Assembly: GCA_046735335.1 (NCBI GenBank)
Contig: JBKPTE010000060.1
Location: 1,125-65,124, forward strand
Length of the DNA: 64,000 bases
Source of the DNA: Acidobacteriota bacterium
Lineage (GTDB): Bacteria; Acidobacteriota; Vicinamibacteria; Vicinamibacterales; 2-12-FULL-66-21
Reading direction: 5' to 3'
The position numbers and the translations under genes are program-made. Below the pieces are notes generated by a model, which made no database searches, had not been told where the DNA came from, and was given only the letters and a program-made list of their open reading frames with translations. This document shows positions 1 through 64,000 of the stretch, one piece after another (the first letter of the stretch is position 1; each line of letters opens with the position of its first letter).

Positions 1-852
1 GGGGAGACACGGGTTGCCACGTGCACGGACTGCCATGGGGCGCATGGTGTGCGAACCCGGCAGGATCCCGCCTCTCCCGTCGCGCCGCTGCACGTTGTCG
101 CCACGTGCGCGCGATGCCATTCGGATCGCGAGAGGATGGACGCGTTCCACCTGCCCGACGCGCCGGACGACTGGAGGCACAGCGTCCACGCTGCGGCGCT
201 CAACGCAGGCGATCTGTCGGCGCCGACCTGCAGCACGTGCCACAGCGGCCACGGTCCGCTTCCCGACGGCGCTGCGCGTCTCGACGAAGTCTGCTGGCAG
301 TGCCACGTCCGCGAAGCAGACCTGTACAAAGCAAGCCCGAAGAAGAAGCTGTTCGACGAAACGGATCACCCGGGGTGCGTCACGTGTCACGAGGCCCACA
401 AGATCGAGAAGCCGGCGGACAGTTTCATCGGCATCAAAGGGTCGGCGGTGTGCGCCGTGTGCCACGATGCGGATATGAAGGGCGCGAAGGAAATTGCGCT
501 GGTTCAGCAGGGCCTGGCGCACCTCACTCAAAGCATGAACAGCGCCAGTGTTGTGATGGATCGGGCCGAGCGGGCCGGAATGCTCGTCGATGACGGCCGC
601 GATGCGCTGCGGGACGCGCGTGAGCGGCAGATTCAAGCGCGAGTGGCCGTTCACACGTTCACGGCCGCGCCGTTCAGCGCGTCGGCCAATGCCGGGGTGA
701 AGGACGCGCAGCGCGCGGAACGGGCCGCGTACGACGCGCTCGCCGAACTGCAGTTCCGCCGGAAGGGGCTCGCTGTGGCGACCGTCCTGATCGTTGGCTT
801 CCTCGTGACGCTGTGGATCAAGATCAGGCGCCTGCCGCCCGCGAGCGAATAG
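1..852 (+). CDS. multihaem c-type cytochrome, 5' end outside the window, C-terminal membrane anchor
   Basis: Frame 1 is open from nt 1 (GETRVATCTDCH...). Six CxxCH motifs lie in the window (CTDCH, CARCH, CSTCH, CWQCH, CVTCH, CAVCH), arranged as three paired-CxxCH units. A helical region is followed by a hydrophobic helix GLAVATVLIVGFLVTLWI and then KIRRLPP. Stop at 850-852. Confidence 0.85.
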   Translation, partial: GETRVATCTDCHGAHGVRTRQDPASPVAPLHVVATCARCHSDRERMDAFHLPDAPDDWRHSVHAAALNAGDLSAPTCSTCHSGHGPLPDGAARLDEVCWQCHVREADLYKASPKKKLFDETDHPGCVTCHEAHKIEKPADSFIGIKGSAVCAVCHDADMKGAKEIALVQQGLAHLTQSMNSASVVMDRAERAGMLVDDGRDALRDARERQIQARVAVHTFTAAPFSASANAGVKDAQRAERAAYDALAELQFRRKGLAVATVLIVGFLVTLWIKIRRLPPASE

Positions 853-864
853 CCCGCGACTCAG

Positions 865-3552
865 TCAAAAGCTCATCACGTACGAGAACCCGAACACGCT
901 CACCTTGTACTTGAACGGCTGCTCGTTCGTCGGCAGCACTCCGCTGAGCGTGCCGGCGCCTGTCGACATTCCCTCGTACATCCAGTCGCTGGACGACATC
1001 TGCAGGTAGGCATAGGAAATCTTCAGAGACCGGGACTTGGCAATCGGCACCGTACCGGCAGCCCGGAACTCCGCGGTGTTGGACGTGACGATCGGTAGCG
1101 GGGAGGCGGGAATGAAGTAGGCGGCAATCGTCGTCGGAGGCCCGCCGGCGCCATTGAGCACGTTGTTCGCCCAGTTGCCGCCCGAAACATTGTCGGTCGA
1201 CTGGGCGCGGGCGAGGGTCAGCATGCCGGTGAACGCAACGATCCCGACCTTTTTTGTGAGATCGAACCCGACCGTGTGGACCCGGTCGCGGGTGTCGGAC
1301 GACCAGTTGAGGCAAGGGTCCAACTTGTTATGGTTGTTCCGCTCCTGAAGCGTGGCGAACGAATCGCACGCGTTACCCGCGAGGAAGATCGCACCAGGCT
1401 GGCCGTTGGCAATCGTGGCGGCGTTGCTGTTGGCGGTGTACGTGTTGCCGGCGCTGACGCCGGCCTGCCGCTCGTACGTATAGAAGACGTCGGCGCTGAG
1501 CGTGTCGCTCGGCATGTACGCGGCGTCGATGTCTGCGGTCCAGCCTTTCGCGTTCTGCAGCCCGTAAGTGGAGCCCGGATAGTCGTCCCGGTTGAAGTTG
1601 ACGCCGCCCTGAAACGAGTACGATTCACCAGCCTGCCAGGCGAGAGACGATCGGATCTGATCGCGATCGCGGTCCGCGACCCAGTAGCGCCGCAGCCCCC
1701 GCAATTCGCTGATGCGATTGTTGTTCGCGTACTGCGCGTTCGCCAGTGCGCTGTTGCCTGGAAAGAACACGTTCATGTTGCCGGTCGTTGCCGCAAACCC
1801 GAGGGGAGGTCCCCACCCGTTCCAGCCGTTCGCGTTCATGAAGCTGACGGCCGTTGCCCCTCCGGTTGCGGACGCCGGGCTGACGCCCGCGAATGGCACG
1901 AGCGCGAGGAAGGCGTTCTCGTTATAGGCGGGTGCCCGGCGCATCGCATGGGCGTAACCGGCACGCGCGGTGATCGCCGACCGTATCGTCGCGTGCCAGT
2001 CGGCCCGGGCCGTCTGTTGATTGGTCCTCGCGGCGTCCTCGCAGTCGATCCATGCGCCCGGACACGCGCGATTGAGGCGCTCGAAATCGTAGCCCGCCTT
2101 CACGCCCTGCACGCTGGTCAGCTTGTAATCGACGTCAAGCGACACCTGGTGGGAGGTCCGGCTGTATGGCCGATTCGCGTTTGCGTTCTGCGCGAGGACG
2201 AGGCCGAACGGATTGTTCGGGCCAGCCACGAAGTTGTTGTTCACGGCCGGCGATTCGCCCGCATCCGAGTACTGAAACAAGTGGATGGGCGTTCTGTTGT
2301 CGCGATCCTCGAGCCGGTAGGAAACGGCCACGTTCAGGCTCTTCCGCGGTCGATTCGTGAACTTGGCGTGAAACAGCCGGCTCACGACGAGCGCGTCGGG
2401 CGACGATACGGGTACAACTGGAGTCGTCGCATCCGTCAGAAACGCTTCGTTCTGAGACGCGCGGCCGTAGGAGCCATCCGCAGTGATCCTGCCCGTGGCG
2501 CCCACCTTCAAGGCCGCGCTGCCGGAGAGCTGGCTGAACATGTTGTTCGGAGCGCTGCTCATCGTGTTCACGGTGCCGCCGCTCGTTGCCCAGTTCTGCC
2601 ACGACATGAACGGAACGTGATTCGTGAAGAACGAACCATAGTAGCCCGCCTGCAGGAACGCTCGTTTGCCGGTGTAGTGAATCGCGGTGTCGACTTGGTT
2701 GTGGTTGTTGTCGATTGGATCGGGAACGATCGTGGCGATGTCCCCGCCCGTGTTGCGCGACACCGTCCCCATCGGCTTGGATCCCTCCTTATGCTCTGGG
2801 CGGATGTCCGCGTCGACGGCCCAACGTTCGTCGAAGTGGTACGTGATGGCGGCGAGGGCAGACGTTCTCGTCGTGAAGATCTTGACGTCGTGAAAGGCCG
2901 CCAGGTCGGCCGCGGCCGCGGCGTTCACGAGGGCAATCTGCGCGCCGGTCGGCTGGATGAGCGCTCCCTGATTCGTCGCGCCGGTGCCAAGGTACGGCGC
3001 GGCGCCATTTGCCGGAACGAGACCCCTGGCGCTCAGTGTGTTGCCGGCGGGCGAGGCAATTGTCGGCACGATCCACGTGGGCGGCAGCGTGAGCACGTGC
3101 GACCCTGCGCCGTCGTAGATCGTTTGGTACGTATCGGAGCGATTCCGGCGAAGCTGGCCGAACGCGCCGATGATGCGATACCGGCCCTGTGTGCCGAATT
3201 CCGCAAACGCACTGCGGGTATCGAGTCCAAGGTCGCGCCCCTCGAGGCGCCAGCGCCGCGCGCTCGGGCTGTCGTACGCCGTCCGATCGCGCAGATTGAC
3301 GTTGCCCAGCGCGAACACACCGCTGCGATAGAGGCCGTTGTATTCACCGGCCTTGAACGAGCCGTCAGTCGCGCCCAGACCGCCCACCTCGACCGCATTG
3401 AGAAAGACGGGCGCCTCCGCGTCCTGGTGCTCCTGCTGCGCCTCTTGAGCGGCGACCACCTTCGCCGCGGCCGCAGAGAGGAGCACGGCCAGTGCGATGT
3501 GAACCGCCGCGATAGCCGGGTGCAGCGCCGGAGCCGAAGCCGATGTCCTCAT
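865..3552 (-). CDS. MtrB/PioB-family decahaem-associated outer-membrane beta-barrel protein
   Basis: 895 aa. Signal peptide (AAVHIALAVLLSAAAAKVVAAQE). The N-terminal region GSFKAGEYNGLYRSGVF...RWRLEGRDLGLDTRSAFAEFGTQGRYRI...LTLPPTW matches the remembered MtrB/PioB family signature. Alternating beta-strand composition and a C-terminal aromatic residue (YVMSF). Lies 22 nt downstream of the decahaem gene. Confidence 0.85.
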   Translation of the reverse strand: MRTSASAPALHPAIAAVHIALAVLLSAAAAKVVAAQEAQQEHQDAEAPVFLNAVEVGGLGATDGSFKAGEYNGLYRSGVFALGNVNLRDRTAYDSPSARRWRLEGRDLGLDTRSAFAEFGTQGRYRIIGAFGQLRRNRSDTYQTIYDGAGSHVLTLPPTWIVPTIASPAGNTLSARGLVPANGAAPYLGTGATNQGALIQPTGAQIALVNAAAAADLAAFHDVKIFTTRTSALAAITYHFDERWAVDADIRPEHKEGSKPMGTVSRNTGGDIATIVPDPIDNNHNQVDTAIHYTGKRAFLQAGYYGSFFTNHVPFMSWQNWATSGGTVNTMSSAPNNMFSQLSGSAALKVGATGRITADGSYGRASQNEAFLTDATTPVVPVSSPDALVVSRLFHAKFTNRPRKSLNVAVSYRLEDRDNRTPIHLFQYSDAGESPAVNNNFVAGPNNPFGLVLAQNANANRPYSRTSHQVSLDVDYKLTSVQGVKAGYDFERLNRACPGAWIDCEDAARTNQQTARADWHATIRSAITARAGYAHAMRRAPAYNENAFLALVPFAGVSPASATGGATAVSFMNANGWNGWGPPLGFAATTGNMNVFFPGNSALANAQYANNNRISELRGLRRYWVADRDRDQIRSSLAWQAGESYSFQGGVNFNRDDYPGSTYGLQNAKGWTADIDAAYMPSDTLSADVFYTYERQAGVSAGNTYTANSNAATIANGQPGAIFLAGNACDSFATLQERNNHNKLDPCLNWSSDTRDRVHTVGFDLTKKVGIVAFTGMLTLARAQSTDNVSGGNWANNVLNGAGGPPTTIAAYFIPASPLPIVTSNTAEFRAAGTVPIAKSRSLKISYAYLQMSSSDWMYEGMSTGAGTLSGVLPTNEQPFKYKVSVFGFSYVMSF

Positions 3553-3573
3553 CGTGGATACCTCGACCTGCGG

Positions 3574-4692
3574 TCAACGCTGGAATTTGGCGCCGGCCGG
3601 ATGATTGGAGCCGTGGACCAGCACGTGACAGTTCAGGCACGCGCGCGCCGCGAGCTGTGCCCGCGGCGACGCTGCGCCGGGCTGCTGCAGCCCACGCGCA
3701 GTGGTGACGCCGCCGCCTGCCAGGTTTGCACCGCTATTGATCTGCGCCGCGTGATCGCCCGTGTGGCACTGCTGGCAGAGCAGCGGCGGTCTCGTCTTCA
3801 GAAGCGACGGGTTCGTCGATCCGTGCGGTGTGTGACACGTGGTGCAGTCGTCCGCCACCGGCGCGTGCTCCCACAGGAATGGGCCGCGCTTCTCCGCGTG
3901 GCACGTGTAGCAAGTCTCGTTGACGGAGTTCTTCACCAGGAGCTTCGGTCCCGTGGACCCATGTGGGTTGTGGCAGTCGGAGCACACCATCTTGGGCGCG
4001 CTGGCAAGGCTCGTCGTCGCGAGCGGGTGCGCCGAGATCCGGCGCGTCTGGGCACGCTGCTCCTTATGACAGGTGAAACACACTTGCGCCTGCGTCGCGC
4101 GGTTCAGCACCTTTTGTTCGGTCGCGTGTACGGTGTGGCAATCCGTGCAGGCGATGTTGCGCATCTCGTGCTGGCTTCCCGTCCAGTGCATCCGAAGCCC
4201 GCCCTCGTGACACGTGACGCAGATCCCGTTCCTGACGGGCACCGGCGACGCATCACGGCCGCTGAACACCACCGCGGTCGGGTTCATCGTTGGCTCCGCG
4301 ATATGCGCGGCGCTGGCGCCATGACACGACTCGCACTGATGTTGCGCCTGCGGCGTGCGGGGATCCGCATTGACACCGTGGCGCGACTGCAGGATGAGAG
4401 TACTGGGGGCGCTGCTGTGGCAGTCGAGGCAAGCCTTCTCGCCCGTCGGCGCATATCCCGAAGGCGGCTGTTGCGGCGGCGCGGGCGTGGGGGGGGCCTG
4501 TCCCGCTATACGCGTCCCACGCGGTGCGGGAATTTCCCCTGTTGCGGGGGATTTTCCCCGCGTCGCTGGTGCTGCCGTACCCGAAGAAGCGCTGACGCTC
4601 ACCCCGCTGTAGGCAATCAGGGAGGCGAGGGAAATGACCAACCCGTAGATAACGCCGCCGATTGCGCCTGACGATCGCCGGGGTGGAGTCAT
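3574..4692 (-). CDS. periplasmic decahaem c-type cytochrome, MtrA/PioA/DmsE family
   Basis: 372 aa. Exactly ten CxxCH motifs (CLDCH, CESCH, CVTCH, CTDCH, CFTCH, CSDCH, CYTCH, CTTCH, CQQCH, CLNCH). N-terminal signal/anchor helix followed by a Pro/Ala-rich linker (PPTPAPPQQPPSGYAP) before the first haem. Confidence 0.9.
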   Translation of the reverse strand: MTPPRRSSGAIGGVIYGLVISLASLIAYSGVSVSASSGTAAPATRGKSPATGEIPAPRGTRIAGQAPPTPAPPQQPPSGYAPTGEKACLDCHSSAPSTLILQSRHGVNADPRTPQAQHQCESCHGASAAHIAEPTMNPTAVVFSGRDASPVPVRNGICVTCHEGGLRMHWTGSQHEMRNIACTDCHTVHATEQKVLNRATQAQVCFTCHKEQRAQTRRISAHPLATTSLASAPKMVCSDCHNPHGSTGPKLLVKNSVNETCYTCHAEKRGPFLWEHAPVADDCTTCHTPHGSTNPSLLKTRPPLLCQQCHTGDHAAQINSGANLAGGGVTTARGLQQPGAASPRAQLAARACLNCHVLVHGSNHPAGAKFQR

Positions 4693-4837
4693 GTTCGCTC
4701 CCGGAGTGTGGCAGCTGCCGCCACCGGCCGGGGCAATTGCCGTGCCCGCGGCAGGCGCGCGTTGACGTGTTCAGATCCGAGAATTCCTGGGGAACGCCGG
4801 CGGTGTTCGCCGCGTCTCCAAAGTGCCACGAGCTGCG

Positions 4838-5063
4838 ATGAAGTACATCCGCCTGGCGTATCTCGAGCGCCGCAAGCGTACGCGACGGAAATTCTCCGTC
4901 GTTGACGGCCGTTCGCGGAAACGAGGCGCAACTCGCGGGTTTCTACCTGCTCGACGCGCCGGACAGCAACGCGGCGATCGAGGCTGCTGCCCAGCGATCG
5001 CGCCTTGAGGCGGAAGGACAGCAGGCGGGCTCGGTGCTTGACCGCCCCTTCAGTGCTGGCTAG
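4838..5063 (+). pseudogene. degraded YciI-like (DGPF-domain) gene remnant
   Basis: Starts MKYIRLAYLE (YciI-like N-terminus). The hallmark DGPFAET-EAQLAGFYLLDAPDSNAAIEAAAQ...GSVLDRPF can be read only by assuming two 1-nt deletions, at about 4910 and about 4922, taking the frame from 2 to 1 to 0. The frame arithmetic is self-consistent. Only about 22 codons separate MKY from DG, far fewer than I recall for intact members, so an internal deletion is also likely. Confidence 0.45.
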
Positions 5064-5117
5064 CATTCGTACCATGCGTGGTGCCGCGGTCAACCGGCCG
5101 AATCTGAAGTAGGGACG

Positions 5118-5915
5118 ATGCCGCAAGGCGCCGTGAGTGCTGTCGCCGAACGCGCGGTGCGCCATGATCGAGCGCTGGCGCTGCTCGCGATTGCCGCGAT
5201 CACGGTGCTCTCCTGGATCTATCTGGTCAGGATGGCGTCGATGATGACTGCGGCGGCCGGCGAGCGCGCGATGCACGCCGCGATGGGCATGCCTGAAATG
5301 GCAGCATGGGGGCCCGCCGAGCTCCTCATGCTGTTTCTCATGTGGGCGGTCATGATGACGGGCATGATGCTGCCGTCCGCGGCGCCGCTCATCCTGCTCG
5401 TGATCGGCACGTATCGCCGCCGCGGCGATCGCGCGCGCCTCCTCACGTTCGCCTTCGCGTCCGGGTATCTCGTCGCGTGGACGGGGTTCAGCGCGATCGC
5501 CGCGTCGCTCCAATTGCTGCTTCATCGCGCGGCCCTGCTCTCGCCTTCGATGTCGGCGACATCCGTGTTGCTGGGCGGAGCGATGCTGCTGGCTGCCGGC
5601 GTCTATCAATGGCTTCCGATCAAAGGGGCGTGCCTGACGCACTGCCGATCGCCTCTCGCCTTTCTCGGAACGCATTGGCGTGACGGGGTTCGCGGTGCGC
5701 TCGCGATGGGACTCCGGCACGGCGCGTTCTGCATCGGCTGCTGCTGGGCATTGATGCTCCTGCTCTTCGCGGCAGGGGTGATGAACCTGTTCTGGGTCGG
5801 CGCAGTCGCGGCATTCGTGCTGGTGGAAAAGCTCGCGCCCGGCGGCGGACGCATCGGCCGGATTGCCGGCGTGCTGCTGGTCGCGTGGGGAGCCTGGATC
5901 CTCGCCTCGGTGTAG
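5118..5915 (+). CDS. DUF2182-family predicted metal-binding integral membrane protein
   Basis: 265 aa, multi-pass hydrophobic protein, Met-rich (MASMMTAAAGERAMHAAMGMPEMAAW...MLFLMWAVMMTGMMLPS). Typical partner of DUF1326 immediately downstream. Confidence 0.75.
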   Translation: MPQGAVSAVAERAVRHDRALALLAIAAITVLSWIYLVRMASMMTAAAGERAMHAAMGMPEMAAWGPAELLMLFLMWAVMMTGMMLPSAAPLILLVIGTYRRRGDRARLLTFAFASGYLVAWTGFSAIAASLQLLLHRAALLSPSMSATSVLLGGAMLLAAGVYQWLPIKGACLTHCRSPLAFLGTHWRDGVRGALAMGLRHGAFCIGCCWALMLLLFAAGVMNLFWVGAVAAFVLVEKLAPGGGRIGRIAGVLLVAWGAWILASV

Positions 5916-5951
5916 CGCACCGCTTCAGAGGTGCCGCGTTCGGAGGACTTT

Positions 5952-6596
5952 ATGAACGACGTCCCACGATGGAGTGTCACGGGCGACTGGTTCGACACGT
6001 GCAGCTGCAGCATTCCCTGTCCCTGCACGTTCGCGCAGCCCCCGACGAACGATGCCTGCGAAGGCGTCCTCGCGTGGCATATCAGGACGGGCCGCTACGG
6101 CGACGTGCGGCTCGACGGCCTGAACGTGATGGCCCTCGGCTTCTTCAGGGGGAACATCTGGGAGGGCAAGACGAAGGTGTCGATGGCGATCTTCATCGAC
6201 GAGCGCGCCGACGAACGTCAGCGCCAGTCCCTGCAGATGATCTTCGGCGGCCGCGCGGGCGGCTGGCCCGGCACGTTCGCCAGCTTCATCGGCGACGTGC
6301 GCGGAATGGAGTTCGCGCGCATCGACTTCCACGTGGACGACGATCTCGCGTCGTGGCGCGCGGAGATCCCGGGCCGTGTCACGGCCGCAGCGGAAGCGCT
6401 CGGCGGACCGACGACCCCGCCCGGCAAGCGCGTACAGGTGCACAATGCAGGCGGCGCCGAGGTGGGCCCCGGCGCGATCGCCACGTACGGCAGGTCGACG
6501 GCCGATCGCGCCGACGCCTTCGGGTTCACGTGGGATCGGAGCGGCCGTTCGAGCAAGCACATGCGCTTCGACTGGTCCGGGCCCGACTCGGCGTGA
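5952..6596 (+). CDS. DUF1326 domain-containing protein
   Basis: MNDVPRWSVTGDWFDTCSCSIPCPCTF... carries the Cys cluster characteristic of DUF1326. GGAGGA Shine-Dalgarno 5 nt upstream of the ATG at 5952. The track ORF starts at 5931, but that start has no RBS. Confidence 0.8.
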   Translation: MNDVPRWSVTGDWFDTCSCSIPCPCTFAQPPTNDACEGVLAWHIRTGRYGDVRLDGLNVMALGFFRGNIWEGKTKVSMAIFIDERADERQRQSLQMIFGGRAGGWPGTFASFIGDVRGMEFARIDFHVDDDLASWRAEIPGRVTAAAEALGGPTTPPGKRVQVHNAGGAEVGPGAIATYGRSTADRADAFGFTWDRSGRSSKHMRFDWSGPDSA

Positions 6597-6657
6597 GGTC
6601 ATGCCGTAACGGCAGACGTTGGCGCCGGGCAGCCTCATCGGTTAACGTGATCCTCGG

Positions 6658-6864
6658 ATGTCCGACATCTACTTCGACGGAGATCCGGCGACCGACAGCG
6701 CCCGCCGCCATCTCGAACGCGTGCTGAAGGAAGAATCGCCGCGGCGCCGGCGATGGCCCTGGATCCTGACGGCCATTGCGGGCGCGGGCGTGTGGTACTT
6801 CTGGCCGCGCAGCCCGCGAGAACCCCGTAAAGCGCAGGCGGCAGCGGAACGGGAGCAGCGCTAG
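6658..6864 (+). CDS. small hypothetical membrane protein
   Basis: 68-aa ORF with one hydrophobic helix (WPWILTAIAGAGVWYFW) flanked by basic residues. No recognisable family. Coding status uncertain. Confidence 0.3.
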   Translation: MSDIYFDGDPATDSARRHLERVLKEESPRRRRWPWILTAIAGAGVWYFWPRSPREPRKAQAAAEREQR

Positions 6865-6898
6865 GCTCGAACCCGTTGCTCGAACCCGTTGCTCGAAG
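6865..6898. repeat. tandem 13-nt direct repeat (2.6 copies of GCTCGAACCCGTT)
   Basis: Read directly: gctcgaacccgtt gctcgaacccgtt gctcgaag. It starts immediately after the stop of the small ORF and lies upstream of the 6925 gene. Confidence 0.9.
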
Positions 6899-6924
6899 AC
6901 CGGACAGGGAGGTATAACGTCCCT

Positions 6925-7464
6925 ATGCCTCAGCGTTTCCTTCGCTTCCTCTTCACGCTCGCGCTCATCGCCCTGCCGCTCGCGGTAGGATCCATCCAAG
7001 CGGACGCTCCGCAGACGCCTTCAGGAAAGGACACCGTCCTGAACGCCGCGGACATCTCGCCGAAGCTTTTCCCGGAACAGGTGTTCTACCGTGGACGCGT
7101 CGCGCCGGTACAGATGCGCAACACGGGCGGCGTGCATTTCGCGGACGATCTCTACGTGCTCGCCGGTCTCGTCGACGTCTCCGGATATTCGAGCGGCGTG
7201 CGGGAGAAGTATCAGGGATATCTCCTGACGGAGGTCCCGCTCGACGTCGACGGGCACGCGCTCCAGCCGGGCGCATACGGGATCGGTTTTCTCCAGGGCG
7301 CGAAATTCGTGGTGACGGACCTCGGCTCGAAGACTGTGCTGGAGGTGTCCGGCAATCGCGATGCGCAGCTGAAGATGCCGATGCCTCTCCAGGTTCAAGC
7401 CGCGAAAGACGCTTACCGTCTCTACATCGGCCGGGACTACGTGACGCTCAAGAGGACCAGATAG
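6925..7464 (+). CDS. secreted hypothetical protein
   Basis: Signal peptide MPQRFLRFLFTLALIALPLAVGSIQADA. GGGAGG upstream of the ATG at 6925. No family recognised. Confidence 0.6.
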   Translation: MPQRFLRFLFTLALIALPLAVGSIQADAPQTPSGKDTVLNAADISPKLFPEQVFYRGRVAPVQMRNTGGVHFADDLYVLAGLVDVSGYSSGVREKYQGYLLTEVPLDVDGHALQPGAYGIGFLQGAKFVVTDLGSKTVLEVSGNRDAQLKMPMPLQVQAAKDAYRLYIGRDYVTLKRTR

Positions 7465-7467
7465 CGG

Positions 7468-8292
7468 TCACCCGAACTCCGGACCGGTAATCGCGTACAC
7501 CAGCGGCGGCTCGCCTGGCGCGAGGAATGCGCCTCTGTACATTCGCGCGAAGGAACGCTCGATCGCGAATCCGAGATCGGACAATGCGCGTCTCCACGCC
7601 TGTTGAGCGTCGGGCACGTCGATGAAGAACGTTCGGCCCGCGTGTTCCGCAAGGCATGCCTCGACGAGCGCCCGAGCCGACTCAGGGCTGTCGGCGACCA
7701 GCGGACCGAGCTGGTCCCGGTTGTGGCCGCGGCGGCCGAACAGGTACCCGCGCAGTCCGCTGCCGCCGCGGATTGCCCACGCATATTCCGGGGCCTCGGA
7801 AGCGAAGCGCTCGAGCAGACCTCGGCGCGAGGCGCCGAAGGCGCGTCGATCCATCGCGTCAACCGCGAGCCAATCCCCTGGTTCGAAGCGACGTACGGCT
7901 GGCGCCCGCGTGCCCGCGAGTCGCGCGCCCTCCACGAACCATCGCGCGAGACCGTACTCCGCGGAAAAGCCGAGCGTTCGGTACAACGGCTCACCGAGCG
8001 CTGTCGCGTCCAGCCGCGCGGTCACACCGTCGGGGACCAACGCCAGGCCGCTCTTGAGCAGACGCGTCCCGACACCCCTCCCGCGAGCGGCCGGGTCGAC
8101 GAGGACCATCGAAAGCCACGTGAAGGGCCCATACGGCAGCGTCGCGACGCTCCCGATGACGCGCCCGTCCTCCTCGGCGACGAGCGCGCCGCGCGGTGCG
8201 GACGTCAGAAAGCTCTGCCAGTCGCGTTCGGTCTGGTTCCATCCGCTCGCGCGGCAGAGCGCCAGCCCGGCGCCGATGTCGCGGGGCAGCAT
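7468..8292 (-). CDS. GNAT-family N-acetyltransferase
   Basis: Core motif VLVDPAARGRGVGTRLLK (acetyl-CoA binding Q/RxxGxG/A) with a C-terminal YitH-like extension. ATG at 8292 preferred. The GTG at 8358 would overlap the divergent gene start. Confidence 0.8.
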   Translation of the reverse strand: MLPRDIGAGLALCRASGWNQTERDWQSFLTSAPRGALVAEEDGRVIGSVATLPYGPFTWLSMVLVDPAARGRGVGTRLLKSGLALVPDGVTARLDATALGEPLYRTLGFSAEYGLARWFVEGARLAGTRAPAVRRFEPGDWLAVDAMDRRAFGASRRGLLERFASEAPEYAWAIRGGSGLRGYLFGRRGHNRDQLGPLVADSPESARALVEACLAEHAGRTFFIDVPDAQQAWRRALSDLGFAIERSFARMYRGAFLAPGEPPLVYAITGPEFG

Positions 8293-8342
8293 GTGACGGA
8301 TTGAAACGCCGAAGGGCACCAAGGCCTCATAATAGGCCCCCC

Positions 8343-9377
8343 ATGGCACTGCCGGCACAGATCCGCGACGTCGCGCATCTCGAAGATCTGCTGAGCGAAC
8401 CCTCCCCCGCGGCGATTGACGCGGTGCGGCGCGTCGATGGCGACGTCATCGTGCTCGGCGTTGCCGGCAAGATGGGACCCACGCTGGCCCGCATGGCGCG
8501 GCGGGCGATGGACGCTGCAGGCGTCCGGCATCACGTGATCGGCGTCTCCCGCTTTTCCTCTCCGGATCAGCAGCGCGCGCTCGACGCGCACGGCATCGAG
8601 ACGATTCGCTGCGATCTGCTCGACGAGCGGGCGCTCGCGCGCCTGCCGGATGCACCGAACGTGATCTACATGGCCGGGCGCAAGTTCGGATCGACGGGCA
8701 ACGAGCCGCTCACGTGGGCCATGAACACGCATGTTCCGGCGCTCGTCTGCTCCCGCTACCGCCGCAGCCGCATCGTCGCCTTCTCGACGGGGAACGTCTA
8801 CGGCCTCACGCCCCGCGGACGGGGCGGCTCGCGCGAAGAAGATTCCCCCGCGCCCGTTGGCGAGTACGCCATGAGCTGTCTCGGCCGGGAGCGCATGATC
8901 GAGTACTTCAGCGGCGCCTTCGGCATTCCCGTGGCCATCCTCCGGCTGAATTACGCAACGGAGATGCGGTACGGCGTGCTCGTCGATCTTGCGTCGAGCG
9001 TCTCGCAGCGGCAGCCTGTCGACGTGACGATGGGGTATTTCAACGTGATCTGGCAGGCGGACGCCAATGCCATGGCGCTCGCGGCACTCGAGCACGCCGC
9101 GTCGCCGCCGCTCATCGTGAACGTCGCCGGTGAAGAGGAAGCGAGCGTCCGCGCGACGTGCACCGCGCTCGGACGGAGCCTCGACATCCCAGTCAGCTTC
9201 ACCGGCCGAGAAGCCGAAGGCGCGCTGCTGAGCAACGGGTCCCGTGGATGGGCGCTCCTCGGCCGGCCGCGCGTCGACCTGGCGCAGCTCCTCTCGTGGA
9301 CGGCGGACTGGATCCGCCGCGACGGCGAACAACTCGGCAAGCCGACGCATTTCGAATCGCGCGCCGGACGGTTCTGA
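8343..9377 (+). CDS. NAD-dependent epimerase/dehydratase family protein
   Basis: Rossmann motif VIVLGVAGKMGPTLAR near the N-terminus. Length about 344 aa. ATG at 8343. Confidence 0.75.
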   Translation: MALPAQIRDVAHLEDLLSEPSPAAIDAVRRVDGDVIVLGVAGKMGPTLARMARRAMDAAGVRHHVIGVSRFSSPDQQRALDAHGIETIRCDLLDERALARLPDAPNVIYMAGRKFGSTGNEPLTWAMNTHVPALVCSRYRRSRIVAFSTGNVYGLTPRGRGGSREEDSPAPVGEYAMSCLGRERMIEYFSGAFGIPVAILRLNYATEMRYGVLVDLASSVSQRQPVDVTMGYFNVIWQADANAMALAALEHAASPPLIVNVAGEEEASVRATCTALGRSLDIPVSFTGREAEGALLSNGSRGWALLGRPRVDLAQLLSWTADWIRRDGEQLGKPTHFESRAGRF

Positions 9378-10441
9378 TGACCCACCTGCCTCCCCGAATC
9401 GGCGCCGCGCTCCGGGACGGACGGGTGATCCCTGCGCACCCGCTGGCGCTCGACGAAAGCGGGAAGTTCGACGAGCGCAGCCAGCGCGCGCTGACCCGCT
9501 ACTACTCCGCCGCGGGCGCCGGCGGGCTTGCGGTCGGTGTCCACACGACGCAGTTCGCGATCCGCGAGGCATCGGTCGGGCTGTTCGAACCCGTGCTCAC
9601 GATCGCGGCCGAAGAGATGGACCACGCCGATGCGCGCAGGACGGAGCCGCTCATCCGGATCGGCGGAATCTGCGGCGCCACCGATCAGGCGCTGCGCGAG
9701 GCCGACACGCTCGCGCGCCTTCGGTATCACGCCGGACTCCTGAGTCTTGCCGCGCTGCGCAGCGCCAGTGACGACGTCCTCATCGCGCACTGCGCATCCG
9801 TGGCGGAGCGCATTCCTCTCGTCGGCTTCTATCTGCAGGCTTCGGTCGGGGGACGCCCTCTTTCGTACAGGTTCTGGCGCCGTCTTGCCGAGCTCCCGCG
9901 TGTCGTCGCGATCAAGATCGCGCCCTTCAACCGCTATCAGACGATTGACGTCCTCCGGGCCGTAATCGACGCCGGACGCGACGACATCATCCTCTACACG
10001 GGCAATGACGATTCGATCGTCTACGATCTCGTGACGCCGTTCAGACTCGGTGCCGGCGAACTGCAGGCCGAACGCCGCATCGTCGGCGGCCTGCTCGGAC
10101 ACTGGGCCGTGTGGACGAAGTGCGCGGTGCAACTGCTCGAAGACTGCCGCGCCGCGGGGCGCGGATCGTGTGTGCCCGCGGAACTGCTCCAGCGAGGCGC
10201 CCAGATCACCGATGCAAACGCGGCGTTCTTCGACCCGTCCAACAACTTCGCCGGCTGCATCGCCGGCATTCACGAGGTGCTGCGGCGGCAGGGTCTCGTG
10301 CGCAGCGTACGATGCCTCGATCCGGACGAGCGCATGAGTTCGGGACAGTCCGACGAGATCGATCGCGTATACCGGGCGTACCCCCATCTGGCGGACGATG
10401 ACTTCGTTCGCGAGCACCTCGACGAGTGGATGCGATGGTGA
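9377..10441 (+). CDS. dihydrodipicolinate synthase (DapA/NAL) family protein
   Basis: MTHLPPRIGAALRDGRVIPAHPLALDE...YYSAAGAGGLAVGVHTTQF resembles the TIM-barrel class I aldolase family. The start ATG shares one nucleotide with the upstream stop (TGATG). Confidence 0.65.
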   Translation: MTHLPPRIGAALRDGRVIPAHPLALDESGKFDERSQRALTRYYSAAGAGGLAVGVHTTQFAIREASVGLFEPVLTIAAEEMDHADARRTEPLIRIGGICGATDQALREADTLARLRYHAGLLSLAALRSASDDVLIAHCASVAERIPLVGFYLQASVGGRPLSYRFWRRLAELPRVVAIKIAPFNRYQTIDVLRAVIDAGRDDIILYTGNDDSIVYDLVTPFRLGAGELQAERRIVGGLLGHWAVWTKCAVQLLEDCRAAGRGSCVPAELLQRGAQITDANAAFFDPSNNFAGCIAGIHEVLRRQGLVRSVRCLDPDERMSSGQSDEIDRVYRAYPHLADDDFVREHLDEWMRW

Positions 10442-12168
10442 AACGAACAGCTCTCGTGCTCCTGCTGGCCGCGGCTTCGGCCGGTGCGCTGCTCCTGCAG
10501 AACCGGCCTCAACCCGCGGACCTCGTATTGACGGACGCGAAAATCCTCACCGTCGATTCGGGCTTCACCGAGGCGCGCGCGCTGGCCGTGCGCGACGGAC
10601 GGTTCGTCGCGGTCGGCTCCGTCGAGGAGATTCGTCCCTACGTCGGAAGCGCCACGCGCGTCATCGAGGGGCGCGGCCGGACCGTCATTCCCGGCCTGAT
10701 TGACACGCACGTCCACGCGCTTGGCGTCGCCGCGGCTGAACTGGCGCAGCCCTTTCGAAACCTGCGCTCCATCCCCGAGCTGCAGGATTGGATCCGGACC
10801 GAGACAGCCCGACGTCCGAGCGGATCGTGGATCTGGACGCCGCGCGTCTATCCGCCGCGGCTGCAGGAGCGGCGGTTCCCGTCACGCCAGGAGCTTGACG
10901 CCGTTGCGCCGAGTCATCCCGTTGTCGTCGACGGCGCGTACGCGCTGTCGCTGAACACGGCTGCCTTGAAAGCCGCGGGCATCAACAGCGCGTCGCCCGA
11001 TCCGCCCGGCGGCGCCATCGTGAAGGACGCGAGCGGCGAGCCCACGGGCCTGCTGCGGAACGTGGGATCCCTCCTCTCCCGCTTTCAGCCGCGCGAGTCG
11101 GCCGTTCCGTCGCTCGACGAGCTGCAGCGAGTGCACGAGCAGTACCTCGCGACGGGCATCACGAGCGTCATCGAGCGTGCCGCGACAGTCGAAGGCTTCC
11201 GAGCATATGAAGCGCTGCATCGGGCGGACCGCCTCAAAGTCCGTGCGACCGTCACGTTTCGCGTCCCGCACGCCGACGACGCTGCGCAGGTCGAGCAGTT
11301 CGTGACGGGGCTGCCCTTCCGCTTCGGGAGCGGCGACGACTGGCTGAAGGTCGGGCCACTGAAGATCTTCGTCGACGGCGGGATTTTGATCGGCACCGCG
11401 TTCATGCGCGAGCCGTACGGCGCCGGCGCGCATCAGCTGTACGCGATCGACGATCCGAAGTACCGCGGCTTCCTGACGCTGACGCCGGAGCAGATCAAGA
11501 CGGCCGTCGCGATCGGGCATCGTCATGGCTGGCAGATGGTCGCGCACGTCACCGGCGACGCCGGCGTCGACGCCGTACTGGATGCGTTCGAAGCCGCATT
11601 GAAGGAGGAGCCGTCCGCCGATCGGCGGCACACGCTCATCCACGCGTACTTCGTCCATCCCGAGACGGCCGCCCGGGCGGCACGGCTCGGCGTCCTCGTC
11701 GACACGCAGCCGGCCTGGTACTACAAGGATGCCGATGCGCTCGCGACCGGGCTCGGGCGCGCGCGTCTCGAGCACTTCATCGGGCTCCGGACGCTGCGGC
11801 AGGCAGGCGTCGAGGTCGCGATCAACACGGACCACATGTTCGGGCTGGATCGCGACGAGGCGCTGAATCCGTTCAATCCGTTTCTGACCATCTACACCGC
11901 GACGACGCGGCGCACGGAATCAGGAGCCGTCATTGGCAAGGAGGAAGCGGTATCGCGGCAGGACGCGCTCCGGATGATGACGAGTGCCGCTGCGCGGTTC
12001 AGCTTCGACGAGAAGTCGCGCGGTTCCATACAGCCCGGAAAGCTCGCCGATTTCGTCGTCCTCGACAGGGATGTGATGACCTGCACGGACGAGCAGTTGC
12101 GCGTGATCCGACCGGATTTCACGGTGGTCAATGGAAATATAGCGTATCGCGGCCAAGCTCAGCGATAG
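10435..12168 (+). CDS. exported amidohydrolase-family protein (amidohydrolase 3 / YtcJ-like)
   Basis: Signal peptide MVKRTALVLLLAAASAGALL. Metal-binding motif GLIDTHVHAL. C-terminal GKLADFVVLDRD motif typical of the family. Overlaps the upstream gene by 7 nt. Confidence 0.85.
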   Translation: MVKRTALVLLLAAASAGALLLQNRPQPADLVLTDAKILTVDSGFTEARALAVRDGRFVAVGSVEEIRPYVGSATRVIEGRGRTVIPGLIDTHVHALGVAAAELAQPFRNLRSIPELQDWIRTETARRPSGSWIWTPRVYPPRLQERRFPSRQELDAVAPSHPVVVDGAYALSLNTAALKAAGINSASPDPPGGAIVKDASGEPTGLLRNVGSLLSRFQPRESAVPSLDELQRVHEQYLATGITSVIERAATVEGFRAYEALHRADRLKVRATVTFRVPHADDAAQVEQFVTGLPFRFGSGDDWLKVGPLKIFVDGGILIGTAFMREPYGAGAHQLYAIDDPKYRGFLTLTPEQIKTAVAIGHRHGWQMVAHVTGDAGVDAVLDAFEAALKEEPSADRRHTLIHAYFVHPETAARAARLGVLVDTQPAWYYKDADALATGLGRARLEHFIGLRTLRQAGVEVAINTDHMFGLDRDEALNPFNPFLTIYTATTRRTESGAVIGKEEAVSRQDALRMMTSAAARFSFDEKSRGSIQPGKLADFVVLDRDVMTCTDEQLRVIRPDFTVVNGNIAYRGQAQR

Positions 12169-12235
12169 CCCGCCGCGATTGACTCGCGCTCGCCGCCGGA
12201 CGTAGCATCGCGCTCACCTGACGGGAGGTGTCGCA

Positions 12236-15200
12236 ATGTCCTCAGCGGCTTGGCGGTGTTCGTCTGCCTTCGTTGCCCTCGCGATCGTTGCATTCATCTG
12301 CGCGGTTCCAGGTCGAGCGGCCGCGCAGGTCCTGTATGGATCGATAGTCGGAGACGTCAAAGACTCTTCAGGCGCCGCCATGCCCGGCGCCACGGTGCTC
12401 GTCACCAACAACAACACCGGGTTCACCCGCGAGGCGGTGACCGACGGCGTTGGACACTTCAACCTCGCGGACCTGCCCGCGGGCGTTTATACGCTGAAGG
12501 CCACGCAACAGGGGTTCAGGACGTTCGAGCAGTCGCCGGTGACCGTCAACATCAACACCGTGACGCGGCTCAACATCAGCCTCGAGATCGGTGCGCTGGG
12601 GGACAACGTCACGGTGCGCGCCGAAGCGCCGGCGCTGCAGACGGAAACTGCGGAAGTCCACTCGAACCTGCTCGGGCAGGAGCTGACGAACCTTCCCGTG
12701 CCGCTCGGCGGAAATTACCAGCAGGTCTACCGGATGCTGCCCGGTTTCGCGCCGCCGGCCAACTCGCACTCCATCCCCACGAACCCGGCGCGTTCACTGG
12801 AGTTCAGCGTCAACGGCACGAGCGACGATCAGAACAACACCCGGATCGACGGCGTCAGCACCGCGAACATCCAGCTGCCGCACGTCGCGTCGTACATCCC
12901 GACCCTCGAGTCGATTCAGGAAGTCAACGTCGTCACCAGCAGCTTCGACGCGGAGCAGGGGCTCGCAGGCGGCGCGGCCATCAACGTCCAGACGCGCAGC
13001 GGCTCGAACGCGATGCACGGGTCGGGGTTCGAGTACTTCACGAACCAGGACCTGAAAGCGTGGCCGATGCGGTTCGACGATGTGGCGCTGAATACGGGCC
13101 CGAAGCCCAAGCAGAGCTACAACGAGTTTGGTGGCACGGTCGGCGGCCCGATCCGCAAGAACAAGGCGTTCTACTTCGTGAGCTACGAGTCGATCCGTGA
13201 CCACCGGGACGTGAGCAGGACCGTGTCGGTGCCGATGCCCGCGATGTTGAAGGGGGACTTCTCGCTTTCCCCGACGCCGATCTACGACCCGCTCACTGGA
13301 AATGCGGACGGGACCGGGCGGACGCAGTTCCAGGTGTTCCCGGGCGATCCGAACTACGCGCTCTGCAACACGGCGGCGAACCCGAGCTGCCTGAACATCC
13401 TCCCTGCCGCGCGGATGGATCCGATCGCTCAGAAGATCGCGAGCTACTTCCCGGCAAACAATCTGAACCGCGATCGGAACAACTACTTCGCGCAGGCGCC
13501 GTTCACGTTCGACCGGAACCAGGTCGACTCCAGGTTCGATTACAACGGCAACTCGAAGTTCAACATGGCGGGAACGTTCGGCATGCTGCACTATCGCGCG
13601 GTCACGCCGACGGTGTTCGGGGACACCGCCGTCGGCCGGCCGATCGGGGGGAGCAGCAATCCCGGCACCGGCCACGGCAACACGTATCGCGTGACGGTGA
13701 TGGGCACGTACATCTTCACCCCGACGTTCTTCATGGACGCGCACTACGGTTATGCAAAGCAGGGAACGAATTCGGAGCAACCCGGCCTCGGACAGAACTT
13801 CGGGCGCGACACGCTGGGCATTCCGGGCACGAACGGCACGCGCGCGTTCGAGAGCGGCTGGCCGACGTTCTCCTTCGCGGACTTCGCGACGATTGGAGTC
13901 AACGAAAACTTCATGCCCTACTACCGGCACGATCCGCAGTCGCAGTACGTCGTGAACTTTAATCTGATCAAGGGGCGGCACAACGTCCGGTTCGGAAGCG
14001 ATATATACGACATGGCGCTGAACCAGACGCAGGCGGAGTTCATCACGGGCGGCTTCGGCGCACAGGGTGGATTCGGGTTTGCCCGCGGCGTCACGGAACG
14101 GTGCGAGGCGTTGAACCCATCGACGGGCAATTGCGCGCAGACGTCGAGAGGTTCGTTTTACAACACGGCCGCAGCGTTCATGCTCGGCCAGGCCAGCAGC
14201 GCCGGACGGACGCTGCAGGTGCCGGACGTGTACCACCTCAAGGCGCGCCTGTACAGCAGCTATATCCGCGATCGCTGGACGGCTTCGGACAAGCTGACGG
14301 TCGATTACGGCACGCGGTGGGAGTATTTTCCCGTTCCGACCAGGCCCGATCGCGGAATCGAGTTCTATGACGTCGATACGGGGAAGGTCCTGCTCTGCGG
14401 TGTCGGCCCCACGCCAAAGGACTGCGGGATCGAGACCAGCAAAGCGCGATTCGGCCCGCGCGTTGGCGTGGCCTACCGATTCGCCGACAAGTGGGTCGCA
14501 CGCGCAGGCTACGGGCTGACGAACGATCCGTACGAAGGGATGGAGCTGATTCGGGCGAACTATCCGCTACTGATTCAGGTGAAGGAGGAGTCGCCCGACG
14601 GCCTGACGCCCGCGGCCACCCTCGCGCAGGGAATACCGGCCGTGCAGGTCCCTGCTCAAGGCAATGGCGTCCTGGACATCCCGAGCGATTACGCATGGCA
14701 AGGCTATCCGAAAGATCTGAACCGCGGATATATTCAGTCGTGGAACTTCACCATCCAGCGCGAGCTGCCGTGGAGCTTTACGGGACAGATCGGGTACGTC
14801 GCGACGCGCACCACACGCCAACTCGGACTGCTCGACATCAACGCGGGACAAGTCATCGGTGCCGGCGAAGACGGGCGGCCGCTCGTCGCGCGCTTCGGCA
14901 GGACCGCATCGACGGTCCTCCTGCAGCCGATCGGCGACGGGAAGTACGATTCCATGCAGGCGCAACTACAGCGCCGGTTCGTGGACGGCCTCAGCCTTGC
15001 CGTGAACTACACGTTGGGCCGAGCGCTGAGCCCGAACGAGAACAGCTCGTGGCTGGTCGGAGATCATGGGACGCAGGCGCTTGCGTACCTGGATCGCAAT
15101 CTGGCGCCCACCAGCACGGATCGACGCCACAACGTCGGGATTACGAGCGTCTGGCAGATTCCCGTGGGAAAGGGCCGACACTGGCTCAACGACAGCGGCG

Positions 15201-15682
15201 TGGCGTCCGCGATCCTGGGCGGCTGGCAGGTGAACAACATGATCAGCATCATGAGCGGCACGCCGTTCTCCGTGCTGGCCGACGACACGTCGTTGAACCT
15301 GCCGGGCAGCGTGCAGACCGCGGATCAGGTGAAGCCCGCGGAGAAGCTCGGCGGCGTCGGACGTGATACGCCCTATTACGATCCGACCGCGTTTGCGGAC
15401 GTGACGCAGGCGCGATTCGGCAATACGGGCTACAACATCCTGCGCGGGCCGGGCCTCTTCAACTGGGACTTCGGTTTGACGCGTGAAATCGCGGCGACGA
15501 GCGGCGTCAGAGTGCAGCTCCGCCTGGAGTCGTACAATTTCACCAACACGCCGCATCTGGCGAATCCGGACAACAGCGTCGGCGACGGATCGGACTTCAT
15601 GACGATCACGAGCGTCCAGGATCTCGGCCGCGAGGGCATCGACGAGCGGCAGTTCCGGCTGGGCGTGAGGATCGTATTCTGA
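12236..15682 (+). CDS. TonB-dependent receptor with N-terminal carboxypeptidase-regulatory-like domain
   Basis: 1148 aa. Signal peptide. GSIVGDVKDSSGAAMPGATVLVTNNNTGFTREAVTDGVGHFNLADLPAGVYTL (CarboxypepD_reg-like), then plug and barrel. C-terminal ...RLGVRIVF. GGGAGG RBS. Confidence 0.9.
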   Translation: MSSAAWRCSSAFVALAIVAFICAVPGRAAAQVLYGSIVGDVKDSSGAAMPGATVLVTNNNTGFTREAVTDGVGHFNLADLPAGVYTLKATQQGFRTFEQSPVTVNINTVTRLNISLEIGALGDNVTVRAEAPALQTETAEVHSNLLGQELTNLPVPLGGNYQQVYRMLPGFAPPANSHSIPTNPARSLEFSVNGTSDDQNNTRIDGVSTANIQLPHVASYIPTLESIQEVNVVTSSFDAEQGLAGGAAINVQTRSGSNAMHGSGFEYFTNQDLKAWPMRFDDVALNTGPKPKQSYNEFGGTVGGPIRKNKAFYFVSYESIRDHRDVSRTVSVPMPAMLKGDFSLSPTPIYDPLTGNADGTGRTQFQVFPGDPNYALCNTAANPSCLNILPAARMDPIAQKIASYFPANNLNRDRNNYFAQAPFTFDRNQVDSRFDYNGNSKFNMAGTFGMLHYRAVTPTVFGDTAVGRPIGGSSNPGTGHGNTYRVTVMGTYIFTPTFFMDAHYGYAKQGTNSEQPGLGQNFGRDTLGIPGTNGTRAFESGWPTFSFADFATIGVNENFMPYYRHDPQSQYVVNFNLIKGRHNVRFGSDIYDMALNQTQAEFITGGFGAQGGFGFARGVTERCEALNPSTGNCAQTSRGSFYNTAAAFMLGQASSAGRTLQVPDVYHLKARLYSSYIRDRWTASDKLTVDYGTRWEYFPVPTRPDRGIEFYDVDTGKVLLCGVGPTPKDCGIETSKARFGPRVGVAYRFADKWVARAGYGLTNDPYEGMELIRANYPLLIQVKEESPDGLTPAATLAQGIPAVQVPAQGNGVLDIPSDYAWQGYPKDLNRGYIQSWNFTIQRELPWSFTGQIGYVATRTTRQLGLLDINAGQVIGAGEDGRPLVARFGRTASTVLLQPIGDGKYDSMQAQLQRRFVDGLSLAVNYTLGRALSPNENSSWLVGDHGTQALAYLDRNLAPTSTDRRHNVGITSVWQIPVGKGRHWLNDSGVASAILGGWQVNNMISIMSGTPFSVLADDTSLNLPGSVQTADQVKPAEKLGGVGRDTPYYDPTAFADVTQARFGNTGYNILRGPGLFNWDFGLTREIAATSGVRVQLRLESYNFTNTPHLANPDNSVGDGSDFMTITSVQDLGREGIDERQFRLGVRIVF

Positions 15683-15697
15683 AGGGCAGGACTCGAG

Positions 15698-17023
15698 ATG
15701 CAGAACTCTGACGACAAGAAAGTCGACCGCCGAACGTTCATTCAGGCTGCGGGGACGGTCGCGGGCTCCGCGATCGCCTCGACGGCGTTCTCCTATGACC
15801 GCATCCTGGGCGCGAACGACCGCATCGCGCTCGGGCACATCGGCATCGGCAACCGGGGCAGCGGCCTCCACAAGATGGCGTCGCGCCTGAAGGACAAGTA
15901 CAACGTCGAGACGGTGGCGGTCTGCGACCTCTGGAAGAACAACCGCGAGCGCGCCGCCACGAGGACGACGGAGTACTACGGGCGCGCGCCGAAGGCGGTG
16001 CAGCATCCCGACGAGCTGCTGGCCATGAAGGACGTCGACGCCGTCTTCATCGCCACGCCGGAGCACTCGCATTCGCCGATGCTGAAGAAGACGGCGGAGG
16101 CGGGCAAGCACGCCTACTGCGAGAAGCCGATGGGGAACGTGCTCGAGGAGGTCAAGGCCGCGCGCGATGCGGTCAAGGAGCGCAACCTCGTCGTGCAGAT
16201 CGGGACGCAGCATCGCAGCGAGCCGTACCAGCTCGCCGCGCGCGAGGTGCTGCGCACCGGCGTCCTCGGCGACGTGAGCAAGTACGAGATTGTGTGGAAC
16301 TACAACGGGCCGCGCTGGCGCGGCCGGCCGGAAGTGAAGCTGATTCGCCCGGAGGACACCGACTGGAAGACCTGGCTGATGACGAAGCCGGATCGTCCGT
16401 TCGATCCGCAGCTCTACTTCGAGTTCCGCCTCTATCGGGAGTTCTCGAGCGGCATCCCCGATCAGTGGATGAGCCACGGCATCGATCTCGTCCACTTCTT
16501 CATGAACGAGACGCCTCCGCGGTCGATCGTGTCGCACGGCGGCGTGTTCGCCTGGCACGACGGACGCCAGAATCCAGACACGTTCCAGGCGCTCGTCGAG
16601 TACCCGACCTTCCTCGTGAGCTACTCCACGAGCTTCGGCAACGACTCCGACAGCTTCTCGCGCATCATGGGGAAGAAGGCGACGCTCGTCAACATCGGCG
16701 GCGAGGGCAGCCCGCGCTGGAAGGTCGTCGACGAAAAAGGCAACCACGAGGACAACCCGACGATCGAGCGCGCCGAGCGCTGGGTCACGCTGCCCGGCGA
16801 CGACAAGCCCGGACCGATCAACATCGGCGACGAGGACCTGTCGCACATGTCGAACTGGTTCGAGTGCATGCGGAGCGGCAACAAGAAGACGCACGCGACC
16901 GTCGACAACGGCTTCCTGCACGCGGTTGCCGTCATCATGGCCGCGCAGTCGTACTGGCAGGGGAAGCGGCTCTACTACGACGCAGCAGCGGAACGGATCA
17001 CCGACGCCGCGCCGACACACTGA
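15698..17023 (+). CDS. Tat-exported Gfo/Idh/MocA-family oxidoreductase
   Basis: Twin-arginine signal DRRTFIQAAGTVAGSAIA. Rossmann IALGHIGIGNRG. EKP motif (AYCEKPM). Confidence 0.9.
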   Translation: MQNSDDKKVDRRTFIQAAGTVAGSAIASTAFSYDRILGANDRIALGHIGIGNRGSGLHKMASRLKDKYNVETVAVCDLWKNNRERAATRTTEYYGRAPKAVQHPDELLAMKDVDAVFIATPEHSHSPMLKKTAEAGKHAYCEKPMGNVLEEVKAARDAVKERNLVVQIGTQHRSEPYQLAAREVLRTGVLGDVSKYEIVWNYNGPRWRGRPEVKLIRPEDTDWKTWLMTKPDRPFDPQLYFEFRLYREFSSGIPDQWMSHGIDLVHFFMNETPPRSIVSHGGVFAWHDGRQNPDTFQALVEYPTFLVSYSTSFGNDSDSFSRIMGKKATLVNIGGEGSPRWKVVDEKGNHEDNPTIERAERWVTLPGDDKPGPINIGDEDLSHMSNWFECMRSGNKKTHATVDNGFLHAVAVIMAAQSYWQGKRLYYDAAAERITDAAPTH

Positions 17024-17134
17024 ACTGTTCGGGCCGGCGGGGCAATCGCCCCCCGGCCCGCTGATCCGCGTAGATCCACTCGCCTTCGACTTCACCCCCA
17101 ACCGGCACATCCTCGGATTGGCGCCGGCGACCGC

Positions 17135-19435
17135 ATGGCCCGTCGTGGATACCTCGCGCGTGCACTAGAATGTCGCCACTTCAGTCCAGGCCGCACAGTG
17201 TCTCTGCCCGCAAACGACATCGCCGACTTCTTATGCGCCGCATCGGCATTCAGCGGCGTCGACGCAGCCCACGTGCGGGCGCTGACGGCGGATTTCAGGC
17301 TTTCGACGTTCTCTGACGGCGCGGTCGTCGTCGCCCAGGGCGATTCACATCGAACGCTGTACGTCGTCATTTCGGGGCAGCTCCGCGTCAGCTGGCAGAT
17401 GCCGGGCGGCGGGTCCCGAGTGCTGTTCTACGTCGATCCCGGCGAAACCGTCTGCGAAATGAGCCTCGTCTCCGACGACCCGGCAGCGGCAACCGTCGCC
17501 GCGGTCGGCGAAACTGTGCTCGTCTCGCTCCACCGGGACGACTTCGATCGGTTCTCGGCCACGTACCCCGATGCGGCGCTGCACCTGGTGCAGTCGCTGA
17601 GCCGGCGATTGCAGGCCCACCGGCTGTCCATCGCTCTGCATCTCGGGCATCTGTTCGATTCCGCGAATCCGGAGCTCCTCAGCGATCTGGAGTCCGAGCT
17701 CGAGATGTCCGCGTTGTACGGCGGAGAGATCCTCTTTCGGCAAGGCGAGCCGGGTGATTCGCTGTGCCTCGTCATCAACGGCCGCGTGCGCGTTTTCGTT
17801 CGCAACGATCAGGGAGAGGAGCGGGCGGTCGCGGAACTTGGCGCAGGCGAAGTCATCGGCGAAATAGCGGTCGTCACCGGCGAGAGACGGACGGCGACTG
17901 TCGTCGCGATCCGCGATACGCAGGTCGCAAGGCTCACGAAAGCTGCGTTCGATCGGCTCGTCCTTCGCCATCCGGCCTGGGCGGTCCGGACGGTCGGCCA
18001 GAAGCTGGCGCAACGGCTGATCGACGCCAACGCAGGGAGGAGTCAGCGATGCCAGGTGTCGACGATCGCCGTCGTGCCCATCGATCGCTCGGCGCCGGCA
18101 GGTGCGTTTTGCGAGCAGCTGCTGGCGCCCCTCTCCTCGTTCGGCCCCGCGGTGCACGTAACGAGCGCGGACGTCGATCGACATCTCGGCCGTCCAGGCA
18201 TCTCGCAGACGTTCGAGCGGGAGGGTGCCAACATCCGAGTCGTCGAGTGGCTTGCAAAGCAGGAGACCGAGCATCGGTATGTGATCTACCAGGCCGAACC
18301 GTTTCTGTGCCCATGGACGGAACGGTGCATTCGCCAGGCGGATCACGTCATTCTCCTCGGGGATGGCGCGAGCGACCCGGCCTTGGGAGAAGTCGAAACG
18401 GAGCTGCTGTCCGTGCGCCCCGAACGCTATGGCGCGCGCCAATGGCTCGTTCTCGCGCACGATCGCGCGGCGCCTTCGGGCACGCGACACTGGCTCGCGA
18501 ATCGCGACGTCGAGCGGTACTATCACGTCCGGCTCGGCGATCGGACGACGTTCGATCGGCTGGGACGGCTGCTCACAGGCCGGGCCGTCGGCTTGACGCT
18601 CGGAGGAGGATTCGCGCGCGGCCTCGCGCATCTCGGCGTCTTCCGGGCGTTCGAAGAGATGGGCATTCCGATCGACGCCATCGGATCGGCGAGCATGGGC
18701 GGCTTGCTTGGCGGTTTGAGGGCGATGGGGTGGGACCGCGATCGGATTCAGCGCGAGGTCTGCGCCGCCTGCGCCGACCACTTCGGCGACATGACGTTCC
18801 CCTTCGTCGCGTTCAAGCGCGGCGGCAAGTTCAGCCAGAACGTGCGGAACCTGTTCGGCGACGTGCAGATCGAGGACTTGTGGTTGCCCTACTTCTGCAT
18901 CTCGGCGAACCTGAACCGGTCGGAGCTGAAGCTGCACACGCAGGGTTCGCTTGCCAAGGCCGTCCTCGCCTCGACGCGCGCGCCGGGCGTCTTCCCGCCG
19001 ATCGTCTACGACGGCGAGCTGCACGTCGACGGCGGCGTCATCAACAACGTCCCGGTCGATCTCATGAAAGAGTTCTGCAACCAGGGCGTGACGATCGGCG
19101 TCGACGTCGCGCCGCCGCACGAGCTCAGGCCGGTCCGAGACTACGGCGACGCGATTTCCGGGTGGAAGACGTTCTGGAAGCGGTGCTTCTCAGCCGAGCG
19201 CGTGTACACGCCCAGCATCCTCCTCGTCCTGATTCGCACCCTCGAATACACGGGGATTTCGAACCAGCACACCAGGCTGCAGTCCGCGGACGTCTTCATG
19301 CGTCCGGACATGCTTCCTTTCAAGCGCACCGACTTTCATCTCGCTGCGAGCATCGTCGAAGCCGGGTACGAGTGCGCGAAGGCGAATCTGCTGAAGCATC
19401 GCGAGAAAGTCACGAGCGCAATTACGGCTCTCTGA
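17135..19435 (+). CDS. cyclic-nucleotide-binding (x2) patatin-like phospholipase (NTE-like)
   Basis: Two cNMP-binding domains (GDSHRTLYVVISGQLRV...GETVCEMSL and GDSLCLVINGRVRV...GEVIGEIAVVTGERRTATV). Patatin domain with the oxyanion motif GGGFARG, a serine motif GSASMGG and the catalytic DGG (HVDGGVINNVP). Confidence 0.85.
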   Translation: MARRGYLARALECRHFSPGRTVSLPANDIADFLCAASAFSGVDAAHVRALTADFRLSTFSDGAVVVAQGDSHRTLYVVISGQLRVSWQMPGGGSRVLFYVDPGETVCEMSLVSDDPAAATVAAVGETVLVSLHRDDFDRFSATYPDAALHLVQSLSRRLQAHRLSIALHLGHLFDSANPELLSDLESELEMSALYGGEILFRQGEPGDSLCLVINGRVRVFVRNDQGEERAVAELGAGEVIGEIAVVTGERRTATVVAIRDTQVARLTKAAFDRLVLRHPAWAVRTVGQKLAQRLIDANAGRSQRCQVSTIAVVPIDRSAPAGAFCEQLLAPLSSFGPAVHVTSADVDRHLGRPGISQTFEREGANIRVVEWLAKQETEHRYVIYQAEPFLCPWTERCIRQADHVILLGDGASDPALGEVETELLSVRPERYGARQWLVLAHDRAAPSGTRHWLANRDVERYYHVRLGDRTTFDRLGRLLTGRAVGLTLGGGFARGLAHLGVFRAFEEMGIPIDAIGSASMGGLLGGLRAMGWDRDRIQREVCAACADHFGDMTFPFVAFKRGGKFSQNVRNLFGDVQIEDLWLPYFCISANLNRSELKLHTQGSLAKAVLASTRAPGVFPPIVYDGELHVDGGVINNVPVDLMKEFCNQGVTIGVDVAPPHELRPVRDYGDAISGWKTFWKRCFSAERVYTPSILLVLIRTLEYTGISNQHTRLQSADVFMRPDMLPFKRTDFHLAASIVEAGYECAKANLLKHREKVTSAITAL

Positions 19436-20924
19436 CACGAGCGTCCGAAAGACGGCAGGCTTCGCTGGCGCGACGGCTTCCGAGACCGCGAACGATAAGT
19501 CTGGCGAACCGGCCGTACGGCGGCGCGGTCAGGCGCAGCACGTTCACGAAGCGCACATGGTGCACGCTTCGAGCGTGCGAAAACCGCTGGAAGCCCGTCC
19601 GGCCGTGATAGGCACCCATCCCGCTGCTGCCCACGCCGCCGAACGGGAGATCCTCCTGAACCTGGTGGAGAAGCAAACCGTTGATCGTTGCGCCTCCAGA
19701 CGTGGTGCGGCCGAGCACGCCGTCGCAGGAGGCACGATCGTGCGTGAGGCAGTACAGCGCGAGCGGCTTGTCCCTTCCATTGACGAACGCCACGGCCTCG
19801 TCCAGCGTCTCGTAAGGAACGATCGGCAGGACGGGCCCGAAGATTTCGTCGCGCATCAGCGCGCACGTCATCGGCGGACGCAGTACCACCGTCAGTCTCA
19901 TCGCTCGCGCAGTGGCCGTGCCCCCCTCGTGTGCGAGAATCTGTGCTCCGCCGGCGCGAGCTTCGTCGATTGCCGTCCTCAGGCGCTCGTACTGCGGTTC
20001 GGTGAAGATCGACGTGTAATCAGGATTGCTGCCGGCGCCGGGATAGAGCCGCCGCGCCTCGGCGATGATGGCCTGCCCCAGCGCCTCCACTTTCGGGGCT
20101 GGAGCGAGCACGTAGTCCGGCGCCAGGCACGTCTGACCGGCATTCGCCAGCTTCGGGAAGGTGATATCCCGCGCCGCGACGGCGACGTCGTAGTCGGGGC
20201 ACACCACGACCGGTGACTTGCCTCCCAGCTCCAGGGTAACGGGTGTGAGATTCTCGGCTGCAGCCGCGAGCACCTTTCGTCCGACGGCAGCGGACCCGGT
20301 GAACAGGATGTGATCGAGCGGCAGCCGAACGAACTGCTCTGCGAGGTCCACCCCGCCGACGAGAACGGCGAGCTCGCTCTCGTCGAACGCCCGCGCCAGC
20401 AGACTCTTGAGCAGCTTGGAGAACGCGGGCATCTGATCGGACGTCTTCAGGAGCACGCGGTTGCCCGCGGCCATCGCATCCACCACCGGAACGAGCGCGA
20501 GCGACAGCGGATAGTTCCACGGCGACACGATCCCGACGATGCCGAGCGGTTGGTACTGGATCCAGGAGCGGCTCGGTTTGAAGGTCCACGCGACCCGCCG
20601 GCGTTCGGGGCGCATCCAGCGTCGCAGGTTCTGCTTCGCGTGCCGGATCGCGTTCTGCAGCGGTACGAGCTCGAGGAGGGACGTCTCGTAAATCGAGCGG
20701 TGACCGAAATCCGCCGAGATCGCATCGGCGAGCGCCGGACTGTTTTCTCCAACAGCCTCGGCCAGCCGATCGAGCGAACCGAGGCGAGCGCGGAGATCCG
20801 GCGGCGCAGAGGCGGCACACGCGCGGCGCTGCAGGTCGTAGACGCGGCGCATTTCGGCGATGGCGTCGCCTGCTCCCGGAACGGCGTCGGTCTGGGCGGC
20901 CGTCGTGCTCATTTCCGTCTCCAA
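19422..20924 (-). CDS. class-3 aldehyde dehydrogenase (fatty/coniferyl aldehyde dehydrogenase-like)
   Basis: PLGIVGIVSPWNYP, FTGSAAVGRKV, LELGGKSP and NAGQTCLAPDYVL closely parallel the remembered ALDH3 family motifs, including the catalytic Cys. The 3' end overlaps the convergent patatin gene by 14 nt. Confidence 0.9.
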   Translation of the reverse strand: METEMSTTAAQTDAVPGAGDAIAEMRRVYDLQRRACAASAPPDLRARLGSLDRLAEAVGENSPALADAISADFGHRSIYETSLLELVPLQNAIRHAKQNLRRWMRPERRRVAWTFKPSRSWIQYQPLGIVGIVSPWNYPLSLALVPVVDAMAAGNRVLLKTSDQMPAFSKLLKSLLARAFDESELAVLVGGVDLAEQFVRLPLDHILFTGSAAVGRKVLAAAAENLTPVTLELGGKSPVVVCPDYDVAVAARDITFPKLANAGQTCLAPDYVLAPAPKVEALGQAIIAEARRLYPGAGSNPDYTSIFTEPQYERLRTAIDEARAGGAQILAHEGGTATARAMRLTVVLRPPMTCALMRDEIFGPVLPIVPYETLDEAVAFVNGRDKPLALYCLTHDRASCDGVLGRTTSGGATINGLLLHQVQEDLPFGGVGSSGMGAYHGRTGFQRFSHARSVHHVRFVNVLRLTAPPYGRFARLIVRGLGSRRASEACRLSDARVREP

Positions 20925-20941
20925 CTCCGCCGCGGCCTGCC

Positions 20942-22318
20942 TCAGCCGACAACCGCTTCCTGCGCAGAGAACAGCTCACGAAAGTACGCGTTCAGCATGC
21001 GCCCGTCCGGGTCGTACGTCCGCTGGGTCTGCGCCATCAGGTCGAGACGATCGCCGTATGCCTTGCGGACGATCTCGCGGGTGATCCCGAACGTCTGGTT
21101 GAGCAGCGGCGCGCCGCGGCGGGCGCTGCAGAACCGGTTGTACTCGTCAAGATACTCCCACCAGCCTGGGGCGCCCGTCGAAACCGGATCGAGGGTCATG
21201 ACGTCTCCTGCGTGGGAGTACGACAGCAACGCGCGGCGGTCCTGGCGGATGGCGTATCCGACGGACGACAGGTTCGAGCGGTATCCCGTGCGGCGGTAGT
21301 AGTCGCGGCAGAACTGGAAATAGTCCGCGATGATTTTGGGATACTCCTGCACCGGGAACGCAAACAGGCTGAACGTGTAGCGGCTGCGCCCCCCGTGCGG
21401 AGGGTAGCGGATGATTTGATCGACCGGGATCGTGTGACGGCCCCTCACCCGATGCACCAGATTGAACCGCCAGAACGCACCAAGGGCGTTGATCACGTGG
21501 TAGCGCACCGACCGTAGCGGTACGCGCGTTTCCACGGCATTGGCCAGCATCGGTCCGATCACGCTCCAGCCGCGGTTTCGAACCGCCCACGGACGGTCTC
21601 GTGGCGTGCCGGGGGCGCCCGGATTGTACCTGCGGAATTCGACGGTAATCCTGTCGGCGAACGGAAAGATGTAGCAGAAGATCGACCATCCGCTGCGTCT
21701 CAGCCCAGGAAGCTCGCGGACGAACTCCTCGGACGTGAACGTCTTGTGAAAGACCTCGATGGGCGTCAGCGGACGCACTTTGAACGTCGCCGCGTACACG
21801 ACGCCGAACGTCCCGTAGCTGCAGCGGATCTTCTCCATGAGTGCGGGATCGTTCTCGTCGCTGGCCTCCATCACGCGCCCGTCGGGCAGCACCATCTTGA
21901 CGCCGGTCACGTAGGAGCCCACCTGCCCGTACTCGCCCGGCATCGACGAGTCCTTCGTCCCGGCACAGGCGGCGCTGCCCACCGACAGATTGCCGATTTC
22001 CGTGCAGACGTGGAATTGCAGCCGCCGCGCGCGCAGCGCATTCGCGACGTCGATGTACAACGCGCCCGCTTCCGCCGTGACCGAATCGTCCGCGATCTCG
22101 AGGATGCGGTTCATCCCTTCCATCTTGATGAGGGTGCCGCCGTCGGCGGCGCCGCACATCGCCGTGGAATGATTCGACCCAATCGCCCGTACGGGAGACG
22201 GGAACCGGACTGGATCGGTGAGGACCCGCCGGATGTCCTCGACCGAGCGCGCCTCCACGATTACCCTAGGATGGGACACGAGATCACCGAACCAGTTGGC
22301 CACGACGAGCTCGGACAT
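20942..22318 (-). CDS. FAD-binding oxidase, PCMH-type FAD domain with ALO-like C-terminus
   Basis: N-terminal FAD_binding_4-like region (VRAIGSNHSTAMCGAADGGTLIKM). C-terminus ...TQRTYDPDGRMLNAYFRELF resembles the D-arabinono-1,4-lactone oxidase / VAO family tail. Confidence 0.75.
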   Translation of the reverse strand: MSELVVANWFGDLVSHPRVIVEARSVEDIRRVLTDPVRFPSPVRAIGSNHSTAMCGAADGGTLIKMEGMNRILEIADDSVTAEAGALYIDVANALRARRLQFHVCTEIGNLSVGSAACAGTKDSSMPGEYGQVGSYVTGVKMVLPDGRVMEASDENDPALMEKIRCSYGTFGVVYAATFKVRPLTPIEVFHKTFTSEEFVRELPGLRRSGWSIFCYIFPFADRITVEFRRYNPGAPGTPRDRPWAVRNRGWSVIGPMLANAVETRVPLRSVRYHVINALGAFWRFNLVHRVRGRHTIPVDQIIRYPPHGGRSRYTFSLFAFPVQEYPKIIADYFQFCRDYYRRTGYRSNLSSVGYAIRQDRRALLSYSHAGDVMTLDPVSTGAPGWWEYLDEYNRFCSARRGAPLLNQTFGITREIVRKAYGDRLDLMAQTQRTYDPDGRMLNAYFRELFSAQEAVVG

Positions 22319-22431
22319 GCCGAGACCTCCGCTGAGGGTCGACGACTGACGCCTCGCGCTCTCCGCAGATATGGGGATACTATTCCGAGCGACGTGCGCC
22401 GCTAGGTCGGCTCCCGCAAGCGAGGGCGATC

Positions 22432-24828
22432 ATGTCACATGCAGATCCGGCCCAAACCAGCCACCCGCTCCTGAGTGGAACCTGCCTGCCTGATGCGGTC
22501 TCGACGCTGAAAGCGCTCGAGCAGGCGTTCGAGCTCGATCCGACCGATCGAACCGGCGAGATCAGCGCCCTTCTTGGAACGATCTATTTCGTCCAGGAGC
22601 GATACGGCGACGCGGTCCGCCACCTCGAGGCCGCCGTCATGAAGCGGCCCGACGATACGAGCCTCGCCGACGTCTTCGCGCGCGCCGTCCGGAACTGCGA
22701 CACGCGGATAGACAAACCCATGTCGGTGATCGAGTTCACCGACGCCGTCAAGATGATGACGCCGCCGGCGCTGTACCTACGCGAGCCCGAGATCAAGGCG
22801 CCGCTGCCCCGTGCGGCTCACGGATCCTGGAAGACCGGCTCTGTCGTCGTCGGACTCCAGACGATGGGCGGCGCGGCAGCCGGCATGCTGCTGAGCGGCC
22901 TGCTGACGATCGCCGAGCGCGCTGGATTGAACGACGCCAGGCGGCCGGCCTGGGTCCGGCGATCGCGGATCCTCGGTCAGCTCACGCTGGCCGCGTACCG
23001 CGAGTGGCTGGACGGACATGTCATCCAGGATCCGTACCGGCGAGGCGAGCTGACGGCAAACCAGCCGCCGGGCCAGCGGCGTCCGGCGTGGACGCGATCG
23101 ATGCCCACCGCAAACGGCGCGTGGCGTACTGACGACCCGATGGAAGGCGCCGCGCTTGCCCGCTACGCGCAGCAGGGTGCACAGCCCATCGAGCGTTTCC
23201 AGAGCCGTCTGAACGATCCGCGGCTGCCAAGCCCGCGCGAAGTCGCACGCGCCTTCCTTCATCTGCGGCCCGGGACCCGACAGACGCTGGCACCGTTCCT
23301 CAACAAGCTGTACATCGCGTGGATTCAGTTCGAGAGCCACGACTGGTTCAGTCATGGCGAGAACGTCGGGGGAGGCGGGATGTACAAGATCCCGCTCGCA
23401 GCCGACGATCCGATCCGGCTGAAATACGGACTCGAGACACTCGAGATCAAAAGGACGCAGCCCGATCCGCATCCGAGCCAGGGACGCCTCACGTATCCGA
23501 ACGAGGTCACGCACTGGTGGGACGCCTCGCAGGTGTACGGCAGCAACCAGGAGACGGAGGATCGCCTGCGCACCGGAGCGGACGGCAGATTGCTGCCGGG
23601 CGGCAAGCTCCATCTCCCGCACGACCTGCTGCCCATCAACCCGGTGACCGGCGTCGAAGACACGGGATTCACGCGGAACTGGTGGCTGGGGCTCTCGATG
23701 TTCCACACGTTGTTTGCCCGCCACCACAATCGGATCTGCGACGAGCTGGCCCGCGCGTACCCGGACCATCCGTGGACCAGCGATCAGATCTTCAAGACGG
23801 CGCGTCTCATCAACGCGGCGGTCATGGCCAAGATCCACACGGTCGAGTGGACACCCGCCGTGCTGCCGAACAAGAAAGTGGCGCCCGGCCTCTGCGTCAA
23901 CTGGTGGGGGCTGACGGAAACACGGCTGCGCCCGTTCCGGAAGCGGCGCATTCATCGCGTGCTGAAACTCCGCCACCCGATTCTCGGCGGCCTCGTGGGC
24001 GGCCGCCGGGACAATCACGGCGTGCGGCACCAGTTCTCCGAGGAGTTCGTGTCCGCATACCGTCTGCACGAGGGGATGACCGAGACGATCGACATCCGCT
24101 ACGCAGGTGAGCCCTCCGTGCGCACATCCATCAGGACGGATGCCTCACGCGGCCACGCGGCTCACGCGATCGTGCAGGCGCACGGTCTCGGCAACCTGTT
24201 CAACTCGTTTGGATTCGAGAAGGGCGGCGCGCTCGTCAACAACAACCTGCCCGCCTGGATGACGGACATGAGCATCGACGGCCAGGCGGTCATCGATATC
24301 GGGACGATCGACATCCTTCGCGATCGCGAGCGGGGAATGCCGGGGTACAACGACCTGCGCGCGCTCCAGGGATTGCCGCGGCTCGCGACCTACGACGACC
24401 TGACGGCGGATCCGTCGACAAAGGCGAATCTCGAGCGCCTCTATGGCCCTGCGCCGGGCGGTCTGGACCTCATGGACCTCCAGGTCGGCATGTTGTGCGA
24501 CCAGAAGCGGCCCGACGGATTCGGCTTCGACGATCTGCGCTTCGCGTTCTTCATCAAGGCGGCGTCGAGCCGGCTCGAGCAGGATCCGATGTTCTGCGAG
24601 AACATGAACGCGGGCGTCTACACCGAGTGGGGCCTCGAGCACATCGAGACGATGGATCTCCGCGAAGTGCTGCTCCTCGAATGCCCCGAACTGCGCGCCT
24701 CGCCCCTCGCGCGCACGGATGCGCGCGGCCGGTACACGCTCGGCAACCCCTTCGAACCATGGGGCACGACCGCAGCGACGCATCCCGACGAGCACCCGCT
24801 CAGCGCCGGGCGCATCGAGCGCTATTAG
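22432..24828 (+). CDS. haem dioxygenase of the animal-peroxidase superfamily, plant alpha-dioxygenase (alpha-DOX)-like, with extra N-terminal region
   Basis: 798 aa. WIQFESHDW (distal His303) compares with plant WIQFMIHDW. EEFVSAYRLH (Tyr543/His546) compares with plant DFTSVYRMH, which carries the catalytic Tyr and proximal His. Other matches: THWWDASQVYGSN, TLFARHHNRICDEL, AKIHTVEWT, ILRDRERGMPGYN, and SRLEQD (Arg714, equivalent to the carboxylate-binding Arg). All comparisons are against Arabidopsis DOX1 recalled from memory. Confidence 0.85.
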   Translation: MSHADPAQTSHPLLSGTCLPDAVSTLKALEQAFELDPTDRTGEISALLGTIYFVQERYGDAVRHLEAAVMKRPDDTSLADVFARAVRNCDTRIDKPMSVIEFTDAVKMMTPPALYLREPEIKAPLPRAAHGSWKTGSVVVGLQTMGGAAAGMLLSGLLTIAERAGLNDARRPAWVRRSRILGQLTLAAYREWLDGHVIQDPYRRGELTANQPPGQRRPAWTRSMPTANGAWRTDDPMEGAALARYAQQGAQPIERFQSRLNDPRLPSPREVARAFLHLRPGTRQTLAPFLNKLYIAWIQFESHDWFSHGENVGGGGMYKIPLAADDPIRLKYGLETLEIKRTQPDPHPSQGRLTYPNEVTHWWDASQVYGSNQETEDRLRTGADGRLLPGGKLHLPHDLLPINPVTGVEDTGFTRNWWLGLSMFHTLFARHHNRICDELARAYPDHPWTSDQIFKTARLINAAVMAKIHTVEWTPAVLPNKKVAPGLCVNWWGLTETRLRPFRKRRIHRVLKLRHPILGGLVGGRRDNHGVRHQFSEEFVSAYRLHEGMTETIDIRYAGEPSVRTSIRTDASRGHAAHAIVQAHGLGNLFNSFGFEKGGALVNNNLPAWMTDMSIDGQAVIDIGTIDILRDRERGMPGYNDLRALQGLPRLATYDDLTADPSTKANLERLYGPAPGGLDLMDLQVGMLCDQKRPDGFGFDDLRFAFFIKAASSRLEQDPMFCENMNAGVYTEWGLEHIETMDLREVLLLECPELRASPLARTDARGRYTLGNPFEPWGTTAATHPDEHPLSAGRIERY

Positions 24829-24847
24829 CGCGAACGGATCGAGCGCC

Positions 24848-25672
24848 ATGGTCGAAGCTCCAGCCGTCGTTGCAGGGACGCCGATACGGCTCTTTCATGC
24901 CGGCCTGAATCGGTATTTCATCGTCGATGGCGCGTCCGTCTACGGGGACGCGCGCGGCGATGGTCGCATTCGGAATGGTGACAGATACGCCGGACCCGAG
25001 GTAAGCGCACTCGTCGAAGCGGCGCGATTTTTCGCGACGTACTACGACGCGCCCTTTCCCGGTGCGAGGAGTCTGAACCCGCAGATCAGCAGCGGCGGAC
25101 GCCTGAACGGCAAGGAAGCGCGGCGCTTCGCTCAGGGCGCGGACGGCGTCGTCGCGAAGCGGACGGACCTCCTCGCGCATCTCGACTTCTTCGATCGGCG
25201 AAGCGGCGATGGCACGATCGCGCTCGGAGAGAACTTTCAGGGCTGGCGCGATCTGGGGTTCGGACTCCTCCGATCGCTGCTGCTCACGTTGGGCTCGGCG
25301 CTCGTGTTTGGACGAGCAGTCGACGGATTCGCGATCGACGTCGACCGGATCGCGGAGAAGCGCCCGAAGGGAAGCAGCGGGATCTACGGGCCGGAAGGCA
25401 ACGTGGACCGGGCGCGTCTTGCCGCCTTTGCGGCGGCGTTCGACGGCACCGCGAACGACATGCTCACGCACGGCGAGCTCCGAGCGGCTCTTGCGCAGCG
25501 TGCCAGGCTCGGAAGGATTCCCCGGCGCCAGTTCGAATCGCTGCTCGCGCTCACCGAACGGATCAACGGATCACCAATCGTGACGAGGGATCAGTTTCTG
25601 GGGCTGTTCGACAACTCCCTGTTCTGGATGGTGGCGTCGCTGCCCGACCGATCCGGACGGCGGCGCCTCTAA
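24848..25672 (+). CDS. caleosin (peroxygenase)-family protein
   Basis: 274 aa. [32 protein letters not shown] compares with plant [50 protein letters not shown] compares with IHKSKHGSDSKTYDNEGRF. C-terminal LFDNSLFW compares with CFDGSLFE. Starts 19 nt after the alpha-DOX-like stop. Confidence 0.75.
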   Translation: [274 protein letters not shown]

Positions 25673-25686
25673 CCAAGCGCTCTGGT

Positions 25687-26352
25687 TCAGAAGAACTTCT
25701 TCCGCGACCCCGCACCGATCAATCCGGTGCCCATGAGCAACAGCGTCGCAGGCTCCGGCACGAGCCCTATTTCAGCGATCATGCTGGCCGAACCGCTGCC
25801 CGTGATCCTGATGGGTTGCGAGTGCACGGTGTAGAGGAGTCGGTACTCGAGGCCCGGCGGGAGCGGTCCGGTCGGCATGGAGAAGCTGGGGCTGCTGCTC
25901 GGTGTCGGAGACAGGCGAAGAATCGTTCCCCCTCCCACCGTCTGCCACGTCTTGTGTCTGCTGCCATCGGCCGGAGAGGTCTGGTCGATGAACAGATCGA
26001 AAAGAAGAATGGGCGCGAAAGGGCTCGGCCGGCTCGGAAACACGAAGCCTGGGGAGAACGTCGACGCGAAGCTGCCCAGGCTCGCGGGGGTGGCGCTGTT
26101 GCTGACCTCCACGTCCTGACTCACGCCGGTGAACGTGACCGTGGCGCTGTTGCCGCCGGATCCAAAGGTGATGGTGTCCGTACCCGTGCCGGAACATGCC
26201 GTGACGCGGCACGTGAACACGCCGTGCGTGGAAAAGATGGCGTCGACCACCAGACTGCCATCCGGCAACACCGTAAATGGATCGGCTAGTGCGCCCGCGG
26301 GGAACAGGAGCAAGGCTGCGGCGAGGCAGGCACCCGAAATCATTCTTCGCAT
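25687..26352 (-). CDS. PEP-CTERM sorting-domain secreted protein
   Basis: Signal peptide MRRMISGACLAAALLLFPAGALA. C-terminal VPEPATLLLMGTGLIGAGSRKKFF is a PEP-CTERM motif with TM helix and basic tail. The longer 370-aa track ORF has an implausible N-terminus. Confidence 0.85.
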   Translation of the reverse strand: MRRMISGACLAAALLLFPAGALADPFTVLPDGSLVVDAIFSTHGVFTCRVTACSGTGTDTITFGSGGNSATVTFTGVSQDVEVSNSATPASLGSFASTFSPGFVFPSRPSPFAPILLFDLFIDQTSPADGSRHKTWQTVGGGTILRLSPTPSSSPSFSMPTGPLPPGLEYRLLYTVHSQPIRITGSGSASMIAEIGLVPEPATLLLMGTGLIGAGSRKKFF

Positions 26353-26461
26353 TACGGCCTCCACATGGGTGTCGCTCCGACTCGACCGTACTAATGCCGG
26401 CACGGCAGGCTGCAGGTTGCGTTCCAGAGGAAACGCGTGGATCCCGTCCGCGCTCGGAACG

Positions 26462-26989
26462 ATGGACGTGAAGCTCATTCCCAACGATCCCCTCGGCCGC
26501 GCCTTCACGGCAGGGATGTTCGACGGGTTCGAATACCTCGTGGATACGCTCAACGGTACGGCGCAGGCCGTTTTCGACTGCGACACGATCCAGCCGCACG
26601 TCGAGGTCCCCGTGCGCGGAGGGATGACGCAGCTCATGGCGATGCCGCGCTCGGGAGATCGGCTGATCTTCGCGTTGTTCCAGGCAGGGCAGGTGGGCAT
26701 GCTCGACGTGAGCGATCCCGAACATCCGGTGCAGTCCGGCATCGTCAACCTCGGCGCCGGCGCCGGGCCGCACATGATCTCGCTCACCGACGACGACAAG
26801 CGGTTGGTCGTGAGCGACTATTTCCTCAACGAGGACGACTTCGGGAAAGTGCACCTGGAAGGCGACCATCACGTGCGCCTGATCAAGGTCTTCAAGCACC
26901 GGCTCGCTCTCGATCCACGGTTTGACGTGGACTTCAATACGGCATTCGCAACAGGACCGGCGCGGCCGCACGGCGTCGCGATGAAGTGA
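26462..26989 (+). CDS. selenium-binding protein (SBP56 / methanethiol oxidase) family, C-terminal fragment only; possibly a pseudogene
   Basis: 175 aa. GPHMISLTDDDKRLVVSDYFLN...LALDPRFDVDFNTAFATGPARPHGVAM parallels the remembered human SELENBP1 C-terminus [22 protein letters not shown]...[26 protein letters not shown]. From memory, family members are much longer than this ORF. Confidence 0.55.
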   Translation: MDVKLIPNDPLGRAFTAGMFDGFEYLVDTLNGTAQAVFDCDTIQPHVEVPVRGGMTQLMAMPRSGDRLIFALFQAGQVGMLDVSDPEHPVQSGIVNLGAGAGPHMISLTDDDKRLVVSDYFLNEDDFGKVHLEGDHHVRLIKVFKHRLALDPRFDVDFNTAFATGPARPHGVAMK

Positions 26990-27007
26990 ATCCGCCGGGG
27001 GCGCCCG

Positions 27008-27496
27008 CTACTGCAGGCCGCCGCGGACGGACGTGATGCGCTGAGTGTTGAAGCCGAGCCAGTGCATGCGCCCGACGTAGCGCGCGTGCTCGACCTTGAT
27101 GCAGCGATCCATGACGACGGAAAGGCCGCCCGCTTCGGCGATGCGCGCCCCTTCCTCGTTGATCACCGTGAACTGGCACCAGAGGCTGCCCGCGCCGATG
27201 GCAACGGCGTCTCTGGCGATGTCGGGCAGCGCGTCCGGCGCGCGGAAGACATTCACGATATCGACGTGCACCGGGACGTCGGTGAGTTTCGAAAAGCTCT
27301 TCTCGCCCAGGATCTCAGCTTCGCGCGGGTTCACGGGAACGACCCTGTATCCGTGCCGCTTCAGGTAGAAGCCGACGAAGTTGCTCGCCCGCAGCTGGTT
27401 GCTCGAAAGGCCGACGACCGCAACGGTCTTCGCGGTGTGGATCACGCGCTGGATCGTCGAGGGGTCCTGATACCGCGACAGATCGAATGCGGTCAT
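27008..27496 (-). CDS. CoA-binding domain protein (YccU-like)
   Basis: KTVAVVGLSSNQLRASNFVGFYLKRHGYRVVPVNP is the typical CoA_binding_2 N-terminus. The start overlaps the metY stop by 4 nt. Confidence 0.8.
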   Translation of the reverse strand: MTAFDLSRYQDPSTIQRVIHTAKTVAVVGLSSNQLRASNFVGFYLKRHGYRVVPVNPREAEILGEKSFSKLTDVPVHVDIVNVFRAPDALPDIARDAVAIGAGSLWCQFTVINEEGARIAEAGGLSVVMDRCIKVEHARYVGRMHWLGFNTQRITSVRGGLQ

Positions 27497-28809
27497 CGCG
27501 ACGCTACCTCCGCTGACGCGGCTGCCGCGGCGCGCGCGAAGCCCTGCTCGAGATCCCAGATCAGATCGTCGACGGACTCGATGCCAACGGAAAGGCGAAT
27601 CGTCCCGGGTCCGGCGCCCGCGGCACGCAGCTCTTCGTCGTTGAGCTGACGGTGCGTGGTGCTTGCCGGATGGATGATGAGGCTCTTCGAGTCGCCGACG
27701 TTCGCGAGGTGCGACCACAGCGTGACGCCCCGAATGAAGTCCTGCCCTGCCGCGCGTCCGCCGCGGCAGTCGAACGAGAACACCGCGCCGGCGCCATTGG
27801 CCAGGTACTTCTGCACGAGCGGCCGGTACCGGCTGCCGGGCAGGCCGGGATACGTGACGTTCTCGGCGAGACGGTGCGAGTCGAGGTACTTCGCGACCGC
27901 CGCCGCGTTGTCGACGTGCCGCGCCATGCGCAGCGACAGCGTCTCGAGCCCCTGAAGGAACAGGAAGGCATTGAACGGGCTCATGGCCGCGCCGAGATCG
28001 CGGAGCGTTTCGGCGCGCAGCTTCATGAGGTACCCGTACGTGCCAAAGGTTTCGTGGAACTGCAGGCCGTGGTATGCCGGCGAGGGCTCGGCGACGACCG
28101 GAAACCGGCCGTTCGACCAGTTGAACTGGCCGGAATCGACGACCACGCCGCCGATGCTCGTCCCGTGTCCGCCGATGAACTTCGTTGCGGAGTGGAGGAC
28201 GATGTCGGCACCCCACTCGATGGGACGGCAAAGGTACGGCGTCGCGAACGTGTTGTCGATGAGCAGCGGCAGATCGTGCTCGTGCGCGATGCGCGCGACC
28301 GCCTCGATGTCGAGCACGTTGCCGGCAGGGTTACCGATCGTCTCGCCGTAAAAGAGCTTCGTATTCGGACGCACGGCGGCTCTCCACGCATCCAGATCGT
28401 CGGGATTCACCCACGTCAGCTCGACGCACATCTTGCGCAGCATGTGCTTGAACTGATTCACGGTCCCGCCGTACAGAGCGGACGAGGAGACGACGTGGTC
28501 GCCGGGTGTGAGCAGCGTGAACAGAGCGGCCGCCTGTGCGGCGATCCCGCTCGCGAACGCAACGCCGCCGCAGCCGCCCTCGAGGTTCGCGATCCGCTCC
28601 TCGAACACGGCCACGGTCGGGTTCATGATGCGCGAGTACGTGTTGCCGTACTCCTGAAGGTTGAAGTACGCCGCCGCGGATTCCGGATCCTCGAAGACGT
28701 AGCTGGTCGTCTGATAGATCGGCACGGCGCGTGCGCCTGTATTCGGATCGGGGCGCTGGCCGGCGTGAACCTGTCGCGTATCGAAGCCAAACTGACGAGA
28801 ATCTTCCAT
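27493..28809 (-). CDS. metY: O-acetylhomoserine aminocarboxypropyltransferase / sulfhydrylase
   Basis: FGFDTRQVHAGQRPDPNTGARAVPIYQTTSYVF...NPT... and HSATKFIGGHGT (PLP lysine motif). 438 aa. Confidence 0.92.
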   Translation of the reverse strand: MEDSRQFGFDTRQVHAGQRPDPNTGARAVPIYQTTSYVFEDPESAAAYFNLQEYGNTYSRIMNPTVAVFEERIANLEGGCGGVAFASGIAAQAAALFTLLTPGDHVVSSSALYGGTVNQFKHMLRKMCVELTWVNPDDLDAWRAAVRPNTKLFYGETIGNPAGNVLDIEAVARIAHEHDLPLLIDNTFATPYLCRPIEWGADIVLHSATKFIGGHGTSIGGVVVDSGQFNWSNGRFPVVAEPSPAYHGLQFHETFGTYGYLMKLRAETLRDLGAAMSPFNAFLFLQGLETLSLRMARHVDNAAAVAKYLDSHRLAENVTYPGLPGSRYRPLVQKYLANGAGAVFSFDCRGGRAAGQDFIRGVTLWSHLANVGDSKSLIIHPASTTHRQLNDEELRAAGAGPGTIRLSVGIESVDDLIWDLEQGFARAAAAASAEVASR

Positions 28810-28817
28810 TCTTGCTC

Positions 28818-30059
28818 CTAGCGCGCGAGGAACTCCCGAATCATCGGCGTCTGACGCGCCTCCTCCAGCAGGAAGCAGTCGTGCCCGTACGGCGCCTCGA
28901 TGATCCGCAGCTCGACGTCCGCGCCGACCGCACGCAGCGCGTCCGCAATGTCCTGTGATCCCGAAGGCGGATAGAGCCAGTCGGAACTGAACGCTATCAG
29001 CAGCGTCCGCGCCGACACGTTGCGCAACGCATCGGCGAGCCGCCCCTTCCCATACTGGCGCGCGAGATCGAAATATGACAGCGCGCGCGACATGTAGAGG
29101 TACGTGTTCGCGTCGAAGCGCTTGACGAAGGCGTCCGCCTGATACCGAAGGTAGCTCTCGACCTCGAATTCCGGGCGCGTGAGCTCGTACCGGATGTCGC
29201 CTCCGGACTGCAGCCGCCTGCCGAACTTGGTCCCCAGCGCGCCCGCGGACAGATACGTGATGTGCCCGAGCATGCGGGCCACGCCCATGCCGGCGTTCGG
29301 CGCGTGGCCGGTGCCGTAGTAGTGGCCTCCCTGCCAGTCCGGGTCCGCCGTGATCGCGTTCCGCGCGATCGCGTTCCACGCGACGCCCTGGGCATGGAGC
29401 GCATGCGTGCTCGCGATCGGGATGATCGCGTCGACCTGGTCGGGATACAGCACGGCCCATTCGAGCGCCTGCATCCCGCCGAGCGATCCGCCTGCAACCG
29501 CGGCGAGCCGGGTGATCCCGAGCTCGCGCAGGAACGCGCGCTGCGTGCGCACCATGTCGGCGACCGTAATCACCGGAAAATCGGATCCGTACGGGCGTCC
29601 GGTCTCCGGATTCGTCGACGAGGGTCCCGTCGTCCCGCGGCAGCCTCCCAGAAGGTTCGTGCTGACGACGAAAAAGCGGTCCGTGTCGAATGCCTTCCCC
29701 GGGCCAATCATGCCGTCCCACCAGCCCAGGCCGCGCCCCTTTCCCGCATCGCGCTCGTCCGCCCGGAAGCCGTCCCGCGTCGCGGTGGCGTCGCCCTTCT
29801 TCGAGAAGCCGGCCGCATGGGCGTCTCCGCTCAGCGCGTGGCACACGAGGATGACGTTGTCGCGTGATGGCGAGAGCGTTCCGTACGTCTCGTACGCCAC
29901 GCGAACGGAGTGCAGCGTGCGCCCCGAATCGAGCGTCACCCGGCCGGGCAGGTCCACGAACTGCGTCTCGACGCTCCCGACGGACCCGGTCGAGAGGCTG
30001 TCGCGCGGAGCGCGAACGCGGACCATCTTCGACGGGGGCGTGGACATGCTTGTGATCAT
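28818..30059 (-). CDS. metX: homoserine O-acetyltransferase
   Basis: VAYETYGTLSPSRDNVILVCHALSGDAHAAG and the nucleophile elbow GGSLGGMQALEW. In-frame ATG candidates at 30059, 30047 and 30026. Confidence 0.9.
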   Translation of the reverse strand: MITSMSTPPSKMVRVRAPRDSLSTGSVGSVETQFVDLPGRVTLDSGRTLHSVRVAYETYGTLSPSRDNVILVCHALSGDAHAAGFSKKGDATATRDGFRADERDAGKGRGLGWWDGMIGPGKAFDTDRFFVVSTNLLGGCRGTTGPSSTNPETGRPYGSDFPVITVADMVRTQRAFLRELGITRLAAVAGGSLGGMQALEWAVLYPDQVDAIIPIASTHALHAQGVAWNAIARNAITADPDWQGGHYYGTGHAPNAGMGVARMLGHITYLSAGALGTKFGRRLQSGGDIRYELTRPEFEVESYLRYQADAFVKRFDANTYLYMSRALSYFDLARQYGKGRLADALRNVSARTLLIAFSSDWLYPPSGSQDIADALRAVGADVELRIIEAPYGHDCFLLEEARQTPMIREFLAR

Positions 30060-30095
30060 ATCGCCTGCTGGGTTGCGCCCGACAGGGTCCCGTGT

Positions 30096-30115
30096 CATCG
30101 GCCGCGCGGCCGATG
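30096..30115. promoter_or_regulatory. perfect 20-nt palindrome in the metX/osmC-like divergent intergenic region
   Basis: CATCGGCCGCGCGGCCGATG is its own reverse complement. It lies between the metX start (30059 or lower) and the OsmC-like start (30179). It could be an operator or a 5'-UTR hairpin. Confidence 0.4.
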
Positions 30116-30178
30116 TATGATCCGAAGCTTGCGCCAACCGGATCGCACGATCATCAACCGTCATCGAGGGAGCTGACG

Positions 30179-30733
30179 ATGGCCGAGACAAGTGTCAACA
30201 ACGGAGTGAACGTCGACGCGCTGCTTGCCGCGCGCGAGGCGCTGAAGAATGCGCCGGAAGCGGCCAAGTTCAAGTGGCGCGCGACCTGCAAATGGCAGAA
30301 CGGGACGCACAGCCAGACGAAGATTCAGGGATTCCACGGGCTCGGCGCCGAACAGACGCACAAGACGGAGTTCTCGTTCGAAGCCGATCATCCGGAGGTC
30401 TTCGCCTCCGAGGACCTCGGCGCCACGCCCGTCGAATACGTCCTCGTGGGCCTTGCGAGCTGCCTGACGGCCGGTGTTGCCGCGGTAGCGCAGAACCGCG
30501 GGATCCAGCTGCGGTCAGTCGAGGCGAAGCTCGAAGGCGACATGGACATCCAGGGCATCCTTGGCATCGACAGCGACGTGCGCAACGGCTACGACAACAT
30601 CAAGGTGACCTTCAAGATCGACGCGGATGCGTCGAAGAAGGACATCGAAGCGCTCGTCGCGCAGTCGCAGAAGCGCTCGGCGGTGTACGACCTCGTCACG
30701 AACCCGACGAACGTCACGGTCGAAGTCGCGTAG
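30179..30733 (+). CDS. OsmC-family peroxiredoxin-like protein
   Basis: ATPVEYVLVGLASCLTAGV and the overall length and pattern of OsmC/Ohr. GAGGGAG RBS upstream of the ATG at 30179. Confidence 0.85.
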   Translation: MAETSVNNGVNVDALLAAREALKNAPEAAKFKWRATCKWQNGTHSQTKIQGFHGLGAEQTHKTEFSFEADHPEVFASEDLGATPVEYVLVGLASCLTAGVAAVAQNRGIQLRSVEAKLEGDMDIQGILGIDSDVRNGYDNIKVTFKIDADASKKDIEALVAQSQKRSAVYDLVTNPTNVTVEVA

Positions 30734-30764
30734 GGCCGAACACATCGAACGCTTTACCACGGTC

Positions 30765-32009
30765 GTGATCGGGGCCGGGCACACGGGCCTGGCGGTGAGC
30801 CGCTGCCTGACGGAACGCTCGATCGACCACGTCGTGCTCGAACGCGGAGAGGTGGCGAACTCCTGGCGGCAGGAGCGCTGGGATTCGCTGCGCCTCCTGA
30901 CGCCGAACTGGCAGACGCGTCTGCCGGGCTCACGCTACGAAGGCGCAGACCCCGACGGCTTCATGACGATGCACGAGGTGATCGATTTCATCTCGGGCTT
31001 CGCCGTGCGAACGGGTGCGCCGGTCCGCACCGAGACGCCCGTCACGTCGGTCACGCAGCACGACGAGGGATACCTCGTCGCCACAGGGAACGGCGAGATC
31101 AGGTGCCGGACGGTCGTTCTGGCCAGCGGCGCCTGCAACCTCCCGAGCGTCCCCGCGCTGCGCACGGCGATCCCGTCGTCGATCGAGCAGTTGACGCCAT
31201 TCGACTACCGCAGTCCGGGCCAGTTGCCGGACGGCGGCGTCCTCATCGTCGGGGCGTCGGCGACCGGAGTACAGCTCGCCGACGAGATCCGCCGCTCCGG
31301 ACGGCGCGTCACCGTTTCGGTCGGCGAGCACGTGCGCCTGCCCAGGACGTACCGCGGCCGCGACGTGTTGTGGTGGATGGACGCGTCCGGCGTGTGGAAC
31401 CAGCGCTACGACGAAATCGACGATCTCACGCGCGCGCGCAGGCTGCCGTCGCCGCAACTGGTCGGGACGCCCGAGCGCCTCACGCTGGATCTCAACACGC
31501 TGAGCGACGCCGGCGTCGAGCTGGTCGGCCGGCTCGCCGCACTACGCGACGGACGCGCGCTGTTCTCGGGCGGACTGCGCAACCTGTTCGCGCTGGCCGA
31601 CTTGAAGATGGATCGGCTGCTCGACACCTTCGATGCCTGGGCGCGCGCTCACGGCCGCGACGATGACGCCGCTCCTCCGGAGCGATTCGCGCCCACTCGC
31701 GTACCCTCGTCGTCGCGCCTGGAGCTGAATCTGGCGAGCGGGGAGATCGGTTCGATCATCTGGGCCACCGGATTCCGTCCGGACTACAGCTGGCTGAACG
31801 TTCCCGTGGTCGACCGCAAGGGGCAGCTCCGTCACGAGGGTGGCGTCGTCGATGCGCCCGGCCTGTATGCGATCGGGCTGCCAGTCCTGAGGCGGCGCAA
31901 GTCCACGTTCATTCACGGCGCCGAAGACGATGCGCGCGACATCGTCGAGCACGTCGCGGCATACCTCGATCGCCGAGGCGTGACAGGACATCAGGAGATC
32001 GAGAAATAG
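30765..32009 (+). CDS. FAD/NAD(P)-binding flavin-dependent oxidoreductase (FMO-like)
   Basis: VVIGAGHTGLAVSRCL dinucleotide fold, a second GASATGVQLADE fold, and a C-terminal ATGF motif. The start is uncertain: the only canonical in-frame starts are GTG 30765, just before GxGxxG, and ATG 30627, which lies 107 nt inside the OsmC-like gene. ATC 30744 with an upstream AGGG is an alternative. Confidence 0.75.
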   Translation: MIGAGHTGLAVSRCLTERSIDHVVLERGEVANSWRQERWDSLRLLTPNWQTRLPGSRYEGADPDGFMTMHEVIDFISGFAVRTGAPVRTETPVTSVTQHDEGYLVATGNGEIRCRTVVLASGACNLPSVPALRTAIPSSIEQLTPFDYRSPGQLPDGGVLIVGASATGVQLADEIRRSGRRVTVSVGEHVRLPRTYRGRDVLWWMDASGVWNQRYDEIDDLTRARRLPSPQLVGTPERLTLDLNTLSDAGVELVGRLAALRDGRALFSGGLRNLFALADLKMDRLLDTFDAWARAHGRDDDAAPPERFAPTRVPSSSRLELNLASGEIGSIIWATGFRPDYSWLNVPVVDRKGQLRHEGGVVDAPGLYAIGLPVLRRRKSTFIHGAEDDARDIVEHVAAYLDRRGVTGHQEIEK

Positions 32010-32036
32010 ATCTCCTGGTGTCTTGGCCTCCTGTGA

Positions 32037-33104
32037 TCAGTTGCTCACGATGGTGCCGAACAGGCCATGGCTCTCGTCGTCGGGACCTGCCGTGAAGAAC
32101 AGCGTCGAAGTCGGACCGTTTGCGGCAGCGCCCTTGCCGAACTGCAGGGCCCACAGGCCGTCGATGACCAGACGCTTGTGGTTGCTGGTACGGAGCTGTC
32201 CGGCGAACTCGAACCTGCCGTCCTTCTTCGGCTCGTAGGCGTTGATGCGGCCGTCGCCGAAGTTGCCGATCAGCAGATCCCCGCTGAAAGCGCCGAAATC
32301 CGAGGGCGCCAGCGCGATGCCCCATGGTGAGTTCAGCTGTCCGTGCTGCGCGACGCGGGCCAGCAGCATGCCGGCGGTATCGAACACGTCGACGAACCCG
32401 TGCCCCTGGCCCGCCACATCGTCCTCGCCCTCGGCGTCCTGCTTGGCATACGTGACAAAGATGCGCCCATTGACGTTCTGGATGCCGAACGGCGCGTAAT
32501 CGTCCGGGATCTTCGGATCGACGAACGCTCCCTCGACGGTGACGGGGTCGAAGCTGCCATCGTAGACATCCACGCGGCGGTTGTGGAAGTCGGTGGCGTA
32601 CAGGAAGTCGCCGCCGGCGGTCGACGCGATGGCCAGGCCCTTGTAGATCGCGCCAGGTCCCGTCGCGCCGAGCACAGCCGCGGCGGAGATCGCCGGGTTC
32701 CAACCGAGGATCGTTCCTTCCTCGGTCGAGAAGATGAATCGCGCCGGCGCCGACGAGGTACCATTCGTCACCGCGAAGCTTCCGCCGGTATTCGCCACGG
32801 CGCCGGTCGGCGCATTCATGACAGCGACCGTCAACGGCACCTTGGTGCCGTCGGCGCGGTACAGCGTGGAGACGTTCGTGCCGTTGTCTGCGACCCACCA
32901 CGGCGACGTCGGCGTCGACGTGAGCCCCCACGCGTTGACCAGGCTCGTGTCCTGGTTCACCGCCACGTCGGCCTGGTCCGAGACGAGATAGGTCGCCGTG
33001 TACGAGTTGTGCTCTTCAGCGGGAAGAGATACGGCAAGCGCCGCGGCGGACAGGATGGCCGCCGCAGCGAATCTCGTACCCGCGCCGAAGAAATTGTTCT
33101 GCAT
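32037..33104 (-). CDS. TIGR03118-family secreted beta-propeller protein
   Basis: Signal peptide, then YTATYLVSDQADVAVNQDTSLVNAWGL...PWWVADNGT...DFHNRRVDVYDGSF...NGRIFVTYA...NSPWGIALAP..FG.FSGDLLIGNFGDGRINAY...IDGLWAL.FG matches my recollection of this family. Confidence 0.8.
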   Translation of the reverse strand: MQNNFFGAGTRFAAAAILSAAALAVSLPAEEHNSYTATYLVSDQADVAVNQDTSLVNAWGLTSTPTSPWWVADNGTNVSTLYRADGTKVPLTVAVMNAPTGAVANTGGSFAVTNGTSSAPARFIFSTEEGTILGWNPAISAAAVLGATGPGAIYKGLAIASTAGGDFLYATDFHNRRVDVYDGSFDPVTVEGAFVDPKIPDDYAPFGIQNVNGRIFVTYAKQDAEGEDDVAGQGHGFVDVFDTAGMLLARVAQHGQLNSPWGIALAPSDFGAFSGDLLIGNFGDGRINAYEPKKDGRFEFAGQLRTSNHKRLVIDGLWALQFGKGAAANGPTSTLFFTAGPDDESHGLFGTIVSN

Positions 33105-33203
33105 CTTCCCTCCTTCTATGAATGGCTGGTGCGGAAGATGCGTCGGAGCAAGCCACGAGCCACGGTCACCCCTCGCCATGCGGTGTGATTCGGCCGAAAA
33201 TTC

Positions 33204-35354
33204 ATGAGGATGCTCGACGGCACCGTAGAACCTGCACGGACAGCGAAAGCGGCCGACGACGGGCGTAAGCGACGCCGCGCCCGCGCCTGGCTGTACTCCG
33301 CCGCGATCGCCACCACAGCAGGAGCAGCAGGAGCGCTGCTCTGGTGGACCTCGAGGCCCGCTCGGCCCCGTCCTCTCGACGCGAACTGGGCAGCGACCGC
33401 GACCGTTCTCGCGGGCGACGGCCGGCTCGGCCTGAAGGATGGGCCCGTAGGCGATGCCCGCTTCTCCGATCCGTTTGGCGTCGCCGTCGGACCCGACGGC
33501 ACCGTGTATGTCAGCGATGCCGGTGATGCGCCGGCGATTCGCGCCATCTCACGAAACGGGATCGTCCGTACCGTCGCCGGCAGCACGCGCGGCTTCGCCG
33601 ATGGCGACGGCACCGCCGCGCGCTTCGACACGCCGTCGGGGCTGGCCATCGACTCCCACGGAACGCTGTTCGTGGCCGACACGGGAAACAACGCGATCCG
33701 GCGAATCGATCCGAACGGGGAAGTCACCACAATCGCGGGCGATACGGTACGCGGGTACCGCGACGGACCAGGGCCAACCGCGCGATTCGACGCGCCGGTG
33801 GGAATTGCGATCGGCCGCGACGGACAGATCGTCGTCGCCGACACGTACAACGATCGGATCCGCGTCATCGACGCCAGCGGCGTGGTCCGGACGCTCGCCG
33901 GCGGTGAACCCGGCTTCGCCGACGGTCCCGGCGAGAACGCCAGGTTCCAGACGCCGTGCGCCGTCGCGGTGGATGCGTCCGGGAACATCCACGTGGCGGA
34001 CACCGGCAACGGGACCTTGCGCGTGCTCGATGGGACAGGTCGCGTCACGACGACCGCGATCGAGGAAGCGGCGATCGCCCCGGTTGGCATCGCCGTCGCT
34101 CCGGATGGCAGCCGCTACGTCACGGACGAGCGCGGTCGCGTGTTCGAGCTGTCGGCCGTCGGCGTGTTGCGCGTGCTTGCGGGATCGACGTCAGGCTTCA
34201 GGGACGGCGACGGCAGCGCCGCGCAGTTTCGCAGCCCTGCCGGAGTGGCAATCGCGGCGCCCGGCCGGCTGATCGTGGCGGACGCGGGCAACGCGCTCGT
34301 CAGAGAGATCGCCGCGCGCGATCGTGTGGAATTCCGGCCGCCCGTGTCGCCGTCGATCGCGCCGCGCTTCGACGCCGAGCGCTTCGCGCTGACGCCCCTC
34401 CTCTGGCCGATCGCGCCGATGGAAGGACCGTTCGAGGTGGCGGGCACGAGCGGAGAAGCGCGCGGCACGGAGGGGGCCGAGCGGTTTCACGCCGGGATCG
34501 ACGTGCACGCGACCGAGGGCACGCTCGTCGCGGCCGTTCGCGACGGCGTGGTCGCGAGCGCAATCGCAGCGAATGGGTTCGCCACGCTGACGGAATCCGT
34601 CCGCATCGGGCCGGTCGCGTACGTTCACATCCGCGTCGGGCGAACGAAATCGGGCGAGCCGTTTCGGGACGACCGCTTCGCGCCCGTGTACGACGCTGCC
34701 CACACGCTCGTCGCGATGCGCGTGAAGCGCGGCGCACGCTTCACGGCAGGCGAAGCCGTCGGCAGCGTCAACAACTTCAACCACGTGCACCTGAACGTCG
34801 GCTGGCCCGGAGAGGAACTGAACCCGCTCGCCTTCAGGCTCGTGCGCTTCGAGGATCACGTCCCGCCGACGATCGCCGGGATCCGTCTGCTCGACGAAGA
34901 GGGTCGGCCCATTACCGAGCGCAAGCGGCGCCGGCTCGTCGTCCGCGGGCGGGTGCAGATCGTCGTCGATGCCTGGGACACCGCGGACGGCAACAAGCCG
35001 GGACGTCGATTGGGCGTGTACGAGCTCGGCTACCAGGTCGTCGGAACAGGAGGAAGGCCGGTGGGCGGCTTCGAGGAGCCGCGGGAGACGCTGCGCTTCG
35101 ATCGGATTGTCGCCGATCCGGCGACGGTCCGGACCGTGTATGCGCCCGGCAGCGGGATTCCGTTCTACGGCCAGCGCCGCACGCGATTCCTGTACATCGT
35201 GTCGAACACGTTCCGCGACGGCGTCGCGGCGCCCGGCACTTGGGATACGAGCGCGCTCGCGCCCGGCGACTACGTCCTGCGCGTCCGGGCCGCCGACATC
35301 AACGGAAACGTCGCGACGAAGAACCGCGATCTGCCGGTGACCATCGCGCGATAG
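33204..35354 (+). CDS. membrane-anchored NHL-repeat protein with C-terminal M23-peptidase-like domain
   Basis: Basic N-terminus plus TM (AWLYSAAIATTAGAAGALLWW). Repeated NHL units (F..P.GVAV.PDGTVYVSD.GN..IR.I). M23 metal motifs FHAGIDVHA (HxxxD) and NHVHLNV (HxH). Confidence 0.8.
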   Translation: MRMLDGTVEPARTAKAADDGRKRRRARAWLYSAAIATTAGAAGALLWWTSRPARPRPLDANWAATATVLAGDGRLGLKDGPVGDARFSDPFGVAVGPDGTVYVSDAGDAPAIRAISRNGIVRTVAGSTRGFADGDGTAARFDTPSGLAIDSHGTLFVADTGNNAIRRIDPNGEVTTIAGDTVRGYRDGPGPTARFDAPVGIAIGRDGQIVVADTYNDRIRVIDASGVVRTLAGGEPGFADGPGENARFQTPCAVAVDASGNIHVADTGNGTLRVLDGTGRVTTTAIEEAAIAPVGIAVAPDGSRYVTDERGRVFELSAVGVLRVLAGSTSGFRDGDGSAAQFRSPAGVAIAAPGRLIVADAGNALVREIAARDRVEFRPPVSPSIAPRFDAERFALTPLLWPIAPMEGPFEVAGTSGEARGTEGAERFHAGIDVHATEGTLVAAVRDGVVASAIAANGFATLTESVRIGPVAYVHIRVGRTKSGEPFRDDRFAPVYDAAHTLVAMRVKRGARFTAGEAVGSVNNFNHVHLNVGWPGEELNPLAFRLVRFEDHVPPTIAGIRLLDEEGRPITERKRRRLVVRGRVQIVVDAWDTADGNKPGRRLGVYELGYQVVGTGGRPVGGFEEPRETLRFDRIVADPATVRTVYAPGSGIPFYGQRRTRFLYIVSNTFRDGVAAPGTWDTSALAPGDYVLRVRAADINGNVATKNRDLPVTIAR

Positions 35355-35388
35355 TGGCAGGCAGTGGCTGGCACCTGATTACCACCGA

Positions 35389-37095
35389 TCACCAGCGCCG
35401 GCGAGATCGTCGGCCAGAGCGCCTCCTGAAGGGCAAGGCGTCGTCGTCGCGAAGCGCGGCGAGCGACGCAATTCGCAGCGGCCGGCGCATCCGGAAATCC
35501 TTGATGCGCCCGCGCATCACCTCCCTGCCCTGGTCCGTCAGGCTCAGCGTGCGGTACTTGTCGGTGGAGACCGCGATCAACCCGGCCGAGATTGCGGCGG
35601 TGATCCAGCCGTGCAGGGTATCGGCGGTTTCGTGCCGGAGGAGACCGGTCGTCGAGAGCGCCGTGAGCGGCGCCGCCAGATCGGTCGTATCGCCCCGCAG
35701 CATTGCGATGATGCGCTGGCGCCCGTAGCGTTCTCCACCGCGGGCGATGCCCGAGAGGATCTTGCGCACGAACTCGCGCTCGTAGGCGTCGATGACGTCC
35801 GGCCGGCAATTGCCGCAGGCGTCGCACGGTTCGCGCGCCGCCGGGTCGCCGAAGTAGCGAAGAATCGTCGCCCGCAGGCACGCGGACGTGTCGGCGTAAT
35901 CGATCATCCGCTGCAGCTTGCGGTGCTCCAGCTCCTTCCGGCGCGCGGCTTCTTCCGGATCGACCGCCGCCGTCTGGCGGCCGGGCTTCTCCCGCCGAGG
36001 GCTGTCGATCAGGAACTGACGCGTGAGCACGTCTGCATAGTCCCAGAGGAGCGTCGCCGTCGCGGGGCGCCCGTCGCGTCCGGCACGTCCGATCTCCTGG
36101 TAGTAGGCCTCCACGGATCCCGGGATTGCATAGTGCACCACGGCGTCGACGTCCGGACGATCGATCCCCATGCCGAACGCGTTCGTTGCGCACACGACGG
36201 AAAGTGACCCCGCCGCGAAGGCGTCCTGCACGCGCGTGCGCTCCTCGTCCTTCATGCCCGCGTGATACGCGGCGGATTGCACACCGGCGCCCTGCAGGTG
36301 CGCAGCGGCGCCTTCGGTGCTCTTCCTGGTGGCCGCATAGACGAGCGCGCGCCGGCCGCGCACGAGGCCGGGAAGCCGATCGTTCTTGTCGTCCTCGCCG
36401 TCCACCTGCTCGACCCGCAGATGGATGTTCGGACGATCGAAGCCCGCGACGAGGACTTGCGGCTCGGTCAGCCCCAGGAGCGCGACGATGTCGTCGCGGA
36501 CTTCGGGCGTGGCGGTCGCGGTGAAGGCCGCCATTGGAGGGCGGCCGGTCGGGCGGTCGCTCGTATGGCAGCTCGCCGCGGCCGCTCGGAGGCGCCGGTA
36601 ATCCGGCCGGAAATCGTGTCCCCACTCGGACACGCAATGCGCTTCGTCCACCACGAACCGGGCCACCGGTATCCTGCCGAGCAGCTCGACGAACCGGTCC
36701 GACGCGAAGCGCTCCGGCGCGACATAGAGAAGCCGCAGGCGCCCTGCCTGCGCCGCGCGAAGCACGCCGGCACGAGCGTCAGCCGCCAGCATCGAGTGAA
36801 TCGCTCCGGATGCAATGCCGCGGCGATTCAACTCGTCGACCTGATCCTTCATCAACGAGATCAGCGGAGACACGACGAGCGTCGTCCCGGGCAGCATCAC
36901 CGCGGGCAGCTGGTAGCCGAGCGACTTTCCGGAGCCGGTCGGCATCACCGCAAGGACGTCGCGACCTCCGAGGACGGCCTCCACGATTTGTTCCTGCCCT
37001 TCGCGGAATTCCGTGTGCCCGAAGTGCGCCCGCAGCTCCGCCAGCGCGTCACTGCCCCGCGTTTCCACTACGCCCATGCCTGACGACGATCGCAT
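35389..37095 (-). CDS. recQ: ATP-dependent DNA helicase RecQ family
   Basis: FGHTEFREGQEQIVEAVLGGRDVLAVMPTGSGKSLGYQLPA (motifs 0 and I), DEAHCVSEWGHDFRPDY (DEAH), the Zn-binding CDACGNC and a winged-helix region. No HRDC domain is evident. An alternative start is at 37077. Confidence 0.9.
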   Translation of the reverse strand: MRSSSGMGVVETRGSDALAELRAHFGHTEFREGQEQIVEAVLGGRDVLAVMPTGSGKSLGYQLPAVMLPGTTLVVSPLISLMKDQVDELNRRGIASGAIHSMLAADARAGVLRAAQAGRLRLLYVAPERFASDRFVELLGRIPVARFVVDEAHCVSEWGHDFRPDYRRLRAAAASCHTSDRPTGRPPMAAFTATATPEVRDDIVALLGLTEPQVLVAGFDRPNIHLRVEQVDGEDDKNDRLPGLVRGRRALVYAATRKSTEGAAAHLQGAGVQSAAYHAGMKDEERTRVQDAFAAGSLSVVCATNAFGMGIDRPDVDAVVHYAIPGSVEAYYQEIGRAGRDGRPATATLLWDYADVLTRQFLIDSPRREKPGRQTAAVDPEEAARRKELEHRKLQRMIDYADTSACLRATILRYFGDPAAREPCDACGNCRPDVIDAYEREFVRKILSGIARGGERYGRQRIIAMLRGDTTDLAAPLTALSTTGLLRHETADTLHGWITAAISAGLIAVSTDKYRTLSLTDQGREVMRGRIKDFRMRRPLRIASLAALRDDDALPFRRRSGRRSRRRW

Positions 37096-37115
37096 CGTCG
37101 GTGTGGAACGTCAAT

Positions 37116-38411
37116 ATGGCAGTTTCTGCAACAATAGCGGCATTGATCGGCGCAGATCCCCATCCGCCCCTCGCGAGCGTCCCCGGTGCCACCGGACGCT
37201 GGTGGCTCGTTGCGCTCCTCACCAGCGGGATGACCTTCTGCTACGCGCAACGCGGCACGCTGTCCGTCGCGGCACCGTTCATGATGCGCGAGCTCGGCAT
37301 CAACACCGAGACGATGGGGCTCATGCTGTCGGCGTTCTCCTGGTTCTATTGCTTCATGCAGGTGCCGTCCGGCTGGGTCGTGGACCGTTTCGGCGTGGGT
37401 CGCGCGTACGCAGCGGGCTTCGGGCTGTGGTCGATTGCGTGTGCATTGACGGGCGCGTTTCGAAGCATCGTGGCCATCGTGTTCTTCCGAGTCACGATGG
37501 GCGTGGGCCAATCCGTCGCGTTTCCGGCGAGCGCCCGGACCGTCGCGACCTGGTTTCCGGACAATGAGCGCGGCCTCGTCAACTCGAGCTACTTGATCGG
37601 CGTCCGCTTCGGACAGGCGTTGATCAATGCCGTGGGCGTCGGGCTGATTGCGGCCTACGGCTGGCGCATGTTCTTTCTCGTCAGCGGGCTTGCACCGATG
37701 TTGTGGATCCTCCCATGGACGATCGTGCTGCGCCGTTGGGAATCTCCTGATTCGCCGGCGGCTTCTTCGCCATCCTCCGACCGGTTTACGTTTGCATCGA
37801 CGTTCGGCCTGCTGCGGCATCCAACCGTGCTGGGAACGGCACTCGGGTTCTTCGCATTCGATTACGTCTGGTTCGTCTTCGTGTACTGGCTGCCCGGTTA
37901 TCTCCGGCTCGAACGGCACTTCACGCCCGCGCAGATGGCGTTTCACGCATCGGTCCCGTTCCTCGTCATGTCGGTCGTGATCGTGCTCTCGGGGATCGCC
38001 AGCGATCGCCTGATTGCATCGGGCTTTCGAGAAGTGCGCGTGCGTAAGGCCTTCATCGCGACAGGCTTCGGAATCGCGCTGGCGATCGTGCCGGCCGGAC
38101 TGGTCCATGACAACGCCACGTCGTTGTGGTTGCTGTCGACCTCGCTATGCGGCCTCGGACTGGCGGTACCGAATACGTGGAGCCTCACGCAGGCGTGCTG
38201 CACGAAACGCGTGGTGGGCACGGTGTCGGGCATTCAGAACTTCGGCGGCAACGTCGGCGGTATCATCGCGCCGTGGCTGACCGGCGCGATCGCGTACCGG
38301 ACGGGCTCGTTCGCTGCAGCGTTCGTTCTCTGCGGCTTCCTCCTTGTCGGGGGCGCGCTCGCCTATTGGCTGCTCATGAACGACATCGTCGACTCTCCTG
38401 AGAACGCGTGA
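37116..38411 (+). CDS. MFS transporter (anion:cation symporter-like)
   Basis: 12-TM hydrophobic pattern. VPSGWVVDRFGVGRAY (MFS loop 2-3 motif). ATG at 37116. The upstream part of the track ORF is antisense to recQ. Confidence 0.85.
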   Translation: MAVSATIAALIGADPHPPLASVPGATGRWWLVALLTSGMTFCYAQRGTLSVAAPFMMRELGINTETMGLMLSAFSWFYCFMQVPSGWVVDRFGVGRAYAAGFGLWSIACALTGAFRSIVAIVFFRVTMGVGQSVAFPASARTVATWFPDNERGLVNSSYLIGVRFGQALINAVGVGLIAAYGWRMFFLVSGLAPMLWILPWTIVLRRWESPDSPAASSPSSDRFTFASTFGLLRHPTVLGTALGFFAFDYVWFVFVYWLPGYLRLERHFTPAQMAFHASVPFLVMSVVIVLSGIASDRLIASGFREVRVRKAFIATGFGIALAIVPAGLVHDNATSLWLLSTSLCGLGLAVPNTWSLTQACCTKRVVGTVSGIQNFGGNVGGIIAPWLTGAIAYRTGSFAAAFVLCGFLLVGGALAYWLLMNDIVDSPENA

Positions 38412-39667
38412 TGTTTCCCTCGCGCCTGTTGCTCGTGCGTCAACACTTCCCGGATCGCCGCCTCGCGGACGTTCGAGCGGAGGCACGGCGCCAGCTCGAA
38501 GGCAGCGGCTTTGTGTCTCGCCTCCAACCCGGCGCTCGTGTGGCGATTGGGATTGGCAGCCGCGGCATTGCCAACATCGACGCGATCGCCGGCGCCGCCG
38601 TTCAGTACTGGCGCGATCACGGGATGGCGCCCTTCATCTTTCCCGCGATGGGAAGCCACGGCGCCGCGACACCGGAAGGACAGGCAGAAGTGCTCGCGCG
38701 TTTCGGCATCACGAGCGAATCGGTCGGGTGCCCTGTCATCAGCCAGCCGGAGGTCGTCTCGCTCGGAAGGACCGACGATGGGATCGAGGTCTTCATGGAT
38801 GCCGCCGCGCACGCGTCGGACGGGGTGATGATCATCGCGCGCGTGAAGTGGCACACGAGCTTCGAGGGACGGCTGGAAAGCGGCCTCATGAAGATGATGG
38901 CCATCGGCATCGGGAAGTTCGCCGGCGCGCAGCGGTATCACACGCATGCTCGGACGCTCGGGCTCGAGCACGTCATCCGCACGGCGGGACGGCGGGTGCT
39001 GCAGACCCAGAAGATGATTGGCGGCCTGGCCATCGTCGAGGACGCGCAGCACAACACGGCGAAGCTCGACGCGGTCCCTCACGAGTGCATGGAACACCGG
39101 GATGAAGAGAACCTCGCGCTCGCGAAATCCTGGATGCCAGCGCTGCCCTGCGATCTCGACGTGCTCGTCGTCGATCGGATCGGCAAGAACATCAGCGGCA
39201 CGGGCATGGACGCCAAGGTCGTCAACCGCGGGCCCATCGGGGAATACAACCCGTGGACCGGCGTCCCATCCGTCGAGCGGCTGTTCGTTCGCGCGCTCGA
39301 TCCGCTGACGCACGGCAACGCGCTCGGGATCGGGATGGCGGACGTCACGACGGATCGGCTCGTCGAGGCGATCGATTGGGACGCGACGCGGATAAACGCG
39401 CTCAGCTCCCGGACGCCGTCACGGGTTCGCGTGCCCGCGCACTTCCCCGCCGATCGCGAGTGTCTGGCGTGGATAGGGCCCACCGCCGGCAGGATCAATC
39501 CGGCCGACGTAACTTACGGCTGGATCCGAAACACCCTGGAGCTCGAACACGTCGCCGTCAGCGGCAACCTGCGCACCGAGATCGAGAGGAAGCCGCAGCT
39601 CCAGATCGAACGCGAAATCGATGTGCTGTGGGACGGCCACGGCAACCTCGTGAGCCCGTTCGAATGA
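38408..39667 (+). CDS. LarA-N-like (DUF2088-type) domain protein, function unknown
   Basis: 419 aa. The layout GARVAIGIGSRGIANI...FPAMGSHGAATPEGQ...IIARVKWHTSFEGRLESGLMKM loosely parallels the remembered lactate racemase N-domain segments. Overlaps the MFS stop by 4 nt. The family call is tentative. Confidence 0.45.
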   Translation: MMFPSRLLLVRQHFPDRRLADVRAEARRQLEGSGFVSRLQPGARVAIGIGSRGIANIDAIAGAAVQYWRDHGMAPFIFPAMGSHGAATPEGQAEVLARFGITSESVGCPVISQPEVVSLGRTDDGIEVFMDAAAHASDGVMIIARVKWHTSFEGRLESGLMKMMAIGIGKFAGAQRYHTHARTLGLEHVIRTAGRRVLQTQKMIGGLAIVEDAQHNTAKLDAVPHECMEHRDEENLALAKSWMPALPCDLDVLVVDRIGKNISGTGMDAKVVNRGPIGEYNPWTGVPSVERLFVRALDPLTHGNALGIGMADVTTDRLVEAIDWDATRINALSSRTPSRVRVPAHFPADRECLAWIGPTAGRINPADVTYGWIRNTLELEHVAVSGNLRTEIERKPQLQIEREIDVLWDGHGNLVSPFE

Positions 39668-39703
39668 TCGCCGGTGGATCGTCGGCTCAGCGATCACCCA
39701 TCG

Positions 39704-40030
39704 CTACAGCCGCCGCAGCTCCTCCACGCCGCATGTGAGGCGCGGCCGCTCGGGATCACTGAGATCCAGTTGATCCCAGCGGGCGACGTAGCCGCCGCCC
39801 GCGCGTCCGACGACCAATTTGAGACCCACGCCAAGCCGCTCGAGCAGTCCCGCCGCGCCAATCACGTATTCGACGACGACCCAGTCGCGCCCCCGCTTCT
39901 CCGTGCGGAACTCTTCCAGCCGTCCCATGGGCTGATTGTTGCGCGCCAGCACCTGGCGTCCGAGGATGCGCCCCACGCGCAGCTCGCCGTGGTTCGACTC
40001 GCGTCCGGTGTTCACGTCTTCGGACTTCAT
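39704..40030 (-). CDS. PRC-barrel domain protein
   Basis: GRILGRQVLARNNQPMGRLEEFRTEKRGRDWVVVEYVIG is typical PRC-barrel. The start at 40030 gives a 4-nt overlap with the upstream gene. The track start at 40069 would overlap by 43 nt. Confidence 0.65.
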   Translation of the reverse strand: MKSEDVNTGRESNHGELRVGRILGRQVLARNNQPMGRLEEFRTEKRGRDWVVVEYVIGAAGLLERLGVGLKLVVGRAGGGYVARWDQLDLSDPERPRLTCGVEELRRL

Positions 40031-40383
40031 GACGAGAACGGCAAGGACCCCACCCAGCGCCGCAGCCATCTTTCGAGGGTTGCCGCGGAGGTCTCGCCGA
40101 ACGCACGATCCACTTTGATGTGATCCGTGACGTCGAGCACGTCGCGATACGCGATGCGAAGCGGCCGCCCTTCGTCGATGCCCACCGCGTGTTCGAGGCC
40201 GGCGATCCAGCGCCCGAGGAGCGGGTGGACGCGGTGGCCGAGAACGGCAGGCCCCACCTCGATCGCGCTCACGCGCGGCGGATGTCCATCCGCAACGTGC
40301 AGGAGGAGGCCGTCGACGCGGCCCATCTCGCGGCCGTGCCGATCGACGACCAGCTTGTCGAGAACGTCACGAATCAAATCCAT
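40027..40383 (-). CDS. PRC-barrel domain protein
   Basis: VLDKLVVDRHGREMGRVDGLLLHVADGHPPRVSAIEVG is typical PRC-barrel. Directly abuts the Nramp-like stop. Confidence 0.65.
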   Translation of the reverse strand: MDLIRDVLDKLVVDRHGREMGRVDGLLLHVADGHPPRVSAIEVGPAVLGHRVHPLLGRWIAGLEHAVGIDEGRPLRIAYRDVLDVTDHIKVDRAFGETSAATLERWLRRWVGSLPFSS

Positions 40384-41598
40384 TCAGCCTCCCAGCAGTT
40401 CCAGCGGAATGACCACGATTGCGAGCAGTGCGCCCAGAAGGGTGAGCACCGCGAGAAAGGCGTTGCCGATCGGACCGCTCGTGTGCTCCTTCACGTACTT
40501 GTCGTCGTTCATCAGCGCGAGGAACGGCAGCACGACGAATGGCATCACCACGACCGTGAGCGCAACCGACAGCATCGTCAAGCGCAGCGGATCGAATCCG
40601 ATCAGGCCGATGAGGAGCGCGATAGCGAGCACGGCGCTGAATGCGCACGTGAACCGCGCCGCGTCGCGCCGCGGCCGGTTCGCTCCCCAGGACCAGCCGA
40701 AGGCCTGCGCGAACGTGTAAGCGGCGTTCAGGGCGATTTCGACGGCCGCGCCGAAGCAGCCGATGCCCAGCGACACGGCGAACAGCGTGATGGCCCATCG
40801 CCCGAATACCGGGACGTACATGAGCGCGGCCTGTTCGTACGAGTCGACGAGGATGTGCTTTGGGCCGAGCACCACGGCGCTCGTCACGAGAACGCTCATC
40901 GACACGACGCCGCCGAAGCACATGCCAAGGTACGCCGTCGTGCGGTTCACCCACAGCTCGCCCTCGGTGAGCTTCTCTTCGACCGTGCCTGACGAATAGA
41001 AGTTGAGCAGGTACGGGCTGACCGTCGCGCCGAGGATGCTCACGGCAAGGAAGGCATAGCGCGTGTGGTGATGGGATGGCAGCGTCGGAATCAAGGACGA
41101 TGCCAGATCGGGCACGTGCGGGTGAAGCGCCCATGCGGAGCCCACGAACGAGAGCGTGACGAGCCCGAGAATGCCGAGGCCGTACTCGATGACCCCGAAT
41201 CCGCACAGCCAGAGCACCATCCACGCGAGGACGGCGATCGGCAGGATCCACCACTCGAAACCAATGCCGGTGAGCAGCTTCACCGCGATGGCCGCGCCCC
41301 CGATCTCGGCGGTCAGCAGCAGCAGATCAATCCCCAGTTCGGCGGTCAAGGGAACCAGGTGAAAGTGAATGCCGAATCGTTCGCGCACGGCGGCTGCGAG
41401 GGGTCGTTTGCTCACCGCCGCGAGCCTGCCCGACATCTCCACGAGCATGGCCACCATCACCGTGGCGGCGGCAATGGCCCACAGCAACTGGAAACCGAAC
41501 TCCGATCCCGCCTGCGCGGCGGTCGAAATCGACCCGACCTCGACGAAGCCGCCGATGCTCGTCACGATGCCGAGGATCAGATCGACGATGCCGCTCAT
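40384..41598 (-). CDS. Nramp-fold transporter with non-canonical metal-site residues
   Basis: 404 aa, about 11 TM. TM1 reads EVGSISTAAQAGSEFGFQLLW where canonical Nramps have DPGNxxTxxxAGAxxGYxLLW. TM6 reads GATVSPYLLNFYSS where canonical is GAxxMPHxxYLHSx. Confidence 0.8.
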   Translation of the reverse strand: MSGIVDLILGIVTSIGGFVEVGSISTAAQAGSEFGFQLLWAIAAATVMVAMLVEMSGRLAAVSKRPLAAAVRERFGIHFHLVPLTAELGIDLLLLTAEIGGAAIAVKLLTGIGFEWWILPIAVLAWMVLWLCGFGVIEYGLGILGLVTLSFVGSAWALHPHVPDLASSLIPTLPSHHHTRYAFLAVSILGATVSPYLLNFYSSGTVEEKLTEGELWVNRTTAYLGMCFGGVVSMSVLVTSAVVLGPKHILVDSYEQAALMYVPVFGRWAITLFAVSLGIGCFGAAVEIALNAAYTFAQAFGWSWGANRPRRDAARFTCAFSAVLAIALLIGLIGFDPLRLTMLSVALTVVVMPFVVLPFLALMNDDKYVKEHTSGPIGNAFLAVLTLLGALLAIVVIPLELLGG

Positions 41599-41993
41599 GC
41601 CGGAGGCCGGATGGGAATGCGAGCCTCCTCCTGACGGACGCCGGCGGCGTCCGCCGCCCGTACGTCCTCGCGCATTTCAGCGATCAGACGGGAAAGCGAC
41701 TCCGCCGCCTGCGACAGTTGCGCGCCGCGGGGATCGAGCAGCGCGTCAGGCGACGAGGCGAGCGCCGCGCGCTGCTGCTCGACGAGGAGGAAGGTCTGTT
41801 CGAGCGCGGTCAGCGCGTACGTGCCGGAGGTGCTGCCTGCCAGCCAGCTGTCGGCGATCGCGGCGGTGGTCGCACCAAGGGACTCGAACTTCTCGCGGTG
41901 CTGCTGGAGACGCGTGTCCTGCCGGCTGCAGCCTGACGACAGGAGTGCGATGGCTACGCACAGCCGCGCACCGAGCCGGAACTGCCGAGACAC
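41595..41993 (-). CDS. hypothetical lipoprotein
   Basis: Lipobox LLSSGC after a signal peptide. Predicted helical. The stop overlaps the Nramp-like start by 4 nt. Confidence 0.6.
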   Translation of the reverse strand: MSRQFRLGARLCVAIALLSSGCSRQDTRLQQHREKFESLGATTAAIADSWLAGSTSGTYALTALEQTFLLVEQQRAALASSPDALLDPRGAQLSQAAESLSRLIAEMREDVRAADAAGVRQEEARIPIRPPA

Positions 41994-42029
41994 GCAGCCA
42001 TCGAAGCAATCCGATTGCCAGAATACCGC

Positions 42030-42548
42030 TCAGGCGGTTGGCGGCGCGAACGGGTTCTCGTCCGCGCTGCGCCCGTATACGACCGGCACGGGTACGCCAA
42101 GCAGGCGCAGATACACCACGAGCTCTCCGCGGTGATGGTACCAATGGTTGAAGCCCATCGTCCGCATCACGCCGACGCGCGGGAGCGCAAAGATCTCTCG
42201 CGTTCCGTACGTCAGGCGCCAGATGTCCGCCGCGGCCGACTCGTCCATCGTGTTCAGCGCCTCGCGCGCGGCAGCCACCGACTCGTCCATGGTCGCGAGC
42301 AGTGCGGCCCGCCCCTCGCTCGTCGGGTAGTTGAATCCACGCGTCGAGATGTCGAACCCATCGAGCTTGACGAGGCGTGCGGCGTTCCCGGGGATGGTCG
42401 CGATGTGCTGCGCGAGCTGACCGGCCGTCAACGACTTCGCATGCGGCTGCCAATCGAAGCGATCTGCCGGAAGGCGCTCCAGGACGCGACGCGTGATCGG
42501 GGCTTCGGCGTCGAGCTCCGCGAGCAGGGCGTGGGCGGCGGGCAGCAT
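42030..42548 (-). CDS. DinB-family protein
   Basis: 172 aa four-helix pattern with His residues at QLAQHIATIPGN and NHWYHHRGEL, as in DinB/DinB_2. Confidence 0.8.
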   Translation of the reverse strand: MLPAAHALLAELDAEAPITRRVLERLPADRFDWQPHAKSLTAGQLAQHIATIPGNAARLVKLDGFDISTRGFNYPTSEGRAALLATMDESVAAAREALNTMDESAAADIWRLTYGTREIFALPRVGVMRTMGFNHWYHHRGELVVYLRLLGVPVPVVYGRSADENPFAPPTA

Positions 42549-42568
42549 GGTCTTCTCCTGTCGTTGTC

Positions 42569-42585
42569 ACTTGCGTTTTGCAAGT
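42569..42585. promoter_or_regulatory. inverted repeat ACTTGC-N5-GCAAGT (operator candidate 1)
   Basis: Read directly: acttgc gtttt gcaagt. Lies in the DinB/HxlR divergent intergenic region. Confidence 0.55.
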
Positions 42586-42607
42586 TCAGCGGACTGTATC
42601 GCACTCG

Positions 42608-42624
42608 ACTTGCAACATGCAAGT
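42608..42624. promoter_or_regulatory. inverted repeat ACTTGC-N5-GCAAGT (operator candidate 2), overlapping the hxlR-like ATG
   Basis: Read directly: acttgc aacat gcaagt. Same half-sites as the 42569 site, with centres 39 bp apart. It covers the ATG at 42617. Confidence 0.55.
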
Positions 42625-43039
42625 GAGCTGCTACACTGCTGCCGTGGCTCGACGGAAAACATCGGCCGCGCGCCCGCTCCGGTCCCCGTGTCCGATCGCC
42701 GGCGCGCTCGACCTCGTCGGCGATCTCTGGACGCTGCTCGTCATCCGCGACCTGCTGTTCTACGACAAGCACCGGTTCGCCGACTTCCTCGCTTCTCCCG
42801 AAGGGATCTCCACCAACATCCTCGCCGAGCGCCTCCGGCGTCTCGAGCGATGCGGCCTCGTGGAGCGGCGCCGGTACCAGGAACGGCCCGCACGCGACGA
42901 GTACTACCTGACCGCACGCGGCCACGATCTGCTGCCGGTGCTGCGCGAGATGATCCGCTGGGGCCAGCGCTACGTGCCCGGCGTCGCGCAGCGCCCGCCT
43001 GCCGGGTTCGTCGGGATCGCGCCGCGGCCGCGGCGTTGA
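42617..43039 (+). CDS. HxlR-family winged-helix transcriptional regulator
   Basis: CPIAGALDLVGDLWTLLVIRDLLFYDKHRFADFLASPEGISTNILAERLRRLERCGLVERR is the classic HxlR signature. Confidence 0.88.
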   Translation: MQVSCYTAAVARRKTSAARPLRSPCPIAGALDLVGDLWTLLVIRDLLFYDKHRFADFLASPEGISTNILAERLRRLERCGLVERRRYQERPARDEYYLTARGHDLLPVLREMIRWGQRYVPGVAQRPPAGFVGIAPRPRR

Positions 43040-43071
43040 TTCGCGGGAGACGCGGGCAACACGGACGGCTG

Positions 43072-43836
43072 TCAATCCTGGCCGCAGATCGCCGGGAGAA
43101 CCTCGCTGATCGCTCCCGAGAGCAACGCGCTCGCGAACTGATCCATCGGCGTCGGTTCCCCATTCGCGATCACCACGCGGGCGCCAGCATTCTTCGCGAG
43201 CGGCAGCAGCCCCGCGACAGGATACACCTGCAGGCTCGTGCCGACCGCGATGAAGAGGTCCGCCTCGGCTGCCGCGTGCATGGCGCGCTCGATCACTTCG
43301 GGAACGAGCGCCTGGCCGAACGAGATCGTGGCGCTCTTCAGGATCCCGCCGCACTCCGCACACGGGGGATCGTCCTCGCCGCAGCGGACGCGATCGAGCG
43401 TCTCCTGCATCGGTCCGCGCCAGCCGCAGCCCATGCAGATCACCTCGTGCACGGTGCCGTGCACTTCGATCACTCGATCCGGCGAACTGCCCGCCCGCTG
43501 ATGGAGACCGTCGATGTTCTGCGTGACGATCGCGAGCAGCTTGCCACGGCATTCGAGCCGGGCGAGCGCGGCATGACCCGCGTTCGGGACCGCGCCCCAC
43601 GCCGGATGCTCGACGCGGCTGCGCCAGGCGAGCTTGCGCACCGCCGGATCGGCCATGTAGTAATGAATGTTCGAGAGTCGCTCCGCCCTGGGATCTTTCG
43701 TCCAGAGTCCCTGCGGCCCGCGAAAATCCGGAATGCCGGAATCGGTCGAAATGCCCGCGCCGGTGAGGACCACGATCCGCGAGGATTCCTCGACCCAGCT
43801 CCGCACTGCCGCCTCGGACTGACCCAGCGGCGTCAT
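43072..43836 (-). CDS. NAD-dependent protein deacylase, SIR2 (sirtuin) family
   Basis: GAGISTDSGIPDFRG, TQNIDGLH, HG catalytic His, and a Zn ribbon (CMGC...CAEC). The start overlaps the upstream gene's stop by 4 nt. Confidence 0.9.
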   Translation of the reverse strand: MTPLGQSEAAVRSWVEESSRIVVLTGAGISTDSGIPDFRGPQGLWTKDPRAERLSNIHYYMADPAVRKLAWRSRVEHPAWGAVPNAGHAALARLECRGKLLAIVTQNIDGLHQRAGSSPDRVIEVHGTVHEVICMGCGWRGPMQETLDRVRCGEDDPPCAECGGILKSATISFGQALVPEVIERAMHAAAEADLFIAVGTSLQVYPVAGLLPLAKNAGARVVIANGEPTPMDQFASALLSGAISEVLPAICGQD

Positions 43837-44687
43837 CGGCCGAACCGCACCGGCCGATCGTGCTCGATCGCGGTGATGCGCCAGCGGATGTACGGGTAAG
43901 GCCCCGTATCGTAGTCCCACCTCGCCTCGCCCGTCGCCGGCACGCGGACCCCCGAGAAGACCTGATCCGAATCGTTGCGGTTCACCCACAACTCGTTCCG
44001 GCCTCGCGCGTCGTTGTATCGCGTCGCTGACGACCCGACGAGGCGACCGTCCGCGTCGAACCGGAACGTCATCGATGCGGTGATTCCTCCGTATGTCATC
44101 GTCGCACGCGCGGACTCGTCGTCCACCGCGGTCCAGACAACGTAGGGTGCGAGCGCCGCGGCAGGAAACCACTGTATCTCGCCGAGAAGCCGGAGGAGAG
44201 CGCCCTGGTTGAGTCCGCCTCCCGCCTTGTTCGCGACGGGAATCAGCGAGAGCACACGCATCTCGATGCTGCCTTCGCCCGAGCGGTACCGGTCTCGCCC
44301 TTTCACCAGGATCAGCGGCGCCATTTTGAACGTGGCCTTCCAGAGGAAGCCCGGAGGATTGACCGTGAAGTACTGCTCCGCGGCGAACGGCATCCATCCG
44401 CGTCCCTCCATCTGGAACTCGCCGTCCTGACGAAGGCGCACGATCGCGGGCGCCTTCCTCCCGAGCACGTTCGAGTAGGCGAGCCAGCGCTGGACGGGAG
44501 CGGGCAGCGGCGCGATTTCGCGCGTCGTAAGGACGGTGGAATCGACTGGCCGCGCGTCAGCGAGGAGGGCATCGATCTCGCGGTCGAGACGCCGCTCGAA
44601 GAGAATCCGGCCGTCCAGAACCACGCCGACGACAACGGCGACGATGACCGCCAGAATCGCGACCATCCGGAGCACTCTCTTTCGCAT
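43833..44687 (-). CDS. membrane-anchored hypothetical protein (DUF6544-like)
   Basis: N-terminal TM helix MVAILAVIVAVVVGVVL followed by a globular domain of about 250 aa. The family name is from memory and tentative. Confidence 0.55.
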   Translation of the reverse strand: MRKRVLRMVAILAVIVAVVVGVVLDGRILFERRLDREIDALLADARPVDSTVLTTREIAPLPAPVQRWLAYSNVLGRKAPAIVRLRQDGEFQMEGRGWMPFAAEQYFTVNPPGFLWKATFKMAPLILVKGRDRYRSGEGSIEMRVLSLIPVANKAGGGLNQGALLRLLGEIQWFPAAALAPYVVWTAVDDESARATMTYGGITASMTFRFDADGRLVGSSATRYNDARGRNELWVNRNDSDQVFSGVRVPATGEARWDYDTGPYPYIRWRITAIEHDRPVRFGR

Positions 44688-44702
44688 GTCGTCCGGCTGG
44701 AC

Positions 44703-45965
44703 CTACTCCAGATCGACGAAGACGATGCTCGAAGGATTGCCGACGCCGGCGTAGTGCCCGGTGAACGCCAGTCCGCCGCTCGCCGCGTCGACGCGAAAGA
44801 CGGTGATGTTGTCGCCGCGTTGATTGCAGCAATACAGAAAGCGGCCCGCGGGTTCGACGTTGAAGCTTCGCGGATAATCCCCGCGCGTCCATTCTTCGCC
44901 CACATACGTCAACATTCCATCGGCGCCGACGGAAAGGATGCCGATGCTGTCGTGCAGGCGATTCCCCGCATACACGTAGCGGCCGTCCATGGACAGGAGG
45001 ATTTCGGAGCTGAAGCTGCTGCCCGCGAATCCGGGCGGCAGCGTCGAGATCGTCTGCCGCATCGACAAACGTCCCGACGCGGGATCGTAGTCGAACAGCG
45101 CGATCGTCGAGCTCTCCTCCTGAATCGAGTACACCCAGCGGCCGTTCGGGTGGAACCGCACGTGCCGCGGTCCGTCGCCGGCAGGAAGCGCGACCGACGG
45201 GGGATCGTTCGGCGTCAACGTGCCCCGCTGATCGTCGAACCGCCAGACGAAGATCCTGTCCAGCCCCAGGTCCGCATGGAGCACGAACCGGCCGGATGGA
45301 TCCGCCTCGATCATGTGGGCGTGGGTGCGATCGTGGCCGCTGATCGCGAAGCTCCCGGGTGGCGCGTTCGCCGCGCGGGTCGGGCCGACCGTTCCGGCAT
45401 CGACCTTCACATCCGAGGCCTCTCCGAGCCGTCCGTTCGCCAGGATCGGGAACACCGCGACCGAACCGCCGAAATAGTTCGCGACGAGCAGGTGGCGCCC
45501 ACCGGGATGAAGGCTGACGTAGGTGGGTCCCGCACCGCCGCTTCCGACCGTATTCAGAAGCTGCAGACGGCCGGTCGTGCGATCGACCGCGAAGGCGCTG
45601 AGGCTGCCATGCTTGTCCTCGCCGACGCGATCGGTCTCGTTCGCCGAATAGAGCCGCGTGCTCGCGGGATTCACGACGAGGCAGCTCGGACTCGTACCGA
45701 TCTCGACGACGGCGCTCGGGGTCAGGGCGCCCGTGCTGCGATCGACGTCGAAGATGTGGATGCCGCGTCCGTTCCCCGGAGGCAAATCGACTTGCGTCGG
45801 CAGGGTGTCGCGCAGCGGGGCACTGAACGTGCCGACGTACGCGACGAGCGGTCTGGCGTTCTGATCAGTACGCATAGCGCTCCAACGGATCGCCGCGGGA
45901 GACACGCCCGCGAGCGCGATCGTCGTTTCGAGAAATGAACGCCGCGACAGGTGGCGTTGCGTCAT
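44703..45965 (-). CDS. Tat-exported lactonase-family 7-bladed beta-propeller protein
   Basis: Twin-arginine signal LSRRSFLETTIALAG. Repeated blades (...PSCLVVNPASTRLYSANE..., GPTYVSLHPGGRHLLVANY, GPRHVRFHPNGRWVYSIQE, YPRSFNVEPAGRFLYCCNQ), typical of the 6-phosphogluconolactonase-like lactonase family. Confidence 0.8.
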   Translation of the reverse strand: MTQRHLSRRSFLETTIALAGVSPAAIRWSAMRTDQNARPLVAYVGTFSAPLRDTLPTQVDLPPGNGRGIHIFDVDRSTGALTPSAVVEIGTSPSCLVVNPASTRLYSANETDRVGEDKHGSLSAFAVDRTTGRLQLLNTVGSGGAGPTYVSLHPGGRHLLVANYFGGSVAVFPILANGRLGEASDVKVDAGTVGPTRAANAPPGSFAISGHDRTHAHMIEADPSGRFVLHADLGLDRIFVWRFDDQRGTLTPNDPPSVALPAGDGPRHVRFHPNGRWVYSIQEESSTIALFDYDPASGRLSMRQTISTLPPGFAGSSFSSEILLSMDGRYVYAGNRLHDSIGILSVGADGMLTYVGEEWTRGDYPRSFNVEPAGRFLYCCNQRGDNITVFRVDAASGGLAFTGHYAGVGNPSSIVFVDLE

Positions 45966-46957
45966 AGGCTGATGGACTCGCCAAAATCGAGTACGCGAAA
46001 CTGGTCCGGCGCCGCCCCATTGGCGTGCAGCGCCGCGTGCAGGGCGCGCACCGGTTCGTCGATGCCCTCCGTCGTCAGCTGGAAGGTCCCGAAGTGCATG
46101 GCGATCGTTTCGGGCGCGCCGAGATCGAGGTACGCGCGCACCGCCTCCGATGGATTCATGTGGACGACGTGCATGAACCAGCGCGGCTCGTACGCCCCGA
46201 TCGGCAGCAGCGCGAGATCGATCGCGCCGAGACGCTCGGGGATCTCGCGAAAGAACGGTCCGTACGCCGTGTCGCCCGCAAAGTACAGGCGGCGTCGGCC
46301 CGCCATCAGCACGAAGCCGCCCCAGAGCGCCCGGTTCTTGTCGAACGGCCCGCGCGCCGAGAAATGGTACGCCGGGGTCAGCGTGATCGGCACGGAGTTG
46401 CGCGCCGCCGGCTGCCACCAGTCCAGCTCTTCGACGCGCCGAATCCCTGCCGATCTGACGAGGCGCCCGTTGCCGAGCGGTGTCACGACGATCGGATCGA
46501 ACCGCCGCGCGAGTTTCCGCAGCGTCGGAAGATCGCAGTGGTCGTAGTGGTTGTGGCTCAACAACACTGCCGAGATCGGCGGCAGGTCCTCGAAGCGTAC
46601 CGCGGCCGGCCGGACCCGTCGCGGGCCCAGCATGCCAAACGGGCCCGCGCGATCCCCGTACATGGGATCTGTCAGCAGATTGCCGGCGCGGGTCTGAATC
46701 AGGAATGTCGAATGCCCGATGAAGGTGACCGTCGCCGCCGCGTCGCCGAGCGGCGGCGGCTGCCTGGCCTCGACCTCGAGCCCGCGCGGCCATGGCGTTC
46801 GCGGTTCCCGCAGCATCCGGGGCACCGCCGAGAACGGCTGCCCGGCCGTGCCGGTGGGATTGACGAAGCGCTTCCCGTCGAAGTGATCTGTCGACTGTGC
46901 CACTTTGGGGCTCTCGCCTGGCTGCGCCAGCGTGAAGATCTTACTGCGGCGGCGCAT
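45962..46957 (-). CDS. MBL-fold metallo-hydrolase, NAPE-PLD-like
   Basis: HFDGKRFVNP, LLSHNHYDH (HxHxDH), YFAGDTAYGP, LPIGAYEPRWFM and MHFGTF closely parallel remembered human NAPE-PLD segments (ISHNHYDH, FFAGDTGY, IPIGAYEPRWFM, IHWGTF). Confidence 0.8.
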   Translation of the reverse strand: MRRRSKIFTLAQPGESPKVAQSTDHFDGKRFVNPTGTAGQPFSAVPRMLREPRTPWPRGLEVEARQPPPLGDAAATVTFIGHSTFLIQTRAGNLLTDPMYGDRAGPFGMLGPRRVRPAAVRFEDLPPISAVLLSHNHYDHCDLPTLRKLARRFDPIVVTPLGNGRLVRSAGIRRVEELDWWQPAARNSVPITLTPAYHFSARGPFDKNRALWGGFVLMAGRRRLYFAGDTAYGPFFREIPERLGAIDLALLPIGAYEPRWFMHVVHMNPSEAVRAYLDLGAPETIAMHFGTFQLTTEGIDEPVRALHAALHANGAAPDQFRVLDFGESISL

Positions 46958-47061
46958 GGCGCAGCCGGCGGCCCGGCACGCTGATATGATGCCCGGCACC
47001 CGCGCGTTCCTCGTCACCTTCAATCTGCATCGCCACCCGTTGCCAGGAGAACCAGGCGTAG

Positions 47062-48456
47062 ATGGCCGTTCAGGACCTCGTCGACCGGCTGGCGGCTCAC
47101 AAGACCATTGGCCAGGCTCCACGGGAGGAGCTGGAATGGCTGGCCGCACACGGATCCGTCCGGAAGCTGGACGTCGGCGAGGTGCTGACCCCGAAGGGAA
47201 AGCCCGTCGAGGGATTGTTCATCGTCCTGTCCGGGCGCATCAGCATCTCGATCGATCGCGGAACAGGCCCGCACACGATCATGGAATGGCGGCAGGGGGA
47301 CGTCACGGGCCTGCTGCCGTACTCGCGTCTCGTCAGCCCGCCCGCCGATACGCTCGCGGAGGAACCGACGGAGGTCGTCGTCATTTCACGCCGCGATCTT
47401 TCCGCGATGATCCGCGAGTGTCACACCGTCACGTCCGTACTCGTCCACACCATGGTCGACCGCACCCGTGCGTTCACGTCGGCCGACCTGCACGACGAGA
47501 AGATGCTCTCGCTCGGCAAGTTGTCTGCGGGCCTGGCGCACGAGCTGAACAATCCCGCTTCGGCGATCGAGCGGAGCGCGGCGCTTCTCGAACGGCGCGT
47601 CGACGACAGCGAAGCGGCGGCGCGGGCGCTCGGCGCCGTATGTCTGACCGAGAGCCAGCTTGCGGCGATCCACGCCGTTCGCGCGTCATGTCACACCATC
47701 CGCGAACGCGGCATTCTGTCGCCTCTGGCCCAGGCGGAACGCGAGGAGGGCATCGCCGCCTGGCTGGACGAGCACGCCGTCGATCCGTCGATCGCGGACG
47801 CGCTGTCGGAGACGGCCGTGACACTCGACGCGCTCGAGAGTCTCGTGTCCGAGCTCGATCCGCCCACGCTCGCACTCGCGCTCCGATCGCTTGCGGCCGC
47901 ATGCTCCGTTCGCCGGCTCGCATCCGAGATTCAGGAGGCGGCCACGCGCGTCTCCGTTCTCGTCGGGGCCATCAAGGGCTTCACGCACATGGATCAAGCC
48001 ACTGTGGCGGAGCCCGTCGATGTGGTGCGTGGGATTGACGACACGGTGACGGTGCTGCGATCGAAGGCGCGCGACAAATCCGTGACGGTGAACGTCGACG
48101 TCGAATCGGATCTGCCGAACGTCCTTGCCTTTGCCGGCGAGCTCAATCAGATATGGGCCAACCTGATCGACAACGCGCTCGATGCGATTCCCGACGCGGG
48201 CCGCGTCGATATTCGCGCAACCCGCGATCGCAAGCGCGTCGTGGTGCGGATCGCCGACAACGGGCCGGGCATCCCCGATGAGATTCGTGAACGCATTTTC
48301 GACCCGTTCTTCACGACCAAGCCGGTTGGCCGCGGAATGGGTCTCGGGCTCGACATCGTCCGGCGGCTGGTCGGGCACAACGACGGAGAGATCACCGTCG
48401 AGTCGCGGCCCGGGCGGACGGAGTTCAGCGTCGCGCTGCCCGCCGTTCAGAAGTAG
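47062..48456 (+). CDS. cyclic-nucleotide-binding-domain sensor histidine kinase
   Basis: N-terminal cNMP-binding fold (GKPVEGLFIVLSGRISI...). H-box LSAGLAHELNNPASAI. N, G1 and G2 boxes (NLIDNALDA, DNGPGI, GRGMGLGLDIV). No TM segment, so cytoplasmic. Confidence 0.88.
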   Translation: MAVQDLVDRLAAHKTIGQAPREELEWLAAHGSVRKLDVGEVLTPKGKPVEGLFIVLSGRISISIDRGTGPHTIMEWRQGDVTGLLPYSRLVSPPADTLAEEPTEVVVISRRDLSAMIRECHTVTSVLVHTMVDRTRAFTSADLHDEKMLSLGKLSAGLAHELNNPASAIERSAALLERRVDDSEAAARALGAVCLTESQLAAIHAVRASCHTIRERGILSPLAQAEREEGIAAWLDEHAVDPSIADALSETAVTLDALESLVSELDPPTLALALRSLAAACSVRRLASEIQEAATRVSVLVGAIKGFTHMDQATVAEPVDVVRGIDDTVTVLRSKARDKSVTVNVDVESDLPNVLAFAGELNQIWANLIDNALDAIPDAGRVDIRATRDRKRVVVRIADNGPGIPDEIRERIFDPFFTTKPVGRGMGLGLDIVRRLVGHNDGEITVESRPGRTEFSVALPAVQK

Positions 48457-48471
48457 AGGGCAGGCGAGATC

Positions 48472-50133
48472 GTGAACAAGCCGTTCATCCTCGTCGTCGA
48501 CGACGACCCGCAGGTGCTCGCGGCCGTCCGAAGGGACCTGCGCAGCCGGTACCGTGAGCAATACACCACACTGAGCGCCTCGTCGGGCCAGCAGGCGCTG
48601 GAAACGGTGCGCGAGCTCAAGAGCCGCGGCGATTCGCTCGCCATGGTGATCAGCGATCAGCGCATGCCCGGCATGCCGGGGCACGAGGTGCTCGCTGGCA
48701 TCCGCGACCTCTATCCGCTCGCCCGGCGCGTTCTGCTGACCGCCTATTCGGACATCGACGCCGCGATCAAGGCAATCAACGACGCGCACATCGACCACTA
48801 CCTCTCGAAGCCGTGGGACCCTCCGGAGGAACGCCTGTTTCCCGTGATCGACGAACTGCTCGACGCGTGGCTGGCCGAGTCTCTGCCCGAAGCCACGGGC
48901 CTGAGACTCGTCGGCCACCAGTGGTCCGCCCGCTCGCACGCGATCAAAGAGTTTCTGGCCGGCAATCTGATTCCCTATCGCTGGCTGGATGCCGACGCCG
49001 ATCCGGACGCGCGGGCACTGCTCGACGCGGCGTCGGTCAGACTTGACGAGCTCCCGGTGCTGTTCTTCGAAGACGGAACGATGCTTCGAGACCTCGAGCC
49101 GCGCCGGGTTGCGGAGCGTCTCGGACGATCGCTCTCCGCAACCTTCGATCTATATGACCTGGTGATAGTCGGCGCCGGTCCGGCCGGCCTTGCCGCCGCC
49201 GTGTACGGCGCGTCGGAAGGACTCCGGACCCTGATGCTCGACCGGCACGCGCCCGGCGGACAGGCAGGTACGAGCTCCCGCATCGAGAACTATCTCGGGT
49301 TCCCGGCGGGCATCAGCGGCAGCGAGCTGACACGACGCGCGCTGGCGCAGGCGCAGCGGCTCGGCGCAGAGTCGCTGGCGCCGCTCGAAGTGACCCGTGT
49401 CGCGGTGGACGGCGGCTACAAGCATCTGACGCTCGCAGATGGGCGCGAACTCGTCACGCGAACGCTGCTGGCCGCAACGGGTATGACCTATCGCGAGCAT
49501 CCAGCGACAGGGATCGCGGAGCACGCCGGCGCCGGCGTCTACTACGGAGCGGCAACGACCGAGGGCTCGGTGTTCAAGGGCCGTCGGGTCCTCGTCATCG
49601 GAGGAGGAAACTCTGCGGGACAAGGCGCCATGTACCTGGCGCGCTACGCCGCCGACGTGCAGATCGTCGTACGGCGCGAAGACCTTCGGCGCACGATGTC
49701 GCAATACCTCATCGACCAGATCGGCCAGACGCCAAACATCCGGTTGCGGCCGTGCACCGAGCTCGCGACCGTCGAGGGCAATGGGCGAGTCGAACACGTC
49801 GGGCTGAAGTCGCTCGCGGATGGGACGCACCAGGTCGAGGATGCCGATGCGGTGTTCATCTTCATCGGCACGCAGCCGCGCAGCGACTGGTTGCCGGGTG
49901 AGGTCCTCCGGGACAGCAAGGGCTTCGTTCTCACGGGCACCGATCTCGTCGCCGCCGAGTCGTTCACACGCGTATGGAAGGAGCGGCGGCAGCCGCTGAT
50001 GCTCGAGTCCAGCCTGCCCGGTCTGTTCGCTGCGGGAGACATCAGGGCCGGCGCGATGAACCGGGTCGCCTCAGCTGCGGGCGAGGGCTCGATCGTCGTC
50101 CGGCTCGTGCATCAGTATCTCGCGATGAGCTGA
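48472..50133 (+). CDS. response-regulator receiver fused to a Cys-less Grx-like domain and a Cys-less thioredoxin-reductase-like flavoprotein
   Basis: REC domain (ILVVDDDP...MVISDQRMPGM...YLSKPW). Middle alpha/beta domain resembling glutaredoxin, with WSARS where CPxC would sit. FAD fold DLVIVGAGPAGLAAAVY, NAD(P)H fold VIGGGNSAGQ, and C-terminal GLFAAGD. The redox CxxC position reads YGAATTEG. There is only one Cys in the whole protein. Confidence 0.85.
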   Translation: MNKPFILVVDDDPQVLAAVRRDLRSRYREQYTTLSASSGQQALETVRELKSRGDSLAMVISDQRMPGMPGHEVLAGIRDLYPLARRVLLTAYSDIDAAIKAINDAHIDHYLSKPWDPPEERLFPVIDELLDAWLAESLPEATGLRLVGHQWSARSHAIKEFLAGNLIPYRWLDADADPDARALLDAASVRLDELPVLFFEDGTMLRDLEPRRVAERLGRSLSATFDLYDLVIVGAGPAGLAAAVYGASEGLRTLMLDRHAPGGQAGTSSRIENYLGFPAGISGSELTRRALAQAQRLGAESLAPLEVTRVAVDGGYKHLTLADGRELVTRTLLAATGMTYREHPATGIAEHAGAGVYYGAATTEGSVFKGRRVLVIGGGNSAGQGAMYLARYAADVQIVVRREDLRRTMSQYLIDQIGQTPNIRLRPCTELATVEGNGRVEHVGLKSLADGTHQVEDADAVFIFIGTQPRSDWLPGEVLRDSKGFVLTGTDLVAAESFTRVWKERRQPLMLESSLPGLFAAGDIRAGAMNRVASAAGEGSIVVRLVHQYLAMS

Positions 50134-50172
50134 GTCGCGGCGGCGCGGCCTCGCGTCGAGTACGATCGCGGG

Positions 50173-50655
50173 ATGACTCCACGAATCGATTACCATCAAG
50201 CCTCATCAGGCGCGTACCAGGCGATGCAGGGTCTGGAGCGCTTCGTCCGCACCTGCGGCCTCGAGCACTCGCTCCTGGAGCTCGTGAAGACCCGTGCATC
50301 GCAGATCAACGGCTGCGCGTACTGCATCGACATGCACACGAAGGACGCGCGTGCGGCCGGCGAGACCGAGCAGCGGCTGTACGCCCTTTCGGCGTGGCGC
50401 GAAACGCCGTTCTTCAACGACCGCGAACGCGCGGCGCTGGAGTGGACGGAAGCGCTCACGCTGATTTCGGAAAACGACGTATCGGACGAGCTCTACGAGT
50501 ACGTTCGGTCGCAGTTTGCCGAACAGGAAATCGTCAATCTCACGATGGCGGTCATCACGATCAACGGCTGGAACCGGCTCGCGATTCCCTTCCGCAGCGT
50601 CCCTGGAAGCTATCAGGTCCCGAGCGGGAGGCACGCGAACGCGGCAGCCCACTGA
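50173..50655 (+). CDS. carboxymuconolactone decarboxylase / AhpD-like family protein
   Basis: ELVKTRASQINGCAYCIDMHTKDA carries the CxxC-containing AhpD-core signature. Confidence 0.88.
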   Translation: MTPRIDYHQASSGAYQAMQGLERFVRTCGLEHSLLELVKTRASQINGCAYCIDMHTKDARAAGETEQRLYALSAWRETPFFNDRERAALEWTEALTLISENDVSDELYEYVRSQFAEQEIVNLTMAVITINGWNRLAIPFRSVPGSYQVPSGRHANAAAH

Positions 50656-50694
50656 AATGCTGGATGACGCGACGCGAGGGAGGGAGCGCTGGGG

Positions 50695-51414
50695 TTGATT
50701 CCGTTCCTGCTGAACCGCTATGCGATCAACTCGTCGCGGCGGCATCTCGCAGCGTACAACGAGGCGTTCGCCCGGCTGATTCCTGCCGGGGCTCTCGTCC
50801 TCGATGCCGGCGCCGGCGAGGCGCCGTACAGGCATCTGTTCGCCCATGCACGATACGAAAGCGCAGATTTCGAGCAGGTTCGAAAGGAATATGCGCCGAG
50901 CACGTACGTGTGCGATCTGACGAACATCCCCGTCGAGGGCGAGCGCTTCGACTACATCGTGCTCAATCAGGTGCTGGAGCATCTACCGGAACCGAAGTCA
51001 GTTCTCCTCGAGCTGAATCGTGTGCTCAAGAACGGAGGGCAGATCATCTGCACCGCCCCGCTGTTCTATGAGGAGCATGAGCGGCCGTACGACTTCTACC
51101 GGTACACGCAATTCGCGCACAGGCACCTGTTCGGTGAAGCCGGATTCCGGATCGATCGACTCGAATGGATGGAAGGCTATCTCGGTACGGTCGCGTACCA
51201 GCTCGATACTGCCGCCCGCTATCTCCCCACGCATCCTCGTGAGATCGCGGCAGGGGTCGCGGGCTACGCGCTCGTTCCGGTCCTCGCAGCGTTGAAGCTG
51301 ATGTTCGCGGTCACCGCAATCGCGTTCTACCGGCTGGACATCAGATGGCCCTTCAAGACGCGGGGATTTCCCAAGAACTACGTGGTCGTTGCGACAAAGA
51401 TTGCTGGCGGCTGA
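50695..51414 (+). CDS. class I SAM-dependent methyltransferase
   Basis: LDAGAGEAPY (motif I) and FDYIVLNQVLEHLPEP...LKNGGQIICTAP. TTG start at 50695. Confidence 0.8.
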   Translation: MIPFLLNRYAINSSRRHLAAYNEAFARLIPAGALVLDAGAGEAPYRHLFAHARYESADFEQVRKEYAPSTYVCDLTNIPVEGERFDYIVLNQVLEHLPEPKSVLLELNRVLKNGGQIICTAPLFYEEHERPYDFYRYTQFAHRHLFGEAGFRIDRLEWMEGYLGTVAYQLDTAARYLPTHPREIAAGVAGYALVPVLAALKLMFAVTAIAFYRLDIRWPFKTRGFPKNYVVVATKIAGG

Positions 51415-51448
51415 CGCGACGACGGCCACATACGGCGGTCCCGGCACA

Positions 51449-52621
51449 TCAGCGTCGCTCGGATGACCTCGACGCACGAGTGAGCCGCACCGGCACTCGC
51501 TGCCATCCCCCGAGCGGGTACGTCTCTCGTGCGGGTTGTGCGTCAGGCGCCAACTCGAGGTGCGGTGTCGCCCGCAGCAACGCCTCTGTCGCCACGACCA
51601 GTTCCATCGTGGCCAGCGGACGGCCCGGGCAGACGTGGATGCCGGTCCCATACACGAGATTGTGGCGTGCGTGCTCCGCAGGCCGATACGCGTCGGGATC
51701 GGCGAAGACCCTTTCATCGCGGTTGGCGGACGTCCAGTTCAGGTAGATCCGGGTCCCCGGCTCGAGGATGAATCCGTGGATGTCGGTGCGAATCCTCGTG
51801 ACGCGGCGGTTGACCAGGAAGGGATCGTCAATCCGCAGCATCTCGTCGATCGCGGTGCCCAGGTTGCGGGCGTCTCCGCGAAGCTGCTCCTGCACGTCGG
51901 CGTGCGTCGCGAGAAAGTGAACGACCACGCCCAGCGCCGCGGCGATCGAGCCGAGATCGCCGGCCGTCCAGTTGCGCAGAATCGAGACGATATCGGCATC
52001 CGGCAGCAGGCGTCCGTTCACGCGAACATCCAGCAGCTCGCTCGTGGGATCGTTCGGCGCCGCGCCGCGCATCTTTCGCCGGCGCTGCACCTGTGCCAGA
52101 ACGATCTCGTCGAACGCGGCGGCCACGGCGGCCGTGCGCGATCGGTCTTTCGAGCGCGTCGCCGCGTGGTTGTCGCGCATCCAGGCGAGGAGATCGTCCT
52201 CGATCCCTTGCCACCCGAGCCAGTCGGCCTGCGCGCGCACGGCGAACGGATACCCGATCTCCGTGACGGCATCGACGGTGGCGCCGCGCGGGAGCGCACC
52301 CACGATCTCGCGGGCGATTGCGCGGACGCGCGGCTCGAGCGCGGCCATCCGTTCGGCCGTGAAGAACCGATCGATGACCGACCGAAACGCCTGGTGTTCC
52401 GGCGGGTCGAGCGAATTGGGCACCATGCGGCGGCCGGATGCCGCGGACGAGAAGGTGGCGGGATCGGCGGCGGCCGCGACCACGTCCGCGTGTCGAAAGA
52501 GCGTGACGCCGCGAGGCGATTCGGCGACGGGGCACGCGTCACGCATGCGGTCGTATGTGCCGCGCTGGTCCGCGAGCACCGGCTCGGACAATGGTTCCCA
52601 TGGAGGGATCGGTGTGCTCAC
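51449..52621 (-). CDS. cytochrome P450
   Basis: Haem-thiolate loop FGTGIHVCPGRPLA. ExxR (EMLR). The I-helix reads NWTAGDLGSIAAAL, lacking the usual acid-Thr pair. GTG at 52621 preferred (390 aa). The track start at 52753 would overlap the divergent gene. Confidence 0.88.
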   Translation of the reverse strand: MSTPIPPWEPLSEPVLADQRGTYDRMRDACPVAESPRGVTLFRHADVVAAAADPATFSSAASGRRMVPNSLDPPEHQAFRSVIDRFFTAERMAALEPRVRAIAREIVGALPRGATVDAVTEIGYPFAVRAQADWLGWQGIEDDLLAWMRDNHAATRSKDRSRTAAVAAAFDEIVLAQVQRRRKMRGAAPNDPTSELLDVRVNGRLLPDADIVSILRNWTAGDLGSIAAALGVVVHFLATHADVQEQLRGDARNLGTAIDEMLRIDDPFLVNRRVTRIRTDIHGFILEPGTRIYLNWTSANRDERVFADPDAYRPAEHARHNLVYGTGIHVCPGRPLATMELVVATEALLRATPHLELAPDAQPARETYPLGGWQRVPVRLTRASRSSERR

Positions 52622-52730
52622 GCCGTCATCTTCGCACGGACACCGCGAGGGTGATCCTCTTCGCGGTTTGCGATCGCGAACCGTTGTAGGCTTCACGAAT
52701 CGCTGAGCCGCGTCGACCCCAACAGAACCC

Positions 52731-53936
52731 ATGGCTCGTTCAACTCTGGACATCCGGCCGCGGCTGCTCGAAACTACCGAACTGGCCCGGTACGAGTTCG
52801 ATCTGCGGTACTCGAGCAGCTCGCGAACCGAAACCCTCTTCTATGAATTCCCGCGGGAACTCGCGCCGCAGCCTCCGGCGAGCTTTGACGGAGTCCTGTG
52901 CGCGCTGCTCTTTCACGCAATGGCCGAAAGCCGCGATATCTATCTGCACGGCCCGGCGACAAAGGAGATGCTGCTGAACTTGAGCGAGTTTCAGTTGGCG
53001 TGGTCGCGCTGGTTGCCCGCGTCGTATCGACCGGTAGACATCTACGCCGACGCGATTGTCACCGATACTCGCGCGCGTCCGCGGCGGACGATCGCGGCGT
53101 ACTCCGGGGGAGTCGATTCGACATTCACGCTGCTCCGCAACAGTGCACGAGCCGCCGGACCGCACTATGACATCGATACCGCGCTCATGGTCCATGGTTT
53201 CGATGTCGCCCTTTCGAACCCGCAGGACTTCCAGGAACTCGTCGATCGCACTGCGCCGATACGCGCGCTGACAGGCGTGCCGCTTCGAATCGTGCGGACC
53301 AACAGTAAGGAGTTGCGGCTGCAGAACTGGGAGGATTCGTTCGGCGCCCAGCTCGCAGCATGCATGCACATGTTCTCAGCCGAATGCTCGGTTGCGCTCA
53401 TCGGAAGCTCCGAGCCCTACGATGCGCTCGTGCTGCCCTGGGGATCGAACCCCGTCACGGATCCTTTGCTGTCGGGAGGAGAACTGACGATTGTTCATGA
53501 CGGCGCCGCTTTCTCTCGAACGGAGAAGATTGCACGGCTGTCTGCTGTTCCTGCTGCTCTGCAATCCTTGAAGGTGTGTTGGGAGGGCGTGAAGCAAGGC
53601 CGAAACTGCGGCGTATGCGAGAAGTGCATCAGGACGCAACTGAACTTCCTCGCCGCCGGTGTTGCCGAGCTCTCGTGTTTCGACCAGCCTCTCGACGTCA
53701 ACCGCATTCGCAGCATCAGGATTCGCAACGACGCGTTGCTGCAGGAGTTCCGATCGATCCTGGCCTACGCCGAGAGCAGGAACATCGATGAGGACTGGGT
53801 GCGTGTGCTCCGCAAGCGGCTCCGCAGGGGAAAACAGAACTGGACCGTCAGGCGTCGGCTGCGCGCATCGCTCGCGAAAGGCGGCCTCCTTTCGACGGCG
53901 AGAAGGGTCCGGCGATTCTTTCCGACAGCTCGATAA
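52731..53936 (+). CDS. PP-loop (adenine nucleotide alpha-hydrolase) protein, QueC-like core with unknown N-terminal domain
   Basis: SGGVDS PP-loop at 53103-53120. Cys cluster CGVCEKC at 53607-53627, as in QueC-type Zn sites. An N-terminal domain of about 120 aa and a basic C-terminal tail have no family I recognise. Confidence 0.6.
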   Translation: MARSTLDIRPRLLETTELARYEFDLRYSSSSRTETLFYEFPRELAPQPPASFDGVLCALLFHAMAESRDIYLHGPATKEMLLNLSEFQLAWSRWLPASYRPVDIYADAIVTDTRARPRRTIAAYSGGVDSTFTLLRNSARAAGPHYDIDTALMVHGFDVALSNPQDFQELVDRTAPIRALTGVPLRIVRTNSKELRLQNWEDSFGAQLAACMHMFSAECSVALIGSSEPYDALVLPWGSNPVTDPLLSGGELTIVHDGAAFSRTEKIARLSAVPAALQSLKVCWEGVKQGRNCGVCEKCIRTQLNFLAAGVAELSCFDQPLDVNRIRSIRIRNDALLQEFRSILAYAESRNIDEDWVRVLRKRLRRGKQNWTVRRRLRASLAKGGLLSTARRVRRFFPTAR

Positions 53937-53957
53937 TCGAAACGCGGCGTGAACAGA

Positions 53958-55823
53958 TCAGAAAGCCGCACCAGAATCTGTCAAACGCGTTCGCGGCGTG
54001 CTCGCGACGCCCGATCCCGACACGACCCGATGCGCGATCGTGGCGAGCAGATCCTCCAGCAGCGTTGGAGACAGCGGCTTGGTGAAGTGGCTGTCGAACC
54101 CAGCTTCCCGTGCCTTCCGGCGATCCTCCTCCTGCCCCCAACCCGTCACGGCAGCGACGTGGACGTGGCGGAAGTCCGGCAGTGCGCGCAGCTTCTGGAC
54201 GACCGCATAGCCGTTCATCACGGGCAGGCCGATGTCGAGGAGAATCAGGTCCGGTGCGAACTCGATGGCAACCGCGATGGCGCGGGCGCCGTCGTGGGCA
54301 ACTCTGGTGGCGTGGCCAAGCTGCGAAATCGTCAGATCCAGCATCTCCGCGGCGTCCACGTTGTCTTCGACGATCAGGACGCGGAGATCGCGCTTCGCCG
54401 CGGGCGGCGGTTCGTCGTCGACTGCTGTCGACGCCTCCCCTGACGTGATCGGCAAGCGGATTTCGACCTCGGTGCCCTTTCCCTCCCCCGCACTGCTGAT
54501 CGCAATCCGTCCGTCGTGCATCTCGACCAGACGCCGCGCCAATGTCAGGCCTATCCCAAGACCTCCGGAGGAGCGTTCGAGAATCGGCTCGGCCTGCTGG
54601 AACATGTCGAACACCCGCGGCAGGACGCCCGCGGCGATGCCAATCCCCGTGTCGCGGATGCGCACCACGGCTTCTGCCGCCTCGTCCTCGGCAGCGAACG
54701 AGATGTGGCCGCCGCGCGGCGTGAACTTCACGGCGTTGTTGAGCACGTTCGCGAAGATCTGCACCAGCCGTGCGCCATCCCCGTCGATGCGAACGGGCCT
54801 CCCTGGCATCCGGATTTCGAGCTGCTGATCCGCGGCGGCAGCGAGCGGCATGATCGATTCGGCGGCGGTTGCCATCAGCCGCCCCAGGTCGTGCGGTTCA
54901 CGACGCAACTGGATCTTGTTCGCCGTGATCCGCGAGACGTCTAGCAGATCGTCGACGAGTCGCACGAGCTGGCGAACCTGGCGGTCGATCACGTCACGCG
55001 CGCGCGCCGCGCTCGCCGCGGGCGCTCCGGGCTTCAGATTCTCGAGCGCGAACCGAATGGGTGCGAGCGGGTTGCGGAGCTCGTGCGCGAGCGTGGCGAG
55101 GAACTCGTCTTTCCGCTGATCGGCTTCGACGAGCCTGGCCGTCCGGTCGCTCACGCGCAGCTCCAGGTCGCGATTCAGCGCCTCGGCCTGCTCCTTCGCG
55201 ATCTGCAGGCTCTCGATCAGATGGTGATTGTCGAATCGCAGCCTGAATGAGGATTCGATCAGCTGATTGAAGCGCCACGTCGCCGCCACCGTTGCGACGG
55301 TGAACAGCGCCGCCAGGAATCCCATCATCAGGTGGTCGGTGTCACCGACCGCCGCCAGCCGCACAGCCGTGAGCAGACCTGTCGGCAGAAGGAAGGCGAG
55401 GAACGCTTCGAGCCTGGCAGCAAGAAGCGACGCGCCGCCGAGCATGACACCGCCGACGACGAACACGAGGAAGGCCTCGTTCATCGGCCGCACGGGCGAG
55501 TAGAGCAGGATCGCCGCCGCACCCCATCCTGCCGCTGCGGCCGTCGTGCCCGCCACGAACGCTCTGTTCCAGCGCTCCATGTCGTTGTCGTCGGGAGAGG
55601 CGCGCCGATACCGTCGGACGATCAGGAACCTCGCCGCGGAGACGAGCAGCATGTAGAGCAGCCAGACCGAGAGCACCAGGCGCGGGACGACGGCTCGCTG
55701 CGCGTAGGTCAGCAGCAGTGCGATCAGGATGGCCGCGACAATTCCGGTGGCCGCGTTTTCGTACAGCAGGCGGGTTTCTGCCGCCTGGACGCGCCGTTGA
55801 CGCCCGTCTCCGTCGACAGCCAT
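53958..55823 (-). CDS. membrane hybrid sensor histidine kinase / response regulator
   Basis: About 5 N-terminal TM helices. Coiled coil. H-box FLATLAHELRNPLAPI. HATPase (DTGIGI, GGLGIGLTL). C-terminal REC (VLIVEDNVDAA...LLDIGLPVMNG...HFTKP). Confidence 0.9.
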   Translation of the reverse strand: MAVDGDGRQRRVQAAETRLLYENAATGIVAAILIALLLTYAQRAVVPRLVLSVWLLYMLLVSAARFLIVRRYRRASPDDNDMERWNRAFVAGTTAAAAGWGAAAILLYSPVRPMNEAFLVFVVGGVMLGGASLLAARLEAFLAFLLPTGLLTAVRLAAVGDTDHLMMGFLAALFTVATVAATWRFNQLIESSFRLRFDNHHLIESLQIAKEQAEALNRDLELRVSDRTARLVEADQRKDEFLATLAHELRNPLAPIRFALENLKPGAPAASAARARDVIDRQVRQLVRLVDDLLDVSRITANKIQLRREPHDLGRLMATAAESIMPLAAAADQQLEIRMPGRPVRIDGDGARLVQIFANVLNNAVKFTPRGGHISFAAEDEAAEAVVRIRDTGIGIAAGVLPRVFDMFQQAEPILERSSGGLGIGLTLARRLVEMHDGRIAISSAGEGKGTEVEIRLPITSGEASTAVDDEPPPAAKRDLRVLIVEDNVDAAEMLDLTISQLGHATRVAHDGARAIAVAIEFAPDLILLDIGLPVMNGYAVVQKLRALPDFRHVHVAAVTGWGQEEDRRKAREAGFDSHFTKPLSPTLLEDLLATIAHRVVSGSGVASTPRTRLTDSGAAF

Positions 55824-55863
55824 GAGGCGGCAATCTTAACGCGGGTGAATGCGCCGCATCATC

Positions 55864-55887
55864 TATATATGCGCTTATATATGCGCT
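55864..55887. repeat. perfect tandem duplication of the AT-rich 12-mer TATATATGCGCT
   Basis: Read directly: tatatatgcgct tatatatgcgct. It is the most AT-rich element I noticed in the window, and it sits in the divergent intergenic region between the two signalling genes. Confidence 0.9.
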
Positions 55888-56013
55888 GCGGAAGAAGCTG
55901 ATCAGATGCGTCGTTCGGTCGAGAATCGAGCCCTCCGCGCGGTAACGCAGGAGGTCGCCGCCATCGCCTGATTGCACGTCCGCGTCGTGATCCGGACCGA
56001 CGTCGCGTCAGGA

Positions 56014-58989
56014 ATGAAGCTCGACGACGATCTGACCGATAGAGAGGGGGCGAACGTTCCCGCACCTTCGTTCAGCTGCATGAAGATTCTCTACGTGGCG
56101 CGCGAACGCGGTGAGGTTGACGCTGCGGCCGCAGCGCTGCACGCCGATGCACAGAACGTCACAGTCCTGTGGATCCCTCGGCTGGAGCAGCGGCTCGCGG
56201 AGTGGATCGACCAGAACCAGGACGTCGCGGCCCTGATCGTCGATGCCCAGGCGGAGCGGACCGGCTGGCGGGCGGTCCTCGAGCACCTGCGCGCCGTTCC
56301 GACATCCCCCACCCTGATCGTCGTTGCAGCCCAGGGCGTCAGTCCCGACTTCGAACTGCTGGGGGCTGACGAGTTCCTCATCAGGAATGCGTCGCTCGGA
56401 CGCGAGTTGGCGCTCGTGGTCCGGCGTGCGCTTGGCCGTGCACGCGAGCGCCAGGAGTGGTTCGACGCCCGTAACGGCCTCGAACAGCAACTCACGCGCG
56501 CCCGGGCCGCGCTCGAGGAAGCACGGGAACGCCACCGGTCTGAGACGGCGGCGGCGGGCGAGCACGCGGCCAGGCAGCAGGCCCGCTACGACATCGCGCT
56601 CGCGCGCGCGGCAGCGACGCGGGAAATGATCGACGAGCAGCTGCGCGAAGCGGCGATCGAGGTCCAACGGGTGCGCCAGGAGCGTGCGGCGGCGGACGCC
56701 AGGATCGATCAGCTGCAGCGTAACGAATCGAAGCTCTCGTCACGTCTCGAGGATGCGACGACGGGGCGCGCCGATGCCGAGCGCCGCCTGGCCGCCAGAG
56801 AAGCGGCGTTCGAGGAAGCGGAGAGGCGCACGGCGCTCGCACGCGCGGAACGACAGGCGGCGTTCGATCGCGAGCTGGCGCAGATCACCGCAGCCCGCGA
56901 CAGTTTCGCTCAGCAACTCACCGACACCGAGATCGCCCTCGAAGAAGTCCGGAATGCCTGTCAGTCGGCCGCGGCCGATGTCGATCGCCTGACGGAATGC
57001 AGAGCCGATCTCGCGTCTCGACTCGTCGAGGTCCAGACCGATCGCGACAGGCTGGCGCACCAACTCATCGACGCGGGGCGCGACATCGACGAGGGGCAGC
57101 GGGCTCACGCCGTCGCCGCCGCCGAAGTCGAGCGCCTGGCGCAGGCGGAAGCCACGCTGGCCGTGCAGTTTGCCGATGCCCGGGCATCTCGCGATGCGTT
57201 CGAGCTGCAATTGGGCGATGCCGTTCGGGCGATCGCGGACTTGCAGGAGCGCGCTGACGGCGAGCGCGAAGCTGCGGCAGAGCGCCAGGCGGACCTCGAA
57301 GCGCGGCTCTCCGGAACGATTGACGCGCGCAACACCCTGGAACGCACCCTGGCCGAGACTCGTTCGGCGGCTCTGGATGCCGAGCGGTCGCTCAGCGAAC
57401 AGATCGAGGCGCTCCGGACCCGCGCGCACGAGGACGTGTCGCAGCTCGAGATCCGGCTGGCCGATGAGCGGCTCACGTTCGAGAGTCGGCGCGCCGAAAT
57501 GCAGGCCTGCAGCGAGCAACTGACACAGGAGCGCGACGCGCTTCAGCAGTCGCTCAACGCACGCGAGGAACAACTGCGCGCCCTCGAGGTACAGCATCGC
57601 GAAGTGCATCAGCGGTTCGAGGAGGCTCGAACGGCAGCGGACGCTGACATCCAGCGGCTCACGAGTGAATCCGCCGAGATGAGGAGCACGCTCGAGGGCG
57701 CCAGGCGCCACTACGAAGGCACGCTGGAGCGCGTGTCGGCCGAGCATCACGCGGCGATTTCGGCACGCGATCAGGAGCTTGTCGCGCGCGATCGGGAGAT
57801 AGAAAAGCTCAGAGCTGATCTGCGGGCCGCGACTCGGCGAAGCGAGCAGGCGTTCGACGAGGCGGAGCTCGCCTCGTTCCGGTGCAGCAGAGACGGCGCG
57901 CTCACGCACGCCAATCGCGCGTGGTCGTCGCTCGTTCGTCGCACGATCGACGACCTGCGCAACGCAGACTTCGCGGCCTCCGTGTTCGAGTCGCCGAACG
58001 ACCTGTCATGGCTGCTCGAGCGTTGCGTGGGCGCAAGTACGAAGGAATCCATCGAGACCACGCTGCGGCGGAAGGACGGTGCTCGCCTGTTCGTCCGCCT
58101 GTCGGCGCGCGCGTCGGCCGACGATGCCGTGGAGGTCGTTGCCGAGGACTTCACCAGGCTGCGCGTGCTGCAGGACAGGTTGGCGCAGTCCGCCCGAATG
58201 GAAGCGGTCGGACGGCTGGCGTCGGAAGTGGGCCTGAGCTGCGGCAAGCTGCTCGACGGCGTTCGCGAGAATGCACAACGGTGGCTCGTAGGCGACGATG
58301 GAACGCCGGCTTCGCGACAGCACCGGCAGCTGCTCCTGGACGAGCTCGCGCGCGTGGACGGCTACCTGCAGCAGCTCGTTGCATACGGCGACACCCAGCG
58401 TCGCGCGCCGGCGCAGGTCGATTTGCCCACGGTCGTGCGCAACCTCGCACCCGTGCTGAAACAGGTCGCCGGCGGCCACGTGGATGTCTGCCTTCCCGCG
58501 AAATCCTCGTCGCTGACCGTCGACACCGAAGCCGAACGCGTCGAGAGACTCCTCGTCAGCCTCGCCGCCTACGGGCGTGAACGCATGCCGCTCGGCGGAC
58601 GCCTGACGATCGAGGTCGGGACGAGCATCGTCGATCACCAGTTCACGGCCAAGTACCCGAACGTGCGCCCGGGTCCGCACGCGTTGATTACGGTCCGCGA
58701 GGCGCAGCGAGCGAACCGGCCCGACGCGCTCGAGCAACTCCGCCATGTGCCGCATGCGTCCCCCGACTCCAGGGCGACGGTCGGCCCCAGAGCCGGGATC
58801 GAGCTCGGCACAATCCAGGGCCTTGTCGGCGAGTGCGGGGGCCATCTCTGGATGAAGGTCGAACCGCTCGGTGGCATCGTCGCCAAGATCCGCCTGCCGC
58901 TGCGGACGTCGTACGGCACGTCGCACGCCCGCCCCTTGCTCGCCGTCGGCGGCCGCGCGCGAGCGATTACCCGCTGGTTTCAGCACTGA
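56014..58989 (+). CDS. giant coiled-coil signalling protein: degenerate receiver, coiled coil of about 450 aa, PAS, and a histidine-kinase-like module lacking the phospho-acceptor His
   Basis: REC-like MKILYVARERGE...ALIVDAQ lacks the acidic pair. A long Ala/Arg/Glu/Gln heptad-rich region follows. PAS-like FRCSRDGALTHANRAW. The DHp-like RMEAVGRLASEVGLSCGKLL compares with the common MEAVGRLAGGIAHDFNNLL, with His replaced by Leu at 58234-58236. The G-box region is degenerate. Start candidates are 55972 (TTG), 56014 and 56080. Confidence 0.75.
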   Translation: MKLDDDLTDREGANVPAPSFSCMKILYVARERGEVDAAAAALHADAQNVTVLWIPRLEQRLAEWIDQNQDVAALIVDAQAERTGWRAVLEHLRAVPTSPTLIVVAAQGVSPDFELLGADEFLIRNASLGRELALVVRRALGRARERQEWFDARNGLEQQLTRARAALEEARERHRSETAAAGEHAARQQARYDIALARAAATREMIDEQLREAAIEVQRVRQERAAADARIDQLQRNESKLSSRLEDATTGRADAERRLAAREAAFEEAERRTALARAERQAAFDRELAQITAARDSFAQQLTDTEIALEEVRNACQSAAADVDRLTECRADLASRLVEVQTDRDRLAHQLIDAGRDIDEGQRAHAVAAAEVERLAQAEATLAVQFADARASRDAFELQLGDAVRAIADLQERADGEREAAAERQADLEARLSGTIDARNTLERTLAETRSAALDAERSLSEQIEALRTRAHEDVSQLEIRLADERLTFESRRAEMQACSEQLTQERDALQQSLNAREEQLRALEVQHREVHQRFEEARTAADADIQRLTSESAEMRSTLEGARRHYEGTLERVSAEHHAAISARDQELVARDREIEKLRADLRAATRRSEQAFDEAELASFRCSRDGALTHANRAWSSLVRRTIDDLRNADFAASVFESPNDLSWLLERCVGASTKESIETTLRRKDGARLFVRLSARASADDAVEVVAEDFTRLRVLQDRLAQSARMEAVGRLASEVGLSCGKLLDGVRENAQRWLVGDDGTPASRQHRQLLLDELARVDGYLQQLVAYGDTQRRAPAQVDLPTVVRNLAPVLKQVAGGHVDVCLPAKSSSLTVDTEAERVERLLVSLAAYGRERMPLGGRLTIEVGTSIVDHQFTAKYPNVRPGPHALITVREAQRANRPDALEQLRHVPHASPDSRATVGPRAGIELGTIQGLVGECGGHLWMKVEPLGGIVAKIRLPLRTSYGTSHARPLLAVGGRARAITRWFQH

Positions 58990-59108
58990 ACCATCTCGGC
59001 GCTCAACATAAAGGCGACGACCCGGACTCCGAAGAGCGCTCTCGATGGTCCGGACGTCGTCGGTCCAACTGACTGGACGCATCCGAGGCGGTGGCATAGG
59101 ATGCCGCC

Positions 59109-60062
59109 ATGAAAGCTCTGACCCGGCGGAGTTTCATTCAGACCGCCGCGAGCGCGGCAGCGGTCGGCCTCACGTCACCCTTCGACTCGCTCACGCTCGC
59201 TCAGGGCAAGCCTGACGGGTTCCGCGGCACGTTGTGCTTCTTCTCGAAACATCTCCCCCGTATGAACGGGCAGGAGCTCGGCCGATCGCTGAAGCCGCTC
59301 GGTTTCGAAGGCGTCGATCTCACGGTGCGCCCCGGCGGCCACGTCGATCCCAAGCAGGTGATCACCGAGTTGCCCGTGTTCGCCGACGCCATCCGCCACG
59401 AGGGTCTGTCGGTCCCGATGATCACCACCGAGCTCCTCTCTGACGCCGATCCCGCCGCTCAGCCGACGCTGGAGACCGCGGCGCGGTTGAAGATTCCGTT
59501 CTTCAAGCCCGGCTACTACCATTACAAGTTCGCCGACGTTCGGAAGGAGCTCGAAGCCGCCGGAAAACAGCTGAAGAGTCTTGCGGATCTGAGCCAGCGC
59601 CACGGGATGCGCGTCGGGTATCACAACCACGCGGGCTACATCGGCGGTCCGGTCTGGGATTTTGCGCCGTACATCGAGCCGCTCGACGCGGCAACCGTGG
59701 GCTATTACTTCGACGTCCGTCACGCGACCGTCGAAGGCGGAGATGGCGGGTGGCGCTCCGCGTTCAACATGGCGGCACCGCGGTTGTCGATGATCGCGTT
59801 GAAGGACTTCTTCTGGGAAAAGACGGGCGGCTCGTGGCGGCAGCACGACTGCCCGATCGGAGAGGGCATGGTGAACTGGAAACAGTTCTTTGCCATGCTC
59901 GCGAAAACGGGCTTTCAGGGACCCGTGTCGCTCCATCTGGAATACGACATCGCCGGCGCCACGCCGGCGGCGCAGCAGGAGAACACGCTCGCCGCGGCCG
60001 CACGCGATCTCGCGTTCGTCAAGGCGCGTCTCGCCGACGCGTATTCAGGGGCCGCGATGTGA
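59109..60062 (+). CDS. Tat-exported xylose-isomerase-like TIM-barrel protein (sugar phosphate isomerase/epimerase family)
   Basis: Twin-arginine signal [18 protein letters not shown]. Family-typical GFEGVDL, YHNHAGY and LHLEYD segments. Confidence 0.85.
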
Positions 60063-61516
60063 TCTTCACGCGCCGGCAGTTTCTGCGCCAGGCGTCGGCC
60101 CTCCCCATCGGTGCGCTTGCGAGGCCAACGCTCGCGATCGCCGCCCCAAAACCCACCGACATCCGTGTCGACGAAGTTCTTCACGGCTACGAAGACTTCG
60201 TCTACCGCGCGCCGTACAAGTTCGGCGGCCGCGTCGTCGATCGCGTCACGCTGCTGAACGTCCGCTGCCGCGTCACCACCCGGAAGGGGCAGACCGCCTG
60301 GGGCTTCGGGTCGATGACGATGGGGAACGTGTGGGCGTTTCCGTCGGCGACGATGTCGTACGACACGACGCTCGAGGCGATGAAGGCACTGGCCGCGCGT
60401 GTCGCGCGGCTGACGGGTAGCTGCCGTGAAATCGGACACCCGCTCGACATCGCGCAGGTTCTCGAGCCCGAGTGCCTGAAGGCCGCTGCGGACGTTTCAG
60501 CGGAGCGCAAGCTGACCAAGCCCATCCCCAAGCTCTGCACGCTCGTTGTCGTCAGCGCGTTCGACGCGGCGCTGCACGATGCGTTCGGAAAGGTGCACCG
60601 CCGGAACGTCTACGACACGTTCGGGCCGGATCTGATGACGCACGACGTGTCACGGTATCTCGGTCCCGAGTTCCGAGGCGTGCGGCTGGATAGAGTCCTC
60701 CTGCCGAAGCGGCGCGAGCGCATCCCGGTGTTTCACAGCGTCGGCGGCCTCGATCCGCTCGAGACGAAAGACATCGAGCATCCCGTCGGTGACGGCTTGC
60801 CCGAAACGCTGGCGGACTGGATGCGGCGCGACGGCATCGTACGGATCAAGATCAAGCTGCAGGGCGATGCCCTCGCATCGGACGTCGAGCGGACGCTGGC
60901 GATTGACCGGATCGCGTCTGCCGTGCAGGCGCACCGGCCGGCCGACGACCTCGCGTACAGCCTCGATTTCAACGAGCGCTGCCCCAACGTTCAGTACGTG
61001 CTCGAGTTCCTGAACCGGATTGGTGCAGCGTCACCCGAAGGGTTCAAGCGGATTCTCTACGTCGAGCAGCCGACGGCGCGCGATCTGAAAGCGAACAGGC
61101 AGAACGTGATGCACGAAGCCGCGAAGTTGCGGCCCGTCGTCATCGACGAGTCGCTGACCGATCTCGAAAGCCTCCTGCTCGCGCGGGACATGGGCTACAC
61201 GGGCGTGGCGCTCAAGGCGTGCAAGGGCCAGAGCCAGACGGTGCTGATGGCCGCGGCCGCGCAGAAGTACAAGATGTTCGTCTGCGTGCAGGATCTCACG
61301 TGTCCGGGCGCATCGCTGATCCAGTCGGTCGGGATCTCGGCTCGCGTGCCCGCGGTTGCCGGCATCGAAGCAAACGCGCGGGAGTACGTTCCGGCAGCCA
61401 ATGCGCGATGGCAGGACCGCTTTCCCGGCATTTTCACGATCAGCGACGGATACATGCGCACCGCGGACATCGGCGGCCCGGGTCTCGGCATCCCTGACGA
61501 CATGGTGCCCAGATGA
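60059..61516 (+). CDS. enolase-superfamily (mandelate racemase / muconate lactonizing enzyme-like) protein with Tat-type signal
   Basis: GTG start overlapping the upstream stop (ATGTGA). N-terminus [30 protein letters not shown]. Barrel motifs in order: RIKIKL (KxK), LDFNERC (metal Asp), YVEQP (Glu), VIDES (Asp/Glu), LKACKG (Lys). Confidence 0.75.
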
Positions 61517-63813
61517 TCGGCCGCGGCATCATCATGATCGCCGCAGTGTTGAGCCCCTTGCTCTGGGCGCGCGCGCAGACACCTCCGAACATCCAGCGCA
61601 CGTACTCCACGTTGTGCGGCGGCTGCCATGGGGACGATGCGCGTGGCACGCAGCAGGGACCGCCGCTCTCGGGAAATGCATCGGTTCGCGCGCGCTCCGT
61701 TCAAAGCCTGCGGAACGTCATCCGAAACGGAATTCCCGCGGCTGGGATGCCTGCCTTCGATCTGCCCGCCGACACGCTCGATGCGCTGGCCTCGATGGTG
61801 GCTTCGCTGAACGACGTGGCCGCAAAGCGCAGCGTGCCCGGCGACGTTGCGGCCGGCAGGCAGTTCTTCTTCGGCAAGGGGAGCTGTGCGGCCTGTCACC
61901 TGGTGAAGGGGGAAGGTTCACCAGTCGGCCCAGACCTTTCCGACATCGCGCTCGACCTGACCGTCGATCAAATGCGCGAGGCGCTGCAGAATCCGGACGC
62001 GCGGATCGCGCCGGGGTACGGACTCGTGTCCGCCCGACTGCGCAACGGGAACACGCTGCGCGGCTTCGCGCGCAGCCGTAGCACCTTCAACGTGGTGATC
62101 CAGGACTTGACCGGCGCGTTCCACTCGCTGTCGCTCGATGACGTTGCGAATCTCACCGACGAGAAGCATTCCCAGATGGAACGCGTGCAGGCGAGCGACG
62201 AAGAGCTGCGCGATGTGGTCGCGTTTCTGAGCCGGTTGACCGGCGTCAGGGCCGGAGCAGCGACGTCGACGCAAGGTTCGACGGGCGGTATCGACTTCGC
62301 CAGGATCCTCAATCCGAAACCGGGCGAATGGGCGACGTACAACGGCAGCGTCAGCGGAAACCGTTACAGTCCGCTCACGCAGATCGACAAGGCCAACGTC
62401 AGCGGGCTCGGCGTCAAGTGGACCTTCTCCATCCCGCTCTGGTCGCAATTTTTCCCGGACACCCCGTACTACCGCGAGAACATGCGGTACTACGGCCTCG
62501 AGACGGTTCCGATCGTCGTCGACGCCATCATGTACGTGACAGGGCCGAACCAGGTGTTCGCGCTCGATCCGCGGACCGGACAGGAGATCTGGCATTACGC
62601 GCGTCCGCGGACGCCCGATCTCGTTTCCGATCCGTCACTCGGGACGAACCGCGGCGTGGCGGTTCTCGGCGAGCACGTGTTCTTTGTCACCGACAACGCG
62701 CACCTCGTCGCGTTGCATCGCGTCACCGGCCGGCCCGTGTGGGAAGCTGACATGGTCGATGAGCCACAGCGCTACGGAGGCACGATCGCTCCGCTCGTCG
62801 TCAAGGACATGGTGATCGCCGGCGTCTCGGGCGGCGACTGGGGCATTCGCGGATTCGTTTCCGCGTACAAGGCCGGCACGGGCGAACGCGTGTGGCGCCA
62901 CTGGACGGTTCCGGCGGAAGGCGATCCAGGTTTCGAGACCTGGAAGGGCTCCGCCGTCGCCACTGGCGGGGGGTCGAGCTGGCTGACGGGTTCCTACGAT
63001 CCCGAGACCGACACGCTCTACTGGGCCACCGGCAATCCGTGGCCGAACTCGGACGATCGCGAGCGGGGCGGCGACAACCTGTTCACCGACTGCGTCCTTG
63101 CGCTCGATCCCGCGACGGGCGCACTGAAGTGGTACTACCAGTTCACGCCGCACGATGTGCACGATTGGGATGCGACGGAGCCGAATGTGCTCGTCGATAC
63201 CGCATATCGCGGGCAGGATCGGAAGCTTCTCCTGCATGCGGACCGGAACGGCTTCTTCTACGTCCTCGATCGGACGGACGGCACGCTGCTCCTCGCGGAG
63301 AAGTTCGTTCGACGATTGACATGGGCGAGCGGGATTGGGACCGACGGCCGCCCGATGCGCATTCCCGAACCCGACGTCAGTTGTCCGGACCACGCGACCA
63401 ACTGGCACGGCACGGCCTTCAGTCCGGTCACGCGCCTCTACTACGTGCAAGCCACCGAGAAGTGCAACGTCAAACTGTCGCCCGGTAGTTGGAAGACCGA
63501 GCGCCATGTGGACCCTCCGATGAGATATCTCCGCGCGCTCGATATCGAGACCGGAAAGATGGCGTGGGAGATCCCGCAGGCGGGACCGGTAGACGGAAAG
63601 CGGGATGCGGGCGTGCTGGGAACCGCCGCCGGCATCCTCTTTTATGGTGACGCGAGCGGCTACTTCGCAGCGGTGGACGAGCGAGACGGAAAACCGTTAT
63701 GGCGTTTTCCCTTGAACGCCACGATCAAGACCTCGCCCATGACGTTTACCGTCGGCGGCCAGCAGTTCATCGCGCTTGCCGTCGGGTCCAACGTCATGTG
63801 CTTCGGACTGTAG
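61513..63813 (+). CDS. PQQ-dependent dehydrogenase with N-terminal dihaem cytochrome c extension
   Basis: Signal peptide. CGGCH with downstream GMPAF (class I cytochrome c). Second haem domain [22 protein letters not shown] (Planctomycete-type haem-binding domain). Then an eight-blade quinoprotein region ([55 protein letters not shown]). ATGA overlap with the upstream gene. Confidence 0.85.
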
Positions 63814-63898
63814 CAAGGCCAACTCGTGTCGCCGCGCGCTCGGCGCACGTGCGCTTCGACTCGATCGCGGAGCGCGCGGCGTTCAGACGTTGGGGACC

Positions 63899-64000
63899 TC
63901 AATTCAATGGTCGGAATGCCGACCGCAAGTCGTATTTCGCGACCTGCCGCCCGAGCACGACTCCCGCCACGCCAGAGAAGCGATAGTGAAAGCCGGCCCA
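63899..64000 (-). CDS. 3' end of a gene extending beyond the window; PAP2 / vanadium-haloperoxidase-like C-terminus
   Basis: The reverse strand reads WAGFHYRFSGVAGVVLGRQVAKYDLRSAFRPLN*. GxHYxxD/S..aG..LG..VA is reminiscent of the PAP2-superfamily C-terminal motif. Only 33 codons are visible. Confidence 0.35.
   Translation of the reverse strand, partial: WAGFHYRFSGVAGVVLGRQVAKYDLRSAFRPLN

Follow-up and report, generated by a model that had tools for sequence, protein, structure and literature searches.

Near the left end of the window, the 64,000-nucleotide stretch of DNA analysed here, two tandem genes on the minus strand encode a cytochrome and an outer-membrane barrel. The first (3574-4692) specifies a 372-residue MtrA/MtoA-like decahaem c-type cytochrome, which comprises a signal-peptide-like N terminus (residues 1-36) that includes the sole hydrophobic segment of the protein (residues 7-30), a proline-rich spacer (residues 37-84; 12 prolines in 48 residues) and a ten-haem core (residues 85-372). 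The protein contains exactly ten CxxCH motifs, as a preliminary description of the locus had stated, and no CX3-4CH motif; all 20 of its cysteines lie inside the CxxCH motifs, and there are 23 histidines. It scores 290.4 bits on the curated DmsE/MtrA decahaem model TIGR03508 (cutoff 192.2) and aligns end to end with MtrA of Shewanella baltica (6R2Q_A; E = 1.4e-72, 42.9% identity). All ten motif cysteines and histidines are conserved across 83 homologues, as are ten histidines outside the motifs, which are putative distal ligands and all align to histidines in MtrA of PDB 6R2Q. The occurrence of ten CxxCH motifs in 372 residues and this conservation exclude a chance origin. A Shine-Dalgarno-like GGGAG lies about 6 nt upstream of the ATG, and the pair is presumably transcribed from a promoter in the intergenic region between this gene and a divergent PpoB2/DUF2182 gene (4693-5117); a minus-strand promoter scan of the region found nothing exceeding the shuffled background.

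After a spacer on the same strand (3553-3573), in which a second Shine-Dalgarno-like sequence, GAGG, precedes the next ATG by about 9 nt, follows the gene for an 895-residue outer-membrane beta-barrel of the MtrB/PioB family (865-3552, minus strand). The tandem order is thus as previously given, but the gap is 21 nt rather than 22. The family resemblance had been recognized in the N-terminal region and proves to be broader, since the match to PF11854 (321.6 bits) spans residues 66-895; the curated MtrB/PioB model TIGR03509 gives 301 bits against a cutoff of 240. The N terminus is signal-peptide-like, and the C terminus (...YVMSF) ends in an aromatic Phe. The AF2 model, of only moderate confidence (mean pLDDT 64, with loops under 50), has about 26 strands, with short turns following even-numbered strands and long loops following odd-numbered ones; two cysteine pairs that are invariant in 34 homologues, C497/C504 and C729/C747, are located in long predicted extracellular loops. 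The top Foldseek match of the model is MtrB (6R2Q_B; E = 6e-32, TM 0.76).

The decahaem and barrel genes are read as one operon. Their tight spacing is repeated in homologous loci, their pairing is invariant (86 of 86 genome loci), and a comparison with more than 270 homologues shows both proteins to be intact and full-length. With both curated cutoffs passed and MtrB as the best structural match of the barrel, the assignment to the porin-cytochrome families made in the preliminary description stands, and the pair is an ordinary member of the MtrA/DmsE decahaem and MtrB/PioB barrel families. It should be noted that the core pair is not new: public pipelines already annotate it automatically as MtrB/PioB family, and homologues in Acidobacteria have been mentioned (PMC10654088, PMC8805035), so that the novelty is weaker than was implied by calling such conduits poorly characterised in this phylum.

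The barrel gene is separated by 12 nt between convergent stop codons (853-864), in which no terminator-like hairpin was found, from the 3' part of an octahaem cytochrome c gene on the plus strand (1-852; codons 108-390 and the stop), whose reading frame is already open at position 1 of the window. Six of the eight CxxCH motifs, a helical stalk and a C-terminal membrane anchor fall inside the window. The gene is the last in a Rieske/cytochrome b/octahaem c operon whose beginning lies outside the window on the left, beyond the view of the preliminary description; the remainder is supplied by locus L001, which is 99.955% identical to the window over 13,290 bp and extends 9 kb further to the left. 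The genes of this operon overlap by 1-4 nt. Their products are a protein with the 2Fe-2S boxes of Rieske proteins, a cytochrome b of b6-like type and the C-terminally anchored c-type subunit, which has a signal peptide and a cytochrome c1-like anchor and whose C-terminal helices and helical stalk AF2 models with confidence. This subunit carries eight haems here and six or seven in L008 and L003; no curated family matched it above cutoff. On the ExtP model, which has a cutoff of 290, the cytochrome b reaches 202.7 bits. The operon and the pair are convergent in the window and so are not co-transcribed there.

No other open reading frame with at least three CxxCH motifs was found between 5 and 64 kb of the window, and the only c-type cytochromes in the 9-kb left extension of L001 are the octahaem c and one monohaem cytochrome c; the acidobacterial monohaem cytochromes are of a class-I type other than MtoD. 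The lack of an MtrC/OmcA-type gene, previously remarked on for the operon, extends to about 70 kb around the pair (window and L001). Neither MtoD nor CymA/MtoC homologues were found among the neighbours of the pair in the window and L001, no HiPIP (PioC) among its called neighbours, no NapC/CymA-type tetrahaem of about 200 residues downstream of the barrel, no molybdoenzyme genes near the pair in the window or L001, and no visible autotrophy genes in the window. The host is a soil acidobacterium of Vicinamibacterales-like affiliation, in keeping with its earlier placement, as the nearest relatives of the conduit are found in Acidobacteriota/Vicinamibacterales MAGs and the RecQ of the window shares 78% identity with a protein from a Vicinamibacterales MAG.

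What is new is the context, in which complex-III-type genes adjoin the conduit instead of the usual proteobacterial partner genes. Fourteen distinct Acidobacteriota-type loci have flanks of at least 6 kb on each side; a bc module lies within 10 kb of the conduit in 3 of them and an ACIII/Qrc-like module in 9, giving 12 loci with a quinone-interacting module and two (L007 and L011) with neither; the bc module is also present on two further metagenome contigs. In contrast, neither module adjoins any of 71 proteobacterial conduits, which carry MtoD/CymA-like genes in their place (an approximately 200-residue tetrahaem open reading frame in 34 loci and a small monohaem one in 49), but as conduit loci are phylogenetically related, independent events are fewer than these counts. 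Adjacency of conduit and bc module occurs in six distinct lineages and in three gene orders: convergent (the window, L003 and the P0005 contig), Rieske-cytochrome b-multihaem c-decahaem-barrel (L008 and L108, with gaps of 7 and 20 nt in the latter) and decahaem-barrel-cytochrome c-Rieske-cytochrome b-octahaem (the P0014 contig), the intergenic gaps in the conduit-bc operons being 7-52 nt. The sister loci have an act/qrc gene order (pentahaem c, molybdopterin-like, FeS and NrfD subunits), and these ACIII-like clusters score best on Qrc models, on QrcB and QrcC for the molybdopterin-like and 4Fe-4S subunits. No description of genetic linkage of bc or ACIII/Qrc modules to an MtrAB-type conduit was found in the literature searched.

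What the analysis establishes (the families, the fold, the haem ligands, the gene order and the synteny conserved among loci) points, with a probability of about 60%, to a two-component porin-cytochrome electron conduit that is coupled to the adjacent bc module. The decahaem would be exported by Sec, carry ten bis-His haems and be threaded through the 26-strand barrel; if this complex assembles as predicted, a continuous haem chain would join periplasm to cell surface. Since no MtrC/OmcA-type surface cytochrome is encoded nearby, electron exchange would most likely take place at the barrel mouth with soluble, chelated or colloidal redox species and involve no extracellular cytochrome, the candidate substrates being Fe(II)/Fe(III), Mn and humic quinones; a gene for a surface cytochrome may lie in another part of the genome. 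The periplasmic partner, we infer, would be the membrane-anchored octahaem c of the Rieske/cytochrome b complex, in putative contact with the decahaem and possibly aided by the nearby monohaem cytochrome c, and the conduit would thereby be coupled through a complex-III-type module to the quinone pool and/or terminal oxidases. If so, a bc route would replace the MtoD plus CymA/MtoC or PioC routes of Proteobacteria. Sequence alone cannot give the direction of electron flow; inward flow, from the oxidation of extracellular donors, is put at slightly under even odds, outward flow, as extracellular respiration, a little lower, and flow in both directions or of another kind is improbable.

Inward flow would correspond to a PioAB/MtoAB-type Fe(II)-oxidising conduit, a plausible but tentative assignment, in which the decahaem accepts electrons from extracellular Fe(II) or a different donor and periplasmic c-type cytochromes relay them either to a terminal oxidase or, uphill and by way of the bc complex, to the quinone pool. 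The missing MtrC gene is consistent with this, as are the inclusion of complex III or ACIII in published models of Fe(II) oxidisers (PMC5566968, PMC10654088) and the Qrc-like scores of the sister clusters, Qrc being a quinone-reducing complex. The decahaems of this acidobacterial clade also nest among Beta- and Gammaproteobacterial clusters of the mtoD-mtoA-mtoB-cymA pattern, including those of Gallionellaceae, in a tree of only the 80 most similar genome matches with an assumed root, and the haem core is 57-66% identical to Mto-type proteobacterial clusters versus 43-46% to Shewanella MtrA. On the other hand, the window has no visible autotrophy genes, and cultured Vicinamibacteria are, as far as is known, aerobic heterotrophs. 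Moreover, MtoA and PioA do not form function-specific clades and MtrCAB is reversible (PMC8805035), the MtoD, CymA/MtoC and PioC partners are lacking near the pair, and the PioA N-terminal signature is missing (PMC6831781); the oxidising direction favored in the preliminary description is therefore not upheld.

Outward flow, a somewhat weaker possibility, would have the Rieske/cytochrome b complex oxidise menaquinol, and octahaem c and decahaem pass the electrons outwards to Fe(III), Mn(IV) or humic acceptors in soluble or colloidal form, so that extracellular respiration would be coupled to a Q-cycle. Quinol to cytochrome c is the normal direction of such complexes, and the L108 and L008 operons read naturally as a quinol:extracellular-acceptor chain. 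Where bc operons include multihaem c subunits, these are typical of anaerobic chains (PMC5317091, citing Dibrova 2013). A reductive precedent exists in the ext cluster of Geobacter (PMC5877670), and Acidobacteriota MAGs with porin-cytochrome genes have been interpreted as putative metal reducers (PMC13264449). Against this, the locus has no surface cytochrome for mineral contact, its closest relatives are uptake-type clusters, the bc operon resembles a housekeeping aerobic complex, and a Rieske centre would have to donate electrons to multihaem proteins that are probably of lower potential.

It is less likely that the adjacency is coincidental or historical, the pair being a functional MtrAB-type wire with unlinked periplasmic and inner-membrane partners. 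The convergent arrangement in the window would allow this, bc linkage is found in just 4 of the 49 distinct conduit loci of the DNA set and in 2 further contigs, and the linked loci may stem from one ancestral juxtaposition. Since the Rieske/cytochrome b/octahaem operon also occurs without any conduit in L087-L089 and belongs to a larger family than the barrel (753 versus 275 matches), it is probably the ordinary complex III of the lineage, which weakens the inference from adjacency. However, the adjacency persists across the three gene orders, including closely spaced operons, quinone-interacting modules accompany 12 of 14 Acidobacteriota-type conduits but none of the proteobacterial ones, and the probability that chance would place the two within 10 kb of each other in a genome of several megabases is roughly estimated at well under 1%. 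Most Acidobacteriota conduits adjoin an ACIII/Qrc-like cluster and not a bc operon, which counts against bc wiring.

There is little likelihood of a DmsEF-type conduit whose electrons go to a terminal reductase in the outer membrane or outside the cell, for instance a molybdoenzyme, in place of metals. The best NCBIfam model of the decahaem bears the DmsE name, and molybdopterin-like and 4Fe-4S subunits are encoded downstream of the barrel in sister loci, but their partners there are a pentahaem c and a membrane subunit, NrfD, and their own best-scoring models are QrcB/QrcC, which indicates an inner-membrane ACIII/Qrc-type complex and not DmsAB; the window and L001 have no molybdoenzyme genes near the pair. 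That the 895-residue protein is a generic porin, an alginate-export-type barrel or a TonB-dependent receptor next to the cytochrome by chance has nothing in its favor except that it is a large beta-barrel, and is refuted by PF11854, TIGR03509 and Foldseek (TonB-dependent receptors about 1e-7, TM about 0.4), Plug and TonB domains being missing and the pairing invariant.

The pair and its neighbouring operon can be compared with several known systems. MtoAB of Sideroxydans/Gallionellaceae (mtoD-mtoA-mtoB-cymA/mtoC) likewise consists of a decahaem and an MtrB/PioB barrel encoded by two genes without MtrC, and Mto-type clusters, for which MAG loci served as proxies for the ES-1 reference sequences, contain the nearest non-acidobacterial relatives of the decahaem (41-60% identity over the tblastn segment, up to 66% in the haem core), with the same ten haem motifs and distal histidines. 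However, barrel identity is only 21-46%, and a Rieske/cytochrome b/octahaem c operon is present instead of an MtoD-type monohaem protein and a tetrahaem after the barrel. Shewanella MtrCAB (PDB 6R2Q) shares the end-to-end MtrA alignment and the 26-strand MtrB fold, but the window barrel is about 200 residues longer, the extra residues being in the predicted extracellular loops with the cysteine pairs, and neither MtrC/OmcA nor, nearby, CymA is encoded. The window barrel also differs from that of Shewanella in having no N-terminal CXXC, a motif characteristic of metal-reducing Gammaproteobacteria. PioABC of Rhodopseudomonas palustris TIE-1 also has a decahaem and barrel and works without an extracellular cytochrome, but PioA-type proteins have an N-terminal extension of about 200 residues and an internal hydrophobic region (PMC6831781), both of which the window decahaem lacks; PioC is not a neighbour, and the host is not known to be phototrophic. 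Of the PioAB/MtoAB resemblance suggested earlier, the sequence affinity of the decahaem to Mto-type clusters is borne out, whereas a PioA-like character based on the proline-rich linker is not: the spacer has 48 residues, lacks a second hydrophobic segment and is missing from most close homologues.

The Group 5 MtrCAB clusters of Acidobacteriia/Bryobacterales (Baker et al. 2022, PMC8805035) belong to the same phylum and MtrAB core family but have MtrC and a downstream tetrahaem, with no inner-membrane quinone oxidoreductase nearby. In the present, Vicinamibacterales-like clade, by contrast, there is no MtrC, and bc-type or ACIII/Qrc-like modules flank the conduit. The extHIJKLMNOPQS cluster of Geobacter sulfurreducens, to which selenite/tellurite reduction has been assigned, is a precedent for combining a porin, multihaem cytochromes and Rieske/cytochrome b, but its porin, ExtI, is described as phosphate-porin-like and not of the MtrB/PioB family (PMC5877670), and the cytochromes differ too. 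In subunit make-up, the operon of the window matches Rieske/cytochrome b complexes with a multihaem c, and the sister loci match ACIII/Qrc.

The decahaem cytochrome gene (3574-4692, minus strand, 372 aa) and the gene directly downstream of it, which encodes an MtrB/PioB-type barrel (865-3552, minus strand, 895 aa), constitute a complete and conserved pair of the MtrAB/MtoAB type with a conserved neighbourhood. Both ORFs, which the preliminary description had recognized as such a pair, are real and lie above the cutoffs of TIGR03508, PF11854, and TIGR03509; GGGAG (decahaem) and GAGG (barrel) are present at Shine-Dalgarno distance from the ATG codons, and the third-position GC of 0.78-0.82 is the same as in the neighbouring genes. 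The pairing is common to the homologous loci, and the gap between the two genes is 21 nt, one less than the 22 nt previously given. The count of exactly ten CxxCH motifs in the 372-aa protein is borne out (residues 88, 120, 158, 182, 205, 237, 261, 283, 306, and 352); there are no variant haem motifs, and 20 of the 20 Cys lie within the ten. On the DmsE-family decahaem model TIGR03508 (cutoff 192.2) the protein reaches 290.4 bits, with residues 84-365 matching model positions 1-257 of 258, and its end-to-end alignment with Shewanella baltica MtrA (chain A of the solved Mtr complex, 6R2Q) has E=1.4e-72 and 42.9% identity. In an alignment of 83 family members the ten motifs are 100% conserved, and exactly ten His residues outside the motifs (H105, 130, 175, 189, 222, 244, 276, 290, 314, and 360) are conserved in at least 93%, all of which align with His in S. 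baltica MtrA; judged from the alignment, ten distal His and ten motifs are the pattern expected for ten bis-His haems.

Read by eye, the N terminus of the decahaem has an Arg-Arg, then residues 7-30 as a hydrophobic stretch, and VSA-S; it reads as a putative Sec signal, with export of the protein predicted. Residues 37-84, the spacer before the haems, include 12 Pro in 48 residues, and the Pro-rich linker noted earlier is therefore present, but its value as a PioA-like feature is lost (PMC6831781): the spacer is too short, the sole hydrophobic segment of the protein is the N-terminal one, with none inside the spacer, and the Pro-rich spacer is missing from most close homologues, for example those of three related conduit loci, L004-L006. 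It should be noted that the public (JGI) call for the decahaem on L001, a near-identical metagenome contig (9004-9717), is a 237-aa protein that starts at Met136 and lacks the signal peptide as well as haem motifs one and two; the full decahaem is the 372-aa ORF with the GGGAG ribosome-binding site, and surveys relying on the public call would count eight haems. In several other acidobacterial decahaems (L004 8947-9975, L006 8994-9989, L009, L012, and L015) the first haem site is CX3CH, such as CLKQCH or CLRECH, so that plain CxxCH counting yields nine.

A barrel that missed the MtrB/PioB models, which the preliminary description had named as a refuting outcome, is not what is seen: TIGR03509 gives 301 bits (cutoff 240.05), and PF11854 gives 321.6 bits (cutoff 23), with residues 66-895 matching model positions 7-635 of 635. 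An AlphaFold2 model built from 34 homologues (mean pLDDT 64, pTM 0.60) contains about 26 long strands with strand pLDDT of 85-95, and has short turns after the even-numbered and long loops after the odd-numbered strands, the usual outer-membrane topology; the C-terminal residue is Phe. The top Foldseek match of the model is MtrB (6R2Q, chain B; E=6e-32, target-normalised TM 0.76), followed by 22-strand TonB-dependent receptors (E about 1e-7, TM about 0.4). As modelled, the fold is MtrB-like, with about 26 strands against the 26 of MtrB in 6R2Q, and the HMM scores and Foldseek matches together rule out a generic porin, a TonB-dependent receptor, or an alginate-export barrel. The protein is ~200 residues longer than MtrB, the surplus being located in low-confidence predicted extracellular loops. 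Its only Cys residues, C497/C504 (CX6C) and C729/C747 (CX17C), are invariant in the 34 homologues; both pairs are in predicted extracellular loops and possibly form disulfides.

The exact proteins of the window are present on soil-metagenome contigs, and L001 is 99.955% identical to the window over 13.3 kb and adds 9 kb on the left. More than 270 barrel homologues have 52-63% identity. Automatic annotation labels most of them "MtrB/PioB family", and those few that bear an organism name come from Vicinamibacterales or Acidobacteriota MAGs. Likewise, the nine best conduit loci in a one-genome-per-species scan (63-73% identity) are all from Acidobacteriota/Vicinamibacteria MAGs, the next best being from Beta- and Gammaproteobacteria (41-60%), and the sole organism-named match of the window's RecQ is a Vicinamibacterales MAG protein (78% identity). 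Scans of the window for tRNA genes and Rfam matches found none, and a promoter/terminator scan gave nothing above background level. A neighbour-joining tree of 83 decahaem cores, drawn from the 80 most similar genome loci and including MtrA of 6R2Q, was read with an assumed Shewanella root and with Gallionellaceae and Burkholderiales MAG loci as proxies for authentic MtoA (ES-1) and PioA (TIE-1). Twelve acidobacterial cores group together in 40 of 40 bootstraps and nest among the proteobacterial ones, beside a Burkholderiales/Gallionellaceae/Sulfurifustaceae group. With sequences of that group core identity is 57-66%, against 45.6% with Shewanella MtrA. By itself, the two-gene core is nothing out of the ordinary: it belongs to the MtrAB/MtoAB/PioAB family, is already auto-annotated, and comes from an uncharacterised clade. 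The part deserving follow-up is a variant at the level of the pathway, with complex-III-class partners in place of MtoD, CymA, or PioC.

The left edge of the window holds the 3' end of an octahaem cytochrome c gene (1-852, plus strand; L001 12439-13611), whose stop codon is 12 nt from that of the barrel gene. It closes an operon that encodes three proteins: a Rieske protein with the boxes CTHLSC and CACHNG, a 357-aa b6-like cytochrome b with the Pfam domains Cytochrome_B and Cytochrom_B_C, and the octahaem cytochrome (390 aa in full); the genes overlap by 1-4 nt. These proteins score below the NCBIfam equivalog cutoffs (225.8 versus 325 for the b6 model), which marks the operon as a divergent member of the Rieske/cytochrome b complexes, and the cytochrome b reaches 202.7 bits on the ExtP model, under the cutoff of 290. 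Like cytochrome c1, the octahaem starts with a signal peptide and ends in a membrane anchor (TM helix). Its structural model is confident (pLDDT 81-97) only in helices 269-298 and 304-326 and in a long helix (329-384) whose end forms the anchor, the haem domain having pLDDT <50; as modelled, the helices would make up a stalk that lifts the haem domain clear of the membrane. Among the multihaem c homologues beside conduits, the count of haem motifs varies, from eight in the window and L108 to seven in L003 and six in L008. A monohaem cytochrome c gene adjoins the operon in divergent orientation, and its product resembles the cytochrome c that heads the bc operons of L088 and L089, two octahaem-centred loci; its identification as an MtoD equivalent is not supported, since the monohaem c of the window lineage falls outside the tight MtoD-like family, with at most marginal similarity to it.

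Other genes of the window were observed in related surroundings. A PQQ-dependent dehydrogenase with two N-terminal cytochrome c domains is encoded at 61513-63813 (plus strand), and similar genes occur near the bc operon of the metagenome contig P0005 and near the conduit in L006 (3477-5612); all of these may be periplasmic enzymes that feed electrons into the same pool of c-type cytochromes. A PpoB2/DUF2182 ("copper chaperone") membrane protein (5118-5915, plus strand) and a DUF1326 protein (5931-6596, plus strand) are divergent from the decahaem gene and, among the conduit loci, are confined to the window lineage (L001 and L002). An 1148-aa TonB-dependent-like outer-membrane protein with CarboxypepD_reg and OMP_b-brl_4 domains (12236-15682, plus strand) is of a type that recurs beside the bc operons in L087, L088, and the P0014 metagenome contig; since this is a common gene type in Acidobacteriota, the recurrence is probably incidental.

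Conduits adjoin a bc module in six distinct lineages and in three gene orders: convergent in the window, L003, and the P0005 contig; Rieske-cytochrome b-multihaem c-decahaem-barrel in L008 and L108 (gaps of 7 and 20 nt before the decahaem and barrel genes of L108); and decahaem-barrel-cytochrome c-Rieske-cytochrome b-octahaem in the P0014 contig (gaps of at most 52 nt). Most other acidobacterial conduits adjoin genes for a pentahaem cytochrome c and for molybdopterin-like, 4Fe-4S, and NrfD subunits with c-type domains, usually accompanied by a two-component system. By its gene order and by Qrc matches that fall below cutoff, this module resembles ACIII or Qrc; these sister clusters may instead encode a molybdoenzyme of the Psr/Phs type that is truly catalytic. 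Merging of duplicates left 49 distinct acidobacterial-type loci, 14 of them flanked by 6 kb or more on each side, of which 3 are linked to bc, 9 to ACIII/Qrc-like modules, and 2 to neither. No cytochrome b or Rieske gene is near any of 71 proteobacterial conduit loci. The loci are related by descent, so that independent adjacency events are fewer than the locus counts; the maintenance of adjacency through rearrangements and the shared single operons nevertheless argue, from gene order, for functional coupling. The bc complex itself is probably the ordinary complex III of the lineage, because the octahaem family outnumbers the barrel family (753 versus 275 matches) and because three octahaem-centred loci, L087-L089, contain the same (cytochrome c)-Rieske-cytochrome b-octahaem operon but lack a conduit within 10 kb of it. 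The reading of the operon as a conduit-specific paralogue is rejected on the ground of these conduit-free copies and because the octahaems of conduit-linked and unlinked loci are about equally distant from that of the window (54-59%).

Several of the sister loci contain further genes. Directly after the barrel gene in ACIII/Qrc-type loci is a gene for a conserved ~130-aa protein with one CxxCH and no Pfam or NCBIfam match (L006 12640-13050, plus strand; equivalents in L004, L005, L009, L010, L015, and L091-L116). An extra module of tetrahaem, 4Fe-4S, and NrfD genes lies upstream of the two-component system in L004 (3572-6209), L009 (from 4506), and L012 (from 4802), and loci of this type look like respiratory islands with two quinone-interacting modules. 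In L007, which has neither a bc nor an ACIII-like module, an 1148-aa ORF with nine CxxCH motifs just upstream of the decahaem gene (5953-9399, plus strand) may be a candidate large multihaem partner; the Acidobacteriota MAG concerned bears a second conduit (L009).

The partners of the characterized systems were sought in the same region. No other ORF with at least three CxxCH motifs is present in the window from 5 to 64 kb, and the 9 kb added by L001 contains none apart from the octahaem of the bc operon. With no multihaem ORF besides the truncated one at the left edge, there is no MtrC/OmcA gene and no CymA-like gene in the window, in agreement with the preliminary description as regards MtrC/OmcA. 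Neither an MtoD-type monohaem nor a NapC/CymA-type tetrahaem accompanies the pair in the window, no DmsAB molybdoenzyme genes are present in the window or L001, and HiPIP (pioC) is absent from the precomputed Pfam matches of the called genes within 10 kb.

In the proposed wiring, the decahaem would thread the barrel to form a haem wire across the outer membrane. In the absence of a surface cytochrome, the conduit would react at the mouth of the barrel, with soluble, chelated, or colloidal redox species. Its partner in the periplasm would be the octahaem, the stalked subunit of the Rieske/cytochrome b complex. We tentatively suggest (probability about 0.4) that Vicinamibacterales-like soil Acidobacteriota have an MtoAB-type wire plugged directly into complex III, in which the octahaem c, or the ACIII/Qrc-like pentahaem of the sister lineages, crosses the periplasm on a helical stalk and exchanges electrons with the decahaem. 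If true, conduits of the Mtr family would have a third connection to the inner membrane, in addition to those through CymA/MtoC and through PioC, and this would permit extracellular respiration coupled to the Q-cycle, or the passage of extracellular electrons straight into the aerobic chain, in a phylum that ranks among the most abundant in soil.

The direction of electron flow is not readable from sequence; MtoA and PioA form no function-specific clades, and MtrCAB is reversible (PMC8805035). Uptake is favoured by the Mto-type ancestry of the decahaem and by the absence of MtrC, the latter being the part of the earlier argument for a PioAB/MtoAB-type (oxidising) direction that stands now that the linker has been discounted, and we place inward flow just short of an even chance. 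Outward transfer, favoured by the forward direction of bc complexes, by the bc-to-conduit operons, and by the Geobacter precedent, is given somewhat less than even odds, and flow in both directions or some other arrangement appears improbable. This is a caution for metagenome surveys, in that homology alone is no basis for assigning "iron oxidation" or "iron reduction." If the coupling to complex III is real, it would link redox reactions of iron, manganese, or humics outside the cell to the central respiratory chain of soil bacteria that are abundant but poorly cultured, through a defined and testable gene set (Rieske, cytochrome b, octahaem c, decahaem, and barrel).

The acidobacterial clade lacks the customary partners in periplasm and inner membrane (MtoD, CymA/MtoC, and PioC), and the conduit is consistently beside complex-III-class modules, in some lineages within one operon. 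In Shewanella MtrCAB an MtrC/OmcA gene is clustered with mtrAB, whereas the window pair is without one. An N-terminal CXXC in MtrB is a signature of metal-reducing Gammaproteobacteria, but the window barrel lacks it, none of its four Cys being N-terminal. In DmsEFAB the decahaem-barrel pair is followed by DmsAB genes, which do not follow the window pair. In the typical proteobacterial Mto locus the gene for a small monohaem c comes first, followed by those for decahaem and barrel and, last, by one for a ~200-aa tetrahaem (the mtoD-mtoA-mtoB-cymA/mtoC pattern), and among the 71 proteobacterial conduit loci the tetrahaem is found in 34 and the small monohaem in 49. The PioA-type signature, a ~200-aa N-terminal extension with an internal hydrophobic region before haem 1 (PMC6831781), distinguishes PioABC from the window decahaem, in which the spacer is only 48 aa. 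Homologues of PioA/PioB reportedly occur widely among Proteobacteria and Acidobacteria (PMC10654088), MtrCAB including MtrC has been reported in five Acidobacteriia/Bryobacterales genomes with no inner-membrane quinone oxidoreductase nearby (PMC8805035), and Acidobacteriota MAGs that carry genes of the porin-cytochrome type have been described as putative metal reducers (PMC13264449). In the open-access literature we found no description of an MtrAB-family conduit linked to complex-III-type modules in Acidobacteria, and no paper on Vicinamibacteria and Mto, Mtr, or Pio that describes such a conduit. The closest precedent for a porin, multihaem cytochromes, and Rieske/cytochrome b in one cluster is extHIJKLMNOPQS of Geobacter, which uses a porin family other than that of the window barrel (PMC5877670).

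Follow-up and report, generated by a model that had tools for sequence, protein, structure and literature searches.

A bacterial alpha-dioxygenase homologue paired with a caleosin-like protein: a candidate fatty-acid alpha-oxygenation module in Acidobacteriota

Genes at the locus

The window, by which we mean the whole stretch of 64,000 nucleotides analysed here, comes from a soil bacterium and carries two adjacent genes encoding an alpha-dioxygenase (DOX) homologue, ORF1, and a caleosin-like protein, ORF2 (Table 1). The unit exceeds this pair, since it also includes a patatin lipase with cyclic-nucleotide-binding (cNMP-binding) domains and a class-3 aldehyde dehydrogenase (ALDH). The lipase matches the Pfam families cNMP_binding (143 bits, two stretches), NTE_Ploop (111 bits) and Patatin (103 bits), and has the motifs GGGFARG (aa 490), SASMG (aa 518) and DGG (aa 632). 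The closest solved structures to the ALDH are a steroid aldehyde dehydrogenase (9nxl, 7e-96), human fatty aldehyde dehydrogenase (4qgk, 1e-84) and the rat class-3 enzyme (1ad3, 1e-82), and its motifs are ELGGK (aa 232) and GQTCLA (aa 263). Weak PDB matches link the FAD-linked oxidase to galactonolactone dehydrogenase and xylitol oxidase; it adjoins the dioxygenase only in the window and in one close relative (L013), and is regarded as an accessory gene. No sigma-70 consensus promoter was found in the divergent intergenic region.

Table 1. Positions of genes and features within the window
Feature	Position	Strand	Description
cNMP-binding patatin lipase	17135..19435	+	766 aa; two cyclic-nucleotide-binding domains, NTE P-loop-like domain, patatin phospholipase domain
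Class-3 aldehyde dehydrogenase	19422..20924	-	500 aa; Pfam Aldedh 252 bits
FAD-linked oxidase, vanillyl-alcohol-oxidase family	20942..22318	-	458 aa; Pfam FAD_binding_4 67 bits, ALO 18 bits
Divergent intergenic region	22319..22431	.	113 nt; FAD oxidase/ALDH unit vs DOX-caleosin unit
ORF1, alpha-dioxygenase homologue	22432-24828	+	798 aa
ORF1 N-terminal extension	22432..23163	+	aa 1-244 (~245 aa); weak TPR region, moderately hydrophobic stretch aa 136-160
ORF1 haem dioxygenase domain	23164..24690	+	An_peroxidase, aa 245-753; Pfam, PDB, BLASTP comparisons
His303 codon CAC	23338..23340	+	distal haem His (WIQFESHDW); aligned to rice His157; invariant in 22 sequences
His469 codon	23836..23838	+	KIHTVEW; rice His311 by alignment; >=90% conserved
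Tyr543-Arg-Leu-His546	24058..24069	+	radical-forming Tyr and proximal haem His; aligned to rice Tyr379/His382
Arg714 codon	24571..24573	+	SSRLEQD; rice Arg559, carboxylate-binding
Spacer	24829..24847	+	19 nt, ORF1 stop to ORF2 start codon
ORF2, caleosin-like protein	24848-25672	+	274 aa; open frame from 24719, ATG at 24848
ORF2 N-terminal domain	24848..25156	+	aa 1-103, beta-rich; specific to DOX-linked subfamily
ORF2 caleosin-homologous domain	25157..25672	+	aa 104-262 matching PF05042; Pfam and alignment
His111 codon	25178..25180	+	AHLDFFD; first haem His equivalent of plant caleosin, by alignment
EF-hand-like loop	25193..25231	+	D116-E128; 1 residue longer than canonical 12-residue loop, by alignment
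Hydrophobic helix	25253..25312	+	single, aa 136-155; position of plant caleosin lipid-binding domain
Segment in place of NIHxGKHGSD	25343..25381	+	aa 166-178; position of second caleosin His, no His, by alignment

The lipase protein also matches PADLOC Pycsar effector models (1e-28 to 5e-30), which raises the question of whether the cluster could be a Pycsar- or CBASS-type system for defence or suicide that damages membranes when triggered by cyclic nucleotides, with the patatin as effector and the oxygenases amplifying the damage. We consider this very improbable. The PADLOC matches span the cNMP-binding domains only (aa 177-312), the DOX, caleosin, ALDH and FAD oxidase are without a PADLOC match, no cyclase gene is adjacent, and the pair is found without a patatin in Myxococcota.

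The dioxygenase homologue and its caleosin-like partner

ORF1 matches Pfam An_peroxidase over residues 245-753 (268.4 bits, E 1.5e-79), and its best solved structures are the alpha-DOXs of rice (4kvj, E 6e-70) and Arabidopsis (4hhr, E 5e-63), other haem enzymes being weaker (lactoperoxidase, 1.8e-25; cyclooxygenase, about 1e-9). By BLASTP, identity to the rice segment is 32% over 508 columns (E 1e-76). The initial annotation had named ORF1 an alpha-DOX with an intact catalytic set, and this is borne out: WIQFESH303DW, AY543RLH546 and SSR714LEQD are all present, as is KIH469TVEW. Among 22 sequences, down to 25% identity, H303, Y543, R544, H546 and R714 never vary, and conservation of H469 reaches at least 90%; Ser713 lies at the position of rice Arg558. 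The residue before His303 is Ser and not Asp, which we take to be a dioxygenase-like trait, unlike covalent-haem peroxidases. Membership of the alpha-DOX family and conservation of its catalytic residues are thus firmly shown at the level of sequence. Conservation of the rice His311 and Arg559 equivalents favours binding of the substrate carboxylate-in with attack at C-2, and this is the regiospecificity that we would predict. The N-terminal extension has matches to TPR_19, TPR_2 and TPR_14 that all fall under their own cut-offs (relatives have TPR matches too), and its hydrophobicity peaks at aa 136-156 (Kyte-Doolittle maximum 1.38).

ORF2 begins exactly 19 nt past the ORF1 stop codon, and its proposed relationship to plant caleosins stood up to a profile search: Pfam Caleosin (PF05042) is matched at 46.1 bits against a gathering score of 27 (E 6.6e-12), over model positions 2-169 of 170, at a low similarity to canonical caleosins of 19-27% identity. 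The haem-ligand context AH111LDFFD aligns with that of canonical caleosins, as first suggested. His111 is invariant both in alignment A2 (28 sequences, down to 27% identity) and in alignment A4, which includes canonical caleosins. No other His, Cys, Met or Tyr is invariant in the DOX-linked subfamily (A2), in which R172, within the segment that replaces the second caleosin His, is invariant. The EF-hand-like loop is of canonical form in fused and Myxococcota relatives (DRDLDGRIGLFE, DSNGDGKISLRE). Where plant caleosins have their lipid-binding domain, ORF2 has a helix (Kyte-Doolittle maximum 1.79; AF2 helix 140-154) in which alignment to canonical caleosins reveals no proline knot or proline-rich lipid-binding motif.

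Preceding the caleosin-homologous part is an N-terminal domain, conserved in alignments A1 and A2, whose loop resembles DxDGDGRI and reads DARGDGRI in the window. Its AF2 model is confident over aa 11-100 (pLDDT 84-96), with strands (13-17, 22-27, 30-33) followed by a helix (52-65). The subfamily profile aligns with canonical caleosins no earlier than about position 95. A Foldseek search returned weak calmodulin-type matches only, there being no caleosin structure to compare with. By these sequence features ORF2 is a member of a distinct caleosin subfamily, marked by an additional N-terminal domain and by the absence of both the second His and the proline knot. Caleosin peroxygenase activity requires two invariant haem-coordinating histidines (PMC6309107). 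Because the second of these and the proline knot are absent, we rate peroxygenase chemistry for ORF2 as plausible and no higher.

Conservation of the pairing among bacteria

The pair is not confined to this genome. A dioxygenase lies directly upstream on the same strand in all nine distinct loci reached via the caleosin gene (L001, L002, L005, L006, L007, L009, L013, L016 and L017), and these nine likewise have a patatin lipase homologue, rearranged so that its position and strand vary. The ALDH orthologue adjoins the dioxygenase in L013 (94% identity) and L001 (65%). Six more distant dioxygenase loci (39-51% identity, mostly Myxococcota) were also compared, four of which have a caleosin-like partner. 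This lies 60 nt downstream in L010 (Myxococcota), is fused in frame in L011, is a 297-aa downstream product matching the caleosin subfamily profile in L021 (Polyangiales; hhalign 99.9%, E 1e-37), and is a short gene upstream of the dioxygenase in L023 (Myxococcaceae; 98%). The partner in L022 is an unrelated 297-aa protein, and that in L012 (39% identity) is a translationally coupled cytochrome P450, in a neighbourhood with RoxA-like cytochrome c and OYE genes and no caleosin. The pairing therefore spans two phyla, Acidobacteriota and Myxococcota; the patatin and ALDH links are confined to a Vicinamibacterales-like clade, and Myxococcota loci have the pair with no patatin. Related loci contain a fatty-acid desaturase and two RoxA-like genes; RoxA-like di-haem genes occur in L002, L005, L006 and L009 and are absent from the window. 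An efflux pump is added in related loci, which points to export.

At least nine cluster representatives are fusions of dioxygenase and caleosin, and the His111 equivalent is preserved in every one of these fusion proteins. Six of 992-1096 aa (P0206, P0209, P0225, P0239, P0243 and P0254) all have the HL(D/G)FFD motif; PF03098 and PF05042 are recorded for each except P0209, in which the caleosin part was recognized by reading the sequence itself. Three larger proteins (P0068, P0071 and P0073; 1131-1469 aa) join the dioxygenase to a caleosin-like domain at the C terminus that has diverged further and preserves only the His of the caleosin motif (HTLMFN in P0068, where the EF-hand has drifted to give HTLMFNLLGR). 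The caleosin domain is also fused to patatin, with both domains confirmed in P0038 and P0052; counted with these is P0315 (1058 aa), which falls in the P0038 cluster and lies on a 52-kb contig.

Since adjacency recurs across loci and is accompanied by in-frame fusions, the pairing is not due to chance, and comparison of these sequences firmly establishes that the dioxygenase is linked to this caleosin subfamily both physically and functionally, and that evolution has conserved the link. Eukaryotes are where both families are best known, and adjacency might then have no conserved function and reflect accident or a recent event, such as transfer of a block from a plant or fungus. That explanation is already contradicted by the synteny and fusions, and we found no sign of recent transfer from plants. 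G+C content at 22-26 kb (0.655-0.662) matches that of the whole window (0.63-0.70), and bacterial members of the dioxygenase family are numerous, there being 4784 ORF1 homologues at E <= 1e-10, of which the best 120 are all metagenomic or bacterial MAG proteins.

The P450 of L012 suggests that hydroperoxide-processing partners are interchangeable, and so bears on whether the enzyme is C-2 specific at all. It could instead form a mid-chain hydroperoxide, like cyanobacterial 10S-DOX or fungal 8R- and 10R-DOX, with the caleosin-like protein as an isomerase, epoxy-alcohol synthase or diol synthase comparable to the P450 halves of fungal DOX-CYP proteins, whose companion logic is described (PMC13049297); the desaturase and RoxA-like genes of related loci would be in keeping with this. 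We think it unlikely, because solved alpha-DOXs score far above any other structure (239 bits vs 92 and 40) and the carboxylate-binding residues near the haem are conserved or invariant.

We would give more weight, though still less than even odds, to a non-enzymatic role for the caleosin-like protein, as a Ca2+- and lipid-binding docking or regulatory subunit that tethers the dioxygenase (elsewhere the patatin) to membrane or lipid inclusions, or gates the dioxygenase by Ca2+. Plain alpha-oxidation would then proceed, with the Cn-1 aldehyde oxidized to acid by the adjoining class-3 ALDH. The missing second His, the EF-hand-like fold with its weak calmodulin-type matches, the hydrophobic helix and a well-folded, subfamily-specific N-terminal domain, potentially a docking module, are all consistent with this, and fusion of the same domain to a dioxygenase or to a membrane-embedded patatin would fit a targeting module. 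A pure Ca2+ or lipid anchor is hard to square with the data, however, because neither His111 nor its HLDFFD context varies in the subfamily, in the fusions or in canonical caleosins, including cases in which EF-hand residues have drifted. Hanano et al. reportedly found in 2006 that His70 of the plant protein is by itself the axial ligand of a five-coordinate haem.

A proposed pathway and its known counterparts

Our preferred reading, to which we assign a probability of roughly 0.55, is that four functionally linked genes in the window make up a bacterial module for fatty-acid alpha-oxygenation, in which lipase, dioxygenase and caleosin-like protein act in series with ALDH alongside. The patatin-type lipase, putatively gated by a cyclic nucleotide and the proposed supplier of free fatty acid, would release it from membrane lipids. 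The TPR-tagged dioxygenase, using haem and the Tyr543 radical, would add O2 at C-2 to give a 2(R)-hydroperoxy fatty acid, by analogy with plant and cyanobacterial alpha-DOXs. ORF2, presumably translated from one transcript with the dioxygenase (and in some bacteria part of one polypeptide with it), would take over this unstable hydroperoxide directly; its putative haem, held by His111, would convert it to a stable 2-hydroxy fatty acid, perhaps oxygenating a second lipid in the process. Hydroperoxide that escaped would decarboxylate spontaneously to a Cn-1 aldehyde, for which the divergently transcribed ALDH is the proposed sink, yielding the Cn-1 acid and closing one round of alpha-oxidation. 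The producer and consumer relationship envisaged in the initial annotation thus gains backing from adjacency at the caleosin-derived loci, in two phyla, and from the fusions. The module would deliver 2-hydroxy and chain-shortened fatty acids, serving membrane remodelling, signalling or antagonism.

ORF2 is homologous over the whole Pfam model to canonical caleosin/peroxygenases (CLO/PXG, PF05042, EC 1.11.2.3) of plants, fungi and algae, sharing the first haem His, the adjacent EF-hand position, the following hydrophobic helix and a C-terminal (F/Y)DGSLF-like motif (LFDNSLFW). It differs in lacking the second His and proline-rich motif, in the EF loop lengthened by one residue in the window, in the extra N-terminal domain of about 100 aa, and in being bacterial and DOX-linked. 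Canonical two-His caleosins are present in bacterial MAGs (Armatimonadota, Vulcanimicrobiota), and the one examined has no adjoining dioxygenase. Databases already label some bacterial proteins 'caleosin family protein' or 'peroxygenase'; as the initial annotation had supposed, the literature searched contained no description of a bacterial caleosin or a DOX-caleosin operon.

ORF1 has the same haem domain as plant and cyanobacterial alpha-DOXs (rice 4KVK, Arabidopsis 4HHR; CalDOX and LepDOX, PMC8720084), including distal and proximal His, catalytic Tyr and carboxylate-binding Arg. The cyanobacterial proteins are active haem enzymes (PMC8720084), and alpha-DOX products yield (R)-2-hydroxy acids or Cn-1 aldehydes (PMC9305512). 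ORF1 is set apart by its modest identity to the rice enzyme and its TPR-like N-terminal extension, and its clade, unlike those enzymes, is always paired with a caleosin-like gene. Kim et al. 2021 had already placed Acidobacteria in the alpha-DOX family tree (PMC8720084); that study discarded sequences of more than 1000 aa, so that DOX::caleosin fusions would have been removed, and leaves caleosin unmentioned.

Fungal DOX-CYP fusions (linoleate diol synthases, Ppo; PMC13049297) similarly join a peroxidase-cyclooxygenase-type dioxygenase to a hydroperoxide-processing haem protein, but the partner is a P450 and oxygenation is at C-8, C-9 or C-10; the DOX-P450 operon of L012 is a bacterial parallel among ORF1 relatives. 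The oleate-diol synthase operon of Pseudomonas aeruginosa (PA2077/PA2078; PMC4496055) also encodes hydroperoxide-forming and -transforming enzymes acting on free fatty acids, but these belong to the periplasmic di-haem cytochrome c peroxidase type and have no relationship to ORF1 or ORF2.

The counterpart with the same two families in series is the Arabidopsis pair alpha-DOX1 and CLO3 (RD20) of leaf lipid droplets, in which CLO3 turns the 2-HPOT formed by alpha-DOX1 into 2-HOT (PMC7509404, summarising Shimada et al. 2014), a precedent absent from the initial annotation. Conversion of a 2-hydroperoxy to a 2-hydroxy acid, with substrate from stored or membrane lipid, would be common to both systems. 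The plant proteins, from unlinked genes, meet on lipid droplets, whereas in bacteria they come from an operon or as a single polypeptide; the bacterial system is further distinguished by its divergent caleosin subfamily, by the TPR N-terminus of the dioxygenase, and by the putatively cNMP-gated patatin and the class-3 ALDH encoded alongside. Cooperation of DOX and caleosin is already known in plants, and what is new here is the bacterial pairing, as operon or fusion, which parallels a lipid-defence route of two enzymes that until now was known from plants alone.

The dioxygenase and its catalytic residues

Among solved structures, the ORF1 product is by far nearest to the fatty-acid alpha-dioxygenases (alpha-DOX). 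A sequence search of the PDB matched it to the rice enzyme (4kvj, E 6e-70, 239 bits) and the Arabidopsis enzyme (4hhr, E 5e-63, 217 bits), against 1.8e-25 (92 bits) for lactoperoxidase and about 1e-9 (about 40 bits) for cyclooxygenases, which represent other branches. The Pfam An_peroxidase model (PF03098; cut-off 25 bits) matches residues 245–753 at 268.4 bits, and BLASTP aligns ORF1 with a segment of rice alpha-DOX at 32% identity over 508 columns. The alpha-DOX motifs quoted in the initial annotation are all present and aligned with rice catalytic residues: H303 (WIQFESHDW) with His157, Y543 and H546 (AYRLH) with Tyr379 and His382, and R714 (SSRLEQD) with Arg559. H469 (KIHTVEW) aligns with rice His311, while the position of rice Arg558 is taken by Ser713. 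Across 22 aligned family members, with identities as low as 25%, H303, Y543, R544, H546 and R714 do not vary, and H469 is conserved in at least 90%. Animal peroxidases carry, immediately before the distal histidine, an Asp that forms an ester link to the haem; in ORF1 a Ser precedes H303.

Rice His311 and Arg559 are said, in work attributed to Zhu et al. 2013, to bind the substrate carboxylate near the haem, and by alignment H469 and R714 match these positions. They bear on a quite improbable alternative, in which ORF1 would have another regiospecificity and its partner would be a hydroperoxide isomerase in the manner of fungal DOX-CYP enzymes; a DOX and P450 operon in one related locus (L012) speaks for such an arrangement, but the alpha-DOX-specific carboxylate residues are kept. 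In L012, the P450 gene overlaps the dioxygenase start, its end sharing 4 nt with a DOX 39% identical to ORF1, RoxA-like cytochrome c and Old-Yellow-Enzyme-type reductase genes lie upstream and caleosin is absent; this pair is a bacterial operon counterpart of the fungal DOX-CYP fusions. Reading ORF1 as an alpha-DOX also accords with the spacing of its catalytic tyrosine, three residues before the proximal histidine, as expected of alpha-DOX, in which that tyrosine and the two haem histidines are essential (PMC9305512, PMC8720084).

An N-terminal extension of ~245 residues, with weak TPR matches and a moderately hydrophobic stretch, is conserved in the DOX family. No signal peptide was seen in ORF1, and the enzyme is therefore probably cytoplasmic and membrane-associated. 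A search of NCBIfam assigned no family to ORF1 or ORF2. Kim et al. 2021 (PMC8720084) already included Acidobacteria in the alpha-DOX family tree and characterised cyanobacterial enzymes; that study discarded sequences of more than 1000 residues and does not mention caleosin. G+C content is uniform across the window, and composition, together with the breadth of the bacterial DOX family, essentially excludes chance or recent plant-to-bacterium transfer.

A caleosin-like partner with a single putative haem histidine

ORF2 opens at an ATG (24848) 19 nt past the ORF1 stop at 24828, exactly the gap first described, and its proposed homology to caleosin is borne out by the Caleosin model (PF05042), which it matches with 46.1 bits against a gathering score of 27 (E 6.6e-12) over nearly its whole length (positions 2–169 of 170). 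Both Pfam models put forward for checking, An_peroxidase and Caleosin, thus score above their curated cut-offs. PF05042 is also carried by ORF2 relatives, and two homologues are named ‘caleosin family protein’ by NCBI. The AHLDFFD motif aligns with the haem-histidine context [16 protein letters not shown] of canonical caleosins. H111 within it corresponds to the first caleosin haem histidine (QQH-V-FFD context), which we take to be His70 of AtCLO1, and is invariant both among 28 family sequences reaching down to 27% identity and in an alignment that includes canonical caleosins, where the AtCLO1 row serves as a guide only. The second haem histidine (NIHxGKHGSD motif) is absent: [12 protein letters not shown] stands in its place, in the window and in every DOX-linked member aligned. 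In the 28-sequence alignment the invariant residues are E90, H111, F115, F154, R172 and Q228, and no further invariant potential haem ligand was seen beside H111.

By published diagnostics (PMC6309107), a caleosin/peroxygenase (CLO/PXG) protein has a conserved EF hand, two invariant histidines that coordinate haem and are required for activity, and a lipid-binding domain in which a proline-rich motif is common. Of these features, ORF2 has the first haem histidine but not the second. It keeps a hydrophobic helix (20 residues, 136–155, Kyte-Doolittle 1.79) at the lipid-binding-domain position in the alignment with canonical caleosins, but the proline-rich motif (proline knot) is absent. Its EF loop is one residue longer than usual ([13 protein letters not shown]) and has an Arg at position 1 in the 12-residue register, and Pfam EF-hand models give no match to ORF2; canonical 12-residue loops are found in fused and Myxococcota relatives (P0040, P0225, P0239).

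In the main rival explanation, a real if rather unlikely one, the partner would be a Ca2+/lipid anchor or regulator without catalytic function. Such a role would fit the absence of the second histidine and the fusion of the caleosin-like domain to either of two enzymes, DOX or patatin; H111, however, is strictly conserved even where the EF hand decays (P0068). A peroxygenase role with haem bound by ORF2 is a plausible prediction from sequence, and the absence of the second histidine makes the catalytic function its most questionable part.

Alignment and profile evidence places ORF2 in a distinct DOX-linked, single-histidine caleosin subfamily. A profile of this subfamily, searched against 1.84 billion representatives, recovered 233 proteins at E ≤ 0.001; the top matches (roughly 100–470 bits) span all 266 positions, including an N-terminal domain of ~100 residues, whereas canonical caleosins score at most 80 bits and match only from about position 95. 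An AF2 model of ORF2 from a 24-sequence alignment is confident (pLDDT 82.6, pTM 0.77), and Foldseek of the model against the PDB returned only weak calmodulin-type EF-hand matches (TM 0.2–0.35), which are uninformative for haem binding. The ORF2 sequence has no match in the PDB even at E = 10, and there is no solved caleosin structure.

Bacterial MAGs from Armatimonadota and Vulcanimicrobiota/Eremiobacterota encode canonical two-histidine caleosins as well, some of them labelled ‘caleosin family protein’ by NCBI, and members of one apparently bacterial caleosin cluster bear the JGI label ‘peroxygenase’. One such gene (L024, from a Vulcanimicrobiota/Eremiobacterota MAG) encodes a protein with a signal/TM-like N-terminus and adjoins an esterase-like gene; no DOX is adjacent in this one locus inspected. 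On this evidence, linkage to DOX belongs to the single-histidine subfamily, and bacterial caleosins occur in at least two contexts.

Operons, fusions and neighbouring genes

Two independent searches gathered the related loci, one starting from the caleosin-like protein and the other from dioxygenase homologues. By tblastn, a DOX lies immediately 5' on the same strand in all nine distinct caleosin-derived loci with enough upstream DNA (L001, L002, L005, L006, L007, L009, L013, L016, L017). The dioxygenase-derived set holds six more distant loci (L010, L011, L012, L021, L022, L023; 39–51% identity), four of which have a caleosin-like partner: in L010 (Myxococcota MAG) the caleosin gene lies 60 nt 3' of DOX; L011 encodes a single in-frame dioxygenase::caleosin protein of 1096 residues; L021 (Polyangiales MAG) has 3' of DOX a 297-residue gene that lacks a Pfam match and whose product aligns with the ORF2-subfamily profile at an hhalign probability of 99.9% (E 1e-37); and in L023 (Myxococcaceae MAG) a short caleosin-like gene lies just 5' of DOX (probability 98%). 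The 297-residue gene that follows DOX in L022 (Eisenbacteria MAG) was rejected as a caleosin, being unrelated to the subfamily. The survey of adjacency that had been suggested for this pair therefore favours the pairing.

Fusions are frequent and point the same way. PF03098 and PF05042 are on record together in P0206, P0225, P0239, P0243 and P0254, P0209 is a dioxygenase::caleosin fusion by sequence, and P0068, P0071 and P0073 are DOX proteins with a more divergent C-terminal caleosin-like domain. Caleosin::patatin fusions were found as well (P0038, P0052 and P0315, the last a 1058-residue protein that clusters with P0038 and is encoded on a contig of 52 kb). These proteins, of about 1030–1058 residues, start with a DOX-type caleosin domain and end with a patatin domain, the two being separated by a long hydrophobic region of several helices. 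A functional link is commonly and strongly indicated by gene fusion and by synteny across phyla, and because both are seen here we consider the DOX and its caleosin-like partner very probably coupled in function.

When species-representative genome contigs were scanned with the caleosin alignment, only one locus was recovered; the DOX-linked subfamily is therefore rare there. A metagenome scan with the narrower of two ORF2-family alignments added eight loci, three of them (L018, L019, L020) C-terminal gene fragments only. L019 begins inside the caleosin-like gene; L018 and L020 are short contigs with unrelated upstream DNA, encoding an ABC ATPase in L018, and no DOX, and for that reason they probably represent chimeric assemblies or remnants of the gene. 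Vicinamibacterales MAGs supply the nearest named relatives (DOX 79%, caleosin 68% identity), so the window probably comes from Acidobacteriota.

Features of the window and of related loci
Feature	Coordinates	Strand	Length	Description
Patatin protein	window 17135–19435	+	766 aa	two cyclic-nucleotide-binding domains, NTE P-loop-like domain, patatin domain (Pfam)
ALDH	window 19422–20924	-		class-3 aldehyde dehydrogenase; Aldedh 252 bits (Pfam)
FAD-linked oxidase	window 20942–22318	-		VAO family (Pfam)
ORF1	window 22432–24828	+	798 aa	alpha-DOX homologue
ORF2	window 24848–25672	+	274 aa	caleosin-like
PEP-CTERM protein	window 25687–26331	-		small, secreted
SBP56-like ORF	window 26129–26989	+		C-terminal third of model only, below threshold
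ORF without Pfam match	window 38408–39667	+	419 aa	coding-type codon-position G+C
Histidine kinase	window 47062–50133	+		N-terminal cyclic-nucleotide-binding domain
ORF without Pfam match	window 55972–58989	+	1005 aa	coding-type codon-position G+C
PQQ-dependent dehydrogenase	window 61513–63813	+		beta-propeller, two N-terminal cytochrome c domains
RoxA-like pair	L002 498–5561			adjoins patatin-DOX-caleosin block
RoxA-like pair	L005 416–5533			adjoins patatin-DOX-caleosin block
RoxA-like pair	L006 523–3760			adjoins patatin-DOX-caleosin block
RoxA-like pair	L009 539–5590			adjoins patatin-DOX-caleosin block
Pump genes	L002 10847–13356			
Pump genes	L005 10838–14401			
Pump genes	L007 5709–9400			
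Pump genes	L009 10794–13483			
P450-DOX operon	L012 3802–10376			
Caleosin-like fragment	L018 1385–1849			C-terminal
Caleosin-like fragment	L020 2318–2428			C-terminal
Canonical caleosin	L024 6001–6822			two-His

A lipase and a fatty-aldehyde-type dehydrogenase are linked to the pair in the window. The patatin domain of the lipase scores 103 bits and retains the Gly-rich oxyanion motif (GGGFARG), the nucleophile-Ser motif (SASMG, with Ser where GxSxG starts with Gly) and the Asp motif (DGG). All nine caleosin-derived loci have a patatin homologue in varying position and orientation, 3' of caleosin in L001 and L016 and 5' in the remainder, and its retention at shifting positions and strands speaks for linkage having been selected, not for gene order having been inherited. 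A reading of the cluster as anti-phage defence is essentially excluded, because in PADLOC the Pycsar effector models match only the cyclic-nucleotide-binding domains of the patatin protein and the other four proteins of the cluster have no match. The closest PDB entries to the ALDH are a steroid aldehyde dehydrogenase (9nxl, 7e-96), human FALDH (4qgk, 1e-84) and 1ad3 (1e-82), and the motifs of the catalytic Glu (ELGGK) and Cys (GQTCLA) are present; it falls below every NCBIfam equivalog cut-off, so its class-3 assignment comes without a substrate-level family. It recurs in L001 and L013, and the FAD oxidase, among the caleosin-derived loci, only in L013. Both genes diverge from ORF1 across a 113-nt gap; promoter and terminator scans gave nothing usable.

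The genes 3' of ORF2, encoding a PEP-CTERM protein and methionine biosynthesis, are unrelated. The former, with a signal-peptide-like N-terminus, directly follows ORF2, is 97% conserved in L013 and is overlapped by the 5' end of an ORF resembling selenium-binding/methanethiol oxidase (SBP56), which may be a gene fragment or have a miscalled start. Elsewhere in the window, the histidine kinase adds a second element linked to cNMP, and the next gene joins a response-regulator receiver to a pyridine-nucleotide-disulphide oxidoreductase; two ORFs have no Pfam match at E ≤ 1e-4, and a PQQ-dependent dehydrogenase is also encoded.

Genes seen in related loci but not in the window encode two RoxA-like di-haem cytochromes c, a fatty-acid desaturase, an SDR, a P450 and a HlyD/MacB-type pump with its GAF-ABC ATPase. 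The desaturase, SDR and P450 usually accompany the RoxA-like pair, which by analogy with P. aeruginosa PA2077/PA2078 may form a second, periplasmic, fatty-acid-oxygenating system. The HlyD-like adaptor, MacB/FtsX permease and GAF-domain ABC ATPase lie directly 3' of the caleosin gene in relatives, which suggests product export.

The proposed pathway and known systems

We propose a scheme, to which we assign a probability of about 0.55, in which a cNMP-gated patatin would release fatty acids that the dioxygenase would convert to 2(R)-hydroperoxides; the caleosin-like protein, binding haem through His111, would reduce the hydroperoxide to a 2-hydroxy acid and perhaps co-oxidise another lipid, and escaped hydroperoxide would decarboxylate to the Cn-1 aldehyde, to be converted to the acid by the ALDH. 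The scheme agrees with the known fates of alpha-DOX products (PMC9305512), and, as far as sequence analysis can go, the evidence supports the producer/consumer interpretation of the initial annotation. That annotation knew of no characterised bacterial caleosin and of no such pair encoded as one operon; in full-text literature searches, neither a bacterial caleosin nor a DOX-caleosin operon or fusion turned up in any paper, and caleosin goes unmentioned in a 2026 review of dioxygenase companions.

Several bacterial phyla have caleosin homologues, among them a distinct subfamily linked to DOX, and this is relevant to the disputed origin of the family. They provide soluble or fused bacterial versions of a family that lacks a solved structure and whose haem site is contested, and the natural single-histidine variant offers a direct test of which histidine matters. 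The loci also supply candidate genes for bacterial alpha-oxidation and 2-hydroxy fatty acids, possibly under cyclic-nucleotide control. We know of no enzyme identified for alpha-oxidation in myxobacteria, for which the Myxococcota DOX-caleosin pairs are candidates, as they are for 2-hydroxy acid formation. In myxobacteria, alpha-oxidation turns iso-odd fatty acids into iso-even ones (Bode et al. 2005, as cited in PMC3035250), and 2-hydroxy acids are also formed (Ring et al. 2009, as cited in PMC10002949). In biocatalysis, alpha-DOXs serve fatty-aldehyde production, and a partner diverting the product to (R)-2-hydroxy acids may widen the toolbox; the system is relevant to oxylipin, lipid-droplet and haem-enzyme research.

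A bolder and doubtful extension is that DOX-linked single-histidine caleosins and TPR-dioxygenases form an ancient bacterial two-haem ‘hydroperoxide relay’, a single polypeptide in the fusions, placed under a cyclic-nucleotide-gated phospholipase in Vicinamibacterales-like Acidobacteriota. If true, this relay would be the enzyme system behind myxobacterial alpha-oxidation and iso-even/2-hydroxy fatty acids, and a prokaryotic counterpart of the eukaryotic route from PLA2 through cyclooxygenase or alpha-DOX to a downstream synthase. A known parallel to the proposed scheme is in Arabidopsis, where, according to PMC7509404, alpha-DOX1 (2-HPOT) and CLO3 (2-HOT) carry out this chemistry. The two families and their cooperation in the plant were already known, the partnership having been based on one Arabidopsis co-localisation study; new here are the bacterial operon and fusion version with its linked lipase and dehydrogenase, the first genomic evidence for an alpha-DOX/caleosin partnership, and its single-histidine partner.
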